From positions 1 through 58,654 of IMG/VR virus record IMGVR_UViG_3300043775_001123: a stretch of DNA of 58,654 nt. The stretch is one strand, 5' to 3'. The stretch is from a virus (Duplodnaviria > Caudoviricetes). How positions within the stretch are numbered: position 1 is the first letter of the stretch; each line of letters begins with the position of its first letter. Below are positions 1 to 58,654 of the stretch, piece by piece. A program made the translations under genes and the position numbers. Under the pieces are notes generated by a model that was not told where the DNA came from, did no database searches, and worked only from the letters and a program-made list of their open reading frames with translations.

Positions 1-1437
1 CAAAAAATAATTGACTTATCAAAAAATCAAGGAGGTAATAATGTATTTGAAAAGTATATGAATTATTTGTTTTCTAGATTTAGAATTATATCTGCAAGAG
101 ACACAAGAACAGCTATTAATAACCTTATCGAAAATGGATTTGGAGATGAGAGAGGTGCGCAAGAAAGAATTATAGTAGGTAATGCACTTAGGAATGTAGT
201 ATATACTGCATTAGCTGGAGTAATACCATTAAAGTTTGCGTCTTTATTAATTGGTGGAGATGATGATGAAGAAAAGATAAAAGACAATCTTGATGATATG
301 AGTTCAGATCCTGACTTTATGAAAGGAATAGTTGAAATTTACAATAAATATGAAGAACAAGCTAAGAAATTAGAAGATTCAGATGAGTATATGCAGAAGG
401 TTCTTGAAATGTATAGAGACAGGAGAAGTGAATTAATGAATTTATTAAAAGATGATAGATTCAGAGAGGCTGTAGAGGCTAGATATAGATTCTTTGCTAG
501 AGAACATTTTAATAAAATAATAAACGGACATTCCGCCAATGTTGATGCTATGAAGAAACTTGATGGAAATATGTCGTATATAAATAATGTAATTAAAATG
601 ATTGATGATAAAGATGAACCTGTTAATTACACTAAGTACGTAGATTTATTAAGTTATATTAATTCTGAGTATGGTTATACAAGATATAATGCAGAAGAAA
701 GAAAAGATATATTAGACAAAGCTATTTCAAGAATGGAAGAAGATGGATTCTATACTTTTAAAGAAAGAAATGGTGGTTTAAATAAAAAAGGAGAGTATGA
801 TATAACTACTAGTGAAGGTAAATTTAAAGTAGCTAATTTATTTCAAACAATAGATATGTTGAAAAATCATAGGTATAACTCAATAGAAGGTAGAGCATTA
901 AGAGGTGCGTTAGAATTTGGTATTAACACAGCTGCTGGCTCAAGAGGTAATATAAAGGTAAGAGCTATATCAACACTTGTAGAGGTATTAAATAAATACC
1001 AAAGAGAAGAAAGATATGGTTTTTATGATTCAAGTAAAGACAGAATAACAAATGGATTTGGAAGAACAATGCTAAATGGAGAAACAGCATTTAATGGAAA
1101 ATTCAAAGTTGAAGAAGATGATATTACAGGTAAGAGTCTAGGATTGTCGAAAGAAATAGGTGATGTAATTAATATGACAGTACCAGAGCTTGCTATGATT
1201 TCAAAGATGACATCAGAACCAAAGTATGCTGACATAGGAATGTTATTAGGATTACCAACATCAACTGATTTATCTAAAATACTTAGAGAAGTTGAAAAAG
1301 ATGAGGTATATCAAAATGCAAGAGGAAAAGTATTTTACGATGCCTCTGAAAAAAATAAGGTATTTAATAAAAAAGATACTCTATATAAGTTTCCTATAAA
1401 AATGGATGTAGAGAGTTCAAAAGTAATTAAGAAATAA
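1..1437 (+). CDS. C-terminal part of a large virion/ejection-type protein (5'-truncated by the window)
   Basis: Frame is open from base 1 (QKIIDLSKNQGGNNVFEKY-MNYL...), helical and charged, followed by a terminator; could be the end of the giant ORF starting at 54372 if the genome is circularly permuted. Confidence 0.6.
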   Translation, partial: QKIIDLSKNQGGNNVFEKYMNYLFSRFRIISARDTRTAINNLIENGFGDERGAQERIIVGNALRNVVYTALAGVIPLKFASLLIGGDDDEEKIKDNLDDMSSDPDFMKGIVEIYNKYEEQAKKLEDSDEYMQKVLEMYRDRRSELMNLLKDDRFREAVEARYRFFAREHFNKIINGHSANVDAMKKLDGNMSYINNVIKMIDDKDEPVNYTKYVDLLSYINSEYGYTRYNAEERKDILDKAISRMEEDGFYTFKERNGGLNKKGEYDITTSEGKFKVANLFQTIDMLKNHRYNSIEGRALRGALEFGINTAAGSRGNIKVRAISTLVEVLNKYQREERYGFYDSSKDRITNGFGRTMLNGETAFNGKFKVEEDDITGKSLGLSKEIGDVINMTVPELAMISKMTSEPKYADIGMLLGLPTSTDLSKILREVEKDEVYQNARGKVFYDASEKNKVFNKKDTLYKFPIKMDVESSKVIKK

Positions 1438-1444
1438 AATTAAG

Positions 1445-1472
1445 AGAGGGGCTATAAACCCCTCTTTTTTTT
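1445..1472. terminator. Intrinsic terminator between convergent arms
   Basis: AGAGGGG-CTATAAA-CCCCTCT followed by a T run, lying between convergent genes. Confidence 0.8.
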
Positions 1473-1854
1473 ATAACAACTCCCTTAAATCTACTTTCTG
1501 ATATCCTTGCGGTTTTAACACTTTCCCTGAGGCATCTTTTAATACTTTACCATTCTCTTGGACCTTAGTCATATTATTCTCGTGAACAAGTCTAAATCCT
1601 TCTACAAACTCTTTTTGCATACCGTGTGCATTTATAGTACCAAACAGTACATAAGCCTGGTCAATTAAAGCATCAAGTATTTCTACCTTGTCTTCTTGTA
1701 TTCCTGCTACCATATACTCTCTATTTTCTTCAGACATCAAGTGATACCTTAGTGATATTGTATTTTGGTCTTGTGATATAGGCTTTTCATTTACCTCTTG
1801 GTCGCAAGCATTCATAAAGGTTGCAACCATTTCTAACATTTTATTTACTTCCAT
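1471..1854 (-). CDS. MazG-like/PRA-PH family NTP pyrophosphohydrolase (DR2231-like dUTPase)
   Basis: EENRE...EILDALID acidic metal motif; VHENNMTK...GKVLKP C-terminus typical of the family. Confidence 0.8.
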   Translation of the reverse strand: MEVNKMLEMVATFMNACDQEVNEKPISQDQNTISLRYHLMSEENREYMVAGIQEDKVEILDALIDQAYVLFGTINAHGMQKEFVEGFRLVHENNMTKVQENGKVLKDASGKVLKPQGYQKVDLRELL

Positions 1855-1943
1855 ATTTTATATTTAATTATCTTCAAAGAATCCTTTTTTTACAAATAGT
1901 ATTATTATTAACAATAAAATAATTGATTCTAATATAGTTGATA

Positions 1944-3530
1944 TTATTCCTTCCATTTTAAAGTTGTATATTTTCCGTTAATAATGTGTATGTTTTGAAC
2001 CTTTCCTCCTGGATAAATTACAGCATTTGAATTCATCCAACTACTTGGTCCATTATTGTACCCAACTCTTAGGTGAGTTAAAGTTCCTACTACAACAGCA
2101 CCATCTTGCCTTCTTGGTGAATGACTATGTCCTGTAATAGTTTTGGTATTTAAATTCTTAAATTGAATTATACCTCCTCTTGAACCATTAGTTCCAAGAT
2201 GTCCGTGTAAACCACATTCAATACCTTCTACTATATAACTTTCATTAATACCTAAGCAATAAACATTATTAACTTGTAGCTTTTCAAGGTATGTTGGTAT
2301 AACTCCTTTAGAATCATTTGCATCAATCATCATATGTGACAACCTTAGATACATATCCTTATTGTTATTCTTTCTCCAGTCATTATCATTCAACCATCTG
2401 TCAAGGAACACATCGTGATTACTCTTAACCATAACAAAGTTATAATCTGAATGTTCCTCAAAGAAGTCTAACATATCATTAAGTTCTTTTTTAATAGAAT
2501 CAGAACCATCTTCCTCCCTCTTTAATAATTCAAATGGTAAATTCTTTTCGTGATGTGAAATGCTATGCCCATTGAAAACATCGTGTAAGATTATATTGTC
2601 AGTGCAATTTAATCTATTAGCCATTTCAAATGAAACATTTAATACATCTTCGTTTGTTTCGCCTAAGTGTAAATCTCCAAATACAATAGCAGAAGCTCCA
2701 GAATGTAAGTGTATTTCTTGGTTTTCTACTAACACGTCAAGATCATAAAATGAACCATCATTATTAGCGGAAACTTGTCTTATATGAAAGATACCGCCAT
2801 CTAATTCTGCAATTACAAAACCATACGAATGATGAAACTCTCCTTTCTTCCCTGACTTTGTGTCTGTATAATTAGGTTTAGTTACAGCGCCAGTAGTCAT
2901 TAATAATTTATTAGGGTATCCATCAAGAACAGGTAAAGATTCGAAGTGCAATCTAGGGTGTCCTACAACACAACTATCTAAAGCAGTCAATGAATTAAGA
3001 CCAGATAAAGGAGTTGATGCAGTAGGTTGAACCTTAACATCTGAAGCTATTGTTAAATATTTGTGAATGTTATGTCTATTAGCGTCTAAATACGGAACTA
3101 CTAACTTATCCCAACACATAGATTTTTCTTTCTCCTGGTCTTGTATATTTTTACTAGCGTATAAAGATGTAGGGTTTTTATATCTACCAGCTATAATATG
3201 TATAGATGCATCAATTGATTTAGCATAAACCTCGATATTCTTTAAAAAATCTTCATTAACATCTGTATCAGATTGCGCCCAAGATATTATAAATCTATTC
3301 TTCTTTTTGTCATACTCTCTTTTTTGAGCGTTTGAAAATTCATCAGATATTTCTTCTTTTTCAGATAAACCAATTGCTTTTAATTTATTAGAAAATACCC
3401 TCCTTAAATTATCATTGTAATCAACACCTGATTCTTTACAAGCATTAATGCAAGACTGAGTTATATTGCCAGTCTTTAAGTACTGTTCTTTAACAACACT
3501 TAATAAGTGGTCGTTTATACTACTCTGCAT
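1944..3530 (-). CDS. T5 A1-like protein with C-terminal calcineurin-like metallophosphoesterase (putative nuclease)
   Basis: RFIISWAQ, QPTASTPLSGL, TTGAVTKPNY..KSGKKGEFHHSYG, IRQV..DGSFYDL recall T5 A1; GDLH, HD, NHD, HGH, GHSH metallophosphoesterase motifs. Confidence 0.7.
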   Translation of the reverse strand: MQSSINDHLLSVVKEQYLKTGNITQSCINACKESGVDYNDNLRRVFSNKLKAIGLSEKEEISDEFSNAQKREYDKKKNRFIISWAQSDTDVNEDFLKNIEVYAKSIDASIHIIAGRYKNPTSLYASKNIQDQEKEKSMCWDKLVVPYLDANRHNIHKYLTIASDVKVQPTASTPLSGLNSLTALDSCVVGHPRLHFESLPVLDGYPNKLLMTTGAVTKPNYTDTKSGKKGEFHHSYGFVIAELDGGIFHIRQVSANNDGSFYDLDVLVENQEIHLHSGASAIVFGDLHLGETNEDVLNVSFEMANRLNCTDNIILHDVFNGHSISHHEKNLPFELLKREEDGSDSIKKELNDMLDFFEEHSDYNFVMVKSNHDVFLDRWLNDNDWRKNNNKDMYLRLSHMMIDANDSKGVIPTYLEKLQVNNVYCLGINESYIVEGIECGLHGHLGTNGSRGGIIQFKNLNTKTITGHSHSPRRQDGAVVVGTLTHLRVGYNNGPSSWMNSNAVIYPGGKVQNIHIINGKYTTLKWKE

Positions 3531-3747
3531 CCTTTAAATATTTTTCCATATTATTTTCTATTTCTTCACACAATACCTTTAACTTAGTGCAAGCAGATAC
3601 TGTATAAGCTCTTTCCTTATCAATCATTGATTCATATAAGAAGTCTGAGGCTTGATTTACTTTCTTCATAACTCTATTTACATTAGTCACTCTTTGACTA
3701 TCTAAGATAGAGTTGTTGATTTGTCTTTGTGTGTGTTTAAATTCCAT
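3520..3747 (-). CDS. Hypothetical protein
   Basis: ORF tightly coupled within the operon. Confidence 0.6.
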   Translation of the reverse strand: MEFKHTQRQINNSILDSQRVTNVNRVMKKVNQASDFLYESMIDKERAYTVSACTKLKVLCEEIENNMEKYLKDAE

Positions 3748-3749
3748 AC

Positions 3750-4208
3750 TTACTTTATTTTATCTAAGATTATTTCCATTGTTTTAAGGCATTCAGTTTG
3801 TGTTTGTGGTACGAATATATCACATTCAGTATTTGATTGATTTAAAGCACCCTTAAATAGCTTCATTCGCATATTAAATGGTTCAGTTGGTAGTCCTTTT
3901 GTTTCTACAATAGCGTAATACCCATTATGATTGATTACAAAATCAGGTTTGTACGACATATTATTTATCTTCTTATGACCACGATTTATAAAGTCACCTT
4001 TACCTGAAGCTAATCTAGCGAAGTAGTCGTTATTAAAAATAAATGAAGGGGATAGCTCAAAACTTTCCCCTTCGTATATGAAGTTTATCTTATTTTCCTT
4101 TAGAAGTTTATACATATACCCTTCAAGTCTTGACTTAAAGTTTATACCATCAATGGTCATTGCCTTTGATTTTATTAATCTTCTATCTGGTTTTTTTTTG
4201 AATGCCAT
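3750..4208 (-). CDS. PD-(D/E)XK endonuclease, DUF1064/T7 endonuclease I-like (possible resolvase)
   Basis: IDGINFKSRLE, YKPDF, IVETKG motifs. Confidence 0.7.
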   Translation of the reverse strand: MAFKKKPDRRLIKSKAMTIDGINFKSRLEGYMYKLLKENKINFIYEGESFELSPSFIFNNDYFARLASGKGDFINRGHKKINNMSYKPDFVINHNGYYAIVETKGLPTEPFNMRMKLFKGALNQSNTECDIFVPQTQTECLKTMEIILDKIK

Positions 4209-4276
4209 AACTTTTATCTATTATGGACTCAAATTTAGTAAAATAAAGTAATAGTTTAAATTAAAGTTATTAACAT

Positions 4277-4612
4277 TTATAATAGTTTGTCAAAAAACAC
4301 TACACCTTTCTTCCTAGCAATCTCTATATTCTTACCAAACTTATCTAAGAATTCAGAGGCTAATATCGCATCTGCTTCATTCATATCAGCAATTTGACTA
4401 ATCATACGTTGTTTGATATTGATTGAATTGGTAGTAAACTCTGGGTCATTCTTATATACATTTTCATATCCTTTCTTTACAGATACTTCAAGGTCTTTGA
4501 TAAATAAGTTACCTCTTTTCTTTAGGAGACCATTTAGTTTATATGTATCTGATATATCCAGGAACAATTGCCCTGTTAGTAATAACTCTAATCCGTTTCT
4601 TAATTCATTCAT
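4277..4612 (-). CDS. Hypothetical protein
   Basis: ORF in operon direction. Confidence 0.6.
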   Translation of the reverse strand: MNELRNGLELLLTGQLFLDISDTYKLNGLLKKRGNLFIKDLEVSVKKGYENVYKNDPEFTTNSINIKQRMISQIADMNEADAILASEFLDKFGKNIEIARKKGVVFFDKLL

Positions 4613-4617
4613 ATACC

Positions 4618-4788
4618 TTAAAATTTACTTAATTTAGTTCCATTAATCTCTGATAATAGCTTGTGGTATTTACTATTCAATTCTTCGTCATTGTGTCCTT
4701 GATTATAGAAAAAGGTTATGCTATTTTTAACTTCTTCCAATTCTTTATAAAGTCTATCTAACTCTATGCTGTGTGATGTGCAACTCAT
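4618..4788 (-). CDS. Small hypothetical protein (MSCTSHSIELDRLYKE..., not in ORF track)
   Basis: Fills gap; ATGA coupling to the upstream ORF. Confidence 0.5.
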   Translation of the reverse strand: MSCTSHSIELDRLYKELEEVKNSITFFYNQGHNDEELNSKYHKLLSEINGTKLSKF

Positions 4789-4925
4789 TTTAATAATATA
4801 AATGTTAATACTGATGTAAATACTCCTATTGAGAAACCAACTAATATGTAAATAGTTGTCTCTCTTTGTAATTGTTTAATTATCCTTTCTTGTTCTCTGA
4901 TAATTGCTATGTGTTGTGATTTCAT
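4785..4925 (-). CDS. Small membrane protein (MKSQHIAII...IYILVGFSIGVFTSVLTFILLK)
   Basis: Fills gap; C-terminal hydrophobic helix. Confidence 0.5.
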   Translation of the reverse strand: MKSQHIAIIREQERIIKQLQRETTIYILVGFSIGVFTSVLTFILLK

Positions 4926-4928
4926 ATT

Positions 4929-5117
4929 TTAGTTTTTATTAGGGTCTTCTCTTAATTCATCTGCTAACTCTATTATGTATTGGTCAATTGTAATAGGATG
5001 CCAAGTCATAGCTATAAGGTGTCCTTTAAATGCATCGAACAATTGCTCTAAAGACACATCTACATTCTTAAACTCTGTGATGTGAGTTTCAAATTCTTTT
5101 TCTGTGATTAGTTTCAT
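4929..5117 (-). CDS. Hypothetical protein
   Basis: Coupled ORF. Confidence 0.55.
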   Translation of the reverse strand: MKLITEKEFETHITEFKNVDVSLEQLFDAFKGHLIAMTWHPITIDQYIIELADELREDPNKN

Positions 5118-5119
5118 AA

Positions 5120-5344
5120 TTACTTATTTAAGTTACTTCTATTTTGATGCACTTCTTTTTCCATTTGTTCGAAGTACAAGCCTAAAGCTTCATCTTCCTT
5201 CATCATATCTTGTAGCATTTCTTTTCTACAATCCTTACAATATAAATCATCTGTATGACCTAATGAAATAATTACACTACATTTACAACAGATGGTAGCA
5301 CCTCTACCGTTATTAAATTTATGAATTGGTTTCATCATTCTCAA
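5120..5344 (-). CDS. Small Zn-finger protein (HKFNNGRGAT-CxxC...CxxC)
   Basis: Cys pairs; N-terminus recurrent in Bacteroidota phage small genes (from memory). Confidence 0.55.
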   Translation of the reverse strand: MRMMKPIHKFNNGRGATICCKCSVIISLGHTDDLYCKDCRKEMLQDMMKEDEALGLYFEQMEKEVHQNRSNLNK

Positions 5345-5702
5345 TATTAATTGCTATTTGACGCAAAAATAATATACATAAATCTCTTGCTGATATATTG
5401 CTATACCCTATAGGTCCTTTTATCCAACCACCCATTTGCTCTACGGCACTTTTATACTCATCTGAATTTGAATCTGTAAGTTTCATTAGGTAATCAGTTA
5501 AATCATCTTCGTAAGATTGTAATGCAGCGTGTGTAGTCACATCTGTCAATCTCTTTGTATCTCCAACTTTCCACACTAAAGAAGTCATACTTCTACTATA
5601 TGGTTTTGTCTGAACCAACCAAATACCATCAGACAAGGTATCTGTATATCCGATTACTTCTTCATATCTACCATTTTTTTTCTTTCTATAAAGTGTTTCC
5701 AT
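5319..5702 (-). CDS. Hypothetical protein
   Basis: Coupled ORF. Confidence 0.55.
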   Translation of the reverse strand: METLYRKKKNGRYEEVIGYTDTLSDGIWLVQTKPYSRSMTSLVWKVGDTKRLTDVTTHAALQSYEDDLTDYLMKLTDSNSDEYKSAVEQMGGWIKGPIGYSNISARDLCILFLRQIAINIENDETNS

Positions 5703-5713
5703 TTGTTTATTTT

Positions 5714-6394
5714 TTAAGAAATTTCAATTATATTTCCGTTAGAGGATAGTTTCCCAAACTTGCCATCTGTGACTACTGAACCATTACTAAACCAAGTGTC
5801 ATACGCACTAAACTTAGTTAATCCAGCATTAATAATATCTTTGCAGTTGTGTATATGACCAAAAAGCACGTATGCAGGTTCAATTTCTAAAACCCTATTT
5901 AGTAAAGATTTATCTCCACAAGATTCCATATTATGATTTCTATCGTAAGACTTATCTAATACACCTCTAGGTGGTCCGTGTGTAATAATTACATCGGTAT
6001 CTTCTGGTATAGCCATTCTCCAAAACCTCTCTAACTTTACTCTGTCCTTCATAAAAGCCCATTGACCGAATTGTGGGGTATGTGGCGATCCAAAGAAGTT
6101 AATTCCTTCTATAGTTACAGATTCATTCTCAAGGTATATAATACCTGCGTCTTCAAAGTCTTTCTTTGTTACTAACTTCTTCTCTATTGAGACGTCGTGA
6201 TTCCCAGCTACATAAATCTTGTATTTAACTGGTATCATCTTAAACCAATCAATAAAATCTCTAACTTCAGGTTCATTATTGTAAGGGTCTCTTGTATTAC
6301 TACAATCTCCTGAGTGTATAATCATATCAATATCATAAGGTACTTTTAATAAGTCGTGATAACCGTGTGTATCACTTATATGCCATATTTTCAT
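5714..6394 (-). CDS. Calcineurin-like metallophosphoesterase
   Basis: ISDTH, HSGD, AGNHD, THGPP, FGHIH motifs. Confidence 0.9.
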   Translation of the reverse strand: MKIWHISDTHGYHDLLKVPYDIDMIIHSGDCSNTRDPYNNEPEVRDFIDWFKMIPVKYKIYVAGNHDVSIEKKLVTKKDFEDAGIIYLENESVTIEGINFFGSPHTPQFGQWAFMKDRVKLERFWRMAIPEDTDVIITHGPPRGVLDKSYDRNHNMESCGDKSLLNRVLEIEPAYVLFGHIHNCKDIINAGLTKFSAYDTWFSNGSVVTDGKFGKLSSNGNIIEIS

Positions 6395-6421
6395 ATCTAA
6401 TTATTTTTCACAAAGTTAATT

Positions 6422-6817
6422 TTATTTTTCTAATAAACAATTGTTTACATCTAAATTTTCATTTGTTGAGTGCGATAAATATCCTTCAAGCTTCTTAATC
6501 TCTTTCTTTAGGTTATCAATCATATCTACAACTATTTCTCTATCGTCTTTGTATATGTAAGTTAACACATTAAACTCAAGGTCTTGTAATTCTTTAGAAC
6601 ACATCTTTACTATATTATAATTATTGTAATGGTGTAATATTGTTGCGTGTCCTAATCCTATTGTATCTCCTATTGATTCGTAAGTATGACCAGAATCCCT
6701 CATTAGTTTGGAGTACAATTGCTTTGCTTCTACTACTGGTCTTTTTCTTGATTTATTATCCTTAATATTAATTCCTGAGAATTTTTTAATAGCTCTTAAT
6801 ACTTTTTTGCTTTCCAT
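6422..6817 (-). CDS. DnaA domain IV-like (Bac_DnaA_C) HTH DNA-binding protein
   Basis: SRKRPVVEAKQ...YESIGDTIGLGHATILH resembles the DnaA C-terminal signature. Confidence 0.65.
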   Translation of the reverse strand: MESKKVLRAIKKFSGINIKDNKSRKRPVVEAKQLYSKLMRDSGHTYESIGDTIGLGHATILHHYNNYNIVKMCSKELQDLEFNVLTYIYKDDREIVVDMIDNLKKEIKKLEGYLSHSTNENLDVNNCLLEK

Positions 6818-7005
6818 AGTTCTTCTTGTAATTGTTTTATTAAGTTATTTTCTGCGTGTTCATAGCTTGAATGATGCCAAGTGCAATCTAATCCAGCTGA
6901 TTTTACATAAGGTTTCCATATTTTAATAAGACCAAAGATAGACCATCTTATATCTAATTCTTCTACTATGTATCCTTGTGGTTTTTTTCGTATTCTAAAG
7001 TTCAT
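6796..7005 (-). CDS. Hypothetical protein
   Basis: TAATG coupling to the methylase. Confidence 0.5.
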   Translation of the reverse strand: MNFRIRKKPQGYIVEELDIRWSIFGLIKIWKPYVKSAGLDCTWHHSSYEHAENNLIKQLQEELWKAKKY

Positions 7006-8027
7006 TAATTTTTAATTGTTATAAATGAAAAGATATGTTCGATTATAGGGAGCGTCCAACCATCGCCTAATAAACACGCTGCTTGATTTCTTGTTAAAAT
7101 ACTTGTATATCCATCTTCAAAACCTTGTAATCTTTCAAGTTCTGTTTGTGTAAAATATCTAATATCCCCATCTTGAAAAACAAAGTATTCATTGTTACGT
7201 AAAAGGCAATTAGATTTATCTTTCATTCCTCTTCCTCTTCTTGTTGTAGATGTAGGATAACTTAAATCAACAGCTTCATTATTTGCTATATCTACAAAGC
7301 CAATAGATGTTGCTTCTTTAACTCGTAAATATGTTTGTTCATCTTTAAATAACAAATTAGCCATACCTATTTCAAAATACCTACGTGCCATTTTACTCGG
7401 TGTTGTCAATGGTCGTGAATTTGATTCTAATAAACACATTGCTTTTTGTTTTTCACTATATCCATTTTCAAGAATATCTTTTAAATAAATTTTACGGTCT
7501 TTAGGCTCTGGAATATCAACAACCGTATCAAACATAGTTTCTTTAGTTCGTATGTTAGTCCAGTAGTATCTATCTCTCATTTGCGCTACTACTTTTGAAC
7601 TATTAAAACGCACAGGATAAACGCCTAATTCACGACTCATAATACCTACATCTAATTTACTTGCACTTCCTACATTTTCTTGCAAGAATAAAACATTTGG
7701 ATTAAGTGATTTAATATGGTTTAATATGTCTATAAATGTAAAAAATAAAGATGATTTACTTCCGTTTATTCCTGCTCTCTTTCCTGCTGCTGATAAATCT
7801 TGGCAAGGTGATCCTGATAAAACCAAATCAATACTTTTCCAATCAATATTCCACTCTCTCCATTTGGTTACATCTCCAACTTGTATAGTATCAGGAAAGT
7901 GGTGTTGCGTCAATTCAATAGCATAAGGTTTTATTTCACTTGAATAGTATTTATTTACTTTTATACCTACGTTTTCTAAGGCTTGTCGACCTGTATTCAT
8001 TCCGTTAAATAATGATAGTACATTCAT
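7005..8027 (-). CDS. dcm: DNA (cytosine-5) methyltransferase
   Basis: Motif I SLFNG, motif IV GSPCQ, motif VI ENV, QxRxR, ERLQGF, motif X GDGW. Confidence 0.9.
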   Translation of the reverse strand: MNVLSLFNGMNTGRQALENVGIKVNKYYSSEIKPYAIELTQHHFPDTIQVGDVTKWREWNIDWKSIDLVLSGSPCQDLSAAGKRAGINGSKSSLFFTFIDILNHIKSLNPNVLFLQENVGSASKLDVGIMSRELGVYPVRFNSSKVVAQMRDRYYWTNIRTKETMFDTVVDIPEPKDRKIYLKDILENGYSEKQKAMCLLESNSRPLTTPSKMARRYFEIGMANLLFKDEQTYLRVKEATSIGFVDIANNEAVDLSYPTSTTRRGRGMKDKSNCLLRNNEYFVFQDGDIRYFTQTELERLQGFEDGYTSILTRNQAACLLGDGWTLPIIEHIFSFITIKN

Positions 8028-8030
8028 ATC

Positions 8031-9833
8031 TTAAAATGGTATTACATCATCTATGCTTGGTTTATCAAACGCATCTGATGGGTTAATAATTGGTAATGTT
8101 TTTTCTTCTAATTCGTATTCTATAGGTTCATTGTTATCAATAAGGCAATGAGTAGGATATTCAGTACCTCTCTCGTAATATCTACCAGAAGGAATGTGAT
8201 ATTCAAAGTCAGCAATACCTCCTATCTCTCCTTGAAAGCTCATCTTAGTCTTTAGGTTTGTAAATGTGGTGTAATCTTCACAAACACCATTACCAAAGTT
8301 TCTGTATATGCAATAACCATCGTGTGTTTGGTTTCTAAAATCAGCAGACCCACTTACATCATAAAGAGTTGGAGATTCGTAAACTCCTGATTCATTTTTC
8401 TTCATCTTTGTTGGATGTGCAATTAAGAATATCATTACGTTATTCATTTGAGCAAATGTTGTTAGCTTTGTTAATACTTCGTTTATTTGTTCTAATCTAT
8501 TACCTCCTTTGTCAAACTCAAGTTTATTAAAGGCGTCAATCACAAATATATCTATACCATAACAAAACATCTGTTCTTTAAATCTTTCTAATAACCAACT
8601 CCAAGTAGGAGAACTACTATTATCTGGAGCTGTTAAATAAATTTTATCATTAGCCCACTCGTGATATCTATCTATTTCTTTCTTAGTTATTCTTGGTACT
8701 CCATCGTAATCTCTAAAGAAATTTTTACCATAAACCTTTTGAATGAATGTAGCGTGATGTAAGCTAAATGGGTGATGTTCTGGAGAATAAAATGAAGCCT
8801 TCATATTATAATCAGATATTAGGTTTAATACATACCATTCTGTAAAGTTTGACTTTCCGTGAGAAGGTATACCTGTTCCAACAATTAAGTGACCTCTCAT
8901 AACTGAAAAAACATTCTTTAAGTTACCAAAAGACCTATGTTTAGGGTATATAGTATCAGGAAAACCGTTATCGTACAAGTCATTAATATCTAAAATTAAA
9001 TCATTTACAAGGTGAGTTCCAGCTACAGGATATGAAGTTCTATTTCCCAACGACTGCAATAGGCAACCATTAATTAAATCTTCATTAGCATCCTTACCTT
9101 TAAAGTTAATCCTTTCACATCTCCATCTACCTAATCTTTGAGCTATTTTTTCAGCAAGATCATTTCCTTTGTCGTCATTATCAGTTGCAATATAAAACTT
9201 AGTTATATTTTTTAAATACTTTTCAGAGTTTAACCAATACTTATCATTATCATTAGCTCCATTTGGAACTGATATAACATTTTTAATTCCAACCTGATGA
9301 ACAGCTAAAACATCGAACTCTCCTTCAACTATGTAACACTCAGTTTCATTTATAACCGAATTGATGTTATAAAATATTGATTTACCATTAGATGACTGAG
9401 TAAAGAATTTATCAGATGTTCTATATTTTTTATTTACAACAATATCGCCTTCAAAATAATTAAATACAATATTTAATCTGTTTTTATTTACACCTGGTTG
9501 AAAGTAATTTTCTTCACTTAAACCTAATTCATTAGCTGTTTTTTGTGATATACCTCTTGATTCCAAGAATTTAACTATTCCTTCAGATAGGTTTGTGTAA
9601 TTAATCCAATCTTGAGATGGTATCGTATATGAATTGTCAATTACCTTACTTTGGTTTTCTCTAAATGTTAAAGATTCGCATCTAAAACATTTACCAAAAC
9701 CATCTTTATGGTCAACTTGTATTGGTCTATCTCCTTTTCTTTCTTTAGAAGAATCACATACAGGGCATTTTACTTTTTCTTTTCCAGAGCTTTTTTTAAA
9801 CTCTAATGAATCCCATTGTATAAATCTATTCAT
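8031..9833 (-). CDS. Primase-helicase (T7 gp4/Twinkle-like)
   Basis: N-terminal CxxC..CxxC Zn ribbon, TOPRIM VEGEFD and DND, Walker A GIPSHGKS, AHPTK, SGSADF. Confidence 0.9.
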   Translation of the reverse strand: MNRFIQWDSLEFKKSSGKEKVKCPVCDSSKERKGDRPIQVDHKDGFGKCFRCESLTFRENQSKVIDNSYTIPSQDWINYTNLSEGIVKFLESRGISQKTANELGLSEENYFQPGVNKNRLNIVFNYFEGDIVVNKKYRTSDKFFTQSSNGKSIFYNINSVINETECYIVEGEFDVLAVHQVGIKNVISVPNGANDNDKYWLNSEKYLKNITKFYIATDNDDKGNDLAEKIAQRLGRWRCERINFKGKDANEDLINGCLLQSLGNRTSYPVAGTHLVNDLILDINDLYDNGFPDTIYPKHRSFGNLKNVFSVMRGHLIVGTGIPSHGKSNFTEWYVLNLISDYNMKASFYSPEHHPFSLHHATFIQKVYGKNFFRDYDGVPRITKKEIDRYHEWANDKIYLTAPDNSSSPTWSWLLERFKEQMFCYGIDIFVIDAFNKLEFDKGGNRLEQINEVLTKLTTFAQMNNVMIFLIAHPTKMKKNESGVYESPTLYDVSGSADFRNQTHDGYCIYRNFGNGVCEDYTTFTNLKTKMSFQGEIGGIADFEYHIPSGRYYERGTEYPTHCLIDNNEPIEYELEEKTLPIINPSDAFDKPSIDDVIPF

Positions 9834-9835
9834 AA

Positions 9836-10498
9836 TTAAAATGGTGTTTTCATTCTTAATTTTCCATCTTCACCTCTATATACATTTGATGGTATCCTCT
9901 CTTTAAGTTTGTCTTTAATTTTATTTTCTTCTTTAAACCAAACAGATTGCATTTTTTGTTTCCAATTATTTACTTGTTTACCTGTACTATCTTTCCAATT
10001 AGCAACATCGTAATAATTAAAAGCTTTCTCTCCAGAGTCAGAAGTATAACCATTTAATATAAAATATTCTTTAACATCAAAAACAGTGGGCGGAACAAAT
10101 TTATTTGTTCTTGGTGTTTTTTTAATATTATTTATTACACTATCATTTACACTTACATTATCATTTACACTTACACTTACACTATCAGTTGAATTTCGTG
10201 TCTTTTCGTTTAACGAATTTGAACGGTCGTTGATTTTCGTTGCTCTAATTTCAGCACTCCTTTTACCTGCTAACTTTCGTTGTTCTAATTGAGACTCCCA
10301 TTTATCTAAATCTCTCTTTAAAGTGTGCTTAATATTTGCAAATACAGCATTGATAACATAGTCATCTGTTTGTGGGTTTTCGTCATTAACATAAGAGAAT
10401 ATATGTTTTATTAATTTACCAGCTACTTCATCAGGAAGATTATCAAATGTTTCTTTCCAGTCGGCATAAGCTATAAATGATTTTTTATTTTCTGCCAT
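9836..10498 (-). CDS. Phage replication initiator (DUF6291-like N-terminus)
   Basis: MAENKKSFIAY...AGKLIKHIFSY; SVSVND linker; FVPPTVFDV...FNYY...NWK C-terminal domain; start moved to the MAEN methionine. Confidence 0.7.
   Translation of the reverse strand: MAENKKSFIAYADWKETFDNLPDEVAGKLIKHIFSYVNDENPQTDDYVINAVFANIKHTLKRDLDKWESQLEQRKLAGKRSAEIRATKINDRSNSLNEKTRNSTDSVSVSVNDNVSVNDSVINNIKKTPRTNKFVPPTVFDVKEYFILNGYTSDSGEKAFNYYDVANWKDSTGKQVNNWKQKMQSVWFKEENKIKDKLKERIPSNVYRGEDGKLRMKTPF
10141..10175. repeat. 17-bp direct repeat (TATCATTTACACTTACA x2) inside the initiator gene, possibly iteron-like
   Basis: Copies at 10141-10157 and 10159-10175 plus partial copies; encodes the SVSVND linker. Confidence 0.4.
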
Positions 10499-10730
10499 AA
10501 TCACCATCTTTAATGTTAACAATAAATTTTTGAACTGAATCTACTATAGCATCGTTTATATCATAAAAACTTTCTAAACCTGATATATCATCTCTATCGC
10601 TTGGCGTTCCAAACATAAATGAATAGCAAGTTGTAAATGTTAAAATTGTAAAGTGTCCTCCGAAATAATCGTCAGCAATTCCTTGAATTAATTTTTGGTT
10701 TGATTCTGAAATTTTAAATGGTTTCTTCAT
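10485..10730 (-). CDS. Hypothetical protein
   Basis: First ORF after the structured leader. Confidence 0.6.
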   Translation of the reverse strand: MKKPFKISESNQKLIQGIADDYFGGHFTILTFTTCYSFMFGTPSDRDDISGLESFYDINDAIVDSVQKFIVNIKDGDYGRK

Positions 10731-10751
10731 TTTGCTTATATTTTAATTATT

Positions 10752-10868
10752 AAAAACAAAAAATCCCAACAAGAATGGCAGGACAAAAGTGTGAGATGTG
10801 CCAATCCAGTTAGGATTATTTATTATATTTTCAGTATGTCTGTTATACGCATCTCACCTCGAATAACA
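10752..10868 (-). promoter_or_regulatory. Structured 5' leader: hairpin plus terminator-like hairpin with complementary loops
   Basis: Loop GUGAGAUG of hairpin 1 is complementary to CAUCUCAC in the loop of hairpin 2, which is followed by a U tract. Confidence 0.6.
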
Positions 10869-10871
10869 CCG

Positions 10872-10879
10872 CAAAGATA
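10872..10879 (-). promoter_or_regulatory. Bacteroidota -7 promoter element (TATCTTTG) for the replication operon
   Basis: Matches TAnnTTTG; a second match TAACTTTG at 10900-10907. Confidence 0.6.
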
Positions 10880-10920
10880 CAAAATTATTTAATACGTTTC
10901 AAAGTTAAAGTTATTAACAA

Positions 10921-11062
10921 AAGCCTGTCTCTCCAGACTGTCAATCATATTGTGATTTGTAGCCTATTATGAGAATTATTCCTACCGCCTAAGACTACAG
11001 AGACACGACCATCACAACCATCTACTTTAGAGATTTGCTAAAGATTTCCTACTAAGTGGTAG
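10921..11062 (-). ncRNA. Candidate structured RNA downstream of the tRNA-like gene
   Basis: Nested stems TTGTGAT/ATCACAA and TGTAGTCT/AGGCTACA, two small hairpins, 3' hairpin GTCTG-GAGAGA-CAGGC; no ORF. Confidence 0.45.
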
Positions 11063-11070
11063 TTTTTTAG

Positions 11071-11197
11071 GTCAGGTGAAAGGATTCGAACCTTTAATTT
11101 AATGTATCCAGTAGATACGAGCGTCTGACCAAGTCATAATAGGAATTAAACACCTTAACGATTTAACTCACATTATAAGCATTCCGCCACACCTGAC
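11071..11197 (-). tRNA. Atypical tRNA-like RNA with a 45-nt hairpin in the D-loop (nominal anticodon ACT; G-1:C73)
   Basis: Acceptor (G)TCAGGTG/CACCTGA(C), TGGCGGAAT...TGGTCAGACGC D-arm, T-arm AAAGG-TTCGAAT-CCTTT; promoter directly upstream. Confidence 0.6.
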
Positions 11198-11205
11198 TTG
11201 AATTA

Positions 11206-11213
11206 CAAATGTA
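11206..11213 (-). promoter_or_regulatory. Bacteroidota -7 element (TACATTTG) for the tRNA-like RNA
   Basis: Matches TAnnTTTG, 8 nt before the RNA 5' end. Confidence 0.55.
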
Positions 11214-11235
11214 AACAAATTTGTTTACACTCCAG

Positions 11236-11388
11236 TTAATAATTCTGTAAATCTTCTATATCAGGTTCATATTCAAATTCATCCTCTTCATCATCTACAA
11301 AATCACAATGTTCCATACATCCTGGACATAAATCTATTTCCGATGCGTACTCACTATAAGCACCACAGCAATTACTAACTAATCCCAT
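11236..11388 (-). CDS. Small Zn-binding acidic protein (SNCCGA...CPGCMEHC), not in ORF track
   Basis: 50-aa ORF with Cys cluster and acidic tail. Confidence 0.65.
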   Translation of the reverse strand: MGLVSNCCGAYSEYASEIDLCPGCMEHCDFVDDEEDEFEYEPDIEDLQNY

Positions 11389-11390
11389 AT

Positions 11391-11936
11391 CTATTTGTTT
11401 TTAAGTTCTTTAATCTTCTGCAAATACAAAATTGCATCCATCAATTCTTCTTGTAGATGGTTATAAAAATCATCTGTATTGTTTTCAGCAAGGGTTGTAC
11501 CATACTTTTCAATACCTACACGACTTCTTTGTAGAAACTTATCTATGACACTATTTACTATAGGATCAATTTTCACATACTCATCTTTGTAAGGCACAAC
11601 CTCTGGTTCATTAACCTTAACATCTAAAGCTTCATCTAAGAAGAATGGGTTACTATTTAATGCTTTTGAAGACAATCCATTCATACAAGCATCTTCATTT
11701 AGTTGATTTAACTTATACAAAATAGGGTTTTCTTCTTTAAGTCTTTCTAACAATGAGTTTTCAGCCTCAATAAATTTTCCATCATAAACCAATATCCAAT
11801 AATCTAAACCCTCTGTTGCGTCAGACCAATCGAAAGCATTCATAATTGTTTTAGGTTTATATCCACACCTCCATTGCTTCTTAATATTAATCTTAGCTCT
11901 CTTCTTAATTACGCTTGGTAAATTCTTAATCTTCAT
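11391..11936 (-). CDS. Hypothetical protein with C-terminal MazG-like helical domain
   Basis: RSRVGIEKYGTTL...HLQEELMDAILY. Confidence 0.5.
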   Translation of the reverse strand: MKIKNLPSVIKKRAKINIKKQWRCGYKPKTIMNAFDWSDATEGLDYWILVYDGKFIEAENSLLERLKEENPILYKLNQLNEDACMNGLSSKALNSNPFFLDEALDVKVNEPEVVPYKDEYVKIDPIVNSVIDKFLQRSRVGIEKYGTTLAENNTDDFYNHLQEELMDAILYLQKIKELKNK

Positions 11937-11987
11937 CTTATTATATAAATTATAGTTAATATTATTATTATTGGCGGTATTATAACC

Positions 11988-12296
11988 CTAAGAAACCTTC
12001 GCAAATCCATAGTAATCTGCTGTTTGTCTGTATAGATTAAATATTTCCTCTTCTGCCTCATTTTGAGTTGAGTAAACTACCCTATTAATTGGTGTATCTT
12101 TCTTGCTTACATCAATTCTTTTATATGTAATTGTATGTTTAAGTGCTTGTTGCTTGTCATCTAGGTTATACTTTACAACATTAAAACCACCAATACATTT
12201 CTCTACAGCAAAGGCAATGTTTGCATTTTTAATTACCTCGTGTACATTTACCATATCCATCTCGCTTGGGTAGTAATCTTTTCTTTTTTTATTCAT
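11988..12296 (-). CDS. Hypothetical protein
   Basis: Coupled ORF. Confidence 0.55.
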   Translation of the reverse strand: MNKKRKDYYPSEMDMVNVHEVIKNANIAFAVEKCIGGFNVVKYNLDDKQQALKHTITYKRIDVSKKDTPINRVVYSTQNEAEEEIFNLYRQTADYYGFAKVS

Positions 12297-12958
12297 AATT
12301 TAACGCTTTTTATTATTTCTTCACACAATTGTTGAGGTATTTTAGATCTATCATAACTACACTTTCTACCTTGTGTGCCTGTTTTTGACCCCCTTCTTGA
12401 ACTTTCGTGATGACAATGTTTATCAATTATATTACCTTCTTTGTCATACTTATAATTATGGCACTCTTCTCTTGGAGTCCAATTGTTTGAATTAGTCCAT
12501 ATATCTGTTGGTTTGGCTCTATCGTCACCATATTTGCAATACCATACAGTGTGTCTATTAAAATCCCTCATCCAATCCATATGTCTTAAAACTCCTCTTG
12601 GATTTTCTATAAAGAAAATCATATTAGGATTAATAACCAACCATTCTTTTATTAAGTTAATCCAATGTTTGTTAACACTATCGCACTTAATAGCATAATC
12701 GCTTTTAGGTGATCTATCAATGTTTCTGTGTTTTGATACAGCCGCTATACTATAAGTTGTGCAGTCAGGAGATGCCCAAACAACATCAGGAGTAAATGGT
12801 ATGTCTTTTAAATTTAAGCAACCTATGTCTGCGACTAAGTCTATATTTTCATAAGGAGTCCAATCTACAGAAAACACTTCAATATTATTTTTTTCAGCCT
12901 CAATACCTATGCTTCTTGAACCAGCAAAAAGCTCTAATAGTTTTACTTTATTACTCAT
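12293..12958 (-). CDS. Short DNA cytosine methyltransferase-like protein
   Basis: LELFAG (motif I), WASPDC (motif IV), IENP (motif VI), YCKYG..RAKPTDIW; start moved to MSNK. Confidence 0.75.
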   Translation of the reverse strand: MSNKVKLLELFAGSRSIGIEAEKNNIEVFSVDWTPYENIDLVADIGCLNLKDIPFTPDVVWASPDCTTYSIAAVSKHRNIDRSPKSDYAIKCDSVNKHWINLIKEWLVINPNMIFFIENPRGVLRHMDWMRDFNRHTVWYCKYGDDRAKPTDIWTNSNNWTPREECHNYKYDKEGNIIDKHCHHESSRRGSKTGTQGRKCSYDRSKIPQQLCEEIIKSVKL

Positions 12959-13664
12959 AATTTGCTTCTTGTAATTCAATTTTTACATTTAGATTATCTA
13001 ATAACTTAACCTGTACATAGTTCTTAATGAAATTCTTTTGCCATCTTGAACCATATACCTCTCTATATATTCTGCACGTAGCTATAAAGTGATTTTTAGA
13101 TTGATTTAAGGCACTTTCTGCTTTCTTTAGTCCTTTGCCTTTAACACCACTAATTGAGTCCGTAGAATCACCTTGAATCATTTGCTTCCAGAAGTTATAG
13201 TTAGCCTCACTTTCACTTATTTCTGTAACCTCTCCAAATCTATTGTAGTAGGTGTCAAATATTGTTATAGGAAATTGACGAAGGTCTTTATCCATACTTG
13301 CGATTAATACTTCTGTAAATGGATATTCTTCTTTACATTTATTCCACATAGATATTATTACATCATCTGTTTCATATCCACCAAGACCATAACCACTCCA
13401 ATTATTTGTGATGTATTCTTTTATCTCCTTGTAGAAGTTTGGTAATGGTTTTCCCTTACGACCAATCTTGTATGATGATACTATTTTCTTCCTGAAGTTA
13501 TTGTTGTATGGTTTTTCTATAAGTACCATATAGTGTGATGCTCCAGATGTAGATACAATATTTGATATTGCAGTATCTACCTTGTCGTAAGCTTGCTCTA
13601 CTTCTTCGCAGTTTGAACCTATGTAGCACATCGAATCTGCGTCTATAATTATAATCTTCTCCAT
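12951..13664 (-). CDS. 5'-3' exonuclease/RNase H (T7 gp6/PolI-like)
   Basis: IDAD, YKxGR, ETDD, DKDLRQ, GDSTDSISGVKGKG helix-hairpin. Confidence 0.85.
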   Translation of the reverse strand: MEKIIIIDADSMCYIGSNCEEVEQAYDKVDTAISNIVSTSGASHYMVLIEKPYNNNFRKKIVSSYKIGRKGKPLPNFYKEIKEYITNNWSGYGLGGYETDDVIISMWNKCKEEYPFTEVLIASMDKDLRQFPITIFDTYYNRFGEVTEISESEANYNFWKQMIQGDSTDSISGVKGKGLKKAESALNQSKNHFIATCRIYREVYGSRWQKNFIKNYVQVKLLDNLNVKIELQEANYE

Positions 13665-13681
13665 AATTTAAAAAGGGCTAA

Positions 13682-14266
13682 TTAAAGCCCTAGTTCTTTT
13701 CGTTGTTCTACAGTTAACTCATACTTCTCATTAAGAATCTTAATTGTTCCTTCTTTATCTTTTGCTAACATTTCTTTTACCTTAGATAAGTCAGAGATTG
13801 TAGCCTTTGTTGAGTGCGATGTTTTTGTTTCTTTAGAAGGTTTAGAAACTTCTTTATCGTGTGTGTTATATCCATCAGCATCAATTGTGTCATCAATTGC
13901 AAATAAACCATTAGCGGCATACTTTCTTGCGTATGAAGAAGTTGATCCAGTTAATTGACTACTATCCATTCCCTTCTTATTTTCTTCCTCTCTAGCATAA
14001 CCTCTTACTGATAAACTATCATCTGCAAAATGAATTGTAGCCTCTGCCTCTACATACACCCTACCGCCTACTTCAACCATTGTATCTGAAAGTGTAAACG
14101 TACACCCAGTTTCTTTTAGAAGTGGTTTTACACCAGCTAATATACCTTCAAGGTTTCTGTATGAGTATTTACCAAACGAGTTGTATAAATTCTTTGGTGC
14201 GTTAAGAGTTGTTTGAATGTAATTTAACTTCTCTTGTAATGTTTCTGTTTTTTTTGTTGTTGCCAT
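13682..14266 (-). CDS. erf: ERF-family ssDNA annealing protein
   Basis: APKNLYNSFGKYSYR, QLTGSTSSYARKYA..GLFAI.D..DAD. Confidence 0.9.
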   Translation of the reverse strand: MATTKKTETLQEKLNYIQTTLNAPKNLYNSFGKYSYRNLEGILAGVKPLLKETGCTFTLSDTMVEVGGRVYVEAEATIHFADDSLSVRGYAREEENKKGMDSSQLTGSTSSYARKYAANGLFAIDDTIDADGYNTHDKEVSKPSKETKTSHSTKATISDLSKVKEMLAKDKEGTIKILNEKYELTVEQRKELGL

Positions 14267-14280
14267 AATTAAATTAGATT

Positions 14281-14307
14281 AAAAAAGGCTACCGATATGA
14301 TAGCCTT
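14281..14307 (-). terminator. Intrinsic terminator after ssb
   Basis: AAGGCTATC-ATATC-GGTAGCCTT followed by a U run. Confidence 0.7.
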
Positions 14308-14337
14308 GTGTAGTTGTGTGTTTTAATGAAAAGCTTT

Positions 14338-14622
14338 TTAGAATGGTAAATCATTATCTTTAGCTGGTGCAGATGCCTTACTTTGTGGTTTTGAATCATC
14401 ACTCCAAAGTTTTTTACCATTACCTAAGAAGTTACGAGATGCCTTAGCCTCACGATCCTCCTTACTTTGTGACTGCCATAAGGAAACATTGTTACCAAAT
14501 TTGTCATCTTCATCATTTACTGATAATGTAACATTAACATACTTACCACCATTTTTACCTTCGATGATTTGAGACTTGTCAATCTTTGTTAGGTCGATAC
14601 TAACTGCTAGCAATTGTGCCAT
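14338..14622 (-). CDS. ssb: Bacteroidota-phage single-stranded DNA-binding protein
   Basis: IDLTKIDK..GKNGGKY, acidic C-terminal DLPF tail, next to ERF. Confidence 0.65.
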   Translation of the reverse strand: MAQLLAVSIDLTKIDKSQIIEGKNGGKYVNVTLSVNDEDDKFGNNVSLWQSQSKEDREAKASRNFLGNGKKLWSDDSKPQSKASAPAKDNDLPF

Positions 14623-14681
14623 AATAAAATAATTTATGTTTTGCCTACCTTGTTTTGCTCCTGTCGGCTATTGAACTTATG

Positions 14682-14689
14682 CAAATATA
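14682..14689 (-). promoter_or_regulatory. Bacteroidota -7 element (TATATTTG) for ssb-erf-exonuclease
   Basis: TAnnTTTG match in an intergenic gap. Confidence 0.55.
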
Positions 14690-14715
14690 ACTATAATATT
14701 TTAATATACAAGTAA

Positions 14716-14883
14716 TTACTCTAAACTTTTTTGCATTTCTTGGTAATACCATTCCTCTCTGCCAAATGTTTCTTTAAGTGAATCAATTATCCTTTGTGTC
14801 TTGTGGAATAAATATATATTCTCTGTCTGCTCAGCTAAGTCAAGTATCTCTTGTAGTTCAGCTATTATTTGTGGTTTATTCAT
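14716..14883 (-). CDS. Hypothetical protein
   Basis: Start moved to MNKPQ, overlapping the upstream stop. Confidence 0.5.
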   Translation of the reverse strand: MNKPQIIAELQEILDLAEQTENIYLFHKTQRIIDSLKETFGREEWYYQEMQKSLE

Positions 14884-15106
14884 CTTTGTTAAATGTTTCG
14901 TTGTAGTATTGTTCTGCTTCAATTATATATTCATTTTTACTACAGGTATCCAACAAAGGAGCTGTTACTCTTGCCTCAATAATCTGTTGCTTTTCTATTT
15001 GTTTGGCTTGTTTAAAATATTCTCTCTTGTCAATATCATATAAAGCGCTTCTTGGAATCATTCTTTCCAATCTTTCGTATAACCATTCTGATGCTGTTTG
15101 TTTCAT
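14876..15106 (-). CDS. Small Flavobacteriia-phage protein (MKQTAxEWL...AEQYYNETF type)
   Basis: Recurrent N- and C-terminal motifs, recognised from memory. Confidence 0.6.
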   Translation of the reverse strand: MKQTASEWLYERLERMIPRSALYDIDKREYFKQAKQIEKQQIIEARVTAPLLDTCSKNEYIIEAEQYYNETFNKDE

Positions 15107-15117
15107 ATATTACTAAT

Positions 15118-15333
15118 TTAATCTCCAGAATCTACTCTATAAGTTACTTTAATTATTTCTCCATCAAGTTCTACATCAAATGAATGTTCGTGGTCGCATC
15201 TACCATTATCCGTTGACTTCCTTGTACCTGGTATTTCTATTTTACGCAACTCTTTGTATATATCACCCCACTTCTTATTCCATCCATTTGCATAACCTAA
15301 GTATATCTTTTTATCTTTTACTAATTCTTTCAT
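15118..15333 (-). CDS. Hypothetical protein (YLGYANGW...VDSGD)
   Basis: ORF in early gene array. Confidence 0.55.
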   Translation of the reverse strand: MKELVKDKKIYLGYANGWNKKWGDIYKELRKIEIPGTRKSTDNGRCDHEHSFDVELDGEIIKVTYRVDSGD

Positions 15334-15505
15334 ACTCTTTAATTTTAAAGTTAAACAATTGCTTTCTTACTTCAATCCAATACTCAAACCTATCTAAAGG
15401 TCCTCTTGATTCAATGTTTTCAACTATAACTTCATTAGCTAATAATGTAGCTGCATAAACACCAATCTCGTTTATTAATTGATTTACTTTTTCTGTTTCT
15501 GTCAT
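15311..15505 (-). CDS. Hypothetical protein
   Basis: Coupled ORF. Confidence 0.5.
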   Translation of the reverse strand: MTETEKVNQLINEIGVYAATLLANEVIVENIESRGPLDRFEYWIEVRKQLFNFKIKEYERISKR

Positions 15506-15690
15506 AATACTTCTATTTTTATTTTCTTATTAATGTTATCACATATCTCTTGTAGCTTATTGAAACTAATGTCGCATTGATAGTTTACCCAATGATTAAT
15601 TGAACTATAACTTTGCCTGCTCTTTAAGGCGAATTCCTTTTGATTTAAGCCACTATCTTCTATTAATTCTATAAGTATATCGTTTAACAT
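15502..15690 (-). CDS. XRE-family HTH protein
   Basis: GLNQKEFALKSRQSYSSINHW...ISFNKLQEIC. Confidence 0.7.
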   Translation of the reverse strand: MLNDILIELIEDSGLNQKEFALKSRQSYSSINHWVNYQCDISFNKLQEICDNINKKIKIEVL

Positions 15691-16016
15691 TCTTCTATCC
15701 TTACAAGTTCATATCCAGCGTCTGCAATATATTTCTTCCAGTAGTTCTTAGCTTTAAAACCAAAGTGTTCAGACATCTCTGCTACTGATTCAAACTCTAA
15801 AGGATTCCCTTTCTTATCTTGAAGTACATATATCTTTTCAATGTTTCTATTTACAAGGTCTGATGGATCAGGTTCTCCATTATCTATTATATACTGAACT
15901 GATTTAAAATCTTTCTCTGTGAATTGATTGAAAACCTTTCTATTTAATCTGTGCTTATCATATTTTCTTAATATCTCTGCAACTTGTAGTACTGATGGTC
16001 TTTTATTGTTTGTCAT
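15684..16016 (-). CDS. Hypothetical protein (NUMOD1-like C-terminus)
   Basis: EFESVAEMSEHFG. Confidence 0.45.
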   Translation of the reverse strand: MTNNKRPSVLQVAEILRKYDKHRLNRKVFNQFTEKDFKSVQYIIDNGEPDPSDLVNRNIEKIYVLQDKKGNPLEFESVAEMSEHFGFKAKNYWKKYIADAGYELVRIEEC

Positions 16017-16019
16017 ATA

Positions 16020-16241
16020 TTATAATTTATCTAAAATTTCTTTATTGTCAACTATTTTGCTCAGTTTACTTACCGAATCTTTATCTCTTAATATGTAAGA
16101 CATTAAGTTTATTTTATCGTATGTAATTTCTTTGCCAAAAGATGTTGAGAGCGAATCTTTTAACACCTTAAACTCATTGTAGTTGAAGTTATTTATAGGT
16201 TCTTTATTTGAAGATACCCATCTGCCGTTAATTATTTCCAT
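16020..16241 (-). CDS. Hypothetical protein
   Basis: Coupled ORF. Confidence 0.55.
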   Translation of the reverse strand: MEIINGRWVSSNKEPINNFNYNEFKVLKDSLSTSFGKEITYDKINLMSYILRDKDSVSKLSKIVDNKEILDKL

Positions 16242-16668
16242 ATCTTATTTGTTTTTAAATTTATTAAACCATTTTAAATGTACTTATGATATAAATTTGC
16301 TATTTTTTGATTAATGCCATAATCAAGTAAAATATAATTCTTACCTTCCATTCCCCAATTTTCAGTGTTATGTAAATCACAGTTACTAAAATCAAACTCA
16401 GGAACTTTTGATTTAATACGTCTTACAAATATATTAGGAATTGTTAATAATTCTGTGTCATATCTTTTTTGACATACTATACCTAGATACATCCATTTTA
16501 ATTCTGCCAATGATGTAATATCTTTATATTTATTCCAAATATATTTTTCATTGAGTCCTTGTAGATAACCTCTTTTGTTTATAGGAATTTTAATGACTAT
16601 GTTTTTTAAAACAATTACTAATCTTGTTGAGTATTTTAATGAAATCATAATCTTATTTGTTTTTAAAT
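16242..16668. repeat. 19-bp direct repeat ATCTTATTTGTTTTTAAAT flanking the mini kinase
   Basis: Identical copies at 16242-16260 and 16650-16668. Confidence 0.8.
16274..16648 (-). CDS. Minimal protein-kinase-like protein
   Basis: VIK lysine, NE helix C glutamate, DLHxxEN catalytic loop, LLDYG. Confidence 0.65.
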   Translation of the reverse strand: MISLKYSTRLVIVLKNIVIKIPINKRGYLQGLNEKYIWNKYKDITSLAELKWMYLGIVCQKRYDTELLTIPNIFVRRIKSKVPEFDFSNCDLHNTENWGMEGKNYILLDYGINQKIANLYHKYI

Positions 16669-16758
16669 ATTAATATTACTCCTAATAAAACCATAAGGGC
16701 TTTGCCAAACAAAACCCCTATTGCAATTATAAAATATTTTATTAACCTCATAAGCATT

Positions 16759-16944
16759 TTAATTTAAAGTTTCTAATATATCTACATTGTGTATAACACT
16801 TGCTTGTAAGTCTAGACTTGGTAGATCGAATGCTATAAGGTTATTCCAGGAGTTACTCTTAGGATTGAATACTATTAACTCAAAGCCTTCTTCTACCTCA
16901 CTAACAATTATTAATTCTTTGTGTACTCTATCCATACAATTCAT
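16759..16944 (-). CDS. Hypothetical protein
   Basis: Coupled ORF. Confidence 0.5.
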   Translation of the reverse strand: MNCMDRVHKELIIVSEVEEGFELIVFNPKSNSWNNLIAFDLPSLDLQASVIHNVDILETLN

Positions 16945-17134
16945 TTACTATTAAACTATTTATCTCATCTATATCTACCTCTGATAGTATTGGTGTTATA
17001 TCTACACCTTCGTATGTGATGTAGTGTATCTCAACATCAGGATATTCAGGTGGATTTTCTCTTGTTGCTGTGTAGTACTCACCAATTTCTTCGTAGTCTA
17101 CCTCTATTACTTGTCCTCTATAAAGTATCCTCAT
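16928..17134 (-). CDS. Small acidic hypothetical protein
   Basis: TRENPPEYPDVEI motif; coupled ORF. Confidence 0.55.
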   Translation of the reverse strand: MRILYRGQVIEVDYEEIGEYYTATRENPPEYPDVEIHYITYEGVDITPILSEVDIDEINSLIVNELYG

Positions 17135-17333
17135 AATATTCTTTTTTAAATTCTAATAATAACTGATTCATATCAGAAAGCCTTAGTGTATTATAGTTTA
17201 AATCACACCACTCTGCAAATTTAATTGCAAATATATCATTTTCTTTTTCTTGATGCTCAACACCTTTTATAAAACCATAACTACCATTCGTGTATTCATA
17301 GTCTTGTGCCAAGTCTTTTACTTGTTGTCTCAT
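17118..17333 (-). CDS. Small phage protein (FAIKFAEW type)
   Basis: Coupled ORF. Confidence 0.55.
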   Translation of the reverse strand: MRQQVKDLAQDYEYTNGSYGFIKGVEHQEKENDIFAIKFAEWCDLNYNTLRLSDMNQLLLEFKKEYYEDTL

Positions 17334-17535
17334 AACTCTTAATTTTATTAATTAAATACTTTGTAACATTACTTACACTTTTTTCACTTATACTATCTTC
17401 GCCTGCTTCTTCTAATAGCTCAAAGATAAAATCATTACCACTAATTAAGTCAGTAGTTATTAAGTGTTCTAACAATGCTTCGTCACCTTCAGACACATTG
17501 TATAACCAAGATTGGTATGCTGTTGGTCTTTCCAT
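17296..17535 (-). CDS. Hypothetical protein
   Basis: Coupled ORF. Confidence 0.5.
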   Translation of the reverse strand: MERPTAYQSWLYNVSEGDEALLEHLITTDLISGNDFIFELLEEAGEDSISEKSVSNVTKYLINKIKSYETTSKRLGTRL

Positions 17536-17537
17536 AG

Positions 17538-17978
17538 TTATTTATTTTCGTTATACCATTTAATAAATTCTACACAATCGTTATATGCTTTGTCTATTTT
17601 TGGTATGCTGTCTGTTATATTGTAGTACATCTCCATACTATCTAATTCTAAACATATATTAAGTATTTTTTCTACTACTTCCATTAACCAATTCCAATCT
17701 ATGTGATAGTGAGTGTCTTGTATTGTTCTAATATTGTTCTCTGAATACTCAACATTTAAAACGCCATTCATTTCGTAAGTTTCATAACCTAAAAACTCAG
17801 CTATTAGCTTATTATTTTCTTCAATAGCAGATAGAATACCTATACTTGCTTTTGCTCTATCTATCGTGTTGTAGTCTTGGCTCTCTGTTACTTCTCCATT
17901 ATCTTCTGTAACTCTTACAAAGAAATGATTTCCTTCTTGTATTATTTCTTTATTGTCTTGTTTGAATACTAATTTCAT
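17538..17978 (-). CDS. Hypothetical protein (NKLIAEFLG...YHxDWNWLMxVVEKI type)
   Basis: Motif recurrent in Bacteroidota phages (from memory). Confidence 0.6.
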   Translation of the reverse strand: MKLVFKQDNKEIIQEGNHFFVRVTEDNGEVTESQDYNTIDRAKASIGILSAIEENNKLIAEFLGYETYEMNGVLNVEYSENNIRTIQDTHYHIDWNWLMEVVEKILNICLELDSMEMYYNITDSIPKIDKAYNDCVEFIKWYNENK

Positions 17979-17980
17979 AA

Positions 17981-18196
17981 TTAATCAAGTGTTATAAATT
18001 TAACTTTACTTTTTTTATCAGGGTTTAAAGACACTAAATGTATTGGTGCATAACCACAATTCCATTCTATAAAATGCTCTCCTACCCATTTTGCCTTACG
18101 TAGAAACCTACCATATTCTGTATCTACGTAGATGTAATCACCTAAAGTAACTCGTACTCCAGGTGATACTTCTCCGCTTGTTGTGTTAACTGACAT
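17981..18196 (-). CDS. Hypothetical protein
   Basis: Coupled ORF. Confidence 0.5.
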   Translation of the reverse strand: MSVNTTSGEVSPGVRVTLGDYIYVDTEYGRFLRKAKWVGEHFIEWNCGYAPIHLVSLNPDKKSKVKFITLD

Positions 18197-18199
18197 AAT

Positions 18200-18559
18200 C
18201 TATAATTCAGCTTCAAATTGACATTCTCCATTCTCTTTAATACAATCCCTAATCTTTACACCTAATGTATAATCAGCATACTCACTTAAATCTGCTCTAC
18301 TAATACCAATAGCATCTAAATCTTTATCTTGGTATCCATCAACCTTCTCAAAGAAGTCAATTATAATTTGTAATTTATCACCTAAGTTTCCCTCTATATT
18401 CCTTAACTCTTCTTCAACACCTTCTAAATCATCTTCTGTGTAGTAATATTCTACATAAGATGGTTCATTGTGTGATACTCCAAATCTGTCTGCTGCAATT
18501 GATGATTGTACTGCAAACCAAAATTTACCTTCGATCATTCCTGTAAAATAGCGCCCCAT
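18200..18559 (-). CDS. Acidic hypothetical protein (MGRY..G.IEGKFWFAVQSS)
   Basis: Coupled ORF with a conserved-looking N-terminus. Confidence 0.6.
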   Translation of the reverse strand: MGRYFTGMIEGKFWFAVQSSIAADRFGVSHNEPSYVEYYYTEDDLEGVEEELRNIEGNLGDKLQIIIDFFEKVDGYQDKDLDAIGISRADLSEYADYTLGVKIRDCIKENGECQFEAEL

Positions 18560-18561
18560 AA

Positions 18562-19119
18562 CTAATTATATTTAAAATTTATAATTCCTTCTTTTGTTAA
18601 TTGTTCTTTGATTTGTTCTATGCTGTCGTAAGCATTTTCATTATCTTCCGATATGTTGTATATATACACACTCTCTTCGTCTATGTATTCCCAAGAGTAA
18701 AGAGGTTTGCCTATTAATGTTTCAATTACAATCTCTCCGTTTATAAATCTTGATATTGTACAAAACTCAATGTCTCTCTCTTCTATTGGTAAAGATAAAA
18801 CGTGTGATACAAATTCATCATAATGTTTTTTATCTGTCAATGTACCGCATTGCGTTGCCACAGAGTCATATTGTTTAATTCTATAAGCACCATAAGGATT
18901 ATTAAGTTCATTTTCTTCTCTTACTACATTATCAACTGCAAAATCTTTGCTTTCATCTTTCTTAATCATCTTGCCTTCCTCATCTCTCTTGATGATAAAA
19001 GAATAATGATAACCACAACTATTGCAATTAGTATATTGCTCTCCTGTTTTGTAATAATAATCACTAAATGCCTCTTGCTCACAATTAGGACATTCTATGT
19101 AGTCAATTACACTTCCCAT
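18562..19119 (-). CDS. Zn-ribbon protein
   Basis: CPNC...CNSC at the N-terminus. Confidence 0.6.
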   Translation of the reverse strand: MGSVIDYIECPNCEQEAFSDYYYKTGEQYTNCNSCGYHYSFIIKRDEEGKMIKKDESKDFAVDNVVREENELNNPYGAYRIKQYDSVATQCGTLTDKKHYDEFVSHVLSLPIEERDIEFCTISRFINGEIVIETLIGKPLYSWEYIDEESVYIYNISEDNENAYDSIEQIKEQLTKEGIINFKYN

Positions 19120-19121
19120 AA

Positions 19122-19697
19122 CTAATAATTTCTTAATTGATTAATAATTTCTTGTAACTCTTGAATAGAAGGCTCTCTTGTGTCCTCTGACCCATCAATC
19201 TTTTTTAAGTATGGTTTAATATCATATTGATTATGATTACCATAGTTATCTATTACACTCTGTATCTTTACAATTTCTATATCTTCTTTTGATAAGGCAT
19301 CTAACATTTTAAAGTCATCTCCATACATTCTATTAAAGATATCACTACACTCTATTTGTTTAGATAATTCAACCAATATTTCATCATTTGAAATTCTAAG
19401 TCCTTCCGCTAATGATTTAAGACCACTATTCTTTAATGATTCAATTAATTTATCAAGATCATCTACTTTTATTCCTGAGAATTCAGTATTTAATCGTTCA
19501 TTAATATCCCAATCGTCAACTATAATAAAACCTTTATGCCTTGATTCATATAAGTTTGCATAGAAATTTATAGTTTGTTTTAGACTTCCTTTTTGTATGT
19601 CAAAACTACCGTGCAATGAAAAACTGAATCCAGATTTAAGATTAGATGATTTAATTTCTTGGTTTTTGTTTTCGAATTGTTTTAAAATTGATTCCAT
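19122..19697 (-). CDS. Hypothetical protein
   Basis: Coupled ORF. Confidence 0.6.
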   Translation of the reverse strand: MESILKQFENKNQEIKSSNLKSGFSFSLHGSFDIQKGSLKQTINFYANLYESRHKGFIIVDDWDINERLNTEFSGIKVDDLDKLIESLKNSGLKSLAEGLRISNDEILVELSKQIECSDIFNRMYGDDFKMLDALSKEDIEIVKIQSVIDNYGNHNQYDIKPYLKKIDGSEDTREPSIQELQEIINQLRNY

Positions 19698-19709
19698 AAT
19701 AATTGATTT

Positions 19710-19865
19710 TTAATTGTTTAAAGTTTTTATAAATATTTCTGTATTCTCTTCAAATGTTGACAAGTTCTGATAATGCTCTTCAAAGCACATCAATTCATAG
19801 TCCGAATAGTCTGAATCGTTTAACATATTGTTTACCCAATCCTCAAAGTAATAAATCTCTTCCAT
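19710..19865 (-). CDS. Small acidic protein (MEEIYYFEDW..., not in ORF track)
   Basis: 51-aa ORF filling the gap. Confidence 0.5.
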   Translation of the reverse strand: MEEIYYFEDWVNNMLNDSDYSDYELMCFEEHYQNLSTFEENTEIFIKTLNN

Positions 19866-19879
19866 AATGTTGAGTGCGA

Positions 19880-20671
19880 TTAATTTATTTCTTTCTGTGT
19901 TAGTTTTTCAAATAAATCTTTTAATTCATCAACATTGTTTAATTCCATATAATAATCTATGTCATCCCAAGTTGATTCGTCTTCTGGATCTAGTCCGTAA
20001 ACGTCACAGATATATTCATACATATTCCATTCATCTAAATAATCTACACTTGTATTATTTGTGGTTATATGGTCATCAAACAATCCATTAATAGAAGTGT
20101 TATACACTTTCTCATTCCCATAATACTTGAAGTCATTGTATTGTTTGTAAGAATCATTTGAATACCAATTCCCATCTGTCCACTTACCTAATTCTTCATT
20201 AATGATTGTATATTTGTCGTCTGAATCTAAAAACAATAACTTACTATAACCTATGTATTCCGATATAAAATACTTTGTCATATCACAAGATAAGAAGTTG
20301 TGTTTGAATCTCTTTAACATATCATTAAACTCGTATGTATCTGAAAACTTTTGGTTTCCTAAACCTTTAATGACTCCATTGTGAACAAAACCTAACTTAT
20401 CATTAACTAAGAATGGGTGTAAATTATGTTCTCCTTTGTATCCGCTTGTAGCTATACGGAAGTGCAATACAATGTTACCTACCTCTTTATCATCTCTTAA
20501 TTCATTATACTTACTTATATACTCATCGTAATCATAAGTCTTGAATACATTTAAACCTAACTTGTTATTCCATAGTATTCCAGCTCCCATATCATTGTTA
20601 TCCCAAGAGTTTTTGATATGAGATTTAGGCAATCTACCTGCTTTTTTAGTATTTAATATTGCTATACACAT
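19880..20671 (-). CDS. Class II (Ntn) glutamine amidotransferase
   Basis: N-terminal Cys2 (MCIAI), LHFRIATSG, HPF, HNG, SDT. Confidence 0.85.
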   Translation of the reverse strand: MCIAILNTKKAGRLPKSHIKNSWDNNDMGAGILWNNKLGLNVFKTYDYDEYISKYNELRDDKEVGNIVLHFRIATSGYKGEHNLHPFLVNDKLGFVHNGVIKGLGNQKFSDTYEFNDMLKRFKHNFLSCDMTKYFISEYIGYSKLLFLDSDDKYTIINEELGKWTDGNWYSNDSYKQYNDFKYYGNEKVYNTSINGLFDDHITTNNTSVDYLDEWNMYEYICDVYGLDPEDESTWDDIDYYMELNNVDELKDLFEKLTQKEIN

Positions 20672-20701
20672 AATGTTTAATTTTTAAATTATTTATATTA
20701 A

Positions 20702-21895
20702 TTATTTTTTAATTTCTATTCCTTCAAACTTATTTGTAAACTTTACAAATCTTTCTTTAAGTTCTGCTAACTTTTCATTTGAATATGTTTGCTTTAATAG
20801 TTTTGTAAACTTAGTATCTACATTGTAGTATGCTCGTATTACATCATCAGTAGGGTTTTGAAGCATCATCATAAGAAGTTTACTTCTCCACTTTAATGTC
20901 TTCACATTAGGTACTGCACTGATTATTCTAAACTCGACACGATTACTATGTATCTTGATGGCTTGATATTTCTCGTTATCATTCTTCAAGTCTTCATTAC
21001 TCTTACCTTTTGCATAGTTTCTATCTACTCTACCATAATATAAGGCATAGAACAATGGAGTATATCCTTTTATTTTATCGAATAGTTGTTCTCCAGTTAA
21101 TCCATCTTCTGATAGGTGTATGTGACCACCGCAAGACGTGGAATATTTAGCGTTTATATGTTCAACTAAAGTATTATTACTTTCGATATGCTCGAAGATT
21201 TTATCTATATTAAACTCAAATGTAGGGCTTATCAATTCATATCCAGACTCATCATCCAAACTACCATCTTTTTCTTTTCTCCATAGATCATCTGTTGAAT
21301 CCTCGAAATCATCTATATCAATAGAGTTTCTAACACATCTATCTTCCTTCTCTATCTCATAACCTATCTTGTACTTACTCTTTCCGTCAAAGTCTAATGA
21401 TTGATAGCCTCCATTGTGATACCCTCTTACGTATGATTCTTCTGGATAAGAATAGTAACAACCTTCTTCTTCGTGATAGTATACATTATCTCTATAATCA
21501 TATTCATCTGTATCCTTAACATACACTATATCATTTCTAACTAATGCATCATCATCATAATAATCTCCTTCAAAATAAACATAACTGCTTTTATTTATAT
21601 ACACATTGCTATAATAACATTCATCTCTGCCTTCAAAAACTCTTGATGTGTCATCTGTATGAACATACTCGTCTATTCCTTCACAATAAAACGAATCACC
21701 AATGTCTATAACATCGCCATCGTAAGTCATAACATACGCATCGTTAGAGTATAATAGAGAGTCACTTCTAAAGTAATTATCTAACTCTATATCATCAATA
21801 GATACAATACCATTCTTTATGCTTTCTATTGCATTCTTAACATCTAATTTTGCAGTCAATACTTCGTAAAGTATTTTTAATTCTGATAGTTTCAT
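20702..21895 (-). CDS. Phage amidoligase (COOH-NH2 ligase, glutamine synthetase-like fold)
   Basis: GYEIE, DGSL, YELISP, CGGHIH, VEFR motifs; adjacent GATase. Confidence 0.8.
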   Translation of the reverse strand: MKLSELKILYEVLTAKLDVKNAIESIKNGIVSIDDIELDNYFRSDSLLYSNDAYVMTYDGDVIDIGDSFYCEGIDEYVHTDDTSRVFEGRDECYYSNVYINKSSYVYFEGDYYDDDALVRNDIVYVKDTDEYDYRDNVYYHEEEGCYYSYPEESYVRGYHNGGYQSLDFDGKSKYKIGYEIEKEDRCVRNSIDIDDFEDSTDDLWRKEKDGSLDDESGYELISPTFEFNIDKIFEHIESNNTLVEHINAKYSTSCGGHIHLSEDGLTGEQLFDKIKGYTPLFYALYYGRVDRNYAKGKSNEDLKNDNEKYQAIKIHSNRVEFRIISAVPNVKTLKWRSKLLMMMLQNPTDDVIRAYYNVDTKFTKLLKQTYSNEKLAELKERFVKFTNKFEGIEIKK

Positions 21896-22140
21896 AATAA
21901 ATAAGTTTTAAATTGTTGATTGCGATAAAATTAGTTTCTTAATACAAGTGCAGCATTCTTTGCACCCTCTATTAACTCGTTATACAATATGTTTAAAATT
22001 GTTCTCATAACTCTATAATTTTTGATGTTTTTAAATATTGTTTGTGGTATTTCTCTTCGTATGGTCCTACATAATCATAAATACCATCACATATAAAGGC
22101 TATCTGATGGTATCTATTGTTTATCTTAGATATAATTGTC

Positions 22141-22548
22141 TTATTCCTCATCTTCTAATTCATTATATAGTTCCTCAAAGAACTCGTTAATCTCATCTTT
22201 TAATTCATTGAAGTCATTGATTACATATTGTGTCTTTAATAAACTTGCTAACAACTCGCTATTAAGATTTTTAATATCATAACCATATTGACTCGCTATG
22301 TCTATTGATTCACGTAACGATGGATCATTCTCTCTTAAATAATCCATTGCACTTGCGTAGTAAATTACATCTTGTTCAAAACCATTACTATCTTGTATGG
22401 TATTGTAAATACTTTCAAACATATCTATGTCAAAGTCTTCTACTTCTAGGTCATTAACATCTACATAATATGTTACTTCTATTTCGGTATTTAATTCGCT
22501 AAGGAATTTATATACTCTATCTCTATGTTCTTGGGTTAATACTTTCAT
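22141..22548 (-). CDS. Ocr-like acidic DNA-mimic protein (putative anti-restriction)
   Basis: About 35 D/E versus 9 K/R in 135 aa; VIYYASAMDYL and C-terminal EELYNELEDEE recall T7 gp0.3. Confidence 0.5.
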   Translation of the reverse strand: MKVLTQEHRDRVYKFLSELNTEIEVTYYVDVNDLEVEDFDIDMFESIYNTIQDSNGFEQDVIYYASAMDYLRENDPSLRESIDIASQYGYDIKNLNSELLASLLKTQYVINDFNELKDEINEFFEELYNELEDEE

Positions 22549-22730
22549 CTGTGTAGTTTTAATTGTTTTTTAAATTCTTTTGTTGCCTCTAATATACAGT
22601 CAAATCTAAATTGTTTTCTATAATCTGATAGTACAATTAATAAAAAAGAGCCACTCGAATGGAATGGCTCACTAACTAACTCAATTAATGTATCTGTACT
22701 GGATAGATACTCACTTTTTAATACATTCAT
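22545..22730 (-). CDS. Hypothetical protein
   Basis: ATGA-coupled ORF. Confidence 0.5.
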   Translation of the reverse strand: MNVLKSEYLSSTDTLIELVSEPFHSSGSFLLIVLSDYRKQFRFDCILEATKEFKKQLKLHR

Positions 22731-22733
22731 ATC

Positions 22734-22913
22734 TTAAAATTTAAAAATTACTTTATCTCTTAATCTACTTTGTAATAGTTGTTTTGCTTGGCTATATGAT
22801 ACGTTTTCTTCAAGCATAATTTGTCCTATGGCCTCACTATATTGTTTTCTCTTGTGCTCTAATGCGTTAACTACTTCTTGTACATTAACACGTTTTGTTA
22901 TTCTTGGTCTCAC
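22734..22913 (-). CDS. Small hypothetical protein (GTG start, MRPRITKRVNVQEVV...)
   Basis: 59-aa ORF filling the gap, not in ORF track. Confidence 0.5.
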   Translation of the reverse strand: MRPRITKRVNVQEVVNALEHKRKQYSEAIGQIMLEENVSYSQAKQLLQSRLRDKVIFKF

Positions 22914-22915
22914 AA

Positions 22916-23029
22916 CTATTTACTTTTATAAATTAAACTTAATACCACAACTATACACACTGCACCCACTAACATACTATCTGTATGTAACCCTCTCGTG
23001 CAAAGGGTTAATCCTAAAATTGTTTTCAT
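22916..23029 (-). CDS. Small membrane peptide (MKTILGLTLC...VCIVVVLSLIYKSK)
   Basis: 37-aa ORF with hydrophobic C-terminal helix. Confidence 0.35.
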   Translation of the reverse strand: MKTILGLTLCTRGLHTDSMLVGAVCIVVVLSLIYKSK

Positions 23030-23055
23030 TTGATCTGATTTATTTGGTTTTTAGA

Positions 23056-23104
23056 TACACGTAGAAGACTCGAACTCCTAAACTGCACCGACTGCACACG
23101 TGTA
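23056..23104 (-). ncRNA. Mini tRNA-like element (acceptor stem, one small hairpin, T-arm)
   Basis: TACACGT/ACGTGTA 7-bp stem; AGGAG-TTCGAGT-CTTCT T-arm; TGCA-GTCGG-TGCA hairpin in between. Confidence 0.55.
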
Positions 23105-23644
23105 AACATTGTTTTTACGTTTCAAACTTTCTCACGTAGGTATACAATAAACCCACTGTTTTTACCTACACTACACCCTACAAAAATGTTGATGGTGATA
23201 GGCATTTAATATAATTTCCGTTATACACTATTACAAATGTATACGTTTTGAATGTAGCGTTTATAATGTTACGATCTTATTATAAATATTTTGTCCGCTT
23301 TCAAACCTAAAACAATATTACATCTCAGTAATACACGAAACATCACAGAAACCAAAGTAAAATAAATACTTTGTCTCAGTCCTTTGCCTTTGTTTTAGCC
23401 TCAGTTTGACTAACTGGTTTTAGTTTATAGTCATTATCAATATGTCTGTAGTATTTTTATACTAATGTAGTTATATAACATACATTAAAAAAGTTTTATA
23501 ATTGTTTTATGCTATTGCAATAAAACGAAACCTATAAAAATATTTTATCTACTAAGAACTTTTTTTAATCTTTGTACCTTTGCTAAAATTCAATTTTATA
23601 CATTACTTTATTTTCAAGTAATTAACAAAGGTTATTTTAATAAC
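23105..23644 (-). ncRNA. Candidate large structured RNA (ORF-free, hairpin-dense)
   Basis: At least 8 hairpins and a 21-nt long-range helix 23178-23198/23431-23451; strand not certain. Confidence 0.4.
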
Positions 23645-24211
23645 TTATTTTTTAGCTTGATTATTTTTTTCAATTACGATATTTAAAGACGTTTGAAAAT
23701 CAAAACCTTTCTTTACCGATAACGTTACAATTTTTTGCACCATTTGAGCAAAGTAAAATTCATTATATAAACCGTTTTTTGTAGTTCTAACATTATTCAA
23801 TAAATTAGTTAATAAGTTATCGTTAACAAATTTATTTTGTTTATTTGTTTTAGTTACAAAGTTTATAAACCCTATACATTTTTCAATTATATTAATATTT
23901 TCGGCAAAGTTGTAGCCTTCAATTTGAATATTTTTTACAACGTTTTTAGTACTTAGTAATACTTTCAAACCATTACTTTTAAACTCGATTAAGTCGATTT
24001 TCTTTTGTTTACTTACAACGTGGCTAAATTGCGGATTTAACTTTCTTTTTTGTGCGATTTCTTCCTTTGTTTTCTTAATGGTTTCTTTTTTAGTATTACT
24101 TTTTGTAACGCTTAAAAGATTAATACCATTAGTTACAATTTCGTTACTTGTTCTTTTTGTAGTTGCTTTTTTTACTACTTTGTTAACTGAATTTTTTACT
24201 GTTGTATTCAT
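23645..24211 (-). CDS. Lys/Asn-rich basic protein, first gene of the leftward arm
   Basis: 188-aa ORF; hairpin GCATCA/TGATGC in its 5' leader at 24222-24243. Confidence 0.65.
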   Translation of the reverse strand: MNTTVKNSVNKVVKKATTKRTSNEIVTNGINLLSVTKSNTKKETIKKTKEEIAQKRKLNPQFSHVVSKQKKIDLIEFKSNGLKVLLSTKNVVKNIQIEGYNFAENINIIEKCIGFINFVTKTNKQNKFVNDNLLTNLLNNVRTTKNGLYNEFYFAQMVQKIVTLSVKKGFDFQTSLNIVIEKNNQAKK

Positions 24212-24969
24212 TTTAAATAGTGCATCATATTAAACCGTGATGCGTCGCAAAAGTTTATAAAATCTATTTTGGTTTTTAATTCTGATGTAAAACTACTAAT
24301 GTATATCATATAAAAAAAATAAAATCGTTGAAATACACAAATAATCGATAAAATACACTTTTTTAGTATTTTTTAAGGTATTTTTTCAAACATTTTATGT
24401 ATACTATTTTAGCAATTAAATTATACATATTGCTTATTTTTTACCTTTATAAGTACTTTGTAACTCAGTTATTTATATAAATTGATATATAAATTTTAAA
24501 ACCAAACTTTGTTTTTTTGTATTTTTTAGGTATTTTTTAAAGTATTGAAATAAGATTTTTTGTTTATACCTTCAGCCTATAAACGCATATAACCTACAAT
24601 AAAACAAACCTTTGTACCTGGGAAATAAAATAAGGATCTAAAATAAAACCTTTAATAATATAGTAATGTAGTAGTCTAAAATCTGAAGGGCTTTTTTAAA
24701 ATAATTTATACAATAGGGAAAAAGGCAAAAGTTTTGATTGAAACGTTTTGAAAGTATAACCCCATATTGATTTTGGGATAGTTTTTGTTTTGTGATGATC
24801 GATTGGAATGTGGGGGTAGAATCCCATCAACACACTTAACTAACTTAAATTTGTAAACACCTTTCATTCAGGTACTATAGTTATTAGTAGTGATTGGGAG
24901 GTATTTACATTTTTATCGGCTGTAGTGAATGTGTAAATAATGACACTAATTTTGCGTTACATTTTTTTG
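24212..24969. other. AT-rich divergent intergenic region (possible genome end/packaging or origin region)
   Basis: Strand switch of the two arms; GTATTTTTT at 24366, 24378, 24519, 24530; G/C runs at 24760-24830. Confidence 0.35.
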
Positions 24970-24977
24970 TACCTTTG
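24970..24977 (+). promoter_or_regulatory. Bacteroidota -7 element (TACCTTTG), 4 nt before ATG
   Basis: TAnnTTTG match. Confidence 0.5.
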
Positions 24978-24981
24978 TAAA

Positions 24982-25857
24982 ATGAAATTGAATACAACAT
25001 TAATAGTAACGCCAGTAACTGATAATTGCAGGGAGGAGTTTCAATATCTTTATGTTTGGTATGAGCCTTATAAAGTTGTTGATGCTTCTTATTTGGTATT
25101 AACGAATAGTAAGGAGTACACTTTAAAATCAATTGAGGAGTTTGTGTATAAGCTATGGTATATAAATCCAGATTGTAGTTACCTTGATATTGTTTCTCAT
25201 ATAGTAGAAATTTTAAATAAAAGATCATCTAAAGGAATATATGTTACAGAGACGGATGTATATAATTTGGCGTTTAAAATTATGAATACAAAACTACCTT
25301 CTGATATAAGTAATTTAGTTACTTCTAAATTTAAAAATGGAAGCAGAGTTGAAACAACAAAAATAGTTGAATGGAAACAAAGTATAAATGGATTATTGGT
25401 TTTAGATGATAATAAAATGAAGAAGATAAGAATGTCAAAAGATATTGAATTAGAATTAAGTAAAGAATACAAGAAGATAAAATTAAAGTATATGAAGAAG
25501 TGTATAGATAAAGTTAACGGAGATAATCACCAAGAAGTTGTAGAATCAACAATAGATATGTTGAGAGATGTTCAGTCTGAAGCCAGTGTAAATGAAATAA
25601 GCTTAGCTTGTGGTTTAAGCTATACAACAACTAGGAAGTATGTTGACCTAATGGCTGACCGCTTAAACTTTATAGAGGGTTTTAAGGTCATTAAAGATAA
25701 GAATAAAGAAACTTCAGATGAAACAATAAAGAAATTAATAAAGATAAAAGAAGGTATGAAGATTAGTGGTATTAAAATTAACAAAATAAATCTTTGTAGA
25801 GAAAGTGGTATATCAAGACCAACTATAGATAAATATTGGGAAATAATTAAAAAATAA
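24982..25857 (+). CDS. DNA-binding protein with two C-terminal HTH motifs
   Basis: VNEISLACGLSYTTTRKY and KINLCRESGISRPTIDKY; start moved to MKLN. Confidence 0.55.
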   Translation: MKLNTTLIVTPVTDNCREEFQYLYVWYEPYKVVDASYLVLTNSKEYTLKSIEEFVYKLWYINPDCSYLDIVSHIVEILNKRSSKGIYVTETDVYNLAFKIMNTKLPSDISNLVTSKFKNGSRVETTKIVEWKQSINGLLVLDDNKMKKIRMSKDIELELSKEYKKIKLKYMKKCIDKVNGDNHQEVVESTIDMLRDVQSEASVNEISLACGLSYTTTRKYVDLMADRLNFIEGFKVIKDKNKETSDETIKKLIKIKEGMKISGIKINKINLCRESGISRPTIDKYWEIIKK

Positions 25858-25860
25858 AAT

Positions 25861-26091
25861 ATGAGTTTAAAAGAAGAATACATCAAGCTAAGAAATGATA
25901 ATAAACTGAATGTTGATTTCTTATACAAGTACTATGTAGATAATTGCAAGGGAACTCCAGTTAACTTTACAAACTTTATGCAGGTAATTCAATTTGGAAA
26001 TACAGCAGAGATATTCTCTACAATAGATAAGGCATACAATCTCACTACATTACACAACAAGGAAGGACTCTTTTTAAAGGTTGTAGAATAA
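25861..26091 (+). CDS. Hypothetical protein
   Basis: Coupled ORF. Confidence 0.6.
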   Translation: MSLKEEYIKLRNDNKLNVDFLYKYYVDNCKGTPVNFTNFMQVIQFGNTAEIFSTIDKAYNLTTLHNKEGLFLKVVE

Positions 26092-26095
26092 TTCG

Positions 26096-26103
26096 TAACT
26101 TTG
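26096..26103 (+). promoter_or_regulatory. Bacteroidota -7 element (TAACTTTG)
   Basis: TAnnTTTG-CA match before the head-fibre operon. Confidence 0.55.
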
Positions 26104-26117
26104 CAAAAAATTAAATT

Positions 26118-26276
26118 ATGGCAAAGAAAGTAATTAAAGAGTACGGAGGTAAAGAGAAATATACTTCTAAATCAGCAATGATGAAACACGAGAAAAAAGA
26201 AGGTAAGGCTTTTGAAAAGAAAGAAGGTAAGATGATGGGAAAATCATCTATGAAAAAATGTTCTTGTAAAAAGTAA
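26118..26276 (+). CDS. Small Lys/Met-rich basic protein (MAKKVIKEYGGKEKYTSKSAMMKHEKKEGK...)
   Basis: 52-aa ORF after promoter, not in ORF track. Confidence 0.65.
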   Translation: MAKKVIKEYGGKEKYTSKSAMMKHEKKEGKAFEKKEGKMMGKSSMKKCSCKK

Positions 26277-26284
26277 TATAAGAT

Positions 26285-26938
26285 ATGGCAACAATACCAT
26301 CTGGCACTAGATTTATTGGTATATCTCAAGGAGCTGACTTATCAGAGAGAAAGTCTACTTTACAGAACTCTTTAACAGAACCTTATACAATTGTTGATAT
26401 AAAGGACTATGTGCAGTCAAATACTAAAGGGATTGGTTTATTTGCTCAAACCGTAAGTAGCGCTAATATCACTAATACAAATGTAGAGACAAGTTTAATT
26501 GGAAGTGGCGTAGGAAGTTTATCTGTACCTGCTAATGGTTTTCAAGTTGGAGATTCTTTTCACGCAAAACTAATAGGACATATATCTGCAAACTCATCAG
26601 CTACATTAAGATTGAGATTTAAGTCTGGAAGTGTTGTGTTAGCTGATACAGGCATTGTTGATTTGGATACTATATCAAACAGGCATTGGGAGATTAATAC
26701 GTACTTTACAATTAGAAGTTTAGGTTCGGCAGGAACAGCAAGTATTGCATCTGGAGGTATATTTTCATACACAAAAAATTCAGGTCTTAACTTTGAAGGA
26801 ACTAACTTTAGCATTATAAATAATACAACATTTGATACAACGGTTGTAAATACTTTAAATGTAACAGCACAGTGGGGAGCAGCTAATGCAGCCGACTCAA
26901 TATATTCAGAATTATTTACATTAAGTAGAACATATTAA
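26285..26938 (+). CDS. Virion appendage/head fibre, paralog 1 (MATIPSGTRFIG anchor)
   Basis: Shared ~40-aa N-terminus; S/T/G-rich beta C-terminal domain. Confidence 0.55.
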   Translation: MATIPSGTRFIGISQGADLSERKSTLQNSLTEPYTIVDIKDYVQSNTKGIGLFAQTVSSANITNTNVETSLIGSGVGSLSVPANGFQVGDSFHAKLIGHISANSSATLRLRFKSGSVVLADTGIVDLDTISNRHWEINTYFTIRSLGSAGTASIASGGIFSYTKNSGLNFEGTNFSIINNTTFDTTVVNTLNVTAQWGAANAADSIYSELFTLSRTY

Positions 26939-26960
26939 TTAATAAAAAAAATATAAAAAA

Positions 26961-27065
26961 ATGAAAAAATCATCTTGTGGATCAAAAATGGCTACAGCGC
27001 CAAAAAAAGGTATGAAACCTATGGTAGAGAAGAAAACAATGTATAACAAAAAAACTAAGAAATAA
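26961..27065 (+). CDS. Small basic peptide (MKKSSCGSKMATAPKKGMKPM...)
   Basis: 34-aa ORF, TAATG-coupled to next gene. Confidence 0.5.
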   Translation: MKKSSCGSKMATAPKKGMKPMVEKKTMYNKKTKK

Positions 27066-28102
27066 TGGCAGAAATTCCAAGTGGAACAAAATTTATAGGT
27101 ATAGATGCTTCTATACCAACTCCAGAATTAAATGGTACTAGGGTTAATAATAAAACTCAACATTATACTGTAGAGGATATTGCTTCTTTTGTAGGTGTAG
27201 GTTCAGAAGGACCTCAAGGAGTACAAGGACCAGCAGGACCTCCAGGACCAGTAGGACCAGCAGGTTTAGAATGGAAAGGGGCTTGGAACACAAACTCGTC
27301 TTACGCTGTTGATGACGCTGTAGGATTTAACGGAGCTTCTTGGTTTTGTATTTCAGCAGTTACAGGAACAGGAAACTCAAATCCAGAAGAAGACACTGAA
27401 AGTTGGGCTTTATTGGCAGCGCAAGGAGCTACAGGACCTCAGGGTGCGCAAGGACCTCAAGGACCTCAAGGACCTGCTGGGGTAGCTCTTACTAAAACTT
27501 ACGGAACACTTGATGGGAGTACTGGAGATCCTGTTGATTTAATTTATGACATAAATAGATTGATTGACGGATCAGGACCTTTTAACCAGTTTAAATTACC
27601 TAACACATCATTAATAGGTAAAGAAATAGTCGTATATTTTTTTGGAACTAAAACTACTACTGTTTACCCATCATCAGGAAGTAATCGTTTTATTGTTGGA
27701 GCAGCATCATTAACAAGTAATATAAAATTATATTCAAATGATTATTATAAATTTACTTGTATAGGTTCAAATCTTTGGTTAGTAGAAAAAATGGAATTTA
27801 CAAAAAAAGAATTCAAAGCTTTTATAACTCAAACAGGAACAAATAATCCTGTAATAGATACAACAAGTGTAAATACAACTGAAAAAACATTTACTATAAC
27901 TAGAGTTAATACTGGAGAATATGAAATAACACCAAACACACCATTTTCAAACTTTAAAAAAGTATTTGTAAATTTAGAAATTCAAAGTGGCACAAGATCA
28001 ATAGTAGTAGCTAACTCAAAAATAACTGTTTATACTTTTGATGACGGAGTTCCTTTTGATTTAATAGATTACTCTTATTTAAGCATAGAAATTTATACAT
28101 AA
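27065..28102 (+). CDS. Collagen-like virion fibre, paralog 2
   Basis: MAEIPSGTKFIG anchor; two Gly-X-Y tracts flanking a WKGAW..Y..DDAV module. Confidence 0.7.
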   Translation: MAEIPSGTKFIGIDASIPTPELNGTRVNNKTQHYTVEDIASFVGVGSEGPQGVQGPAGPPGPVGPAGLEWKGAWNTNSSYAVDDAVGFNGASWFCISAVTGTGNSNPEEDTESWALLAAQGATGPQGAQGPQGPQGPAGVALTKTYGTLDGSTGDPVDLIYDINRLIDGSGPFNQFKLPNTSLIGKEIVVYFFGTKTTTVYPSSGSNRFIVGAASLTSNIKLYSNDYYKFTCIGSNLWLVEKMEFTKKEFKAFITQTGTNNPVIDTTSVNTTEKTFTITRVNTGEYEITPNTPFSNFKKVFVNLEIQSGTRSIVVANSKITVYTFDDGVPFDLIDYSYLSIEIYT

Positions 28103-28138
28103 ATCAAGTAAGTAAAATAACAAATAAATAAATAAAAT

Positions 28139-28453
28139 ATGGCAACAATTCCAGCAGGAACAAGATTTATCGGTATTTCAACTACTGCCGATTTAGGAGA
28201 AAGAAAATCAACTATTCAAAATTCATTAACAGAACCTTATACAATTGAGGACTTAATTGATGGTGTTGACTTTACAGTATTAAACGCTACTACATCTGCA
28301 TTATCTAAATCAACTTTAAACACAACTTATCCTATTGCTAGTTATCCAGTAGGATCTAAAGTTGTATGTAGAAGTATTACAGGTGGTGGATTAACTTATT
28401 TAAGAGTAGCTAGTGCTGATTGGGTTAGCTTTGCAGTGACAGCTGTATCCTAA
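28139..28453 (+). CDS. Short virion appendage, paralog 3
   Basis: MATIPAGTRFIG...QNSLTEPYTI nearly identical to paralog 1. Confidence 0.55.
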   Translation: MATIPAGTRFIGISTTADLGERKSTIQNSLTEPYTIEDLIDGVDFTVLNATTSALSKSTLNTTYPIASYPVGSKVVCRSITGGGLTYLRVASADWVSFAVTAVS

Positions 28454-28475
28454 TTACAATTAAAAAAATGCTTTT

Positions 28476-28502
28476 AACCCTATCTTTTTGGTAGGGTTTT
28501 TT
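28476..28502 (+). terminator. Intrinsic terminator
   Basis: AACCCTATC-TTTTT-GGTAGGGTT plus T run; promoter TATCTTTG follows at 28507-28514. Confidence 0.7.
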
Positions 28503-28529
28503 ATTTTATCTTTGTAAAAAATAATTACA

Positions 28530-28856
28530 ATGGTTGAAAAATTTATAAATAGCTTTACATCAGAGATTAAAGAACCTAACTCTTTCTTATTCTCATTAAT
28601 TCTTGCAAATAAATTTCAAGGTGTCATATTTGTTAAGGATAATGAAGATGATTCTATGGTTGATTTTGTGGTTTTTATAGACGACAAGCTATACGATATG
28701 TTTGGAGAGGTTAAATTTAAAGACGTAGATATAGAGAATTATTCAATGTTTGATAAGTTGTCTGCAATATTTAGCGCAAATCAATACCACGCTTTGAAGT
28801 GGTTATTTATTAATGAAACAAATGAAGATGAATTATACTACAACAATATCAATTGA
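28530..28856 (+). CDS. Hypothetical protein
   Basis: ORF after promoter. Confidence 0.55.
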   Translation: MVEKFINSFTSEIKEPNSFLFSLILANKFQGVIFVKDNEDDSMVDFVVFIDDKLYDMFGEVKFKDVDIENYSMFDKLSAIFSANQYHALKWLFINETNEDELYYNNIN

Positions 28857-29175
28857 TTTTGATGGAACTTTGTCATTGCCTGAGGTTCAGATATTTACAA
28901 AAACCTTAATTAGTAGAGGTTTTAATGTGGTTGTATTAACAACACGTTTTGAGAAGTTTCTTAATCAAGACTTAGTAAGGATAGCTGAAAAACTAGGTAT
29001 AAGTGAAATAATTTACACTAATGGAGAAGATAAACATTATTTTATGGAAGGCATAGCTTTACATTTAGATAATGATGAAAGAGAGCTTAGATTGATTTCA
29101 AGATATACAGATACAGAAGTAATTAACGTAACAGATAAAGAATGGAAGGAAACAATAGAGAATTTACTATTTTAG
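28828..29175 (+). CDS. HAD-superfamily phosphatase-like protein
   Basis: DFDGTL motif I, LTTR motif II, K and LHLDND motifs. Confidence 0.7.
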   Translation: MNYTTTISIDFDGTLSLPEVQIFTKTLISRGFNVVVLTTRFEKFLNQDLVRIAEKLGISEIIYTNGEDKHYFMEGIALHLDNDERELRLISRYTDTEVINVTDKEWKETIENLLF

Positions 29176-29183
29176 AAATAGAT

Positions 29184-29528
29184 ATGTTCAATAGGATTGA
29201 TGAAGCTATAGAAAATGAAGACCATAAGTACCAGGCTGATGTTATATGCGAATTGACAAAGAGAAATATGCTTGATGAATTTGATATTATAAGAACAGTG
29301 TCAATGTTATCATCTATCGTATGTAATTTAGAAGAGGACATAGAGTATGCGCAAGATGGTTTTCCTTCTGACGGTTGTAAGGTTATGTTATTTTCAGACG
29401 AGATACAGGATATGTATTTTGATGATTTCTCAAACGAAGATATACTATCAATAATCAAAGAAGAGTTAATTACAAGAGAAAGATACGAACTATTAAACGA
29501 AATAAAGAAAAATGAAGAAAACAGCTAA
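29184..29528 (+). CDS. Acidic hypothetical protein
   Basis: Start moved to MFNRID; UVR-like C-terminal ERYELL. Confidence 0.5.
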   Translation: MFNRIDEAIENEDHKYQADVICELTKRNMLDEFDIIRTVSMLSSIVCNLEEDIEYAQDGFPSDGCKVMLFSDEIQDMYFDDFSNEDILSIIKEELITRERYELLNEIKKNEENS

Positions 29529-29784
29529 GTACTACAAAGAAAATCCAGAGGCTTACGAAAAGAAACTTGCCTACCAAAAGAAGTACAATGAAAAACCAGA
29601 ACAAAGAAAGAAACGTTCTGAATTGGTTAAGATTAATCGAGAGGCAGATAAAAAAGGAATTGATAGAAATGGTAAAGATTACGACCACGCAGTTAAAAGA
29701 CACGTTAAATCTTCTATTAACAGGGGTAGGAATTCAAAGAATAGTACAAAATATACAGATGGAGACAAAAAAACAAGAGGGTAA
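29512..29784 (+). CDS. Small basic HNH-like protein
   Basis: GKDYDH...SSINRGRN resembles a reduced beta-beta-alpha-Me motif. Confidence 0.45.
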   Translation: MKKTAKYYKENPEAYEKKLAYQKKYNEKPEQRKKRSELVKINREADKKGIDRNGKDYDHAVKRHVKSSINRGRNSKNSTKYTDGDKKTRG

Positions 29785-29835
29785 ATGATTGTTATTATAA
29801 ACAAAAAAGCCTTAATTGTATAAAATATAAAACAA

Positions 29836-30504
29836 ATGGATGATTTTAAATCTTTCTTAAACGAAAACAAAGAGAAACTTAAAATTGAGTCTGCTATAGA
29901 TAGACACCTTAATGATTATTCATCTGATTTCTCAAAGGGCAAAAAATTACGACCAATGAGGAGAAAGAATTACAGAAGAGATGAGCATAAAGGAAAGATA
30001 AAAGTATTAACAAATAATAGAGAGTACGACTTTATGAAGTATTACTTTCTTGTAAAAACTTGGGCTTCAGTTAGGTATGGTTTAAAATTTGAAGAAATAG
30101 AATTTTTAATGTATTTTTATTCAGAAACACACTTCTCAAATAAAGACTTTGATATATATGCTAAGGCAATATTAAACAAAGGGAAGAATATAAGTCGCTT
30201 TGTTGATATGGGATTTATTGAAATGTTACCAGGACAAGAGAGTGTTGTAAAGAGGACTAATAGATGTTATAGATTAACTCACAAGTGTAAGCATATTATA
30301 GCGTCTATATATAAAAAGATGGTATTAGAGGAGTCAATTGAAGAAAACCCTATGAATAACCCTTTATTCTTAAATCATTCAACTAGCTACAAAGACAAAA
30401 GAGTTAGGGCTTTAATAAAAGATATGAATGAGAGGAGGGATAGATTAATTAAGGGAGATACATTAAATTACTTACCAGATGATATAAATAGAAAGGAGGG
30501 CTAA
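29836..30504 (+). CDS. Putative winged-helix DNA-binding protein
   Basis: EIEFLMYFY...ISRFVDMGFIE...YRLT pattern. Confidence 0.45.
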   Translation: MDDFKSFLNENKEKLKIESAIDRHLNDYSSDFSKGKKLRPMRRKNYRRDEHKGKIKVLTNNREYDFMKYYFLVKTWASVRYGLKFEEIEFLMYFYSETHFSNKDFDIYAKAILNKGKNISRFVDMGFIEMLPGQESVVKRTNRCYRLTHKCKHIIASIYKKMVLEESIEENPMNNPLFLNHSTSYKDKRVRALIKDMNERRDRLIKGDTLNYLPDDINRKEG

Positions 30505-30519
30505 ACAACCCTCCTTTTT
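30492..30519. terminator. Bidirectional terminator
   Basis: AAAGGAGGG-CTAAACAA-CCCTCCTTT between convergent genes. Confidence 0.75.
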
Positions 30520-30538
30520 GCAATTTGTGAATCACTAA

Positions 30539-30793
30539 TTAGTCTTCTACAATAACTATATTTTCGTAGTTCATTACTAAGAACTCTTCTCCGTTATATG
30601 TTATTGGATATGTCCTATGTTTATCATACCATATTATATCTCCAGGATTTACTTTTTCAACATTTTCTCCTACAGATACGACTTCAGCCTTATTAAACTT
30701 GATGTCACTTCCAGATCCTAATATTATTCCTCCATTAGACTTTAACTCATCTTTAAATGGCTTAACCAAAATATTACTTAATACTACCTTCAT
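30539..30793 (-). CDS. groES: Co-chaperonin GroES (Cpn10)
   Basis: ILVKP..GGIIL mobile loop, VVSVG..V.PGD, EEFLVM. Confidence 0.85.
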   Translation of the reverse strand: MKVVLSNILVKPFKDELKSNGGIILGSGSDIKFNKAEVVSVGENVEKVNPGDIIWYDKHRTYPITYNGEEFLVMNYENIVIVED

Positions 30794-32357
30794 CTCTTTT
30801 GTGTGTTATAGTTGTGTTTGTTAATAATACTGTTACAGCTACAGATGCCGCATTCTCTAAAGCTAATCTAATTGCTTTTGCTGGGTCAATAATACCACTT
30901 TTAAACATATCAGTGTATTTGTAATCCTTAACATCATACCCAATGGATTTATCTTTCTTTAATAATTCAGATTGAATGTCGTCAGCCTTTAAACCTGCAT
31001 TATATAAGATAGTCTTCATAGGGGCTTTTATAGCCTCTCTAAGAGCAGAATAACCTTTACTTGTGTTCTTCTTGCCGCCAATAGATAATGATGCGTTAAA
31101 TAGAGTTAAACCACCTCCAGAAACAACTCCTTCTGCAATTGCACTTTTAACGGCATTGATGGCATCATCAACACGATCTAATTTCTCTTTAAGTTCAACT
31201 TCAGTTGTTCCTCCAACCTTAATAATTGAAACGCCACAAGCTAATTTAGATATACGGTCTTGTAAGTACTCTTTCTCTAATTTGTTATTAGAATTTGAAA
31301 TAACTTTATCAAGCTCATCAATTTTAGATTGTATCTTATCAGAATTTAATCTTTCATTAAAGAATAAGATAGTATCTTCTTTGGTTACAGTAACTTTGCT
31401 ACATTTACCCAATAATTCTTCAGGGTTGTATGCTTCAAGGTTTGTAGATGTGTCTAAATCAACAACAAGAGCGTCAGTAGCTAAAGCAATATCTGTTAAG
31501 TAGTCTCTACGTTTTTCTCCAATAGAAGGAGGGGTAATAACAGCTACTTTTAAACCATTCTTTTTATTAGCGTATAAAACCTTCATTACATCAAATTCCA
31601 TTTCAGAAATAATTAATAACTCTTGGTTTTCTCTATGACAATGTTCAATGATTGGTAAAATCTCCCTAATGTTTTGAAATTTACGATTAGATAATAATAA
31701 TCTAGGTTCTCCTGAAAACTCAATACTTCTATTCTCGGCTTTATTAATAAAACCTTCAAACTCCCAACCTCTAGAAATAGGCATACCATCAATAAAGTCT
31801 AAATAGGTTTTAGATGTATCTGATTCTTCGTGTGATACAACACCATTCTTTCCAGCCTGAACAAATGCATCTGCAATAATTTTACCTATCTCTTCATCAT
31901 TATTAGAAGATATCTTGGCTACATCATAAATGTAATCATTATCTACTTCTACAGATACGGATTTTATATATTCAATCGTATCTTTGACCGCATCTTCAAC
32001 ACCATTCTTTACATCAATTGCTGACTTACCTTCTCTTAATAGTTTTTCTGTTTCGTCAATAATTGCTTTTGTTAATACAGCAGTACAAGTTGTTGCATCA
32101 CCAGCTTCACTAACTGTCTTACGACAAGCTTGCTTTACAAATTCAGCACCTAAACTTTCAGAGGCATCTTCTAAGAAAATAGCATCAGCTACAGACACAC
32201 CGTCTTTTGTTACGATAGGCAAACCACCATTGCTTTCTATTAATACTGTTCGACCCCTATACCCCATAGTGGTAGCTACGGCATCACAAACAGTCTTAAT
32301 ACCTTTTATCAAAGGCTCTTTTGCTTCTTGATTAAATTTTACTTCCTTAATATTCAT
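30774..32357 (-). CDS. groEL: Chaperonin GroEL (Cpn60)
   Basis: TKDGVSVA, AGDATT, VGGTTEVELKEK.DRVDDA, GVVSGGG, GIIDP. Confidence 0.95.
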   Translation of the reverse strand: MNIKEVKFNQEAKEPLIKGIKTVCDAVATTMGYRGRTVLIESNGGLPIVTKDGVSVADAIFLEDASESLGAEFVKQACRKTVSEAGDATTCTAVLTKAIIDETEKLLREGKSAIDVKNGVEDAVKDTIEYIKSVSVEVDNDYIYDVAKISSNNDEEIGKIIADAFVQAGKNGVVSHEESDTSKTYLDFIDGMPISRGWEFEGFINKAENRSIEFSGEPRLLLSNRKFQNIREILPIIEHCHRENQELLIISEMEFDVMKVLYANKKNGLKVAVITPPSIGEKRRDYLTDIALATDALVVDLDTSTNLEAYNPEELLGKCSKVTVTKEDTILFFNERLNSDKIQSKIDELDKVISNSNNKLEKEYLQDRISKLACGVSIIKVGGTTEVELKEKLDRVDDAINAVKSAIAEGVVSGGGLTLFNASLSIGGKKNTSKGYSALREAIKAPMKTILYNAGLKADDIQSELLKKDKSIGYDVKDYKYTDMFKSGIIDPAKAIRLALENAASVAVTVLLTNTTITHKRDEGSIK

Positions 32358-32378
32358 ATTAAATTAATTTTTATTATG

Positions 32379-32410
32379 CAAATATACACCTTTTTTTATT
32401 CGTATCTTTG
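32379..32410. promoter_or_regulatory. Divergent promoter pair (TATATTTG minus for groEL; TATCTTTG plus for spike/lysis genes)
   Basis: Two TAnnTTTG-CA matches back to back at 32379-32386 and 32403-32410. Confidence 0.6.
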
Positions 32411-32438
32411 CAAAGATTTTTACAAAATATAAAGATGT

Positions 32439-32711
32439 ATGGCAAAAGTAGTTAAATCAGAAATGAAATGCAATGTAGCTAAGAGAACACCTAGTCATCC
32501 TAAGAAAAGTCACATAGTAAAAGCTTGTGAGAATGGAAAGGAAAAAGTAATTAGATTTGGGGAGCAAGGAGCGAAAACTGCTGGAAAACCTAAAGCAGGA
32601 GAAAGTGATGCGATGAAGAAGAAAAGAGCTTCGTTTAAAGCTAGACACGCTAAGAATATTTCTAAGGGTAAAATGTCTGCTGCATATTGGAGTGATAGAG
32701 TAAAATGGTAA
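32439..32711 (+). CDS. Small basic phage protein (IRFGEQG...RASFKARH...SAAYWS)
   Basis: Widespread phage motif from memory; function unknown. Confidence 0.65.
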   Translation: MAKVVKSEMKCNVAKRTPSHPKKSHIVKACENGKEKVIRFGEQGAKTAGKPKAGESDAMKKKRASFKARHAKNISKGKMSAAYWSDRVKW

Positions 32712-32737
32712 ATAATAACTTAAAAATATAAAATAAA

Positions 32738-33004
32738 ATGTCATATCAAAAATTACAAGCAAATAGAGCGGCTGCTGTAACACCAAGTAATACAGCTAAT
32801 ATTCCATCATTATCTTCAGAAGCAGGAACACCTAATAGAGGATGCGTGCTTTATATTGGTACGAAAGGAAATTTAAAAGTATTGACTGTCGGAGGAGATG
32901 AGGTAACTTTTACAAACTTTCAAGATGGTAGTTTCTTGCCAGTTCAAGTAGTTAGAGTTTATTCAACAGGAACAACGGCATCTAATATCATAGCTCTTTG
33001 GTAA
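32738..33004 (+). CDS. Head-spike base protein (RcGTA Rcc01079-like)
   Basis: VTPS..., LYIG..GNLKV, LPVQVVRVYSTGTTA. Confidence 0.65.
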   Translation: MSYQKLQANRAAAVTPSNTANIPSLSSEAGTPNRGCVLYIGTKGNLKVLTVGGDEVTFTNFQDGSFLPVQVVRVYSTGTTASNIIALW

Positions 33005-33005
33005 T

Positions 33006-33788
33006 ATGTTTATAGCAATAGCAAATGCAATAGGGGCTAATAGGTCTTCTGGTATTAAATACGACGCATCTTATCAAGAAATATTAGATGCAATGACTGG
33101 TTATGGATATACTTTACCTTCTGATGCAGAGAAATTAATACAAAATAAATTAATATTAGATTTAAAAGCCATTAATGCTTGGGATGAATTTGACGAGTTT
33201 TACAATTTTAGAACAAAATCAAACGAGTATGTTCCATTAGTTGATTGGAGAAATCCATCAAGAAGATGTAGTGTCTATTCAGGTATTACTTTTGAAATAG
33301 GAAAAGGATTTAAGGGTGGCGGTACAGGATACATAGACACAAACTATAACTATTCAACAGGTACTAAATATACAAGAAATTCTGCATCAAGATTTTTCTA
33401 CATAGAAACTGGTATTACAAATAACATTATAGATGGTATAGATACAGGAAATCAAAATAGGAGTACTACACAAGTAATATCATCTCAAAGGATAAATCAA
33501 GGGTTAAACACATTATCTGGTACTTTTGGTTTTTCAACTACCGCTGGAATGAAATCAATTCACAGATTAGATTCCACTAATGTAAGGTGTGTTAATAATA
33601 AAACTGCATCAAGTTTTACAGCGAATAGTGATACATTAACATCGGCAACACAATTGATATTAAAATCAGGCGCTTCTTTTGGAGGTCATACTATATCTTT
33701 TCACGCAATGGGTAGTAATTTGTTTGATAAAAACGATGCAATAGTAGATGCTTATTCTGACTATGTAACTTCTTTAAATTCATTATAA
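33006..33788 (+). CDS. Head-spike fibre/lectin-like virion protein
   Basis: Hydrophobic MFIAIANAIG N-terminus as in Rcc01080-type fibres; follows the spike base. Confidence 0.5.
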   Translation: MFIAIANAIGANRSSGIKYDASYQEILDAMTGYGYTLPSDAEKLIQNKLILDLKAINAWDEFDEFYNFRTKSNEYVPLVDWRNPSRRCSVYSGITFEIGKGFKGGGTGYIDTNYNYSTGTKYTRNSASRFFYIETGITNNIIDGIDTGNQNRSTTQVISSQRINQGLNTLSGTFGFSTTAGMKSIHRLDSTNVRCVNNKTASSFTANSDTLTSATQLILKSGASFGGHTISFHAMGSNLFDKNDAIVDAYSDYVTSLNSL

Positions 33789-33790
33789 TT

Positions 33791-33994
33791 ATGAAAGTAT
33801 TGATAGCAAATGAAGAGCAATACAAAGCTCTTAACGGTTTTAATAACGACTGTTTTATTTTAAAATTTATAAAGGACAAACAGGGAAGATGGGTGGTTGG
33901 AGCAAATGTTTTAACTAATTATAAATTCTATGAAATTTGGCACGATTTATCACAGTTAGAAATAACAGACTATATACCGAATAATGATGAGTAG
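33791..33994 (+). CDS. Hypothetical protein
   Basis: Coupled ORF. Confidence 0.55.
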   Translation: MKVLIANEEQYKALNGFNNDCFILKFIKDKQGRWVVGANVLTNYKFYEIWHDLSQLEITDYIPNNDE

Positions 33995-34187
33995 AAAAGA
34001 AAAAATAGACTTATTCCTATCAAAGTGGGTTAGTCGTAAATTGACTGTTTTTGTGGTGGCTTCTGTTGGTTTATTTAGCGGAGTTATTACGTCAACGGAT
34101 TGGGTAATTATTGGAACTTCTTATATAACTATTGAAGGGGTTACTACTATTGTTGAACGCTTAATGAAAACAAAAAATGCAAATTAA
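33984..34187 (+). CDS. Holin-like membrane protein
   Basis: SRKL followed by two hydrophobic helices, upstream of the endolysin. Confidence 0.55.
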   Translation: MMSRKEKIDLFLSKWVSRKLTVFVVASVGLFSGVITSTDWVIIGTSYITIEGVTTIVERLMKTKNAN

Positions 34188-34353
34188 CGATTTGAAACTT
34201 TACGCACTAAATTCACTAACAATGGCAATTAGCTTTACAAATATAGAAGCTACTTTAAAAATATTATTACTATGCGTTTCTATTGTTTATACAATTATGA
34301 AAACTATTGAATTAATCAAGAAGAAATATGACGACAAAACAGATAATAGCTAA
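34177..34353 (+). CDS. Second holin-like membrane protein ([14 protein letters not shown]..., not in ORF track)
   Basis: 58 aa with hydrophobic helix and basic tail, overlapping the endolysin start. Confidence 0.55.
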
Positions 34354-34792
34354 ATATGGAAAACCAAATGTTACAGGAGAAGGTTATCTTGTAACAATTA
34401 ATTTGCCATACCCAATGAGATTAGCTTGGGATACTGATACTATTGTTCATAAAATGCGTTGTCATAAATTAGTTGCTGACAAATTTCTTGCTGTATTTAA
34501 TGAAATACATAGAGAGTACGGATATGCTAAAATAAAGGAACTTGGAATTGATTTATTTGGAGGTTGCTTTAATTTTAGAAAGATGCGTGGAGGTAATGAT
34601 TGGAGTACTCATTCTTGGGGAATTTCATTAGATTTAGATCCTGCAAGGAATCAATTAAAGGAAACAAGTAAAACTGCTAGATTTGCTAGACCAGAATACA
34701 AGAAAATGATTGATATATTTTACAAACACGGATTTATAGGTTTAGGTAGAGAAGAGAATCGAGATTGGATGCACTTTGAAATTAAAGAATAA
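34328..34792 (+). CDS. Endolysin, peptidase M15 family
   Basis: R...[10 protein letters not shown] and DWMHFE zinc ligands. Confidence 0.85.
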
Positions 34793-34798
34793 ATAATT

Positions 34799-36010
34799 AT
34801 GGCAAGAATAAAAACATATACAGTAGACACACTTATAACAGACAACGACATTGTTATAGGTAGTGATTCAGATAATCTGAGTCAAACAAAGAATTACAAG
34901 GCATCTGATTTAAGAGGTTATGTATTATCAGGATTAGACCCTGAAACTGGCGGTAACTTAAAAATTACAACAATTACCGCTACAAGTAGTGTATATTTAA
35001 CTCCAAATGGATATGTAAACAATTTAAACCCTGCAATAGAGGTTTTAAGTTATGAAATTATATTCTTAATATTAAATGGAAGAACATATATTTTTAGAAG
35101 AAATGGAGACACATTTGGTGTTGGAGAAACTCAAACGTCTTCAGGAGACTTCACGGAAATAGATATTACATCCGTAATAAATGCTAATTTACAAGACTTA
35201 GATTCTGTATTATCTGAAGGTAATGTGTCTCAGGAAGATGCAAAAATAGGTGCTTTATTTTTGTACGATGAAATGAATGCTAATTATGGTAAGATATTTA
35301 CAGATAAAGATACATTCATATTAAAAGATCGCTTATCAAATAATATACTTGAAGTTGGAGGTGGGTATATTACATTAAGACATAATAATTCTACAAACGA
35401 TAAATTCTCAATTCAAAAACCTATAGGTTTAACAACCGCAAGAACAGCTACATTTCAAAACGCATCTGGAACTGTCGCTTATTTATCTGATATACCTACT
35501 GTTGAAATTCAGGAATTAGCAGATGGAGATAATATATCTATTGAATCAAGTGATGGAGTTTATACAATAAATTCAAATTACTACAATAGACCATATATAA
35601 CAGATATACAATTTAGAAATTCATTAACAAATACTACTTTTTTTACTGGTGGTCAAAACTACACTTATAATGCAGTTTCTTCTCCAATAAATTCTATAAG
35701 AATTAAATTCAATGAATCTATTTTTAAAGTTACAACAAGTAATGTAAAAGTAGCTTCAATATTAATTGACTTTGAAAAAGATTCCGAAACACCTAAAAAT
35801 AAAACTGAAATTTTCAATACAAATGTTACATTATCAGGAGACTATATTACATTTCCATTTGATTTTTCAACTTTTAGTAATACTGTTGGTTTAAGACCTA
35901 TAAATATAAAGGTTTCTTTATACCCAGATGTAATTACAAATGGTGTAGAAAAGTGTGATGGAACAATATCAGAATCAATTTCAAATTTCTTAAATGACGC
36001 TTTATTTTAA
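34799..36010 (+). CDS. Tail fibre-like protein
   Basis: MARIKTY...IGSD...TKNY anchor; QDLDSVLSEGN and SGTVAYLSDIP fibre motifs. Confidence 0.6.
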   Translation: MARIKTYTVDTLITDNDIVIGSDSDNLSQTKNYKASDLRGYVLSGLDPETGGNLKITTITATSSVYLTPNGYVNNLNPAIEVLSYEIIFLILNGRTYIFRRNGDTFGVGETQTSSGDFTEIDITSVINANLQDLDSVLSEGNVSQEDAKIGALFLYDEMNANYGKIFTDKDTFILKDRLSNNILEVGGGYITLRHNNSTNDKFSIQKPIGLTTARTATFQNASGTVAYLSDIPTVEIQELADGDNISIESSDGVYTINSNYYNRPYITDIQFRNSLTNTTFFTGGQNYTYNAVSSPINSIRIKFNESIFKVTTSNVKVASILIDFEKDSETPKNKTEIFNTNVTLSGDYITFPFDFSTFSNTVGLRPINIKVSLYPDVITNGVEKCDGTISESISNFLNDALF

Positions 36011-36014
36011 AGTT

Positions 36015-36554
36015 ATGAATAGATTTACTACATTTATATTGGGAGCATTATTTGCTGTTGTATTTCTTCATTTTTGCGAAGGTAAAAAGAAAGAAGATAA
36101 GGTTGTTACAGAGATAAAAGTTGTAAAGGTTACTGATACTCTAAAAATAAAAGGAGGTATTGTTACTAAGTATAAACAAGTATTTGTTAGAAAGACAGAT
36201 ACATCTGTTGTTTATTTAGATAAGCCTGATACAACATCTATTTGCGCTAATTACTATGAACAACCTATAGTTGGTAAAAGAAGCAATGGTATTGCTAGAA
36301 TAACTACCACAGGAGAATTAGTAGACTTTTCAGCAACAATAGAGTGTCAAGATAGTATAACAGAAACAACAATAACAAAATATAGAGATAAGAGTCAATT
36401 ATTCTTGTCTGGAGAATACAATACAAGTAGGACTATGCAATTAGGCGTAGACTACAATATTAAGAATACAATATTACTAAAGGCTGGAGCTGGATATAAC
36501 TTCGAAAGTAAAGTTCCACATATTTCATTAGGCGTAGGAATACCTATATTTTAA
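36015..36554 (+). CDS. Putative spanin-like envelope protein
   Basis: N-terminal TM helix ending in Cys; C-terminal amphipathic beta strands ending in Phe; near lysis genes. Confidence 0.45.
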   Translation: MNRFTTFILGALFAVVFLHFCEGKKKEDKVVTEIKVVKVTDTLKIKGGIVTKYKQVFVRKTDTSVVYLDKPDTTSICANYYEQPIVGKRSNGIARITTTGELVDFSATIECQDSITETTITKYRDKSQLFLSGEYNTSRTMQLGVDYNIKNTILLKAGAGYNFESKVPHISLGVGIPIF

Positions 36555-36555
36555 G

Positions 36556-36563
36556 TATCTTTG
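36556..36563 (+). promoter_or_regulatory. Bacteroidota -7 element (TATCTTTG) for the packaging operon
   Basis: TAnnTTTG-CA. Confidence 0.55.
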
Positions 36564-36588
36564 CACTTTAATTTTAATTTAATTTAAT

Positions 36589-36813
36589 ATGAGTTTAGTT
36601 AGAAAAATAACAATTAGGATAGATAAAGATAGTGTTATGCACTACCAAGTAGGGAGCAAGGTTTTTTCAGGCTCTAAGGTGGTATCTGATATTATCAAGG
36701 AAGGAAAGTTCTTTGACATCTATGTAAGAGAAGCAGATAGTGAAGTAAAGATGATATGGAAATCTTTTAATTTAGATTCCGTTATACACATTGAATACGA
36801 AACTGATTTGTAA
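36589..36813 (+). CDS. Conserved hypothetical protein
   Basis: RKITI...MHYQVG...WKSFN...IEY. Confidence 0.6.
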   Translation: MSLVRKITIRIDKDSVMHYQVGSKVFSGSKVVSDIIKEGKFFDIYVREADSEVKMIWKSFNLDSVIHIEYETDL

Positions 36814-36815
36814 TT

Positions 36816-37358
36816 ATGAAGAGTCCGCATTATTTCATTGTAAAACCTCTAAATTCACAGAGGTATTCAAACTTGTCTGAAAGTGGTTTGTTATTAAACA
36901 TATCATTTGAGGACCACAACTTTACACAAAGAATTGCAGAAGTTGTATCTGTACCAATAGGATATGAAGGGGATGTTGAAGCAGGTGACTTAATTGTAGT
37001 TCATCATAATACATTTAGAGTTCAATACAATAATCAAGGAATACCATTAGAAAGTAAATACCATATTGAAGACGATTTATTCTATGTAGAATTACCATTA
37101 GCTTATATGGTTATTAAGGGTAATAAAAAAATAGCTTTACCTCCTTATTGTTTTGTAGAACAAACATATATTGAAGATAAATGGGAAGGACTTATTCAAG
37201 AAGAGCAATATGGTATATTGAAGTACAAGAATAAAGAAATGACTAATTTTAATCAAGGGGATAAAGTTGGAATGATGAAGGATTCAGAATATGAATTCGA
37301 TGTGTTTGGAGAGAAGTTATATATGATGAATCAAAATAGATTATTACTTACAATATGA
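36816..37358 (+). CDS. Tandem GroES-like fold protein
   Basis: FIVKP...GLLL...AEVVSVP...VEAGDLIVV and a second unit FVEQ...GDKVG...EKLYMM. Confidence 0.5.
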   Translation: MKSPHYFIVKPLNSQRYSNLSESGLLLNISFEDHNFTQRIAEVVSVPIGYEGDVEAGDLIVVHHNTFRVQYNNQGIPLESKYHIEDDLFYVELPLAYMVIKGNKKIALPPYCFVEQTYIEDKWEGLIQEEQYGILKYKNKEMTNFNQGDKVGMMKDSEYEFDVFGEKLYMMNQNRLLLTI

Positions 37359-39985
37359 AGGGATTAAGTAAAGATATTGAAATAGCTGTTGATACTGTAA
37401 TTGAAGGATTAGAGTATGAAACCGATATGTCTTTAGTTGATGCTGACAAAGTAAAGACCATTGTAAAAGCAAAGGTCGATTCATTTAAGTATGGTAAAGA
37501 TTTACTTGTAAGATGGCAGAATAGTAATAACGCTCCAAATGATGCTACTTTAAAGAAGTATGTAAAAAGACTAATAAAAGCTGGAGATATTGCTTTAGAA
37601 GTACTTAGAAATGCTTTAAGGAGTAAGATTGATTATAATGAATTAGATCCATCTAAACACCATTTAGCTATTTCCGTTAAACCATCTATTCACCAGGCTA
37701 TTGTAGAGATAGATTCTGCATTAATGGAATTACGTTTACAATTAGACGCTGATAATATTAATCTAAAGGATAATGAATTTAAAAGAGGGTATCCTGAAAA
37801 GTTTGCTTCTGGAGAATTTTTACCTACAAAAGATTATTATAAAGAATGGTATGACAAAAAAAATGACGCTGTAATTATATGCCCTAAGGGAACTAAAGGT
37901 GAATTAATTAAAGTTGGAGAATTAAATGTTATACTACCTGAAATACCAGCAAAGAAAGATATACTTTTTTCTAAACTAAAGAAAGAGGACCAATATTGGA
38001 GAAGACTTGATGTACCTACTGGATTATCTCAAGATACTGTTGAATCATACGCTGAATATATAATAGAGGAATTTAGAAGACGTAGAGAAGGTATTTGGTT
38101 TATGAATAATGGTAAAGCTCAATATTTAACAGGAACTCATTACTTTGCCTTACAATGGGTAAAGATGGAAGACTCAGGTGGATATATGGACTTTAGATTT
38201 GCTCAAAGAGATATGTTTTACTTTACACAAGCGTGTATTGTAGATGATAGATGTCTTGGAGAGTTATTTGTAAAGTCAAGACGTACAGGTTACACTTATC
38301 AAATACTTTGTCAATTACTTAATGACGCAACCTCTGTATCAAATGCAAGACTTGGTATAACATCTAAATCTAATGATGATGCTGAAAAGGCATTCTCTAA
38401 ATTAAGTTATGGTTTTTTAAATTTACCTTTCTTCTTTAAACCTATTGTAAAGGGCGTAGAAGATTCAAAGAAAAAATTAGACTTTGCCAAGCCTTCAGAT
38501 AGGAGTAAGATTGGAAAGAAAAAGAACGATACAAATACAGACGATTACTTAAATACATTAATTGACTTTTTACCAACAAAAAATGATTCTTATGATGGTC
38601 AGAAGATGTTTAGATATTTAGCTGACGAGGCTTCTAAATGGACCAAACCAGCAAATTTTGAAAAACACTGGGGTCAAGTATCACCGACTTTTGATACAGG
38701 AGGTAGAATTGTAGGTAAAGCATTTGTAGGTTCAACCGTAGCCGCTATGAAAGATGGTGGTGAAGAATACTACGAATTGTATAAGTCTTCAATGATTAAG
38801 AAGAGAAATAAGATTACAGGAAGAACACCATCAGGATTATACACTTACTTTTTGCCAGCCCATAAGAATATGGAGGAATTTACAGATAAGTATGGTGTTT
38901 GCCACGAGGTTATAGAAAAAGGTAGTGGATTTGAGAATGTTCAAGGTAATTGGAAGACAATAGGTTCAATTCAATTCTTAGAGGCTAAGAGAATCAGTAA
39001 GAAGAAGGAAAGCGACATTTCTTATAATGAAGAATTAAGAGCATTCCCAATGACAATTGATGAAGCATTTAGAGATGAGTTATCTCAGTCTACATTTAAT
39101 ATTGAGAAGATATTATCGCAAGTTAAGATTAATGACGAACACGAAATAGAAAACACATTAGTTAGAGGTAATTTCCAATGGAAAGATGGGGTACAAGATA
39201 CAGAAGTAGAATGGCATCCTAATGAAAAAGGCAGATTCTTGATTTCCTGGATACCTCCATACGAAATGCGTAACAAATTTGAATGGAAGAATTTATACGG
39301 AATGCAAACAAGATTTCCTTCGAATGAAGATATTGGTGCTTTTGGTTGTGACCCTTATGATATATCAGCTACGGTAGAAGGAGTTAGAAAAGATGGTTCT
39401 TATAATGAGAATACAGATAGAGCATCTAAAGGTGCTTTACACGGTTTAACATCGTTTTCATTTTCTAATGCGCCAAACCATAGTTTCTTTTTAGAGTATG
39501 TATCAAGACCAAGAACAGCAGAGATATTCTTTGAAGATGTATTAATGGCTTGTGTTTTTTATGGTATGCCTATATTAGCAGAGAATAATAAACCACGTTT
39601 ACTATATCACTTTAAAAATAGAGGTTATAGAGGATATTCTATATCTCGTTTTGATAAACCTGAAAATAGATTATCTCCGACAGAGAAAGAATTAGGTGGT
39701 ATGCCTAACTCCTCTCAAGATGTTATAAATATGCACGCTACTGCAATAGAATCTTACATAGAGAAATACGTTGGATCGTATGATGATGATGGAGAAATAC
39801 CAAAGAATATGCCTTTCAATGCTACGTTAAAAGATTGGATGAAATTTGAAATAAATAATAGAACAAAATATGATGCATCTGTTAGTTCTGGATTAGCTAT
39901 TATGGCTGTAAACAGAAAGATGTATATGCCAAAACAAAGAGAATTAAAGGATATCACTATAAATTTAAGATTATACAATAACTAA
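37355..39985 (+). CDS. terL: Terminase large subunit with helical N-terminal extension
   Basis: Walker A KSRRTGYT, Walker B YLADEASK, GST motif III, nuclease GCDPYD, ENN and YDA. Confidence 0.85.
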   Translation: MKGLSKDIEIAVDTVIEGLEYETDMSLVDADKVKTIVKAKVDSFKYGKDLLVRWQNSNNAPNDATLKKYVKRLIKAGDIALEVLRNALRSKIDYNELDPSKHHLAISVKPSIHQAIVEIDSALMELRLQLDADNINLKDNEFKRGYPEKFASGEFLPTKDYYKEWYDKKNDAVIICPKGTKGELIKVGELNVILPEIPAKKDILFSKLKKEDQYWRRLDVPTGLSQDTVESYAEYIIEEFRRRREGIWFMNNGKAQYLTGTHYFALQWVKMEDSGGYMDFRFAQRDMFYFTQACIVDDRCLGELFVKSRRTGYTYQILCQLLNDATSVSNARLGITSKSNDDAEKAFSKLSYGFLNLPFFFKPIVKGVEDSKKKLDFAKPSDRSKIGKKKNDTNTDDYLNTLIDFLPTKNDSYDGQKMFRYLADEASKWTKPANFEKHWGQVSPTFDTGGRIVGKAFVGSTVAAMKDGGEEYYELYKSSMIKKRNKITGRTPSGLYTYFLPAHKNMEEFTDKYGVCHEVIEKGSGFENVQGNWKTIGSIQFLEAKRISKKKESDISYNEELRAFPMTIDEAFRDELSQSTFNIEKILSQVKINDEHEIENTLVRGNFQWKDGVQDTEVEWHPNEKGRFLISWIPPYEMRNKFEWKNLYGMQTRFPSNEDIGAFGCDPYDISATVEGVRKDGSYNENTDRASKGALHGLTSFSFSNAPNHSFFLEYVSRPRTAEIFFEDVLMACVFYGMPILAENNKPRLLYHFKNRGYRGYSISRFDKPENRLSPTEKELGGMPNSSQDVINMHATAIESYIEKYVGSYDDDGEIPKNMPFNATLKDWMKFEINNRTKYDASVSSGLAIMAVNRKMYMPKQRELKDITINLRLYNN

Positions 39986-39987
39986 TT

Positions 39988-42429
39988 ATGATAAAAAAGA
40001 AAACAGAAGGCGTTTCAATTACTTATAGAAGTTTTCCAGACCAAAATGTACCATTTGAGGTTCAATCGAGTACAGATTATGGTTTGCAAGTAGCTGAGTC
40101 GATACAGTACGAGTGGTTTTCAAGAAGCGCAAGAAGTTGCAAATACTTCGAACAAAGAGATGACTTTCATAATAGACGTATGTATGCTAATGGTATGCAA
40201 AGTTTATCAAAGTACAAGGAGAAGTTCGCTGTTAATGGTAATATGTCTTACTTAAATTTAGATTGGAAAGTTGTTCCTGTAATACCAAAATATGTAGATA
40301 TTTTATCTAACGGTATGGCACAGAGAGAGTTCCAAGTTAAGGCTACTGCTGTAGATCCTACATCTATCAAGCAAAGAGCTGAAAAGAAAAGAGGTTTAGA
40401 GAGAGATATGGTTGGTAAAGATATGGCTATTGATATCAAAAATAAATTAGGCATTGATGTAACATCTGTTCCGATTGATAAGATACCTGGCTCAAAAGAA
40501 GAGTTAGATATTCAAATGGAATTAGAATACAAACCACCTATTGAAATGGCAGAAGAAGTTGCTATTGAATCAATCTTTAAATTTAATGATTACGACAAAA
40601 CAATTAGACGAAGAGTCGAAAAAGATATTATAGAGGTTGGAGTTGGTTTTGCAAAACATAGATTCACGCCTTCAGATGGTGTTAAGTTGGAGTATGTAAA
40701 CCCTGCTAATCTAATTTGGTCTTATACAGAAGACCCTTACTTTCAAGATTGTTTTTATTTTGGAGAGTATAAAAATGTTAATTTATCTGAGGTATATAAA
40801 GAATACCCAAATCTTTCAGCAGAACAAAAAGAGAGATTACAAGGTATTTCATCTTCTTGGAACAATTACTATGAATTAAACTACGATAGTCAAAATACAG
40901 ATGTATTAGATGGTAAAATAGGTTTACTTTACTTTAATTATAAAACATCAAGAGAGAAAGTTTGGAAAAAGAAAAAGAACTCTAAAGGTGGTTTAAAAGT
41001 AATACCAAAAGGAAATGACTTTATTTACAAAGGTACAGGTGATGCTGACTTTGAAAAATTAACTAAAGTAGAAGAAGTTTGGTTTGAAGGAGTATTAGTT
41101 TTAGGAACAAGTATCTTATTGCAATGGAATGTAGTTAAAAATATGGTTAAGGAGAACTCAAACCTTAATAAAGTATTACCTAACTATATTGGTGTTGCTC
41201 CAAAGATGTATAAAGGATTCATTGACTCTACAGTTAATAGAATGATACCTTTTGCTGATGATATTCAGATGTCTTGGTTAAAACTACAACAAATTAAACA
41301 AAGAGTTGTTCCTGATGGTCAATACATTGATATTGATGGATTAGTTGGAATAAAACTTGGAAGTGGAAATAAATACACCGTTGAAGACGCACTTAATATG
41401 TACTTCCAAACAGGTTCTGTAATCGGTAGAAGTCAAAATGTGGGTGGTGAATTTAATAGCGCTAAAGTACCAATTCAAGAAATTAGACACTCTTCTGGTC
41501 AAGATAAGATTAGTTCACTATGGAATAGTATTCAGATTTCTATGGATATGATTGCATCTGTAACAGGAATTAATCAAGCAATTGATGGCAGTAACCCTGA
41601 TAAAAATAGTTTAGTTGGTATTCAAAAGATGGCAGCTTATTCATCTAATGTAGCTACAAGACATATTCTTGAAGGCAGTATGTTTGTTACTAGAGAGTTA
41701 GCTAAATGTATAGCTATTAGAGTATCAGATATATTACAATTCTCTGAGTTAAAGAATGACTTAATCAATAAAATATCTGCAAATAATGTAGATGTATTAA
41801 AGACCATAGATAAATCTTACTTACACGACTTCGCAATTAATATTGATTTAGTTCCAGATGATGAAGAAAGAGCTAAATTAGAGGCAGACATATCAATAGA
41901 AATACAACAAGGTAATCTTGGTGTTGAAGATAAGTATGCTATATTAGGTATTAAGAATATGAAGTTGGCAGGTAAATACCTTGCAGTTAGAAAAGACAAG
42001 AAGATGAAAGAAAGACAAGAGGCTGAAATGCAAAAAATGCAAGCTCAAACTCAATCTAATGTTCAGTCATCTCAAGCAGCTTCAGAAAGTAAAGCACAGT
42101 TAATTCAGTTAGAAGGTCAATCTAAAGCAATGGTAGAACAAACAAGAGTTCAAGCTGAGATGGAGAAAATGCAAATGGAGGCTCAATTAAAACTACAACT
42201 AATGGAAAGAGAGTTCCAATACCAAATGCAATTAAAAGGTATAGAGGTTGAAGGTATGAAGAGCAAAGAAACTATGAAGGAAGATAGAAAAGACGAGAGA
42301 ACAAAGCTACAAGCCACACAACAATCCAAGATGATTGAGCAACGTAAAAAAGATATGTCATCTATAAACTTCGAGTCCTCAGAAGATAGTTTGGATGCGT
42401 TTTCATTAGGGTCTTTTGAACCTCGTTAA
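39988..42429 (+). CDS. Portal protein
   Basis: Position after terL; LDWKVVPVIPKYVD; Q/E/M-rich C-terminal coiled-coil barrel. Confidence 0.8.
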   Translation: MIKKKTEGVSITYRSFPDQNVPFEVQSSTDYGLQVAESIQYEWFSRSARSCKYFEQRDDFHNRRMYANGMQSLSKYKEKFAVNGNMSYLNLDWKVVPVIPKYVDILSNGMAQREFQVKATAVDPTSIKQRAEKKRGLERDMVGKDMAIDIKNKLGIDVTSVPIDKIPGSKEELDIQMELEYKPPIEMAEEVAIESIFKFNDYDKTIRRRVEKDIIEVGVGFAKHRFTPSDGVKLEYVNPANLIWSYTEDPYFQDCFYFGEYKNVNLSEVYKEYPNLSAEQKERLQGISSSWNNYYELNYDSQNTDVLDGKIGLLYFNYKTSREKVWKKKKNSKGGLKVIPKGNDFIYKGTGDADFEKLTKVEEVWFEGVLVLGTSILLQWNVVKNMVKENSNLNKVLPNYIGVAPKMYKGFIDSTVNRMIPFADDIQMSWLKLQQIKQRVVPDGQYIDIDGLVGIKLGSGNKYTVEDALNMYFQTGSVIGRSQNVGGEFNSAKVPIQEIRHSSGQDKISSLWNSIQISMDMIASVTGINQAIDGSNPDKNSLVGIQKMAAYSSNVATRHILEGSMFVTRELAKCIAIRVSDILQFSELKNDLINKISANNVDVLKTIDKSYLHDFAINIDLVPDDEERAKLEADISIEIQQGNLGVEDKYAILGIKNMKLAGKYLAVRKDKKMKERQEAEMQKMQAQTQSNVQSSQAASESKAQLIQLEGQSKAMVEQTRVQAEMEKMQMEAQLKLQLMEREFQYQMQLKGIEVEGMKSKETMKEDRKDERTKLQATQQSKMIEQRKKDMSSINFESSEDSLDAFSLGSFEPR

Positions 42430-42448
42430 AAAGTGTCTTAATATTTCG

Positions 42449-42456
42449 TAATTTTG
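42449..42456 (+). promoter_or_regulatory. Bacteroidota -7 element (TAATTTTG) for scaffold-capsid
   Basis: TAnnTTTG-CA. Confidence 0.5.
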
Positions 42457-42485
42457 CAAAAAATTTTAATCTAATCTAAATTAAT

Positions 42486-43514
42486 ATGAAGTTGAAACTA
42501 GAAGGCTCTGAATGGAGTCAAGTAGAAGATAATAATAATGGTGTTCAAAATAATGATGTGATCATTGACAATGAACAAAATTCAGAAGTGAACACACAAG
42601 ATGTAACGGACCAAATTACTGATTCAGTTACAACAACAGAGGATAACGTTCTTAAATTTAATAATGAAGATGAAGTTTTAGAGTTTATCAAATCTAAAGA
42701 AGACTTATATTCTAAAGTAGCTGTAAAGTCTGAGGAAAAGGAATTGCCTTCAGATATCAAGAAGTATTTAGAGTTTAAGGAACAGACTGGTAGAGGCTAT
42801 GAGGATTTCGTTAATTATCAAAGAGATTATTCAGAGGTTGATAAAGATGCACTTGTAAAGATGTATATTAAAGAAAACAACCCTGAGTTTGATGAATTAG
42901 ATGTTAATGAAGAATTTGCCGAAGCATTCTCTTATGATGAGGATTATGATGACGAAAGAACTATCAATAAAAAAACTCGTGCCTTAAAGAAACTTCATAA
43001 AGAAGCTTTAGATTACTTTGAAGGACAAAAGGAAAAATGGAGTGTTCCGTTAGAGGTTACTAACAACACTGTTATTCCAGACGACTACAAAGCAGCTAAG
43101 GAAACTTTAGAAGCATTAAAGACACAAGAAGAGGTTTCAAAAAAACAGGGTGACTATTTCTTACAAAAGACTGATGAGTTATTTTCTAATGAATTTAAAG
43201 GTTTTGAGTTCAAAGTTGGAAATGAGGTAATCGTTCAAAGACCAAGTAGTGTAGATTCTGTTAAGGAAAGCCAAAAAAATGTTATGAACTTCTTTAGTAA
43301 GTTCTTAGATGAGAATGGTTTGATTAAAGATGCTGAAGGATATCACAAAGCTCTTTATGTAGCAATGAATTATGAATCTGTTTTAAAGAATGTATATGAA
43401 ACAGCTCAAGCAAAAGCTATAGAGGGAGAAGTTAGAAATAGCAAGAATATAGATATGTCTATCAGAACAGCACCTCAAACTATTTCAACAGGTACAAAGT
43501 TCAAGTTAGTATAA
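42486..43514 (+). CDS. Capsid scaffolding protein
   Basis: Acidic and helical, between portal and capsid. Confidence 0.65.
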   Translation: MKLKLEGSEWSQVEDNNNGVQNNDVIIDNEQNSEVNTQDVTDQITDSVTTTEDNVLKFNNEDEVLEFIKSKEDLYSKVAVKSEEKELPSDIKKYLEFKEQTGRGYEDFVNYQRDYSEVDKDALVKMYIKENNPEFDELDVNEEFAEAFSYDEDYDDERTINKKTRALKKLHKEALDYFEGQKEKWSVPLEVTNNTVIPDDYKAAKETLEALKTQEEVSKKQGDYFLQKTDELFSNEFKGFEFKVGNEVIVQRPSSVDSVKESQKNVMNFFSKFLDENGLIKDAEGYHKALYVAMNYESVLKNVYETAQAKAIEGEVRNSKNIDMSIRTAPQTISTGTKFKLV

Positions 43515-43540
43515 AAATATAAAAATAAAAAAATTAAATT

Positions 43541-44887
43541 ATGGCATTAGAAGCTACACCAGGAGTAAAATTAACTCCTACTGCGACAAAAGAAATTTTG
43601 TCTACAAACTATTATGAAGCGGCTGACTTCGATTTCAGCACATCAATTTTACCTGAGTTATACGAAAAAGAATTTGCTCGTTACGGTAATCAATCTTTAA
43701 AAGGATTCTTAGAAAGAATGGGTCAAGAGATGCCAATTCAATCTGACTTAATTAAATGGTCTGAAGAAGGTCGTTTAAGACCAGTTGGTACAGGTATTTC
43801 TCGTTCTTCTAACGTGTTTACTTTAACTGCTCACCCTTTCCGTAAAAATGATACAGTTGTTATCGTTGGAACTACAGGTATTGAGAAAAAAGGTATTGTA
43901 TCTGCTGTTACAACTGATACATTCACAGTTCTTCCTACTGAAGCTGCTGGATGGCCATCATCTAACTTTGCTGCTGACCTTAAAGCATTTACTTACTCTA
44001 ATGAGTACAGAAAAGGAACTAATGGTAGAGAAGAGTCTTTAGAGGCGCAACCAGACATCTTTGAGAACAAACCAATCATCATCAAAGAATTAGATGAAGT
44101 TAATGGTTCTGATATGACTCAAGTTGGTTGGATTGAAGTAGAAGGAGAAAACGGAGCTGGTTACTTATGGTACTTAAAATCAAGAGCGCAATCTCGTATG
44201 AGATTTGATGATTACCTTGAAATGGGTATGATTGAGGGTGTTTCTTATGAAAGTGGTTCTGCTGCTGCTACTGCTGGATTTACAGGAACTGAAGGTTTCT
44301 TCGAATCTGTAGAGCAAGGAAATATCTTCTCTGGTGTTATTACTTCATTAGCTGACGTTGATGATATCTTAGCTCGTTTAAACAAGCAAGGTGCTATCTC
44401 TGAATACATTATGATGAATGACTTTGAGCAAGATAGAGCTTTAGATTACTTATTAGCTTCTCAAAACTCTTATGGTGTTGGTGGTACTTCTTATGGTGCT
44501 TTCAATAACAGCGAAGATATGGCTTTAAACTTAGGATTCACAGGATTCAAAGTAGCTGGTTTTGAAATCTATAAATCTCAATGGAAATACTTAGACGATC
44601 CAACTGCACGTGGTTTATTTGAAGGTAATCAAGCAATTAACGGAGTTATGTGTCCTTCAGGAACAAAAACTGTACGTGATGAAGTATTAGGAGCTAACGT
44701 TACTTTACCTTTCTTACACGTTAAATACCGTAAATCTGCTACAGAAGATAGACGTTACAAAGTTTGGCAAACAGGTTCAGCAGGTGGTGCAAACAACTCT
44801 GACTTAGATGCTAACCAATTACATATGTTGTCTGAAAGAGCATTATGTACTATGGGAAGAAACAATTTTGTCTTAATTCGTGGATAA
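43541..44887 (+). CDS. Major capsid protein
   Basis: 448 aa, high-expression codon bias (CGT, TTC, AAC), WSEEGRL, followed by a strong terminator. Confidence 0.8.
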   Translation: MALEATPGVKLTPTATKEILSTNYYEAADFDFSTSILPELYEKEFARYGNQSLKGFLERMGQEMPIQSDLIKWSEEGRLRPVGTGISRSSNVFTLTAHPFRKNDTVVIVGTTGIEKKGIVSAVTTDTFTVLPTEAAGWPSSNFAADLKAFTYSNEYRKGTNGREESLEAQPDIFENKPIIIKELDEVNGSDMTQVGWIEVEGENGAGYLWYLKSRAQSRMRFDDYLEMGMIEGVSYESGSAAATAGFTGTEGFFESVEQGNIFSGVITSLADVDDILARLNKQGAISEYIMMNDFEQDRALDYLLASQNSYGVGGTSYGAFNNSEDMALNLGFTGFKVAGFEIYKSQWKYLDDPTARGLFEGNQAINGVMCPSGTKTVRDEVLGANVTLPFLHVKYRKSATEDRRYKVWQTGSAGGANNSDLDANQLHMLSERALCTMGRNNFVLIRG

Positions 44888-44912
44888 AATTTTGTAAGAA
44901 ATTACATAATAT

Positions 44913-44940
44913 AAAGAGGGGTTAGTTCCCCTCTTTTTTT
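44913..44940 (+). terminator. Intrinsic terminator after capsid gene
   Basis: AAAGAGGGG-TTAGTT-CCCCTCTTT plus T run; promoter TACCTTTG at 44955-44962. Confidence 0.85.
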
Positions 44941-44989
44941 ATACCTTTATTTCGTACCTTTGCAAAAATAAAATTTAATTTAATTAATT

Positions 44990-45739
44990 ATGGCAAAAAC
45001 AACAAAAAGTGCTGAATTAGCACCAAAAGACAAGACTTACACCTTGTTAAGTACAAACACACCTATGCAATTCTTTTTAAGAAACAGGCATAAGAAACAA
45101 TCTCCATTACAATACTACGATGAGGAGAAAAAACAATTAAGGTCTTTATGTTATGCATCAAATCAAATATCAATCTTTGAAGATGAGCAAACAGGAGATG
45201 TAATGTTAGGTTCTATTGTGTTTGTGAATGGTAATTTAACTGTACCAAAAACAAATCCTCAATTACAACTATTCTTAGATACTACACCTGACAATGGTAT
45301 TGTATTTGAAGAATTTAAACCAGATGAAATTGCTGAAAGAGAAATTACAAGTATTGAACTTGAAATGGAAGCATTACAAATCGCTATGGAGTTAAAGGCT
45401 TCTGAAATGGAAAGTATTGCTTTAACGGTATTTGGATCTAGTGTACTAAAGAAAAAGACCGCAGAAGTGAAGAGAGATTTATTTGTTTACGCAAAAGAAA
45501 ATCCAGAGCATTTCTTGGCATTAGCTAAAGATGATATGACTAAGTTAAAAGGTTTAGCTGTTAGGGCAGAAACTTTAAATTTGTGTCAGTATAAATCTAA
45601 TGCTTTCTACAACAACGATACGTTATTATGTAAAGTTCCTTTTGATGAAACAGATAAGTATAACACCATTGCAAGTTGGATGAATTCAACAGATGAAGGT
45701 AAGGCTTTCTTAAAGTTTATTGAAACAAAGATTAAGTAA
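44990..45739 (+). CDS. Conserved hypothetical protein downstream of capsid
   Basis: Own promoter and terminator. Confidence 0.65.
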   Translation: MAKTTKSAELAPKDKTYTLLSTNTPMQFFLRNRHKKQSPLQYYDEEKKQLRSLCYASNQISIFEDEQTGDVMLGSIVFVNGNLTVPKTNPQLQLFLDTTPDNGIVFEEFKPDEIAEREITSIELEMEALQIAMELKASEMESIALTVFGSSVLKKKTAEVKRDLFVYAKENPEHFLALAKDDMTKLKGLAVRAETLNLCQYKSNAFYNNDTLLCKVPFDETDKYNTIASWMNSTDEGKAFLKFIETKIK

Positions 45740-45764
45740 TTTAGGTTTCTATATCTATGATTAC

Positions 45765-45795
45765 AAAGGAGTGGTTTAAGTATCACTCCTTTTTT
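45765..45795 (+). terminator. Intrinsic terminator
   Basis: AAAGGAGTGGT/ATCACTCCTTT plus T run; promoter TATCTTTG at 45801-45808. Confidence 0.8.
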
Positions 45796-45825
45796 ATTTG
45801 TATCTTTGCAAATAATTTTATAGAT

Positions 45826-46554
45826 ATGATAAACCAAGTTTATACTACAGTTTTAGCAATTATAAATAAAGATAATAGAGGTTATGTGTCTCCGTTAGAG
45901 TTTAATTTATATGCAGAACTTGCTCAAATGTCCTTGTTTGAGGAATTATTCCATAAGTACGCTAAATCAATTGTAAAGCAGAATGCAAGAATGTATCATT
46001 CTGAGTATTCAGATATACCAAAACACATAAGAGAAGTAATAGATATATTTGTAAGTGAAGCTGATTTATCATTGGTATTAAATAGCGGAAATATATATGA
46101 ATATGTTGTGTCTGATTTTTATAGAGGTATAAAAATAGATAGATTATCATCTGGTTCTGATTCGTTTTCTGGTAGAAAAGAAGTTGAAGAAGTTAGTAAA
46201 TTAGAGATTACAAAATTACTTAACAATAATTTGATAGCACCTACAAGTGAATACCCAATCTACATAGGTATTAATGGTAAATATAGAATATTTCCAATAG
46301 ATTCTATATCAAAAGTAATAGGTACTTATATAAGAAAACCTAAACAACCTAAATGGACTTATCAAGTGGTTGGAGGAAATCCTTTATTTAATCCTACAGC
46401 TACAGATTACCAAGACTTTGAACTTCCTGAGTCTATGTTTAATGATTTAGTTGTAAAGATTTTAGGATATGCAGGTGTAGAGATAAGAGAGGCTGATATA
46501 ATCCAAGTATCACAAGGAATGGAAGTTAACAACAATAACCAAGAACAATTATAA
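45826..46554 (+). CDS. Head-tail adaptor/ring protein 1
   Basis: Start moved to MINQVY after the promoter; NKDNRGY..P.EFN, YIRKP..PKW, FELP. Confidence 0.6.
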   Translation: MINQVYTTVLAIINKDNRGYVSPLEFNLYAELAQMSLFEELFHKYAKSIVKQNARMYHSEYSDIPKHIREVIDIFVSEADLSLVLNSGNIYEYVVSDFYRGIKIDRLSSGSDSFSGRKEVEEVSKLEITKLLNNNLIAPTSEYPIYIGINGKYRIFPIDSISKVIGTYIRKPKQPKWTYQVVGGNPLFNPTATDYQDFELPESMFNDLVVKILGYAGVEIREADIIQVSQGMEVNNNNQEQL

Positions 46555-47414
46555 TGGCACATCAAATTTTACCACCTATAAATTATTATCAAAACGAAGA
46601 GAATTGGGGAAGTTATCAATATGTAACTTTATCTCAGTTAGTAGATAATTTTATGTTAAACTACATTGGAGATGATAACTTGTTATCTAATGTAAAGAGA
46701 TACAATGTATTAGCCCAATTTAAGAGAGGTATTCAAGAATTTAACTACGATACATTAAAAGAGATTAAGGTTACAGAGCTTGAAGCTAATGATAATTTAA
46801 CTGTTATATTACCTCACGACTATGTTTCTTATGTTAGAATATCTATTGTTGGTCAAGATGGTTTACTAAGACCATTATCACAAAACTCTTATACAACTCT
46901 AGGAGCTGCTTATTTGCAAGACAATCAATTCAATATTTTATTTGATGAAGATGGATATCCTTTGGAAGCAGAGGAAACTGAAATGACTAAGAGGTATAAA
47001 ATTGGTAGTCCGTATTCTGAAGGAGATTGTGAGTTACCATTTGATAATTCACCTGCTTATGGTTTAAAACCAGATATTAATGCTAATGGCTATTTCAATA
47101 TAGACAAGAGAAGAGGTATATTATCATTCTCTTCAAATGTAAGGGGTAATCTAATCGTTATGGAGTATGTATCTGATGGTTTAGAATACAACAATGGAGA
47201 AGAGGTAATGGTTCATAAATTAGCAGAAGATGCTTTATATAGCTATGTTAAATACCAATTATTAAATAATAAATATGGTATTCAAGAATACATTATAAAT
47301 AGAGCTAAGAAAGATTACTACAGAGATTTACAAAACACCAATATAAGAATGCTTGATTTAAGAGGTGATGAACTTCTTATTATGTTAAATGGCAGAAAAA
47401 AATGGCTTAAATAA
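46554..47414 (+). CDS. Tail ring/tubular protein 2
   Basis: LPHDYVSYVRIS, EYVSDG; TAATG-coupled. Confidence 0.6.
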   Translation: MAHQILPPINYYQNEENWGSYQYVTLSQLVDNFMLNYIGDDNLLSNVKRYNVLAQFKRGIQEFNYDTLKEIKVTELEANDNLTVILPHDYVSYVRISIVGQDGLLRPLSQNSYTTLGAAYLQDNQFNILFDEDGYPLEAEETEMTKRYKIGSPYSEGDCELPFDNSPAYGLKPDINANGYFNIDKRRGILSFSSNVRGNLIVMEYVSDGLEYNNGEEVMVHKLAEDALYSYVKYQLLNNKYGIQEYIINRAKKDYYRDLQNTNIRMLDLRGDELLIMLNGRKKWLK

Positions 47415-50400
47415 TGGGTAAAATTCAAAATAATTTTCTAAAGGCGACAGTTAATAAGGATCTTGATGAGAGATTAACTCCTAACGGACAGATGACAGAT
47501 GCTACCAATGTTATGGTTATATCTGAAGATTCTGGTAATGTTGGTGTTTTAAAGAATATAAAAGGTAACTTAAAAGTTACTAATACAGGAATAGTAGGAG
47601 CAGAAACAATAGGCAGTATTTCAGATGAAGCAAAGAATAGAGCTTTTTATTTTGTCAAGGGTCTTGGATATGATTACGTTATTCAATATGATACTGAGGT
47701 TGATGATGTGAATACTGCATATACTATTGTATTGCAAGATACAGCAGGTCGTGTATTAAATTTTGATACCGAATATCGCATATCGCATTCTGACATATTT
47801 ACAAGTGTAGAGGGAGATGATTTATTATCTTGGACTGATGGTTTAAATCCTCCAAGAATAATCAATATAGAGAGAGCTAAGACGTATGGTATTGATGGTT
47901 TTTCAGAAGATGAAGTATCTGTAATGAAACCTTCTCCTATTTTTGCTCCAAGTGTAACTCAATTTCAATCTACAAATATTGACTTTGCAGGATTCCTTAG
48001 AGATAAATTCTTATCATTTGCTTATAGATATAGATATAAAGATGGATATTACTCTTCGTTTTCTTCGTGGAGTCCTTACGCCTTTACTCCAGGTAGCTTT
48101 AATGTTGATTTAGATACGTCAACTAATTTATCTATGGAGAACATATCCAAGTCTTATGAAATATCATTTAATACAGGACCAAGAGAAGTAGAGGAAGTAG
48201 AGTTAGTATTTAAGATATCTAATAGTAATAATGTTTATTCTATTATTAAGTTAAATAAAGCAGATGAAGTATGGGCTGATAATTTCAACAAATCATACTT
48301 ATTTGAAAATTATAAGGTTTACAATGTATTATCTGAGAATGAATTTTTTAGAAGTTTTGATAACGTACCATTAAGTGCTTATGCTCAAGCTAGGATAGGT
48401 AATAGGTTAGTTTACGGAAACTTTGTTGAAGGTAGAGATATAGATTCTAAAATAGACTTTTCAGTTGATTATGATAGTCAAACTATTAATACATTAGATA
48501 TAGAGGATGTTGGAAGTTACGAAGCTCCTTATGAAATACCATCTCTTGTAGATTTTTGGGGAGTATCTGATCGGACTATAGTTAGTTCAGGTGAAGGTAT
48601 AAGCATAGATTATGAAACAAATATTATAACACTTGAAAATATTTCACCTACTGACGATAGGAGATTTCAAGTAAATGTTACACTACAAAAAGAAGCTACT
48701 TTTTCTTCTGTAGGTTGTTTTTGTGATGTATATGTTGACGGTATGTTAGACCATACATTTTCATTTCCTTCTGGAGTTACAGAAGATGAGCAAGGAATTA
48801 CATTATTTATACCATCTTTTTATAAACCTCCTGGATTTTCTTGTGAAGTATATCTTGTTGTTAGGTCTGATAGTCCTTTGTTATGCAAATTAAAGGCTGA
48901 TTTTGGAATATTGTCTGCTTCTCCGCCTTATATGTCTATAAAAGGATTTGATACGGATGGGTATTATCAATTATTCTCTAATGAAGATAATCTAATAAAT
49001 AAGAAATCTTTAGATATTGATTTTACAAATATACCAGTTATAGATGGTACACAAATATTATTTGAGTTTGATATAAGAAGTTATTTCTCTCCAAATGATT
49101 TGTTGCAACCTATAGATAATCCTAATTTATATAAGTTTCCATATACTGTAGTTGGAACTTACTTAACTAAAGAGGATTTTATAACAAACTCTAACTTTAT
49201 ACCTCAACTTGAAACATTCTTTTCAGCACAATTAGCAGATGCTGATTCAAACATACCTGGAGCTATCAATGTTGTAGTAGATCCGTTATTAACGAGTTTC
49301 GACCCTATTACAAACGTATTAAACTTAATAATACCAAATAGAACATTAGATGTAGAAGAAACTGGAAGTGGTGATTTAGAAGAGAAGATAGATTATGTTT
49401 TTTGTGAAGGTGTATTAATATCATATTCTTTAGGTACACTATTTACAAGTATGCACTCTTCAAGAGATTACGAAGTTGGTATGGTATTCTTGGACAATAA
49501 AGGAAGAAAGACAACTGTAATAGATTCAAAAAATAATAGCGTATATGTTGAAGCTATTAACTCAGTAACTCAAAATGTATTAAAAGTAACGACTACTGGA
49601 ACACCTCCTAGTTGGGCTAAGTATTATAAATTTGCTGTAAAGTATAATAGAGGAAAATACGAGACTATATTTACAAAGAAAGTATATACTGTAGGTTTGT
49701 TCTCTTACTTAGAACTTGTTGGGGATAATAAGAATAAAGTAAAAGATGGTGATTACCTTGTGGTTAAGAGTGATTTAAACGGTCCTTTAAATAGTTATGT
49801 AAAAGTAAAGGTATTAGAGGCTAAGTTTTACGATAAAGACGAAATAGATACAGATACAGAAAGTGGGTTTTTCTTTAAGGTAAAGGCTGGTAATTTTGAT
49901 TTAAGAGTTTCGGAAGATGACTTTTTAGAATTTATTGGTCCAGCTAAATCATATAGAAGTCCTTACTATATTGAATCAGCAAAAGTAGAACTTCCGATTG
50001 GAACACCGTTAGCTTTCACAAGTGGTAATGTAGTTAGGTTTGTATCTTATTGTAATAGAGGTGGTAGTTCTTCGTTTGAGAATAAAATGGACCAAGAGTA
50101 CTTACTTACAAGAGATTATGCTGACTTTAGAGCTGTGTTTGAAGATATAATTGAGCCATCAAATGCATATCAAAAGTTTGCGGTTGAAGGAGATGTTCAG
50201 ATGTCTTACAAATGGATTCCAGATCCAGCTGGTAGAACTCAAATTAGTTTTGCTCCACGTACAGGTCGTAGAAATAGCGATATAGATACCAAGACAGATA
50301 TATATGTAACAAAATCTAATATACCTGTATTCGAAACAATACCATTAGATAGCGATAATAACGTATATGTAGAAACCCCTAGAACTTATGTAATAAATAA

Positions 50401-51820
50401 TGGTCAGTATCAATTCACAACTCACACGTTAAGTGATGTGTTTAATTGCTATTGTTTTGGTAATGGTGTTGAAAGTATATCTGTTAGAGATGAGATGACT
50501 ACAAACTTCTTAAATTTAGATTACGCTGTAAATGCAGTAAGTGAAGATATATATAGACAAGTAGATAGATATGCTGATTTAACATATTCTGGTATTTATC
50601 AAGAGAGTACAAACGTGAATAGATTGAATGAGTTTAATCTATCGCTAGCAAACTATAAAGATGATTTAGAAAAGTCTTTTGGTCCTATTAGGGTATTAGA
50701 TTCAGAAGCTACAGATTTACTTGTAATTCAGGAAGATAGATTTAGCAAGGTTTTATACGGTAAAGACTTACTTTATAATACAGATGCAACTACAAACTTA
50801 TCAAGAATAGAAGATGTATTAGGTCAACAAGTAGTTTATGGTGGTGAATACGGTATTTCATTTCAACCTGAATCTTACGACTCTTACTCTACAAACGCAT
50901 TTAGCGTTGATATAAAGAGAGGTTGTGTTGTTAGGCTTAATGATAGTAATGGTCTTATGGAAATTAGTTCTAATGGAATGAGAGATTACTTTAAGACTTT
51001 ATTTAGAGATAATGAAATCGTAAACATAATTGGTAAGTATGACGCATTCTTTGACACTTACATTGTAAATATTAAGTATTTAATACCAGGCAAAGTATAT
51101 ACATCAACACCTTATGATTATGTAACGTGGGTATATTCTCCAGAGGCACAAGGATTCTTAGGGAAGCAAACATTTAACCCTGATGAAATGCTCAGAGTGA
51201 ATAATCATTTCTTATCATTTAAAGGAGCAGATGTTTACAAACATAATATAGGTCCTTACAGTAATTTCTATGGAACATCAAATTCTTGTGGTTTTGAATT
51301 CAACTTTAATCAAGAACCTTCAACAAGAAAGATATTTAAGAATATTTCTATAGAAGGTAATACCCCTTGGCAAGTAGCTCTTAAAACCGATATGCAAAGT
51401 GGTTATATATCAATTGCAGACTTTAAGAATAAAGAAGGGGTTTATTATGGATACGTTAGAGGTGACGATGCGGTAGATACAGCAACATTAGCTGTTAGTG
51501 GTATAGGAACAATAAGTAGTATTGTAGGTAACGTTGTTAACTTTAACGGAACTATATCTACTTTAATTAGTGTTGGTGATTTAGTTTTCGATACAAACTT
51601 ACAACAAGTAGGTACTATAACTGGTATTACAAGCAACTCGATAACGATAAATAGTACGTCACTTATTTCTATAGGAATGTTCTTATTATCTGCAAAACCT
51701 AGTAGTGTAGAAACATCAGGTATTAGAGGTTATTATATGAATGTAAAAGCAGAATTAAACACAACAGGATACGCTGAGGTTTACGCCTTAAATTCTGAGG
51801 TATCTAAATCTTTTGAATAA
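47414..51820 (+). CDS. Tail nozzle/stabilisation protein (P22 gp10/crAss muzzle-like)
   Basis: NKDLDERL.PNGQ..DA.N N-terminus, WTDG.NPPR, GNRLVYGNF, YGISFQPES, KEG.YY; 1468 aa beta-rich. Confidence 0.7.
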   Translation: MGKIQNNFLKATVNKDLDERLTPNGQMTDATNVMVISEDSGNVGVLKNIKGNLKVTNTGIVGAETIGSISDEAKNRAFYFVKGLGYDYVIQYDTEVDDVNTAYTIVLQDTAGRVLNFDTEYRISHSDIFTSVEGDDLLSWTDGLNPPRIINIERAKTYGIDGFSEDEVSVMKPSPIFAPSVTQFQSTNIDFAGFLRDKFLSFAYRYRYKDGYYSSFSSWSPYAFTPGSFNVDLDTSTNLSMENISKSYEISFNTGPREVEEVELVFKISNSNNVYSIIKLNKADEVWADNFNKSYLFENYKVYNVLSENEFFRSFDNVPLSAYAQARIGNRLVYGNFVEGRDIDSKIDFSVDYDSQTINTLDIEDVGSYEAPYEIPSLVDFWGVSDRTIVSSGEGISIDYETNIITLENISPTDDRRFQVNVTLQKEATFSSVGCFCDVYVDGMLDHTFSFPSGVTEDEQGITLFIPSFYKPPGFSCEVYLVVRSDSPLLCKLKADFGILSASPPYMSIKGFDTDGYYQLFSNEDNLINKKSLDIDFTNIPVIDGTQILFEFDIRSYFSPNDLLQPIDNPNLYKFPYTVVGTYLTKEDFITNSNFIPQLETFFSAQLADADSNIPGAINVVVDPLLTSFDPITNVLNLIIPNRTLDVEETGSGDLEEKIDYVFCEGVLISYSLGTLFTSMHSSRDYEVGMVFLDNKGRKTTVIDSKNNSVYVEAINSVTQNVLKVTTTGTPPSWAKYYKFAVKYNRGKYETIFTKKVYTVGLFSYLELVGDNKNKVKDGDYLVVKSDLNGPLNSYVKVKVLEAKFYDKDEIDTDTESGFFFKVKAGNFDLRVSEDDFLEFIGPAKSYRSPYYIESAKVELPIGTPLAFTSGNVVRFVSYCNRGGSSSFENKMDQEYLLTRDYADFRAVFEDIIEPSNAYQKFAVEGDVQMSYKWIPDPAGRTQISFAPRTGRRNSDIDTKTDIYVTKSNIPVFETIPLDSDNNVYVETPRTYVINNGQYQFTTHTLSDVFNCYCFGNGVESISVRDEMTTNFLNLDYAVNAVSEDIYRQVDRYADLTYSGIYQESTNVNRLNEFNLSLANYKDDLEKSFGPIRVLDSEATDLLVIQEDRFSKVLYGKDLLYNTDATTNLSRIEDVLGQQVVYGGEYGISFQPESYDSYSTNAFSVDIKRGCVVRLNDSNGLMEISSNGMRDYFKTLFRDNEIVNIIGKYDAFFDTYIVNIKYLIPGKVYTSTPYDYVTWVYSPEAQGFLGKQTFNPDEMLRVNNHFLSFKGADVYKHNIGPYSNFYGTSNSCGFEFNFNQEPSTRKIFKNISIEGNTPWQVALKTDMQSGYISIADFKNKEGVYYGYVRGDDAVDTATLAVSGIGTISSIVGNVVNFNGTISTLISVGDLVFDTNLQQVGTITGITSNSITINSTSLISIGMFLLSAKPSSVETSGIRGYYMNVKAELNTTGYAEVYALNSEVSKSFE

Positions 51821-51826
51821 AAGAGG

Positions 51827-51834
51827 TATATTTG
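51827..51834 (+). promoter_or_regulatory. Bacteroidota -7 element (TATATTTG), 4 nt before ATG
   Basis: TAnnTTTG-CA. Confidence 0.5.
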
Positions 51835-51838
51835 CAAT

Positions 51839-52246
51839 ATGGAATTAAGAGCTGTTAAATATAGTGATTACGAGCAATTAAAGGAGTGGTGGAGCTTTTG
51901 GGAGTTCCCTGCTCCTCCTATCGTTGCACTACCTAAATACGATGAAGAAACAACTACAGGACTAATGGTTACTAAGGATGGTGTAGATGTTTGTGCTGGA
52001 TTTTTATACGAAACTAATTCAGCATTATGTTGGTTAGAATTTATAGTAGCAAATCCGAATGTAAGTAAAGAAGACAGAGGAGAATGCCTTGATAAACTAA
52101 TACAAGAATTTACAATAGAAGCTCAGTCATTAGGCTTTGGAGCTATCTTCGCATCAATTAAACACCCTTCTTTGCTAAATAGATATATAAAGGCAGGGTA
52201 TGAAGTAGGAACAACAAATACAAACGAACTTATAAAAACATTATAA
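51839..52246 (+). CDS. GNAT-fold protein (T7 gp13-like position)
   Basis: CAGFLY..NS..CWLEFIVANP...RGECL...Y.KAGY. Confidence 0.55.
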   Translation: MELRAVKYSDYEQLKEWWSFWEFPAPPIVALPKYDEETTTGLMVTKDGVDVCAGFLYETNSALCWLEFIVANPNVSKEDRGECLDKLIQEFTIEAQSLGFGAIFASIKHPSLLNRYIKAGYEVGTTNTNELIKTL

Positions 52247-52251
52247 AATAT

Positions 52252-52989
52252 ATGGGTGCAATGACAGCAATAGCAGCTACAGGAGCATTAGCAAGTGGTA
52301 TTCAAGCAATATCAGGAGCAAAGCAACGTAGAGATGCAAAGAATGCATTAGAGAATTACGAAAGACAAAACCTAGAGAATGTAGCTGAAGGGTTACAAGT
52401 ATCTACATTAGGGTCTGACTTACAAAGAGAGGAGCAAGCAAGATTAGCTGCATCTCAAGTTGGGGCGTTACAAGGCGCTGGTGTTAGAGGTTTAGTTGGA
52501 GGTTTAGGTAGAGTTGAAGCTGGTAATCAAATGACTAATAGAGAAATTGGTGCTAACTTAGATGCTCAGCAAAAACAAATAGACCAAATGTACGCTCAAG
52601 ACCAAGCTAATATAAGAGGTATGCAAGAGCAAAGAGAAGTTGGTGATATATCAGCATTATCTTCGCAATATAATGCAGGAAATGCAATGATGTGGCAAGG
52701 AATTGGAGGTATCGCACAAAGTGGAATGTCTGCTTTATCAAATCCTAAGTTATGGGGAGGAGAAGGAAAAGGAACTACAACTACAGGAGGAACAACAACA
52801 CCATCTACAACAACCACTTCTACTCCAACAACAACTCAGTTTGATATGTATAAGTCTCTAAGCGAAACAATTGGTAATATGGGTAAAACTGCACAACAGC
52901 CAACGACAAATAATTTTGGATATGTAGACCCTAGAATGAATCAATATTTAATGGGTCAGTTTTATAGTCCTAATCAAAGAACACAATAA
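52252..52989 (+). CDS. Internal virion/ejection protein 1
   Basis: A/G/Q-rich amphipathic N-terminus; position after nozzle. Confidence 0.55.
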   Translation: MGAMTAIAATGALASGIQAISGAKQRRDAKNALENYERQNLENVAEGLQVSTLGSDLQREEQARLAASQVGALQGAGVRGLVGGLGRVEAGNQMTNREIGANLDAQQKQIDQMYAQDQANIRGMQEQREVGDISALSSQYNAGNAMMWQGIGGIAQSGMSALSNPKLWGGEGKGTTTTGGTTTPSTTTTSTPTTTQFDMYKSLSETIGNMGKTAQQPTTNNFGYVDPRMNQYLMGQFYSPNQRTQ

Positions 52990-52991
52990 TT

Positions 52992-54353
52992 ATGGCAATA
53001 GGTAGAGTAGGAAGTTTTGCAACAGTAGAGCCAGCGTTAGTTGACTTTGGCTCAATGGCTGAAAGAAATATAGATAAAATTAAGGCTGAGGAAGAAGCTA
53101 AGAAGGTGGCTAAGGCTAAGGCTGAACAAGCTAAAAGAGATGCTGTAAAAGATATTAAAGACCCTAATATACAAAAAACAATTGGCATTGGAGCTATAGA
53201 TGAAGGTATTTCTAGAGCTATGAGAGGTGAGTTTGAAAGATTTGCTGATTACAAATCAATTGGTGATGCAGATAATGCTGGAAGGTCTGCCAGAAAGATG
53301 AATATAGTTGCACAACAATCGGAATATTTACAAAAAGCAATGTCAGATTATCAAGCAGCTATAAAAACAGGAGATGATATTAATCCAGAAGCCTATAGAG
53401 GAGTTATGAATTTCTTGACAAACTTAGATAAAGATAAAGTTAAGGTTTCTTTTGAAGGAGATGACCCTACAATTTCTGTAATGAATGAAGATGGTACATA
53501 TCCAGAGCCTAGCAATTTAGTTGATTATGTTCAAAATGTATTAACTCCAGTTAGAAATTATGTTGAAATAGACGACATTAAAAAGGTTACAGACACAATT
53601 AAAGCATCTGTTACTGAAAGCGGAAGCTACGCTTTAAACACAAAAATTACAGATATAAACAGCAAAGAATCAGCTCCTCAAGTAAATGAATTAAGAAGAC
53701 AAGCTAAACTAAGAACTTCTCTTGATGAATCTATGTTTAATTGGTATAATAACCAAAGAGCGCAAAATAATAAGCTTCCATTTAAAGTTAGTGGTTGGAC
53801 TGATGAAGAGAAAAAACAAGCAGAGGATTATTACTTCAATACATTTAAAGATTCTTACAATAGAGAGGTTGAGAAAGGATTTGGTAGTACTGGAGGTGGT
53901 TCTGGAGGAGGAGGTAAGGAAACTCCAAGTATTCCTTCTATAGTAGAACCTGTTGTAGCTGGTACTGTTGGTTTCAATGACTCAGTAGATAAATTATTTA
54001 GAAACGGAGGATATACTAGACCTATCTTTAAAGGAGATAAAGGAAATGTTAAGATAAGTGGATTAGATTTAACTAACATTATGGTTAATAAAAATGGAAA
54101 TATAGTATTTGTTTTAGAACAGCCGATTGGGTCTTCTACAGGTTTAGGAGGAGCTAATGAGTCAAATAAAGAAGCAGGTAATACATATATAACAGCTTCA
54201 GATAAAGGGTTTAGAATTGCTAGAGAAAAAGCTAAGAATCTTTTAGGGTTAAAAACAGATAAACAATTAGCTTCTTGGGTATCAGGCGGTGAATTAAAAT
54301 TTAATTCTAACAACAATAATAATAGAACTGAAGCACAAGAAAGAGGGCTTTAA
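52992..54353 (+). CDS. Internal virion/ejection protein 2
   Basis: Helical N-terminus, GGGSGGGG linker; position before giant gene. Confidence 0.55.
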   Translation: MAIGRVGSFATVEPALVDFGSMAERNIDKIKAEEEAKKVAKAKAEQAKRDAVKDIKDPNIQKTIGIGAIDEGISRAMRGEFERFADYKSIGDADNAGRSARKMNIVAQQSEYLQKAMSDYQAAIKTGDDINPEAYRGVMNFLTNLDKDKVKVSFEGDDPTISVMNEDGTYPEPSNLVDYVQNVLTPVRNYVEIDDIKKVTDTIKASVTESGSYALNTKITDINSKESAPQVNELRRQAKLRTSLDESMFNWYNNQRAQNNKLPFKVSGWTDEEKKQAEDYYFNTFKDSYNREVEKGFGSTGGGSGGGGKETPSIPSIVEPVVAGTVGFNDSVDKLFRNGGYTRPIFKGDKGNVKISGLDLTNIMVNKNGNIVFVLEQPIGSSTGLGGANESNKEAGNTYITASDKGFRIAREKAKNLLGLKTDKQLASWVSGGELKFNSNNNNNRTEAQERGL

Positions 54354-54371
54354 TATAAAATTAAAATTAGT

Positions 54372-57300
54372 ATGATTCAAGATCCAGAATACGTAAAAAA
54401 AGTACATAAAGCATTAACTGATAAAGTAGATGGTTTTAATAAAAGTTTAGAGGAATTTTCTGCTTCATTAAATGATGATAAATACGTAAGCAATGTATAT
54501 AAGGCTTTGAGTGATAAAATTGATGGATTCAGTAAAACTCCTGAACAATTCAAGTCATTAGTATCTTCACCTAAACCTCAAAAAAAAAATTCAAATTCTA
54601 CTGGAACGACTCCTCAAAAGGTGTCAGCTACAAAACCGCAACAGAAAACTACTACTTCGGTTGGAGAGAAACCAGTAAAAACTACGCCTTCGGGTTCTTC
54701 GTTTGGAGGAAGTAATAATATGTATGGTGGTTTAAATGTATTACCACCTGCACCACAGCCTTCTTCTAAGAAACCAATCCCTGTTATGGGAGAGGACATT
54801 CAATTAACTACTAAAAAAGATGGTGTTAAAACAGATATGTCTGGAAATGTTATTTTAGATACAACAAAAAAAACACTTGGTATTCGTGATGAAGATAAAT
54901 TTAAGGAATATAAGCAAGAATTAGAAAAAGTAGACGATAGGTTAGATGTGGCTATAAAAGAAAAAGTAAGCCCTAGAATATCTTATGAAAACTTAAAGAG
55001 CGAGTTAGATGAGTACGAGTTCTCTGATGTTATAAAAGAAGGTTTAAGAAATACTTATAATTCGTTAATAGGAAATCCATTATCTATAATATCTTCTAAA
55101 TTAGGTTCAGAAAAAGATTTTTATATAAAAAAAGGAAATCCTTTAGAAGAACAAAAAAAGAGAGCTGAAAAAGAATTTGCCGAACAAGGCGTGTCTGTGT
55201 CTCCTCAAAAAATACAAGAGAGAGCGGAAGAACTATATATACAAGATGATGTATTAAAGCAAAAACTATCAATTACTGACGAGTTTTTCAGTTCTATAGA
55301 CAAAGGACATCTTACACAAAAACAATTAGAAGTAGTAAAAAAAGCTGAGGTATTTAATAAAAATCAAGAAATAAAGTCTAAGTATCTACTATATAGAGAA
55401 AATGACAGCAAGATAAACGCTTTAAATAATTTCATATTAGAAATAAATAAAAAAGGAGCTGCTACAGAAGAAGATAAAATAGAATACAAAAGACTTTTAA
55501 GTTTAGCTACTGATGCTGAAGAAACAAATAAACAATTATCAACTCAATTTGCATCTGATTTAGAAAAACTAAAAACAGACGAAGAGAAATTAGAATTACT
55601 TAAATACAATTACAATGATTTAGAGGCTTTTAATACTTTTTTAGCATCAAATATCACAGGACTTTTAGGTGGTGGTTTAAAGCTTTTAGGTGAAACAGAA
55701 GATTTTTTACTTGAAAAAGTTGGATTAGAAGGTGAATCTATTAGAGCGAACGCATACAAAAGTATTGGTGGAGAAATGATTTCTGCTTCAGAAGAAGCTA
55801 AAAAGCCTTTTAGAGCTATGTCTATTGAAGATATAAATAACTTAGGCGATCTTGGTTCTTGGTTTACTCAAACTTCTTCATCTACATTAACTAGTGTTGC
55901 CGCTATGTATTTTGGTGGTGGATTTGGTCTTACTGCTTTATCTATGGGGGCTGGAGGTCAAAGAATAGCCGAACTCGAAAAAGAAGAAGCTTTAGGTTTG
56001 ATACCAAAACAAAGTAATGGAGAAAAGGTATTGGCAGGGTGGTTTTATGCTGGAGCTAGTTATTTTCCTGAGAAGTTTGGTACGTTTAGATATTTACAGA
56101 ATTTAAGAAAAACATTTTCAACATTAAATTCTGAATCAAGAAGATTATTTAAAGACTCATTTTTAAAGTCTTCTGCAAAAATAGTAACGTTAACAGGTGG
56201 TCAATCTTTTATTGAAGGAGGCGAAGAGGGTGTTACATCTTTAATTGAAGACGTTACAGATATTTATTTAAGCGGAAAAGAATTGAATAGCAATGATATA
56301 GCTAGAAAATTCAAGAATGCAACAGCTGCTGGTATAGCTAGTGGAGGCACTATGTCTTTAGGCGGTAATTTATCGTTAATGTATTATAGCAACTTAAATC
56401 AATTAGCAGTATCCAAAGATATAAAAGAAAGCAGAAGATTGTTAATTGAAATGGAATCCATAACAGAAGAGTTGAATACAAATACATCATTACTTGATTC
56501 TGATAAGGTTATATTAAATAGAAAATTAAACGACTTAACTGAAAAGTTATTTGAAAATGTAACTAAAACAGAAAACAATGTCGGAAATATATCTTTAAAT
56601 GAGATTTCTAAAGTTATAGATATAAATAACGAACAAGCTAAAATTAAAGAAGAGTATGATAATTTAAGAAGTTCAAATATATCTAAATCAATAAAGGATT
56701 CTAAAGTAAAAGAATTAGATGCTAAATTTGTTTCACTAGAAGCTATAAGAAACGACATTCTTAATGGTAAATATAATGTATTATCATTTATCACAGAAGA
56801 AGAATCAACTAAACTTAAACTACAAGCTGCTGAAGAATTAAAGGCAGAAGCTATAGCAAGTGGCATTGAAGAAGGCAAAGTAAATATTAAGGAAGAAGAA
56901 ATAACTAAAAGAGCAATAGATAACTATGAAAAACAATCTAAAGAAACTACAGTCGAAAAACCCACTAAAGAAGGACCTACAGGGCAAGAAAACGTACAAG
57001 ATGTTACCTCAACACAAGGACAACAAGATAAAGTCGTACAAGAAAAAATAGACAACGTAGATAATAGACCTATTTCAGAAAGACAAGCAGAGGCAGAATC
57101 TAAAATAAAAAGAAAAGATTTATTTATTGGTGTTGGAGAATTCTCTACAGAACTTGGAGGTAGCGATAAGGCTGCTGTTCCTGTATCACATAACGAGAAT
57201 AATGGCATTGAGGTTGTTGAGTATGCACATCCAGACACTGGTAGTATAGATGTTATTGTTACTGGAAAGTCTGAAAACGATTTTGTTGGATTTTATCGTG

Positions 57301-58654
57301 TTTACGAAAATGGTAAGCCTACTAATAAATGGAGTTCTAAATTTGAAAATAAATCAAGAAATAAAGAAGACTTTAAGACAATGATTTCTGGAGTTCAAGA
57401 ATTATTACCAGAAGGACATATGTATACTGAAAAAACAAGTATATCAACAGATGGTTTAAGAGTTTGGAATCAACAATTAAGCAAAGGTTACGAATTACAA
57501 TACGATAAAGACGGAAATATACTAACCAATACAGTTTTTATAAACGGAGATGCTATTGAAAATGAATTAGGAGTAGATGTTAATCGTGGTAATTTTGATA
57601 GTATAAGGGTTACAGAGGAAGAATTTGAGAATGTAAAAAAAGCACTTATACCGTATTTAGAAAAACTAGGATTAAACGAAAATAACATTAGATTAAAAAC
57701 AAGTAAAGCGCCTAAAATACCTGGTTATAATCAAAAATCATTGGTAGAAATAGACCTGCCTATTTTAAAAAAGTCACAAAACGAAACAAAAAACAAGGTA
57801 GAGGAACTAAGACAGCAAGAGATAGCTGAATTTAATAAAGAGGTTGAAAACCCTCAAGACTTCATTACAGATGGTAAAATAGATGCTAAAAAAGTATCCG
57901 AATCTGACAACGCAAAAGCTAAGGAGATTTACGCTAAGTATGATAAGTTACTAAAACCGTTATTAACTAATATTAAAACACAAGAAGATGCCATTCAAAA
58001 GCAAAGCACAAGTGAAGGCGTGTTACGCCAAGAACAATCCGAAATGGGATTGCAAGAAGTGGTCGAAGGAGACCAAGAACCTGAAGTCACTACCGAAAAA
58101 ATTGAAAAAGTAGCTAGAATATCTGGTGTTAAACCTAAAAACATAAAGGGTTTATACGATGTAAACAGAAAAATGTTTGGTCAAAACAGAGTTAAGGCAT
58201 TAGCTTCTGCTGTAATTATGGATAGAATGATAGGTTCTATGGCTAAAAGAGCTAATGTAGATAAGTCTGAAATATATAAAAAAATAAGGTTTGAAAAATC
58301 AAGTGAAACAGACTTACCTAAAGGTATTAAATTTCAAGTAGATGCTTGGCACGGAAGCCCTCATTTTTTTGATAAATTTACAACTGAAAAGATGGGTACT
58401 GGAGAAGGTGTTCAAGCATTTGGTTGGGGATTATATTTTACAGAAATTAAAAGTATTGCTGAACATTACGCTAAATATTTGAGTTCTCCTTTATTTGAAG
58501 ATTTTGTTAGTAAATTACAGAAAAGTAATTTATCAAAATTGTCTATATTGAATATATCTGAATTTTCAGAATATTATTCGTACGATTATGACAAAGTATT
58601 AAATGCTTTAGAAAGAGAACAAGACAATGAAGCTATAAAATACATTAAAGAAAA
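54372..58654 (+). CDS. Giant ejection/polyvalent protein (more than 1427 aa, 3'-truncated) with ART-like domain
   Basis: Open from ATG 54372 to the window end (absent from track because no stop); N-terminal duplicated YVxxVxKALxDKxDGF; Gly/Ala hydrophobic segment; WHGSPH.FDKF...GTGEG.QAFGWGLYF near 58340-58440. Confidence 0.8.
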   Translation, partial: MIQDPEYVKKVHKALTDKVDGFNKSLEEFSASLNDDKYVSNVYKALSDKIDGFSKTPEQFKSLVSSPKPQKKNSNSTGTTPQKVSATKPQQKTTTSVGEKPVKTTPSGSSFGGSNNMYGGLNVLPPAPQPSSKKPIPVMGEDIQLTTKKDGVKTDMSGNVILDTTKKTLGIRDEDKFKEYKQELEKVDDRLDVAIKEKVSPRISYENLKSELDEYEFSDVIKEGLRNTYNSLIGNPLSIISSKLGSEKDFYIKKGNPLEEQKKRAEKEFAEQGVSVSPQKIQERAEELYIQDDVLKQKLSITDEFFSSIDKGHLTQKQLEVVKKAEVFNKNQEIKSKYLLYRENDSKINALNNFILEINKKGAATEEDKIEYKRLLSLATDAEETNKQLSTQFASDLEKLKTDEEKLELLKYNYNDLEAFNTFLASNITGLLGGGLKLLGETEDFLLEKVGLEGESIRANAYKSIGGEMISASEEAKKPFRAMSIEDINNLGDLGSWFTQTSSSTLTSVAAMYFGGGFGLTALSMGAGGQRIAELEKEEALGLIPKQSNGEKVLAGWFYAGASYFPEKFGTFRYLQNLRKTFSTLNSESRRLFKDSFLKSSAKIVTLTGGQSFIEGGEEGVTSLIEDVTDIYLSGKELNSNDIARKFKNATAAGIASGGTMSLGGNLSLMYYSNLNQLAVSKDIKESRRLLIEMESITEELNTNTSLLDSDKVILNRKLNDLTEKLFENVTKTENNVGNISLNEISKVIDINNEQAKIKEEYDNLRSSNISKSIKDSKVKELDAKFVSLEAIRNDILNGKYNVLSFITEEESTKLKLQAAEELKAEAIASGIEEGKVNIKEEEITKRAIDNYEKQSKETTVEKPTKEGPTGQENVQDVTSTQGQQDKVVQEKIDNVDNRPISERQAEAESKIKRKDLFIGVGEFSTELGGSDKAAVPVSHNENNGIEVVEYAHPDTGSIDVIVTGKSENDFVGFYRVYENGKPTNKWSSKFENKSRNKEDFKTMISGVQELLPEGHMYTEKTSISTDGLRVWNQQLSKGYELQYDKDGNILTNTVFINGDAIENELGVDVNRGNFDSIRVTEEEFENVKKALIPYLEKLGLNENNIRLKTSKAPKIPGYNQKSLVEIDLPILKKSQNETKNKVEELRQQEIAEFNKEVENPQDFITDGKIDAKKVSESDNAKAKEIYAKYDKLLKPLLTNIKTQEDAIQKQSTSEGVLRQEQSEMGLQEVVEGDQEPEVTTEKIEKVARISGVKPKNIKGLYDVNRKMFGQNRVKALASAVIMDRMIGSMAKRANVDKSEIYKKIRFEKSSETDLPKGIKFQVDAWHGSPHFFDKFTTEKMGTGEGVQAFGWGLYFTEIKSIAEHYAKYLSSPLFEDFVSKLQKSNLSKLSILNISEFSEYYSYDYDKVLNALEREQDNEAIKYIKE
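56926..57051 (+). CDS. Nested +1-frame basic peptide (MKNNLKKLQSKNPLKK..., 41 aa)
   Basis: ATG with A-rich context (ATAACTATG) inside an acidic linker of the giant gene. Confidence 0.35.
   Translation: MKNNLKKLQSKNPLKKDLQGKKTYKMLPQHKDNKIKSYKKK
57988..58113 (+). CDS. Nested +1-frame MPFKSKAQ-type small basic protein (41 aa)
   Basis: MPFKSKAQVKACYAKNNPKWDCKKWSKETKNLKSLPKKLKK; resembles a common stand-alone phage family (from memory). Confidence 0.6.
   Translation: MPFKSKAQVKACYAKNNPKWDCKKWSKETKNLKSLPKKLKK

Follow-up and report, generated by a model that had tools for sequence, protein, structure and literature searches.

Viruses and bacteria are known to draw two products from one gene by a change of reading frame. 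P3N-PIPO, a potyviral product that is conserved, lacks a start codon of its own and is made as a trans-frame fusion, was found by comparative genomics, and in phage T7 a -1 ribosomal frameshift within a virion gene yields proteins 10A and 10B, which have a common N-terminus. According to the account given by Atkins et al. (2016, PMC5009743), P3N-PIPO arises when the polymerase slips at GA6, which gives access to an ORF lying within the polyprotein ORF, and phage lambda uses a -1 ribosomal frameshift to make gpG and gpGT, two virion-module proteins with a common N-terminus that are produced in a set ratio. The same source describes transcriptional slippage on a 9-nt A/T run in Thermus thermophilus dnaX, where mixed mRNAs give full and short products with a common N-terminus (tau and gamma), and RNA polymerase slippage in the Shigella type III secretion genes spa13 and mxiE, at 25-30% for spa13 (PMC5009743). 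It also reports that bacterial RNA polymerase slips efficiently on 9-nt runs of A or T and that the hybrid measures 9-10 bp (Atkins et al. 2016, PMC5009743).

Here we describe a locus that may add to this group. It lies in a 58.6-kb virus record (30% G+C), the whole of which was analysed and is called the window below. From comparisons of related sequences, we put at roughly 85% the probability that the 5' end of a giant virion gene of the ejection/polyvalent type, in an Elemovirus-like phage of Flavobacteriia, carries a conserved programmed-recoding cassette built on a run of ten A residues (A10). As in dnaX (PMC5009743), a homopolymer of hybrid length lies inside an ORF; however, the alternative frames of dnaX stop almost at once, whereas here the -1 frame encodes a conserved predicted domain of ~41-45 aa, and the site is near the 5' end of a giant phage virion gene. 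As with P3N-PIPO, a short, conserved, start-less ORF is overprinted in a far longer one and would be reached by one additional A at the run, but P3N-PIPO belongs to a plant RNA virus with a viral RdRp and an A6 run, whereas the present case concerns a dsDNA phage, a DNA-dependent RNA polymerase and A10. As described for spa13 and mxiE, which act within an injection machine (PMC5009743), slippage would occur early in the ORF and give a different C-terminus; there it extends the product, while here it would exchange more than 1350 aa for a short tail. The locus resembles lambda G/GT and T7 10A/10B in belonging to a phage structural module and in its two proteins with a common N-terminus, but those shifts occur late in a short ORF, close to its 3' end, at heptamers rather than a 10-nt run and in different gene families, and the minor product there is the longer one. 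The type of recoding is thus already known from Thermus dnaX, spa13 and P3N-PIPO, and this instance appears to be undescribed: slippage or frameshifting at this site in Flavobacterium, crAss-like, Elemovirus or Panino phages was not found in the main texts of the openly available literature.

The giant gene and the A10 site

The virion module of the window holds TerL, portal, a crAss-type muzzle protein and a T7 gp14-like protein. Matches to PF25731 (53.1 bits) and PF25729 (54.3 bits) both exceeded the 27-bit cut-off, and the PHROG matches for portal and TerL had E values of 5e-140 and 1e-158, respectively. By PHROG and Pfam context, the giant gene is positioned 3' of the muzzle gene, the T7 gp14-like gene and a gene of 453 aa, and muzzle, portal and TerL families adjoin it, as in a crAss-like/Elemovirus-type virion module. 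Its product has a homologue in Flavobacterium phage elemoC, the 3694-aa "structural protein", and the elemoC record annotates the giant gene as one unbroken CDS. Among cultured phages, the gene has its nearest relatives in the Flavobacterium elemo phages (66 records, ~30% identity). Within the first 1427 residues of the giant protein, ART-PolyVal (18.6 bits) and DUF3990 (17.1 bits) both scored below their cut-offs. A DNA search with 3 kb around the site against the phage collection gave no match. The features of the site, all on the plus strand, are as follows.

54372..58652, plus strand: giant virion gene in the 0 frame, 1427 codons from the ATG at 54372, running off the 3' end of the window
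54372..54581, plus strand: N-terminal leader of 70 codons, common to the giant protein and the predicted short product
54580..54589, plus strand: A10, the putative shift site, the sole homopolymer of at least 10 nt in the window
54581..54715, plus strand: -1 frame ORF encoding KKK and a 41-aa aromatic, Gly-rich, basic tail, with TAA at 54713-54715
54591..54712, plus strand: dual-coded segment, a linker with rare NCG codons in the 0 frame and the tail in the -1 frame

An earlier note on this DNA had described an A10 run following a duplicated ~31-aa N-terminal repeat, an aromatic -1 frame overlapping a low-complexity 0 frame with rare codons, and an isoform of ~114 aa, and the sequence agrees with it on each of these points. 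The run is present at 54580-54589, and the leader contains a tandem duplication (54388-54457 and 54481-54550) of 70 nt at 73% identity, the copies being 93 nt (31 codons) apart. The 0 frame crosses the run as CAA AAA AAA AAT, with the heptamer A_AAA_AAA in 0-frame phase, and continues into a Ser/Thr/Pro/Gly-rich linker in which S, T, P, G, A and Q account for 30 of 41 residues. The 41 codons of this linker include 6 of the form NCG where window usage would predict 0.95 (Poisson P = 0.00045). The -1 frame is open for 44 codons after the run; the 42-aa string quoted in the note is present, with 14 F/W/Y among 41-42 residues, and ends at the TAA. A -1 frame stop (TAA, 54572-54574) stands two codons 5' of the run, and the -1 ORF is without a start codon. 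The trans-frame product would comprise 70 + 44 = 114 aa. A GGAGGA followed by ATG just 3' of the -1 stop was considered as a restart site and rejected, since the near lineages align there without an ATG.

Taken by itself, the A10 run is explicable by chance. A10 or T10 occurred in 90 of 100 dinucleotide shuffles of the window (mean, 3.52), while the real window has one, and AAA makes up 66% of the Lys codons. The open -1 frame had P = 0.02 under synonymous-codon resampling in which the 0-frame protein was held and window codon usage applied. The aromatic richness of the -1 frame is partly automatic, because T-ending codons precede TCN, ACN and GGN (Ser, Thr and Gly), giving TTC, TAC and TGG in the -1 frame. 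With the run unremarkable and the aromatics partly automatic, the significance of the site therefore rests on comparative data and not on the single sequence.

Conservation of the run in homologous loci

Homologues were gathered in four ways independent of the run, using the 0-frame protein, a downstream motif, database proteins matching the tail profile described below, and leader-only matches (L036, L039, L040 and L044). The motif route employed a 17-nt motif located 77-89 nt 3' of the run and gave 21 matches, 11 homologous and 10 unrelated; A10 was found in 11/11 of the former and 0/10 of the latter. After the removal of duplicate contigs, 20 distinct loci were tabulated, and in 20/20 the leader and the giant ORF share one reading frame. 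The run at the leader/linker junction is A10 in 18 of them and A11 in the other 2, both of which remain in frame with the giant ORF, and is never shorter than 10 in the tabulated loci. It occurs in two codon phases, NAA AAA AAA AAT and NNA AAA AAA AAA G, with the heptamer in phase in both, and in residue contexts that differ between loci (QKKN, EKKN, SKKKV, VKKKG and others).

In 17 loci the -1 ORF extends over 44-48 codons, and in the other 3 it is limited to 21-33 codons. A -1 frame stop lies 0-17 codons 5' of the run in all 20 loci, and in 18/20 the -1 ORF contains no ATG, GTG or TTG. This combination of an upstream stop and the lack of a start suggests that the ORF can be read only after a shift at the run, as a fusion to the leader. 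Across the 17 long tails, the probability of an open -1 frame under synonymous resampling ranged from 0.0008 to 0.075. The +1 frame, open for 1-72 codons, was considered as the source of a third product and rejected: the recurrent length of 39 codons in six lineages is explained otherwise, by a TAG that arises within the conserved -1 motif, as deduced from the sequence of L032.

In contrast to the run and the tail, the leaders vary in length (18-83 aa) and fall into several unrelated-looking sequence types across lineages. Judged across these loci, it is the A run and the tail that are conserved as units, and the leader is not. The proposal in the earlier note of an N-terminal domain shared by both products consequently stands in part, in that the leader is common to the two proteins, and fails in that the leader is not a conserved domain. 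The same note had called for homologues with a conserved A run and an open aromatic -1 frame and for suppressed synonymous variation; the loci have both the run and the frame, the latter ending at the same place, and the substitution analysis given below showed no purifying selection on the 0 frame and a -1 frame conserved as protein.

A 211-nt segment containing the run matched 68 cultured elemo isolate records, 67 of them at >=99% identity, and 53 of the 60 listed elemo matches were 100% identical over the full 211-nt segment. At least 7 of the 60 listed elemo isolate records start exactly at the run, and their assemblies therefore break there. In Maribacter phage Panino the deposited sequence has A9 and its annotation is wrong at this site; that genome is Nanopore-only. 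A search of sequencing runs for the sequence gave matches in DNA runs, with no RNA run among those listed, and the Logan contigs of four DNA runs span the A run with no gap listed there. Contigs from other samples end just 5' of the run, and the near lineages have almost identical DNA in the block that follows; together, these observations mean that recombination, and not selection, may be the source of some of the nucleotide conservation. No locus of P0005 was found in a search of viral contigs, and tblastn of P0007 against the phage collection gave no match. Phages of this group are frequently found in metagenomes from lakes, soil/wetland and the Baltic.

Selection on the two reading frames

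At the DNA level, conservation among the near lineages persists as far as the -1 stop and is lost directly after it, and the position of the stop is kept through different codon pairs. In the last 20 codons, variable columns at the three 0-frame codon positions numbered 8/20, 9/20 and 7/20, and pN/pS was 0.59 in the -1 frame versus 1.22 in the 0 frame. At some positions the 0 frame shows replacements among Gly, Ala and Glu where the -1 frame keeps Gly by synonymous changes. Over the whole tail in 10 lineages, pN/pS was 0.75 for the -1 frame versus 1.20 for the 0 frame and was lower for the -1 frame in 41/45 pairs; taken alone this signal (0.75) is modest, with sites near saturation. Pairwise BLOSUM alignment separated the frames further, with a mean z of 12.6 for the -1 frame versus 3.2 for the 0 frame, the -1 frame being better in 45/45 lineage pairs.

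A tail profile was built from the -1 tails of the 10 near-lineage loci and tested on the 10 distant loci. It gave 29.3-47.8 bits on 7 of the 10 distant -1 tails, whereas a 0-frame profile did not exceed 6.4 bits on the corresponding 0-frame segments, nor the cross-frame controls 0.4 bits. The three truncated tails (21-33 aa) scored -0.4, 0.5 and 9.7 bits with the tail profile; either the final strand is not needed in these lineages or their cassette is in decay. In a six-frame search of 431 kb of loci, the matches at E < 1e-6 (31 rows) were all -1 ORFs of the cassette, and the next best match had E = 0.17.

NCG enrichment reached P < 0.05 in 6/10 lineages. A test for use of the same codon at conserved 0-frame residues was mixed, giving 11/18, 15/17, 9/17, 15/23, 23/26 and 20/26 against a background of 57-61%, with Fisher p < 0.05 in 3/6 pairs. 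This mixed outcome is probably due to the unreliability of global alignment in a low-complexity linker, and the frame-specific tests were used instead. On those tests, it is evidently the hidden -1 frame, and not the annotated 0 frame, that is selected in this segment. Purifying selection on an alternative-frame ORF and access to that ORF solely via the run, which together are expected of a programmed slippage site, were thus both found.

The predicted tail protein

A search of 1.84 billion representative proteins with the tail profile yielded 6 matches, 4 of which were proteins of 98-124 aa in which a leader is followed by KKK[KR] and then by the tail, which forms the very C-terminus. These four are singletons on contigs of 586-1855 bp and may represent run-length variants or homopolymer miscalls rather than stand-alone genes, but they made it possible to model the short form in full. 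Pfam searches with the tail and five leader types gave nothing above cut-off, and the ESM Atlas gave no usable match to the tail.

For the short form of the elemo-like P0003, AlphaFold2 predicted three leader helices, a disordered Lys stretch and four beta-strands (pLDDT 85-89), and for the window tail, modelled from a 20-row alignment, it predicted the same four-stranded beta-meander (mean pLDDT 83.6). Foldseek of the P0003 model found nothing in the PDB at E <= 0.001, and its sole match in BFVD was the N-terminus of the elemoC giant protein itself. The best VIA-align match of the window tail was NspA (Z 5.1, rmsd 3.2 over 44 residues), followed by Pur-alpha (Z 4.8) and by gasdermin pores, SAM50 and BAM/EspP (~Z 4); all of these values are in the background range of common arrangements. 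Apart from Pur-alpha, these matches are to transmembrane beta-sheets, and this faint resemblance is the sole pointer towards the membrane-active tail proposed in the earlier note. A four-copy complex prediction of the P0003 short form scored 0.18 against a mark of 0.42 and so counts neither for nor against such a complex. The long tails are basic, with 6-11 K+R versus 1-4 D+E in addition to the KKK.

The gene belongs to that part of the virion module which encodes ejection proteins. The short product may be a small virion- or ejection-associated protein that is co-expressed with the giant protein and acts in assembly or ejection. As a tentative best guess, the tail would be a membrane-inserting beta-hairpin oligomer; the alternative to membrane insertion is a basic aromatic sheet that binds nucleic acid. 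A more specific and decidedly doubtful version has the four amphipathic, aromatic and Gly-rich strands of each subunit oligomerising into an outer-membrane beta-barrel or sheet that would anchor or conduct the giant polyvalent protein during infection. The amount of the tail would then be tied to that of the giant protein, because its ORF is overprinted at the 5' end of the giant gene and would be read following polymerase slippage.

Possible routes into the -1 frame

Under standard decoding, the leader would be followed by the linker and then by the remainder of the giant protein. In a fraction of expression events, decoding would move into the -1 frame at the A10 run, and the shifted product would be a protein of 114 aa comprising the 70-aa leader, KKK and the 41-aa beta-meander tail. 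A shift at the run is indicated because the selected frame has no start codon and begins at the slippery run. The route we lean towards is slippage of RNA polymerase with the addition of one A, which is favoured because the run is at least 10 nt whatever its codon phase, matching the length of the RNA:DNA hybrid, and because downstream structure is lacking. The A10 run exceeds the slippage-run threshold of ~9 nt taken from Atkins et al. (2016, PMC5009743), and its length is conserved regardless of phase and encoded residues. In pseudoknot-free folds of the RNA 3' of the run in four lineages, MFE z scores versus shuffles were +0.03, +0.41, -0.48 and -0.76, and no shared helix adjoining the run was found in the four lineages folded. 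With no structure beyond that of shuffles, a classical stimulated -1 frameshift is therefore unsupported.

The same protein could be made from an mRNA that stays A10 if the ribosome performed a -1 tandem slip, or slid, on A_AAA_AAA within the iterated AAA codons. We regard this ribosomal route as possible, at well below even odds. Consistent with it, A_AAA_AAA is in phase in both of the codon phases seen, sliding on iterated AAA codons has been reported in Escherichia coli by Koutmou et al. (2015, PMC4363877), and dnaX uses A_AAA_AAG in the account of Atkins et al. (PMC5009743). However, the four lineages folded have no significant downstream structure, and a heptamer would suffice for the ribosome, yet all 20 loci have a run of at least 10, the length of which is kept across phases.

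It is improbable that the shift lies in the DNA itself, with replication slippage giving A11 (or A9) genomes and the tail protein being made from those variants. Such variants may nevertheless contribute, and could account for the four database proteins, from four lineages, that have the tail in frame with the leader, as well as for the elemo records (at least 7 of the 60 listed) that start at the run and for the A9 deposited for Panino. Yet the leader stays in the frame of the giant ORF in the 20 tabulated loci and in the 53 full-segment elemo matches, the in-frame proteins are singletons on short contigs, the Panino genome is Nanopore-only, and the contigs of four DNA runs cross the run without a listed gap.

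Very improbable is the view that nothing is made from the -1 frame, which would then be a by-product of a Ser/Thr/Gly linker with T-ending codons, the run being Lys-Lys in preferred codons. The chance expectation for A10 alone, the 66% share of AAA and the F, Y and W that T-ending codons yield in the -1 frame before TCN, ACN and GGN would fit this view, but the -1 frame is better conserved in all 45 pairs, even where the 0-frame linkers are unalignable, its stop position is kept via different codons, NCG is enriched in 6 of the 10 lineages, and the tail profile matches nothing else in six frames of the 431 kb. Least credible of all is a non-coding element (for instance a structured RNA, or a site for regulation or recombination) as the cause of the conserved nucleotides: the block is conserved as DNA among near lineages and marks a mosaic junction, but fold energies equal those of shuffles, distant lineages keep the -1 protein motif on diverged DNA, and conservation stops exactly at the -1 stop.

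Implications

If the A10 run acts as a site of programmed recoding, most probably by RNA polymerase slippage, the -1 ORF would add to the Elemovirus-like phages a conserved protein-coding gene missing from the annotations of the elemoC and Panino records, and would provide a clean bacterial-virus counterpart of overprinting of the P3N-PIPO type. Cultured representatives exist in the 68 elemo isolate records, so the prediction is directly testable. Two practical points follow for the study of such loci: a homopolymer that keeps its length when its codon phase changes would mark a recoding site, and long-read assemblies can be expected to break genes of this kind. Should the beta-barrel reading prove true, the tail would form the functional portion of a small ejection protein of a kind not seen before.

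Features of the giant gene and its overlap

The features considered here lie at the following positions of the window:
54372-54581, the leader, the 70 N-terminal codons of the giant gene
54580-54589, the A10 run, the proposed site of a shift from the 0 frame of the giant gene into the -1 frame
54698-54722, a GGAGGA with an ATG 9 nt further on, in the 0 frame and immediately past the -1 stop
1-1437, a 478-codon ORF, open at its 5' end, with which the record begins

By eye, every leader type, including the leaders of 18 and 30 aa, seemed to carry a short internal motif duplicated in tandem, with examples such as KYPEY, FNDF, DPLGI, and KPWEKYS, each present twice. A repeat finder confirmed the duplication in the window leader only, the others being visual readings, and the leader types could not otherwise be aligned to one another.

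The GGAGGA and ATG after the -1 stop resemble a Shine-Dalgarno sequence with its start codon. No ATG was found at the matching position in the close homologues aligned at the DNA level. A search with a profile of the aromatic -1 frame tail matched P0008, a large repeat protein of 658 aa, only weakly (E value of 7E-4), at a repeated motif, F-I-Q-W-R-x-x-D-D-N-P-T-W. This motif is similar to predicted strands three and four of the tail, and it may be a distant structural analogue.

The ORF at the start of the record had no match in Pfam. Should the genome be circularly permuted, this ORF could represent the 3' portion of the giant gene. The homologue of the giant protein in elemoC, one of the related cultured Flavobacterium phages (elemo), has 3,694 aa.

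Assembly and annotation at the run

In at least 7 of the 60 listed elemo isolate records (for example, MT497087, MT497103, MT497109, MT497125, MT497085, MT497115, and MT497081), base 1 of the linear record fell on the first A of the A10 run or one base further on, indicating that assemblies break at the homopolymer. The corresponding site in Maribacter phage Panino (PP540027, locus 3001-3400) is A9 in the deposited genome, a length that takes the leader out of the frame of the giant ORF; this ORF is annotated as "tRNA methyltransferase" with its start placed downstream. The Panino leader is covered by an annotated antisense CDS, PANI_CDS0070, which is probably spurious. Since this genome was sequenced by MinION only, the A9 is likely a homopolymer undercall. 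Two different versions of the cassette (run and dual-coded segment) and giant gene were observed on one 99.6-kb contig, IMGVR_UViG_3300046002_004363, in whose assembly two related phages were probably concatenated or merged into a chimera.

A mosaic junction

Around the run (54569-54777), contigs assembled from four further metagenomes, of lake and soil origin, departed from the window just 5' of it (54574-54580) and carried a different sequence upstream, and the summed depth of the run-plus-overlap segment was several-fold that of its flanks. Together, these data indicate that the run is a mosaic junction and that the segment is a module common to phages with different leaders.

Follow-up and report, generated by a model that had tools for sequence, protein, structure and literature searches.

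A small gene probably nested in the +1 frame of a giant virion-protein gene and conserved in aquatic phages

The window analyzed here, a stretch of 58,654 nucleotides from a tailed-phage record of uncultured origin, ends within the gene of a giant polyvalent virion protein. Positions 57988..58113 very probably form a genuine coding gene that lies within this giant gene in its +1 frame and belongs to a discrete dual-coding cassette. The initial annotation had proposed a real nested gene at this place from the letters of the window. That proposal is borne out by an ORF that is intact in all relatives examined, by selection in the nested frame and by homologues outside the overlap. The locus comprises the following features:

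57988..58113, + strand: nested small gene (ATG, 41 codons, TAG), with homologues and with selection in the nested frame
57975..57987, + strand: A-rich stretch before the nested ATG, candidate initiation region, with A at -13, -12, -11, -6 and -3
57987..58112, + strand: host-frame reading of the cassette, a 42-codon acidic Glu/Gln-rich linker with a host-frame dN/dS of 1.07 and rare codons
57843..57986, + strand: conserved host-frame domain directly upstream of the cassette, ending in ...NIKTQE and common to Elemovirus and 8 further contigs
58347..58511, + strand: beginning of an ART-PolyVal-like domain that follows the cassette (PF18760, E 0.0034, aa 1326-1380; a weak match, under the curated cut-off and cut by the window end)
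54372..58654, + strand: host gene, 5' part of the giant polyvalent virion protein, an ORF open at the window end and with an Elemovirus counterpart
42486..43514, + strand: scaffold-position gene of 342 aa, flanked by portal and capsid-like genes, assigned by synteny (L008 gene order)

The nested frame, its conservation and its selection

The nested ORF is in the +1 frame relative to the giant open ORF (54372..>58652), and its position and translation as first claimed agree with our ORF check at every letter of the peptide. The local GC rise and the atypical host-frame codons pointed out in the initial annotation were also recovered. In 100-nt windows the GC content is 0.45-0.47 at 57975-58099 versus about 0.26-0.36 in most flanking windows, with a value of 0.44 also found outside the cassette at 57150-57249. 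The host-frame GC3 is 0.33 in the cassette versus 0.17 in the remaining 1384 codons of the giant ORF, where CGC is never used and GCC, GTC and TCC occur three times each. An A10 run is present at 54580-54589 in the giant ORF; the initial annotation had suggested that, with this site and a second nested ORF, the locus might yield up to four products. Among the 41 alternative-frame ATG-started ORFs within this AT-rich giant ORF, four have at least 41 codons, so that the length of the nested ORF is at chance level. What goes beyond chance is the conservation and the frame-specific substitution pattern in relatives, not ORF length, and on these two grounds a chance ORF was dropped as an explanation.

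Scanning viral contigs with the peptide gave at least 323 relatives, and the best 80 of these loci all have an intact ATG-started ORF. The host-frame open stretch spans the whole small ORF in 78 of them; of the remaining two, one is cut by the contig end and the other has a host-frame stop. With the host-frame peptide as query, 451 relatives were found, and the ATG followed by a +1 ORF of 41-51 codons is present in all of the best 80, the third frame of the same loci containing 1-5 stops in every one. As each scan took the best 80 loci, distant contexts are under-sampled; many loci recur on the same contigs across scans, and the copies are related by descent, so that locus counts do not represent independent events. 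Altogether 148 unique full-length cassette copies of 41-52 codons were collected from uncultured phage contigs and Elemovirus. The hidden gene is kept in hundreds of related aquatic phages, inside one or the other structural gene.

The variability profile of 51 unique host genes of about 400 aa changes phase at the cassette. Host codon position 3 is the most variable in 33 of the 34 scored windows outside it, whereas in all four windows inside it the maximum (0.71-0.76) is at host position 1, i.e. the nested third position, and variability at host position 3 falls to 0.32-0.58. This peak includes the four-fold sites of Pro, Ala and Thr codons. A comparison of dN/dS in both frames, suggested as a check of the nested gene, indicates that selection follows the nested frame: for 123 unique 91-nt segments, pooled Nei-Gojobori counts, made without overlap correction and biased for overlapping frames, gave a dN/dS of 0.127 (dS 1.11) in the nested frame versus 1.07 (dS 0.21) in the host frame. 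Amino-acid identity in these segments is 0.805 in the nested versus 0.623 in the host frame. In lake-metagenome contigs, seven of the variant places listed fall inside the ORF, and five of these seven are nested third positions; the 501-base stretch compared has 48 variant places beyond those listed. Judging from these substitutions, the nested frame is under strong purifying selection, and the host frame over the cassette appears to evolve about neutrally, except that it is kept stop-free. The giant protein's linker had been proposed as a possible by-product of engulfing the small gene. Leaving aside the direction, engulfment or insertion, a by-product fits with the host-frame dN/dS near 1 and with the absence of the cassette from some related host genes.

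Host genes, peptide family and predicted product

The Elemovirus counterpart of the giant gene is annotated as 'structural protein' (DUF3293), and the window giant shares 29.7% identity with the elemoA giant over aa 69-895 (blastp). The cassette begins some 13 nt before the ATG and ends with the stop codon. In giant-type hosts it is found 484-1229 codons into the open frame, with differing flanks; the scaffold-type host, a gene of about 400 aa flanked by portal and capsid-like genes, carries it at aa 38-61. The scaffold-position gene of the window is without cassette, though the window is syntenic and the counterpart hosts the cassette in many relatives. In the complete record G005 the cassette is in the scaffold-position gene, and the 2936-aa giant of this record is without it. 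Each of five records checked has one cassette match, and one record of 99.6 kb has two cassettes, one Cys-type and one Cys-less. Pfam and PHROGs searches with the ~400-aa host and with a 1934-aa giant gave no match. Searching five related records with the first 1205 aa of the window giant also gave no match, and the orthology of the giants is thus without sequence support; blastp of the G005 giant against the window and elemoA giants found no match at 1e-3.

A HMMER search of 1.84 billion representatives returned 167 matches at E<=1e-3, mostly covering residues 1-41 of proteins 38-1155 aa long. The near-invariant columns are M1, P2, F3, Q8, C12, W20 and C22. This unnamed viral family is in neither Pfam nor PHROGs, and a Cys-less subtype exists. 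Stand-alone homologues, the absence of which together with a disrupted +1 frame would have spoken against the gene, were found, and the +1 frame is intact in relatives. Free-standing members are L140/L237 (4001..4129 in L140), L143, L314, L309 and the 83-aa L121, and free-standing homologues of 41-48 aa exist. Many members form part of larger virion-type proteins, as in-frame domains at the N-terminus or in the interior, with YkuD, Phage_lysozyme2, Phage_Mu_F, Peptidase_C39, DUF2213 and DUF5661 as partner domains. Family relatives were found in giant-virus bins too, and most copies in viral contigs are nested. The initial description of a widespread stand-alone small phage protein is correct in substance: it agrees with the free-standing members and with small viral proteins in BFVD, although many members are in-frame fusions and nested copies predominate in viral contigs. 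In 11 of 13 non-nested members the host-equivalent frame contains 2-9 stops, the other two being on high-GC contigs. Since this frame is stop-rich in non-nested members, its openness is maintained only in nested copies and is not inherent. The homologues outside the overlap, whether free-standing, in-frame or in giant-virus bins, speak against a young nested gene overprinted de novo. In the literature on overlapping and nested phage genes and on polyvalent proteins, no description of an MPFKSKAQ-type gene was found and 'MPFKSK' is absent.

The nested product is basic and has two conserved cysteines, C12 and C22. Its AF2 prediction (pLDDT 85.4) consists of helices at 6-15 and 22-28. The window peptide has no family in Pfam (0 matches at E<=10) or PHROGs and no match in the PDB by fold or by profile, and in BFVD the only matches are uncharacterized small viral proteins, at E >= 0.0098. 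At 41 aa and two helices, and without a match in Pfam, PHROGs or the PDB, the hidden ORF shows no sign of encoding a nuclease. Neither a lipoprotein signal nor a membrane segment is apparent in the peptide sequence: it lacks a hydrophobic stretch and its first 11 residues are charged or polar, for which reason a spanin-like (Rz1-like) product was dropped. DUF3008 (PF11450), small phage proteins of similar size and similar beginning, is the nearest named ESM Atlas cluster at 0.87, which is under the level counting as more than a lead. It appears in BFVD as a low-probability row at rank 16, gave no hmmscan match for the window peptide and is absent from the 25 families listed, out of 50, for 106 members. 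The peptide was not assigned to DUF3008.

The product might act as a small basic adaptor in connection with head assembly or with proteins packaged in the virion. This suggestion is tentative and draws on the two kinds of host (scaffold-position gene and giant structural protein) and on the in-frame partners elsewhere (MuF head-morphogenesis proteins and tail lysozyme, L,D-transpeptidase-like and C39 peptidase domains). PBCV_basic_adap (PF08789), an adaptor domain of large DNA viruses, is comparable as a short, basic, virus-restricted module that occurs alone or fused to varied enzymes, and it was detected at E<=1 in 6 of the 106 family members scanned (P0145 residues 59-82, E 2.9e-11), although the window peptide itself matches no Pfam model at E<=10. 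The 2-cysteine adaptor of large DNA viruses (PF08793) resembles the peptide in kind only, and no match to it was found. Small genes nested in larger phage genes include lambda Rz1, inside Rz in the +1 frame, and phiX174 E, inside the scaffolding gene D. Both encode lysis proteins (a lipoprotein or a membrane protein) and are usually seen as the younger partner of the pair, created by overprinting. Like them, the gene described here is small, lies wholly within a larger one on the same strand in another frame, and has its own candidate start. Unlike them, its peptide is without a hydrophobic segment, has free-standing homologues and is found in alternative hosts.

Candidate start site and competing explanations

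The upstream A positions have an A frequency of 0.59-0.96 in 32 giant-type and 76 scaffold-type unique upstreams versus 0.36-0.47 for 3677 control ATGs. A is found jointly at -13, -12, -6 and -3 in 59% of the giant and 34% of the scaffold hosts versus 2.8% of the control ATGs, i.e. 12-21 fold over the latter, and the nested ATG is invariant in 116 unique upstream stretches. Baez 2019 (PMC6847099) reported positive initiation determinants at these four positions in F. johnsoniae. Among the contigs only Elemovirus has a named host (Flavobacterium). The A-rich stretch could partly reflect Lys/Glu-rich host coding. In the window the nested ATG falls within a hairpin predicted to be modestly stable (MFE z -2.2, equalled by 5 of 200 shuffles), in which initiation would not be favoured. 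Translation may begin at the nested ATG of the late structural mRNA independently of the host start; the A-rich signature without a Shine-Dalgarno sequence, as is typical of Bacteroidia, would be suited to this, and the product would be a free protein about 41 aa long. In translation of the host gene, ribosomes would pass through the cassette as an acidic spacer that is tolerated and probably disordered. Because the peptide has free-standing homologues, the host-frame linker looks younger; it would be the 'overprinted' reading, and the small gene the older one.

The selected feature could instead be an acidic motif of the host frame or an RNA or DNA element, the +1 ORF being a by-product. The acidic reading is indeed recognisably conserved, with 36-60% identity to the window in 15 diverse loci, the RNA folds somewhat better than shuffles, and nucleotide conservation versus Elemovirus is limited to 57843-58109 of the 4283-nt query. 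However, variation is lowest at host synonymous sites and highest at the third positions of nested codons, the host-frame dN/dS is near 1, a broken +1 ORF occurs in none of the best 80 of the 451 relatives found via the host-frame peptide, and homologues of the +1 peptide occur where the host frame is filled with stops. Rfam gave only two chance-level rows for 57600-58400, none near the gathering score, and an RNA element was dropped for this reason. A host-frame motif was dropped since variability and dN/dS follow the nested frame. This whole explanation is close to refuted and hardly credible. Another explanation is that the peptide is produced joined to the host N-terminus or C-terminus, by programmed ribosomal frameshifting or transcriptional slippage. 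In its favour, the domain is fused in frame to long proteins in other phages, often at the N-terminus, a database protein of 76 aa (P0013) is an in-frame fusion of a scaffold-type N-terminus with the peptide, and the ORF ends in A-rich Lys codons. Only 24 of the 148 unique cassettes contain an in-phase X_XXY_YYZ heptamer, though, and of 9 different kinds, while the longest A run is 3-5 in 131 of them and never exceeds 7. With these slippery-heptamer and homopolymer counts the frameshift fusion was dropped; the invariant ATG with its initiation-type upstream signature and the free-standing 41-48 aa homologues also speak against it, and we judge it very improbable.

The cassette could also be a selfish in-frame insertion element, i.e. 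mobile DNA that would spread between phage genes and persist by being readable in one frame, its nested ORF serving the element and not the phage. Several observations point in this direction. The cassette has discrete boundaries: on DNA contigs from four lake metagenomes the summed contig depth is about 10-50x higher on 57970-58088 than on the flanks, and loose contig ends begin at 57971-57987 and 58062-58113. None of the 20 runs listed for the sequence is an RNA run. The same cassette is found in unrelated host genes and different linkers, and counterpart genes vary in its presence. The first 96 nt of giant-host and scaffold-host cassettes are up to 92.7% identical, versus 30-45% for the structural proteins of these phages, and at least 5 host-type switches were deduced on the cassette tree, which is weak, being built on 96 nt. 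On the other hand, the 41-aa two-helix product has no nuclease, recombinase or other family match that would provide a mobility mechanism, each of the five records checked has a single copy, and the family also consists of ordinary in-frame virion-protein domains and free genes. Host type is moreover strongly clustered on the cassette tree, with 5 changes versus a minimum of 28 in 1000 shuffles. An insertion element thus seems quite unlikely. The closest described case is ShiLan, which is inserted in DNA methylase genes of actinophages and hides an HNH endonuclease in another frame (Arsenault, Gosselin & Gogarten 2025, PMC11855218). The ShiLan insert is reported to be stop-free when read with the host gene, its second ORF begins a few bases in and stops in the last bases, as the cassette ORF does, and it is present or absent among related host genes, a pattern that the cassette shares. 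In contrast to the nuclease of ShiLan, the cassette ORF encodes a 41-aa two-helix basic protein with no evident homing activity, the cassette resides in at least two unrelated structural genes, and its family is also free-standing or fused in frame.

Significance of a nested gene that is probably older than its host linker

Returning to the nested gene, one may speculate that it represents a 'linker-resident' class: an old virion-adaptor gene surviving only in the disordered linkers of structural genes, usually as one moving copy per genome, with the linker arising de novo and the cassette DNA doubling as a recombination site for domain shuffling. We regard this as possible but doubtful. The copy would shift from the scaffold-position gene to one or another junction between domains of giant polyvalent proteins and back, and the class would be confined to a large clade of aquatic phages. 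The recombination site is suggested by modules that differ right downstream of the cassette, by a 30-nt duplication of the cassette start that flanks an inserted domain in elemoA, and by a Cys-less paralogue occupying a different linker. If true, the usual polarity of overprinting would be reversed.

Gene callers leave genes nested inside longer ORFs unreported. If the gene is real, a conserved protein of an abundant freshwater and marine phage group is missing from annotation; the host scaffold-position family alone had at least 8000 candidates in one search. The overlap would be unusual in that the nested gene is the older and the host linker the derived partner, whereas the opposite order is the explanation given for most viral overlaps. 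Elemovirus on Flavobacterium sp. BAL314 provides a cultured system, and as the start codon can be removed by a host-silent change, the question is directly testable. The presence of the same gene in alternative hosts of syntenic genomes would constitute a natural experiment on the origin and movement of dual coding.

The nested reading frame and its relatives

The giant polyvalent virion-protein ORF (54372..>58652) contains a second reading frame:

57988..58113, + strand: nested ORF, ATG start, 41 codons, TAG end, in the +1 frame of the giant ORF

Its translation agrees exactly with that in the initial annotation, which had also claimed a local GC rise and codons atypical for the host frame. 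Both hold. GC is 0.45–0.47 at 57975-58099 versus about 0.26–0.36 in most flanking windows; another flanking stretch of the giant ORF, 57150-57249, goes up to 0.44. Host-frame GC3 is 0.33 in the cassette (the dual-coding stretch from about 13 nt upstream of the nested ATG to the stop) versus 0.17 in the rest of the giant gene, whose 1384 codons outside the cassette include no CGC and only three each of GCC, GTC and TCC. The length of the nested ORF is unremarkable, as the giant ORF has four ATG-started alternative-frame ORFs of at least 41 codons. Three other ATG-started +1-frame ORFs, of 41–46 codons, lie at 56926-57051, 57250-57384 and 58342-58482, and one of them may be the second nested ORF of the initial annotation. 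The nested peptide matched no Pfam or PHROG model, and the window carries one cassette match. The A10 run at 54580-54589, previously singled out, lies within the giant ORF's 5' portion; runs of nine A are fewer in the window (3) than expected from shuffles (11.1).

When the 4283-nt stretch of the giant gene was compared by blastn with 50,697 phage records, it matched only at 57843-58109, in 68 Flavobacterium Elemovirus records and one further Caudoviricetes (~84% identity). In Flavobacterium phage elemoA the +1 ORF is intact, with 42 codons, within a giant gene annotated "structural protein". A protein search with the nested peptide gave 12 small called proteins of 40–62 aa, whose alignment was used to scan viral contigs. 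At least 323 relatives were found, and the best 80 were kept. The nested ORF is intact in all 80, always in the +1 frame of the host gene, and in 78 the small ORF lies entirely within an open stretch of the host frame. One exception ends at a contig edge and the other, L037, has a single host-frame stop. This stop lies 15 codons into the L037 cassette (4577-4702) and is absent from a near twin, L039 (6001-6126), with an identical nested ORF; possible explanations are a sequencing error, a defective genome and a downstream restart of the host gene. To escape circularity, a second scan used the host-frame peptide as query. An ATG with a +1 ORF of 41–51 codons was present in each of the best 80 of 451 relatives, and the third frame of these loci had one to five stops in every case.

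Selection on the two frames and probable translation of the small one

Mean column entropy at nested codon positions 1, 2 and 3 is 0.41, 0.37 and 0.79, respectively (73 unique copies, ATG-anchored). A codon alignment of 51 unique host genes of a second kind, of about 400 aa, was also scored. Outside the cassette, host position 3 was the most variable in 33 of 34 windows, while in all four cassette windows the maximum was at host position 1, i.e. the nested third position (0.71–0.76), and host position 3 was down to 0.32–0.58. The direction of the dN/dS contrast between the frames is unambiguous.

Table. Pooled Nei-Gojobori counts over 123 unique 91-nt segments; the dN/dS figures are descriptive because the estimator is uncorrected for overlap and the copies are related.
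Frame; dN/dS; dS; dN; mean aa identity
Nested (+1); 0.127; 1.11; 0.14; 0.805
Host (0); 1.07; 0.21; 0.23; 0.623

Among the seven variant places listed inside the ORF for contigs of four lake metagenomes, five are nested third positions, and the other two give V9M and K15Q in the nested peptide. One lake contig shows a compensated pair of 1-nt changes, an insertion behind 58026 and a deletion at 58030, that affects both frames over one or two codons only.

Among 13 non-nested family members, 11 have two to nine stops in the host-equivalent frame; the two without stops are on high-GC contigs, open in all frames. With a single contig as the exception, nested copies keep the host frame open. Dual coding is thus a maintained state rather than inherent in the sequence. 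Since the host-equivalent frame is closed in most non-nested members but open in nested ones, nested copies are under two constraints, the +1-frame protein sequence and the avoidance of host-frame stops. GC3 of the small ORF in its own frame (0.66, versus 0.17 in the rest of the giant gene) would fit third positions chosen to suit the host reading. That reading is an acidic, Glu/Gln-rich spacer that evolves about neutrally.

Ribosomes would start independently at the nested ATG, which is invariant in 116 unique upstream stretches. The frequency of A in these stretches is 0.96 at -13, 0.86 at -12, 0.91 at -11, 0.76 at -6 and 0.72 at -3. Upstream stretches with A at all of -13, -12, -6 and -3 make up 59% of the giant-type set (n = 32) and 34% of the scaffold-type set (n = 76); among 3677 other +1-frame ATGs taken from these host ORFs, 2.8% have this pattern. 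According to excerpts of Baez et al. (PMC6847099), these A positions promote initiation in Flavobacterium johnsoniae, which initiates without Shine-Dalgarno pairing. Against this reading, the window's nested ATG lies inside a predicted hairpin (z -2.2), and a host is known for Elemovirus only. Production of the peptide by frameshifting is unlikely, as an in-phase slippery heptamer of any kind is present in only 24 of 148 cassettes and A runs in these never exceed seven.

A wider family of small basic proteins

HMMER searches against 1.84 billion representatives gave 167 matches at E<=1e-3, the matched part being mostly residues 1–41, in proteins of 38 to 1155 aa. In-frame partner domains are YkuD, Phage_lysozyme2, Phage_Mu_F (twice), Peptidase_C39, DUF2213, DUF5661 and DUF4269. 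The MuF-bearing members are head morphogenesis proteins by PHROGs; 11 of 16 long members had no match in the PHROG scan. Free-standing members were also found:

L140, 4001..4129: 42 aa, in a tight run of small genes
L143: 48 aa
L314: 43 aa
L309: just upstream of terminase-like genes (by sequence only)
L121: 83-aa ORF in a giant-virus bin

Two cysteines are absent from some of these (Cys-less subtype). In L140 (4001-4487) two further small ORFs follow the free-standing member, with stop codons overlapping the next start; they encode basic, Cys-containing products of 37 and 81 aa. Upstream of the three lie small membrane-like ORFs and, likewise judged from its sequence, an amidase-like ORF. The overlaps and the common position after these ORFs point to an operon of tiny basic proteins. 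A PBCV basic adaptor domain is found at the C-terminal side in 6 of 106 members (E<=1). AlphaFold2, run on a 106-row alignment, predicts two helices, 6-15 and 22-28 (pLDDT 85.4). Structure searches with the nested peptide gave no match among solved structures, and BFVD yielded uncharacterized small proteins from uncultured phages and from giant viruses.

Host genes, origin and putative role

The cassette has at least two kinds of host gene. Giant-ORF hosts have 1280–3270 codons, with the cassette 484 to 1229 codons into the open frame and differing flanks. In the ~400-aa gene, which has no family match of its own, the cassette is at aa 38–61. This gene lies between portal and capsid-like "virion structural protein" genes, with a large terminase gene before and a crAss-type muzzle gene downstream, an order that puts it in the scaffold position. 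The window is syntenic with this arrangement:

37820-39982: large terminase gene (terL)
39988-42429: portal gene
42486-43514: scaffold-position gene, 342 aa, without cassette
43541-44887: capsid-like gene

The whole structural module, 37820-47947, also includes a muzzle-like gene and is syntenic with uncultured contigs matching a crAss-type muzzle protein. A complete related record of 64.5 kb (G005) is the converse of the window: its scaffold-position gene carries the cassette, and its giant ORF, of 2936 aa, has none. Exactly one cassette match per record was found in five of five records. Protein P0013 (76 aa) joins a scaffold-type N-terminus in frame to the peptide minus its first two residues, which points to a deletion variant or faulty assembly in a single contig.

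A probe made from the conserved host domain that immediately precedes the cassette in the window retrieved 12 loci. The cassette directly follows the domain in eight, and three distant loci are without it. In Elemovirus it comes after an inserted domain, with a 30-nt duplication of the cassette start on both sides. In elemoA, about 30 nt of the cassette start, including the ATG, are duplicated (5591-5620 and 5992-6020 of locus L001) around an inserted domain of about 130 aa, and the +1 ORF of the first copy ends after 10 codons; the arrangement resembles a scar left by recombination at the cassette. Locus L325 has no cassette after the domain; a Cys-less member is nested about 170 nt upstream, on the opposite side of the domain, in the same relative frame. 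Cys-less members are nested in other linkers, again in this relative frame, in L330 (1501-1629) and L331 (minus strand of the locus). One 99.6-kb record (G010) has two family members, one per subtype, in different hosts.

On a weak cassette tree, built from 96 nt of 148 unique copies, at least five changes of host type are needed, versus a mean of 35.4 and a minimum of 28 in 1000 label shuffles; placement is thus mostly inherited but has switched. In the four lake metagenomes, summed contig depth on 57970-58088 is 10–50x that beside it, and contigs part from the window sequence at 57971-57987 and 58062-58113. Depth step and divergence points together delimit a conserved unit that begins shortly before the ATG and extends approximately to the stop.

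The classical examples of embedded genes are Rz1, within Rz, and phiX174 E, within D. Unlike these, the nested gene here would be neither a lysis protein nor the younger partner. The closest case in the literature is the ShiLan insertion, which, according to excerpts of PMC11855218, carries a hidden out-of-frame HNH gene; its anatomy is that of our cassette, except that the cassette has no nuclease. The peptide motif occurred in no paper searched, and no description of the nested gene was found in the literature on overlapping or nested phage genes, polyvalent proteins and Elemovirus.

The copies compared here show a conserved coding frame, under selection, inside another gene, and the nested ORF is very probably a real, unannotated overlapping gene. 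Because free and fused relatives occur far outside the clade, the small gene would be the older partner and the linker a derived reading. It could have come to lie within its host by gene fusion (engulfment) or by insertion. A role in head assembly or among packaged virion proteins is tentatively suggested by the two kinds of host (the scaffold-position gene and the giant polyvalent "structural" protein), by in-frame partners such as MuF and cell-wall enzymes of a type common among packaged or ejected proteins, by the free-standing copy adjoining terminase-like genes and by the basic tail of the peptide. The product may be a small adaptor, or a DNA- or portal-associated protein. What would set the case apart is an old gene within a linker of derived origin, the use of different host genes in a single phage lineage, and a copy number that is usually one per record. 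The synteny of the structural module connects Elemovirus-like phages with crAss-like virion architecture.
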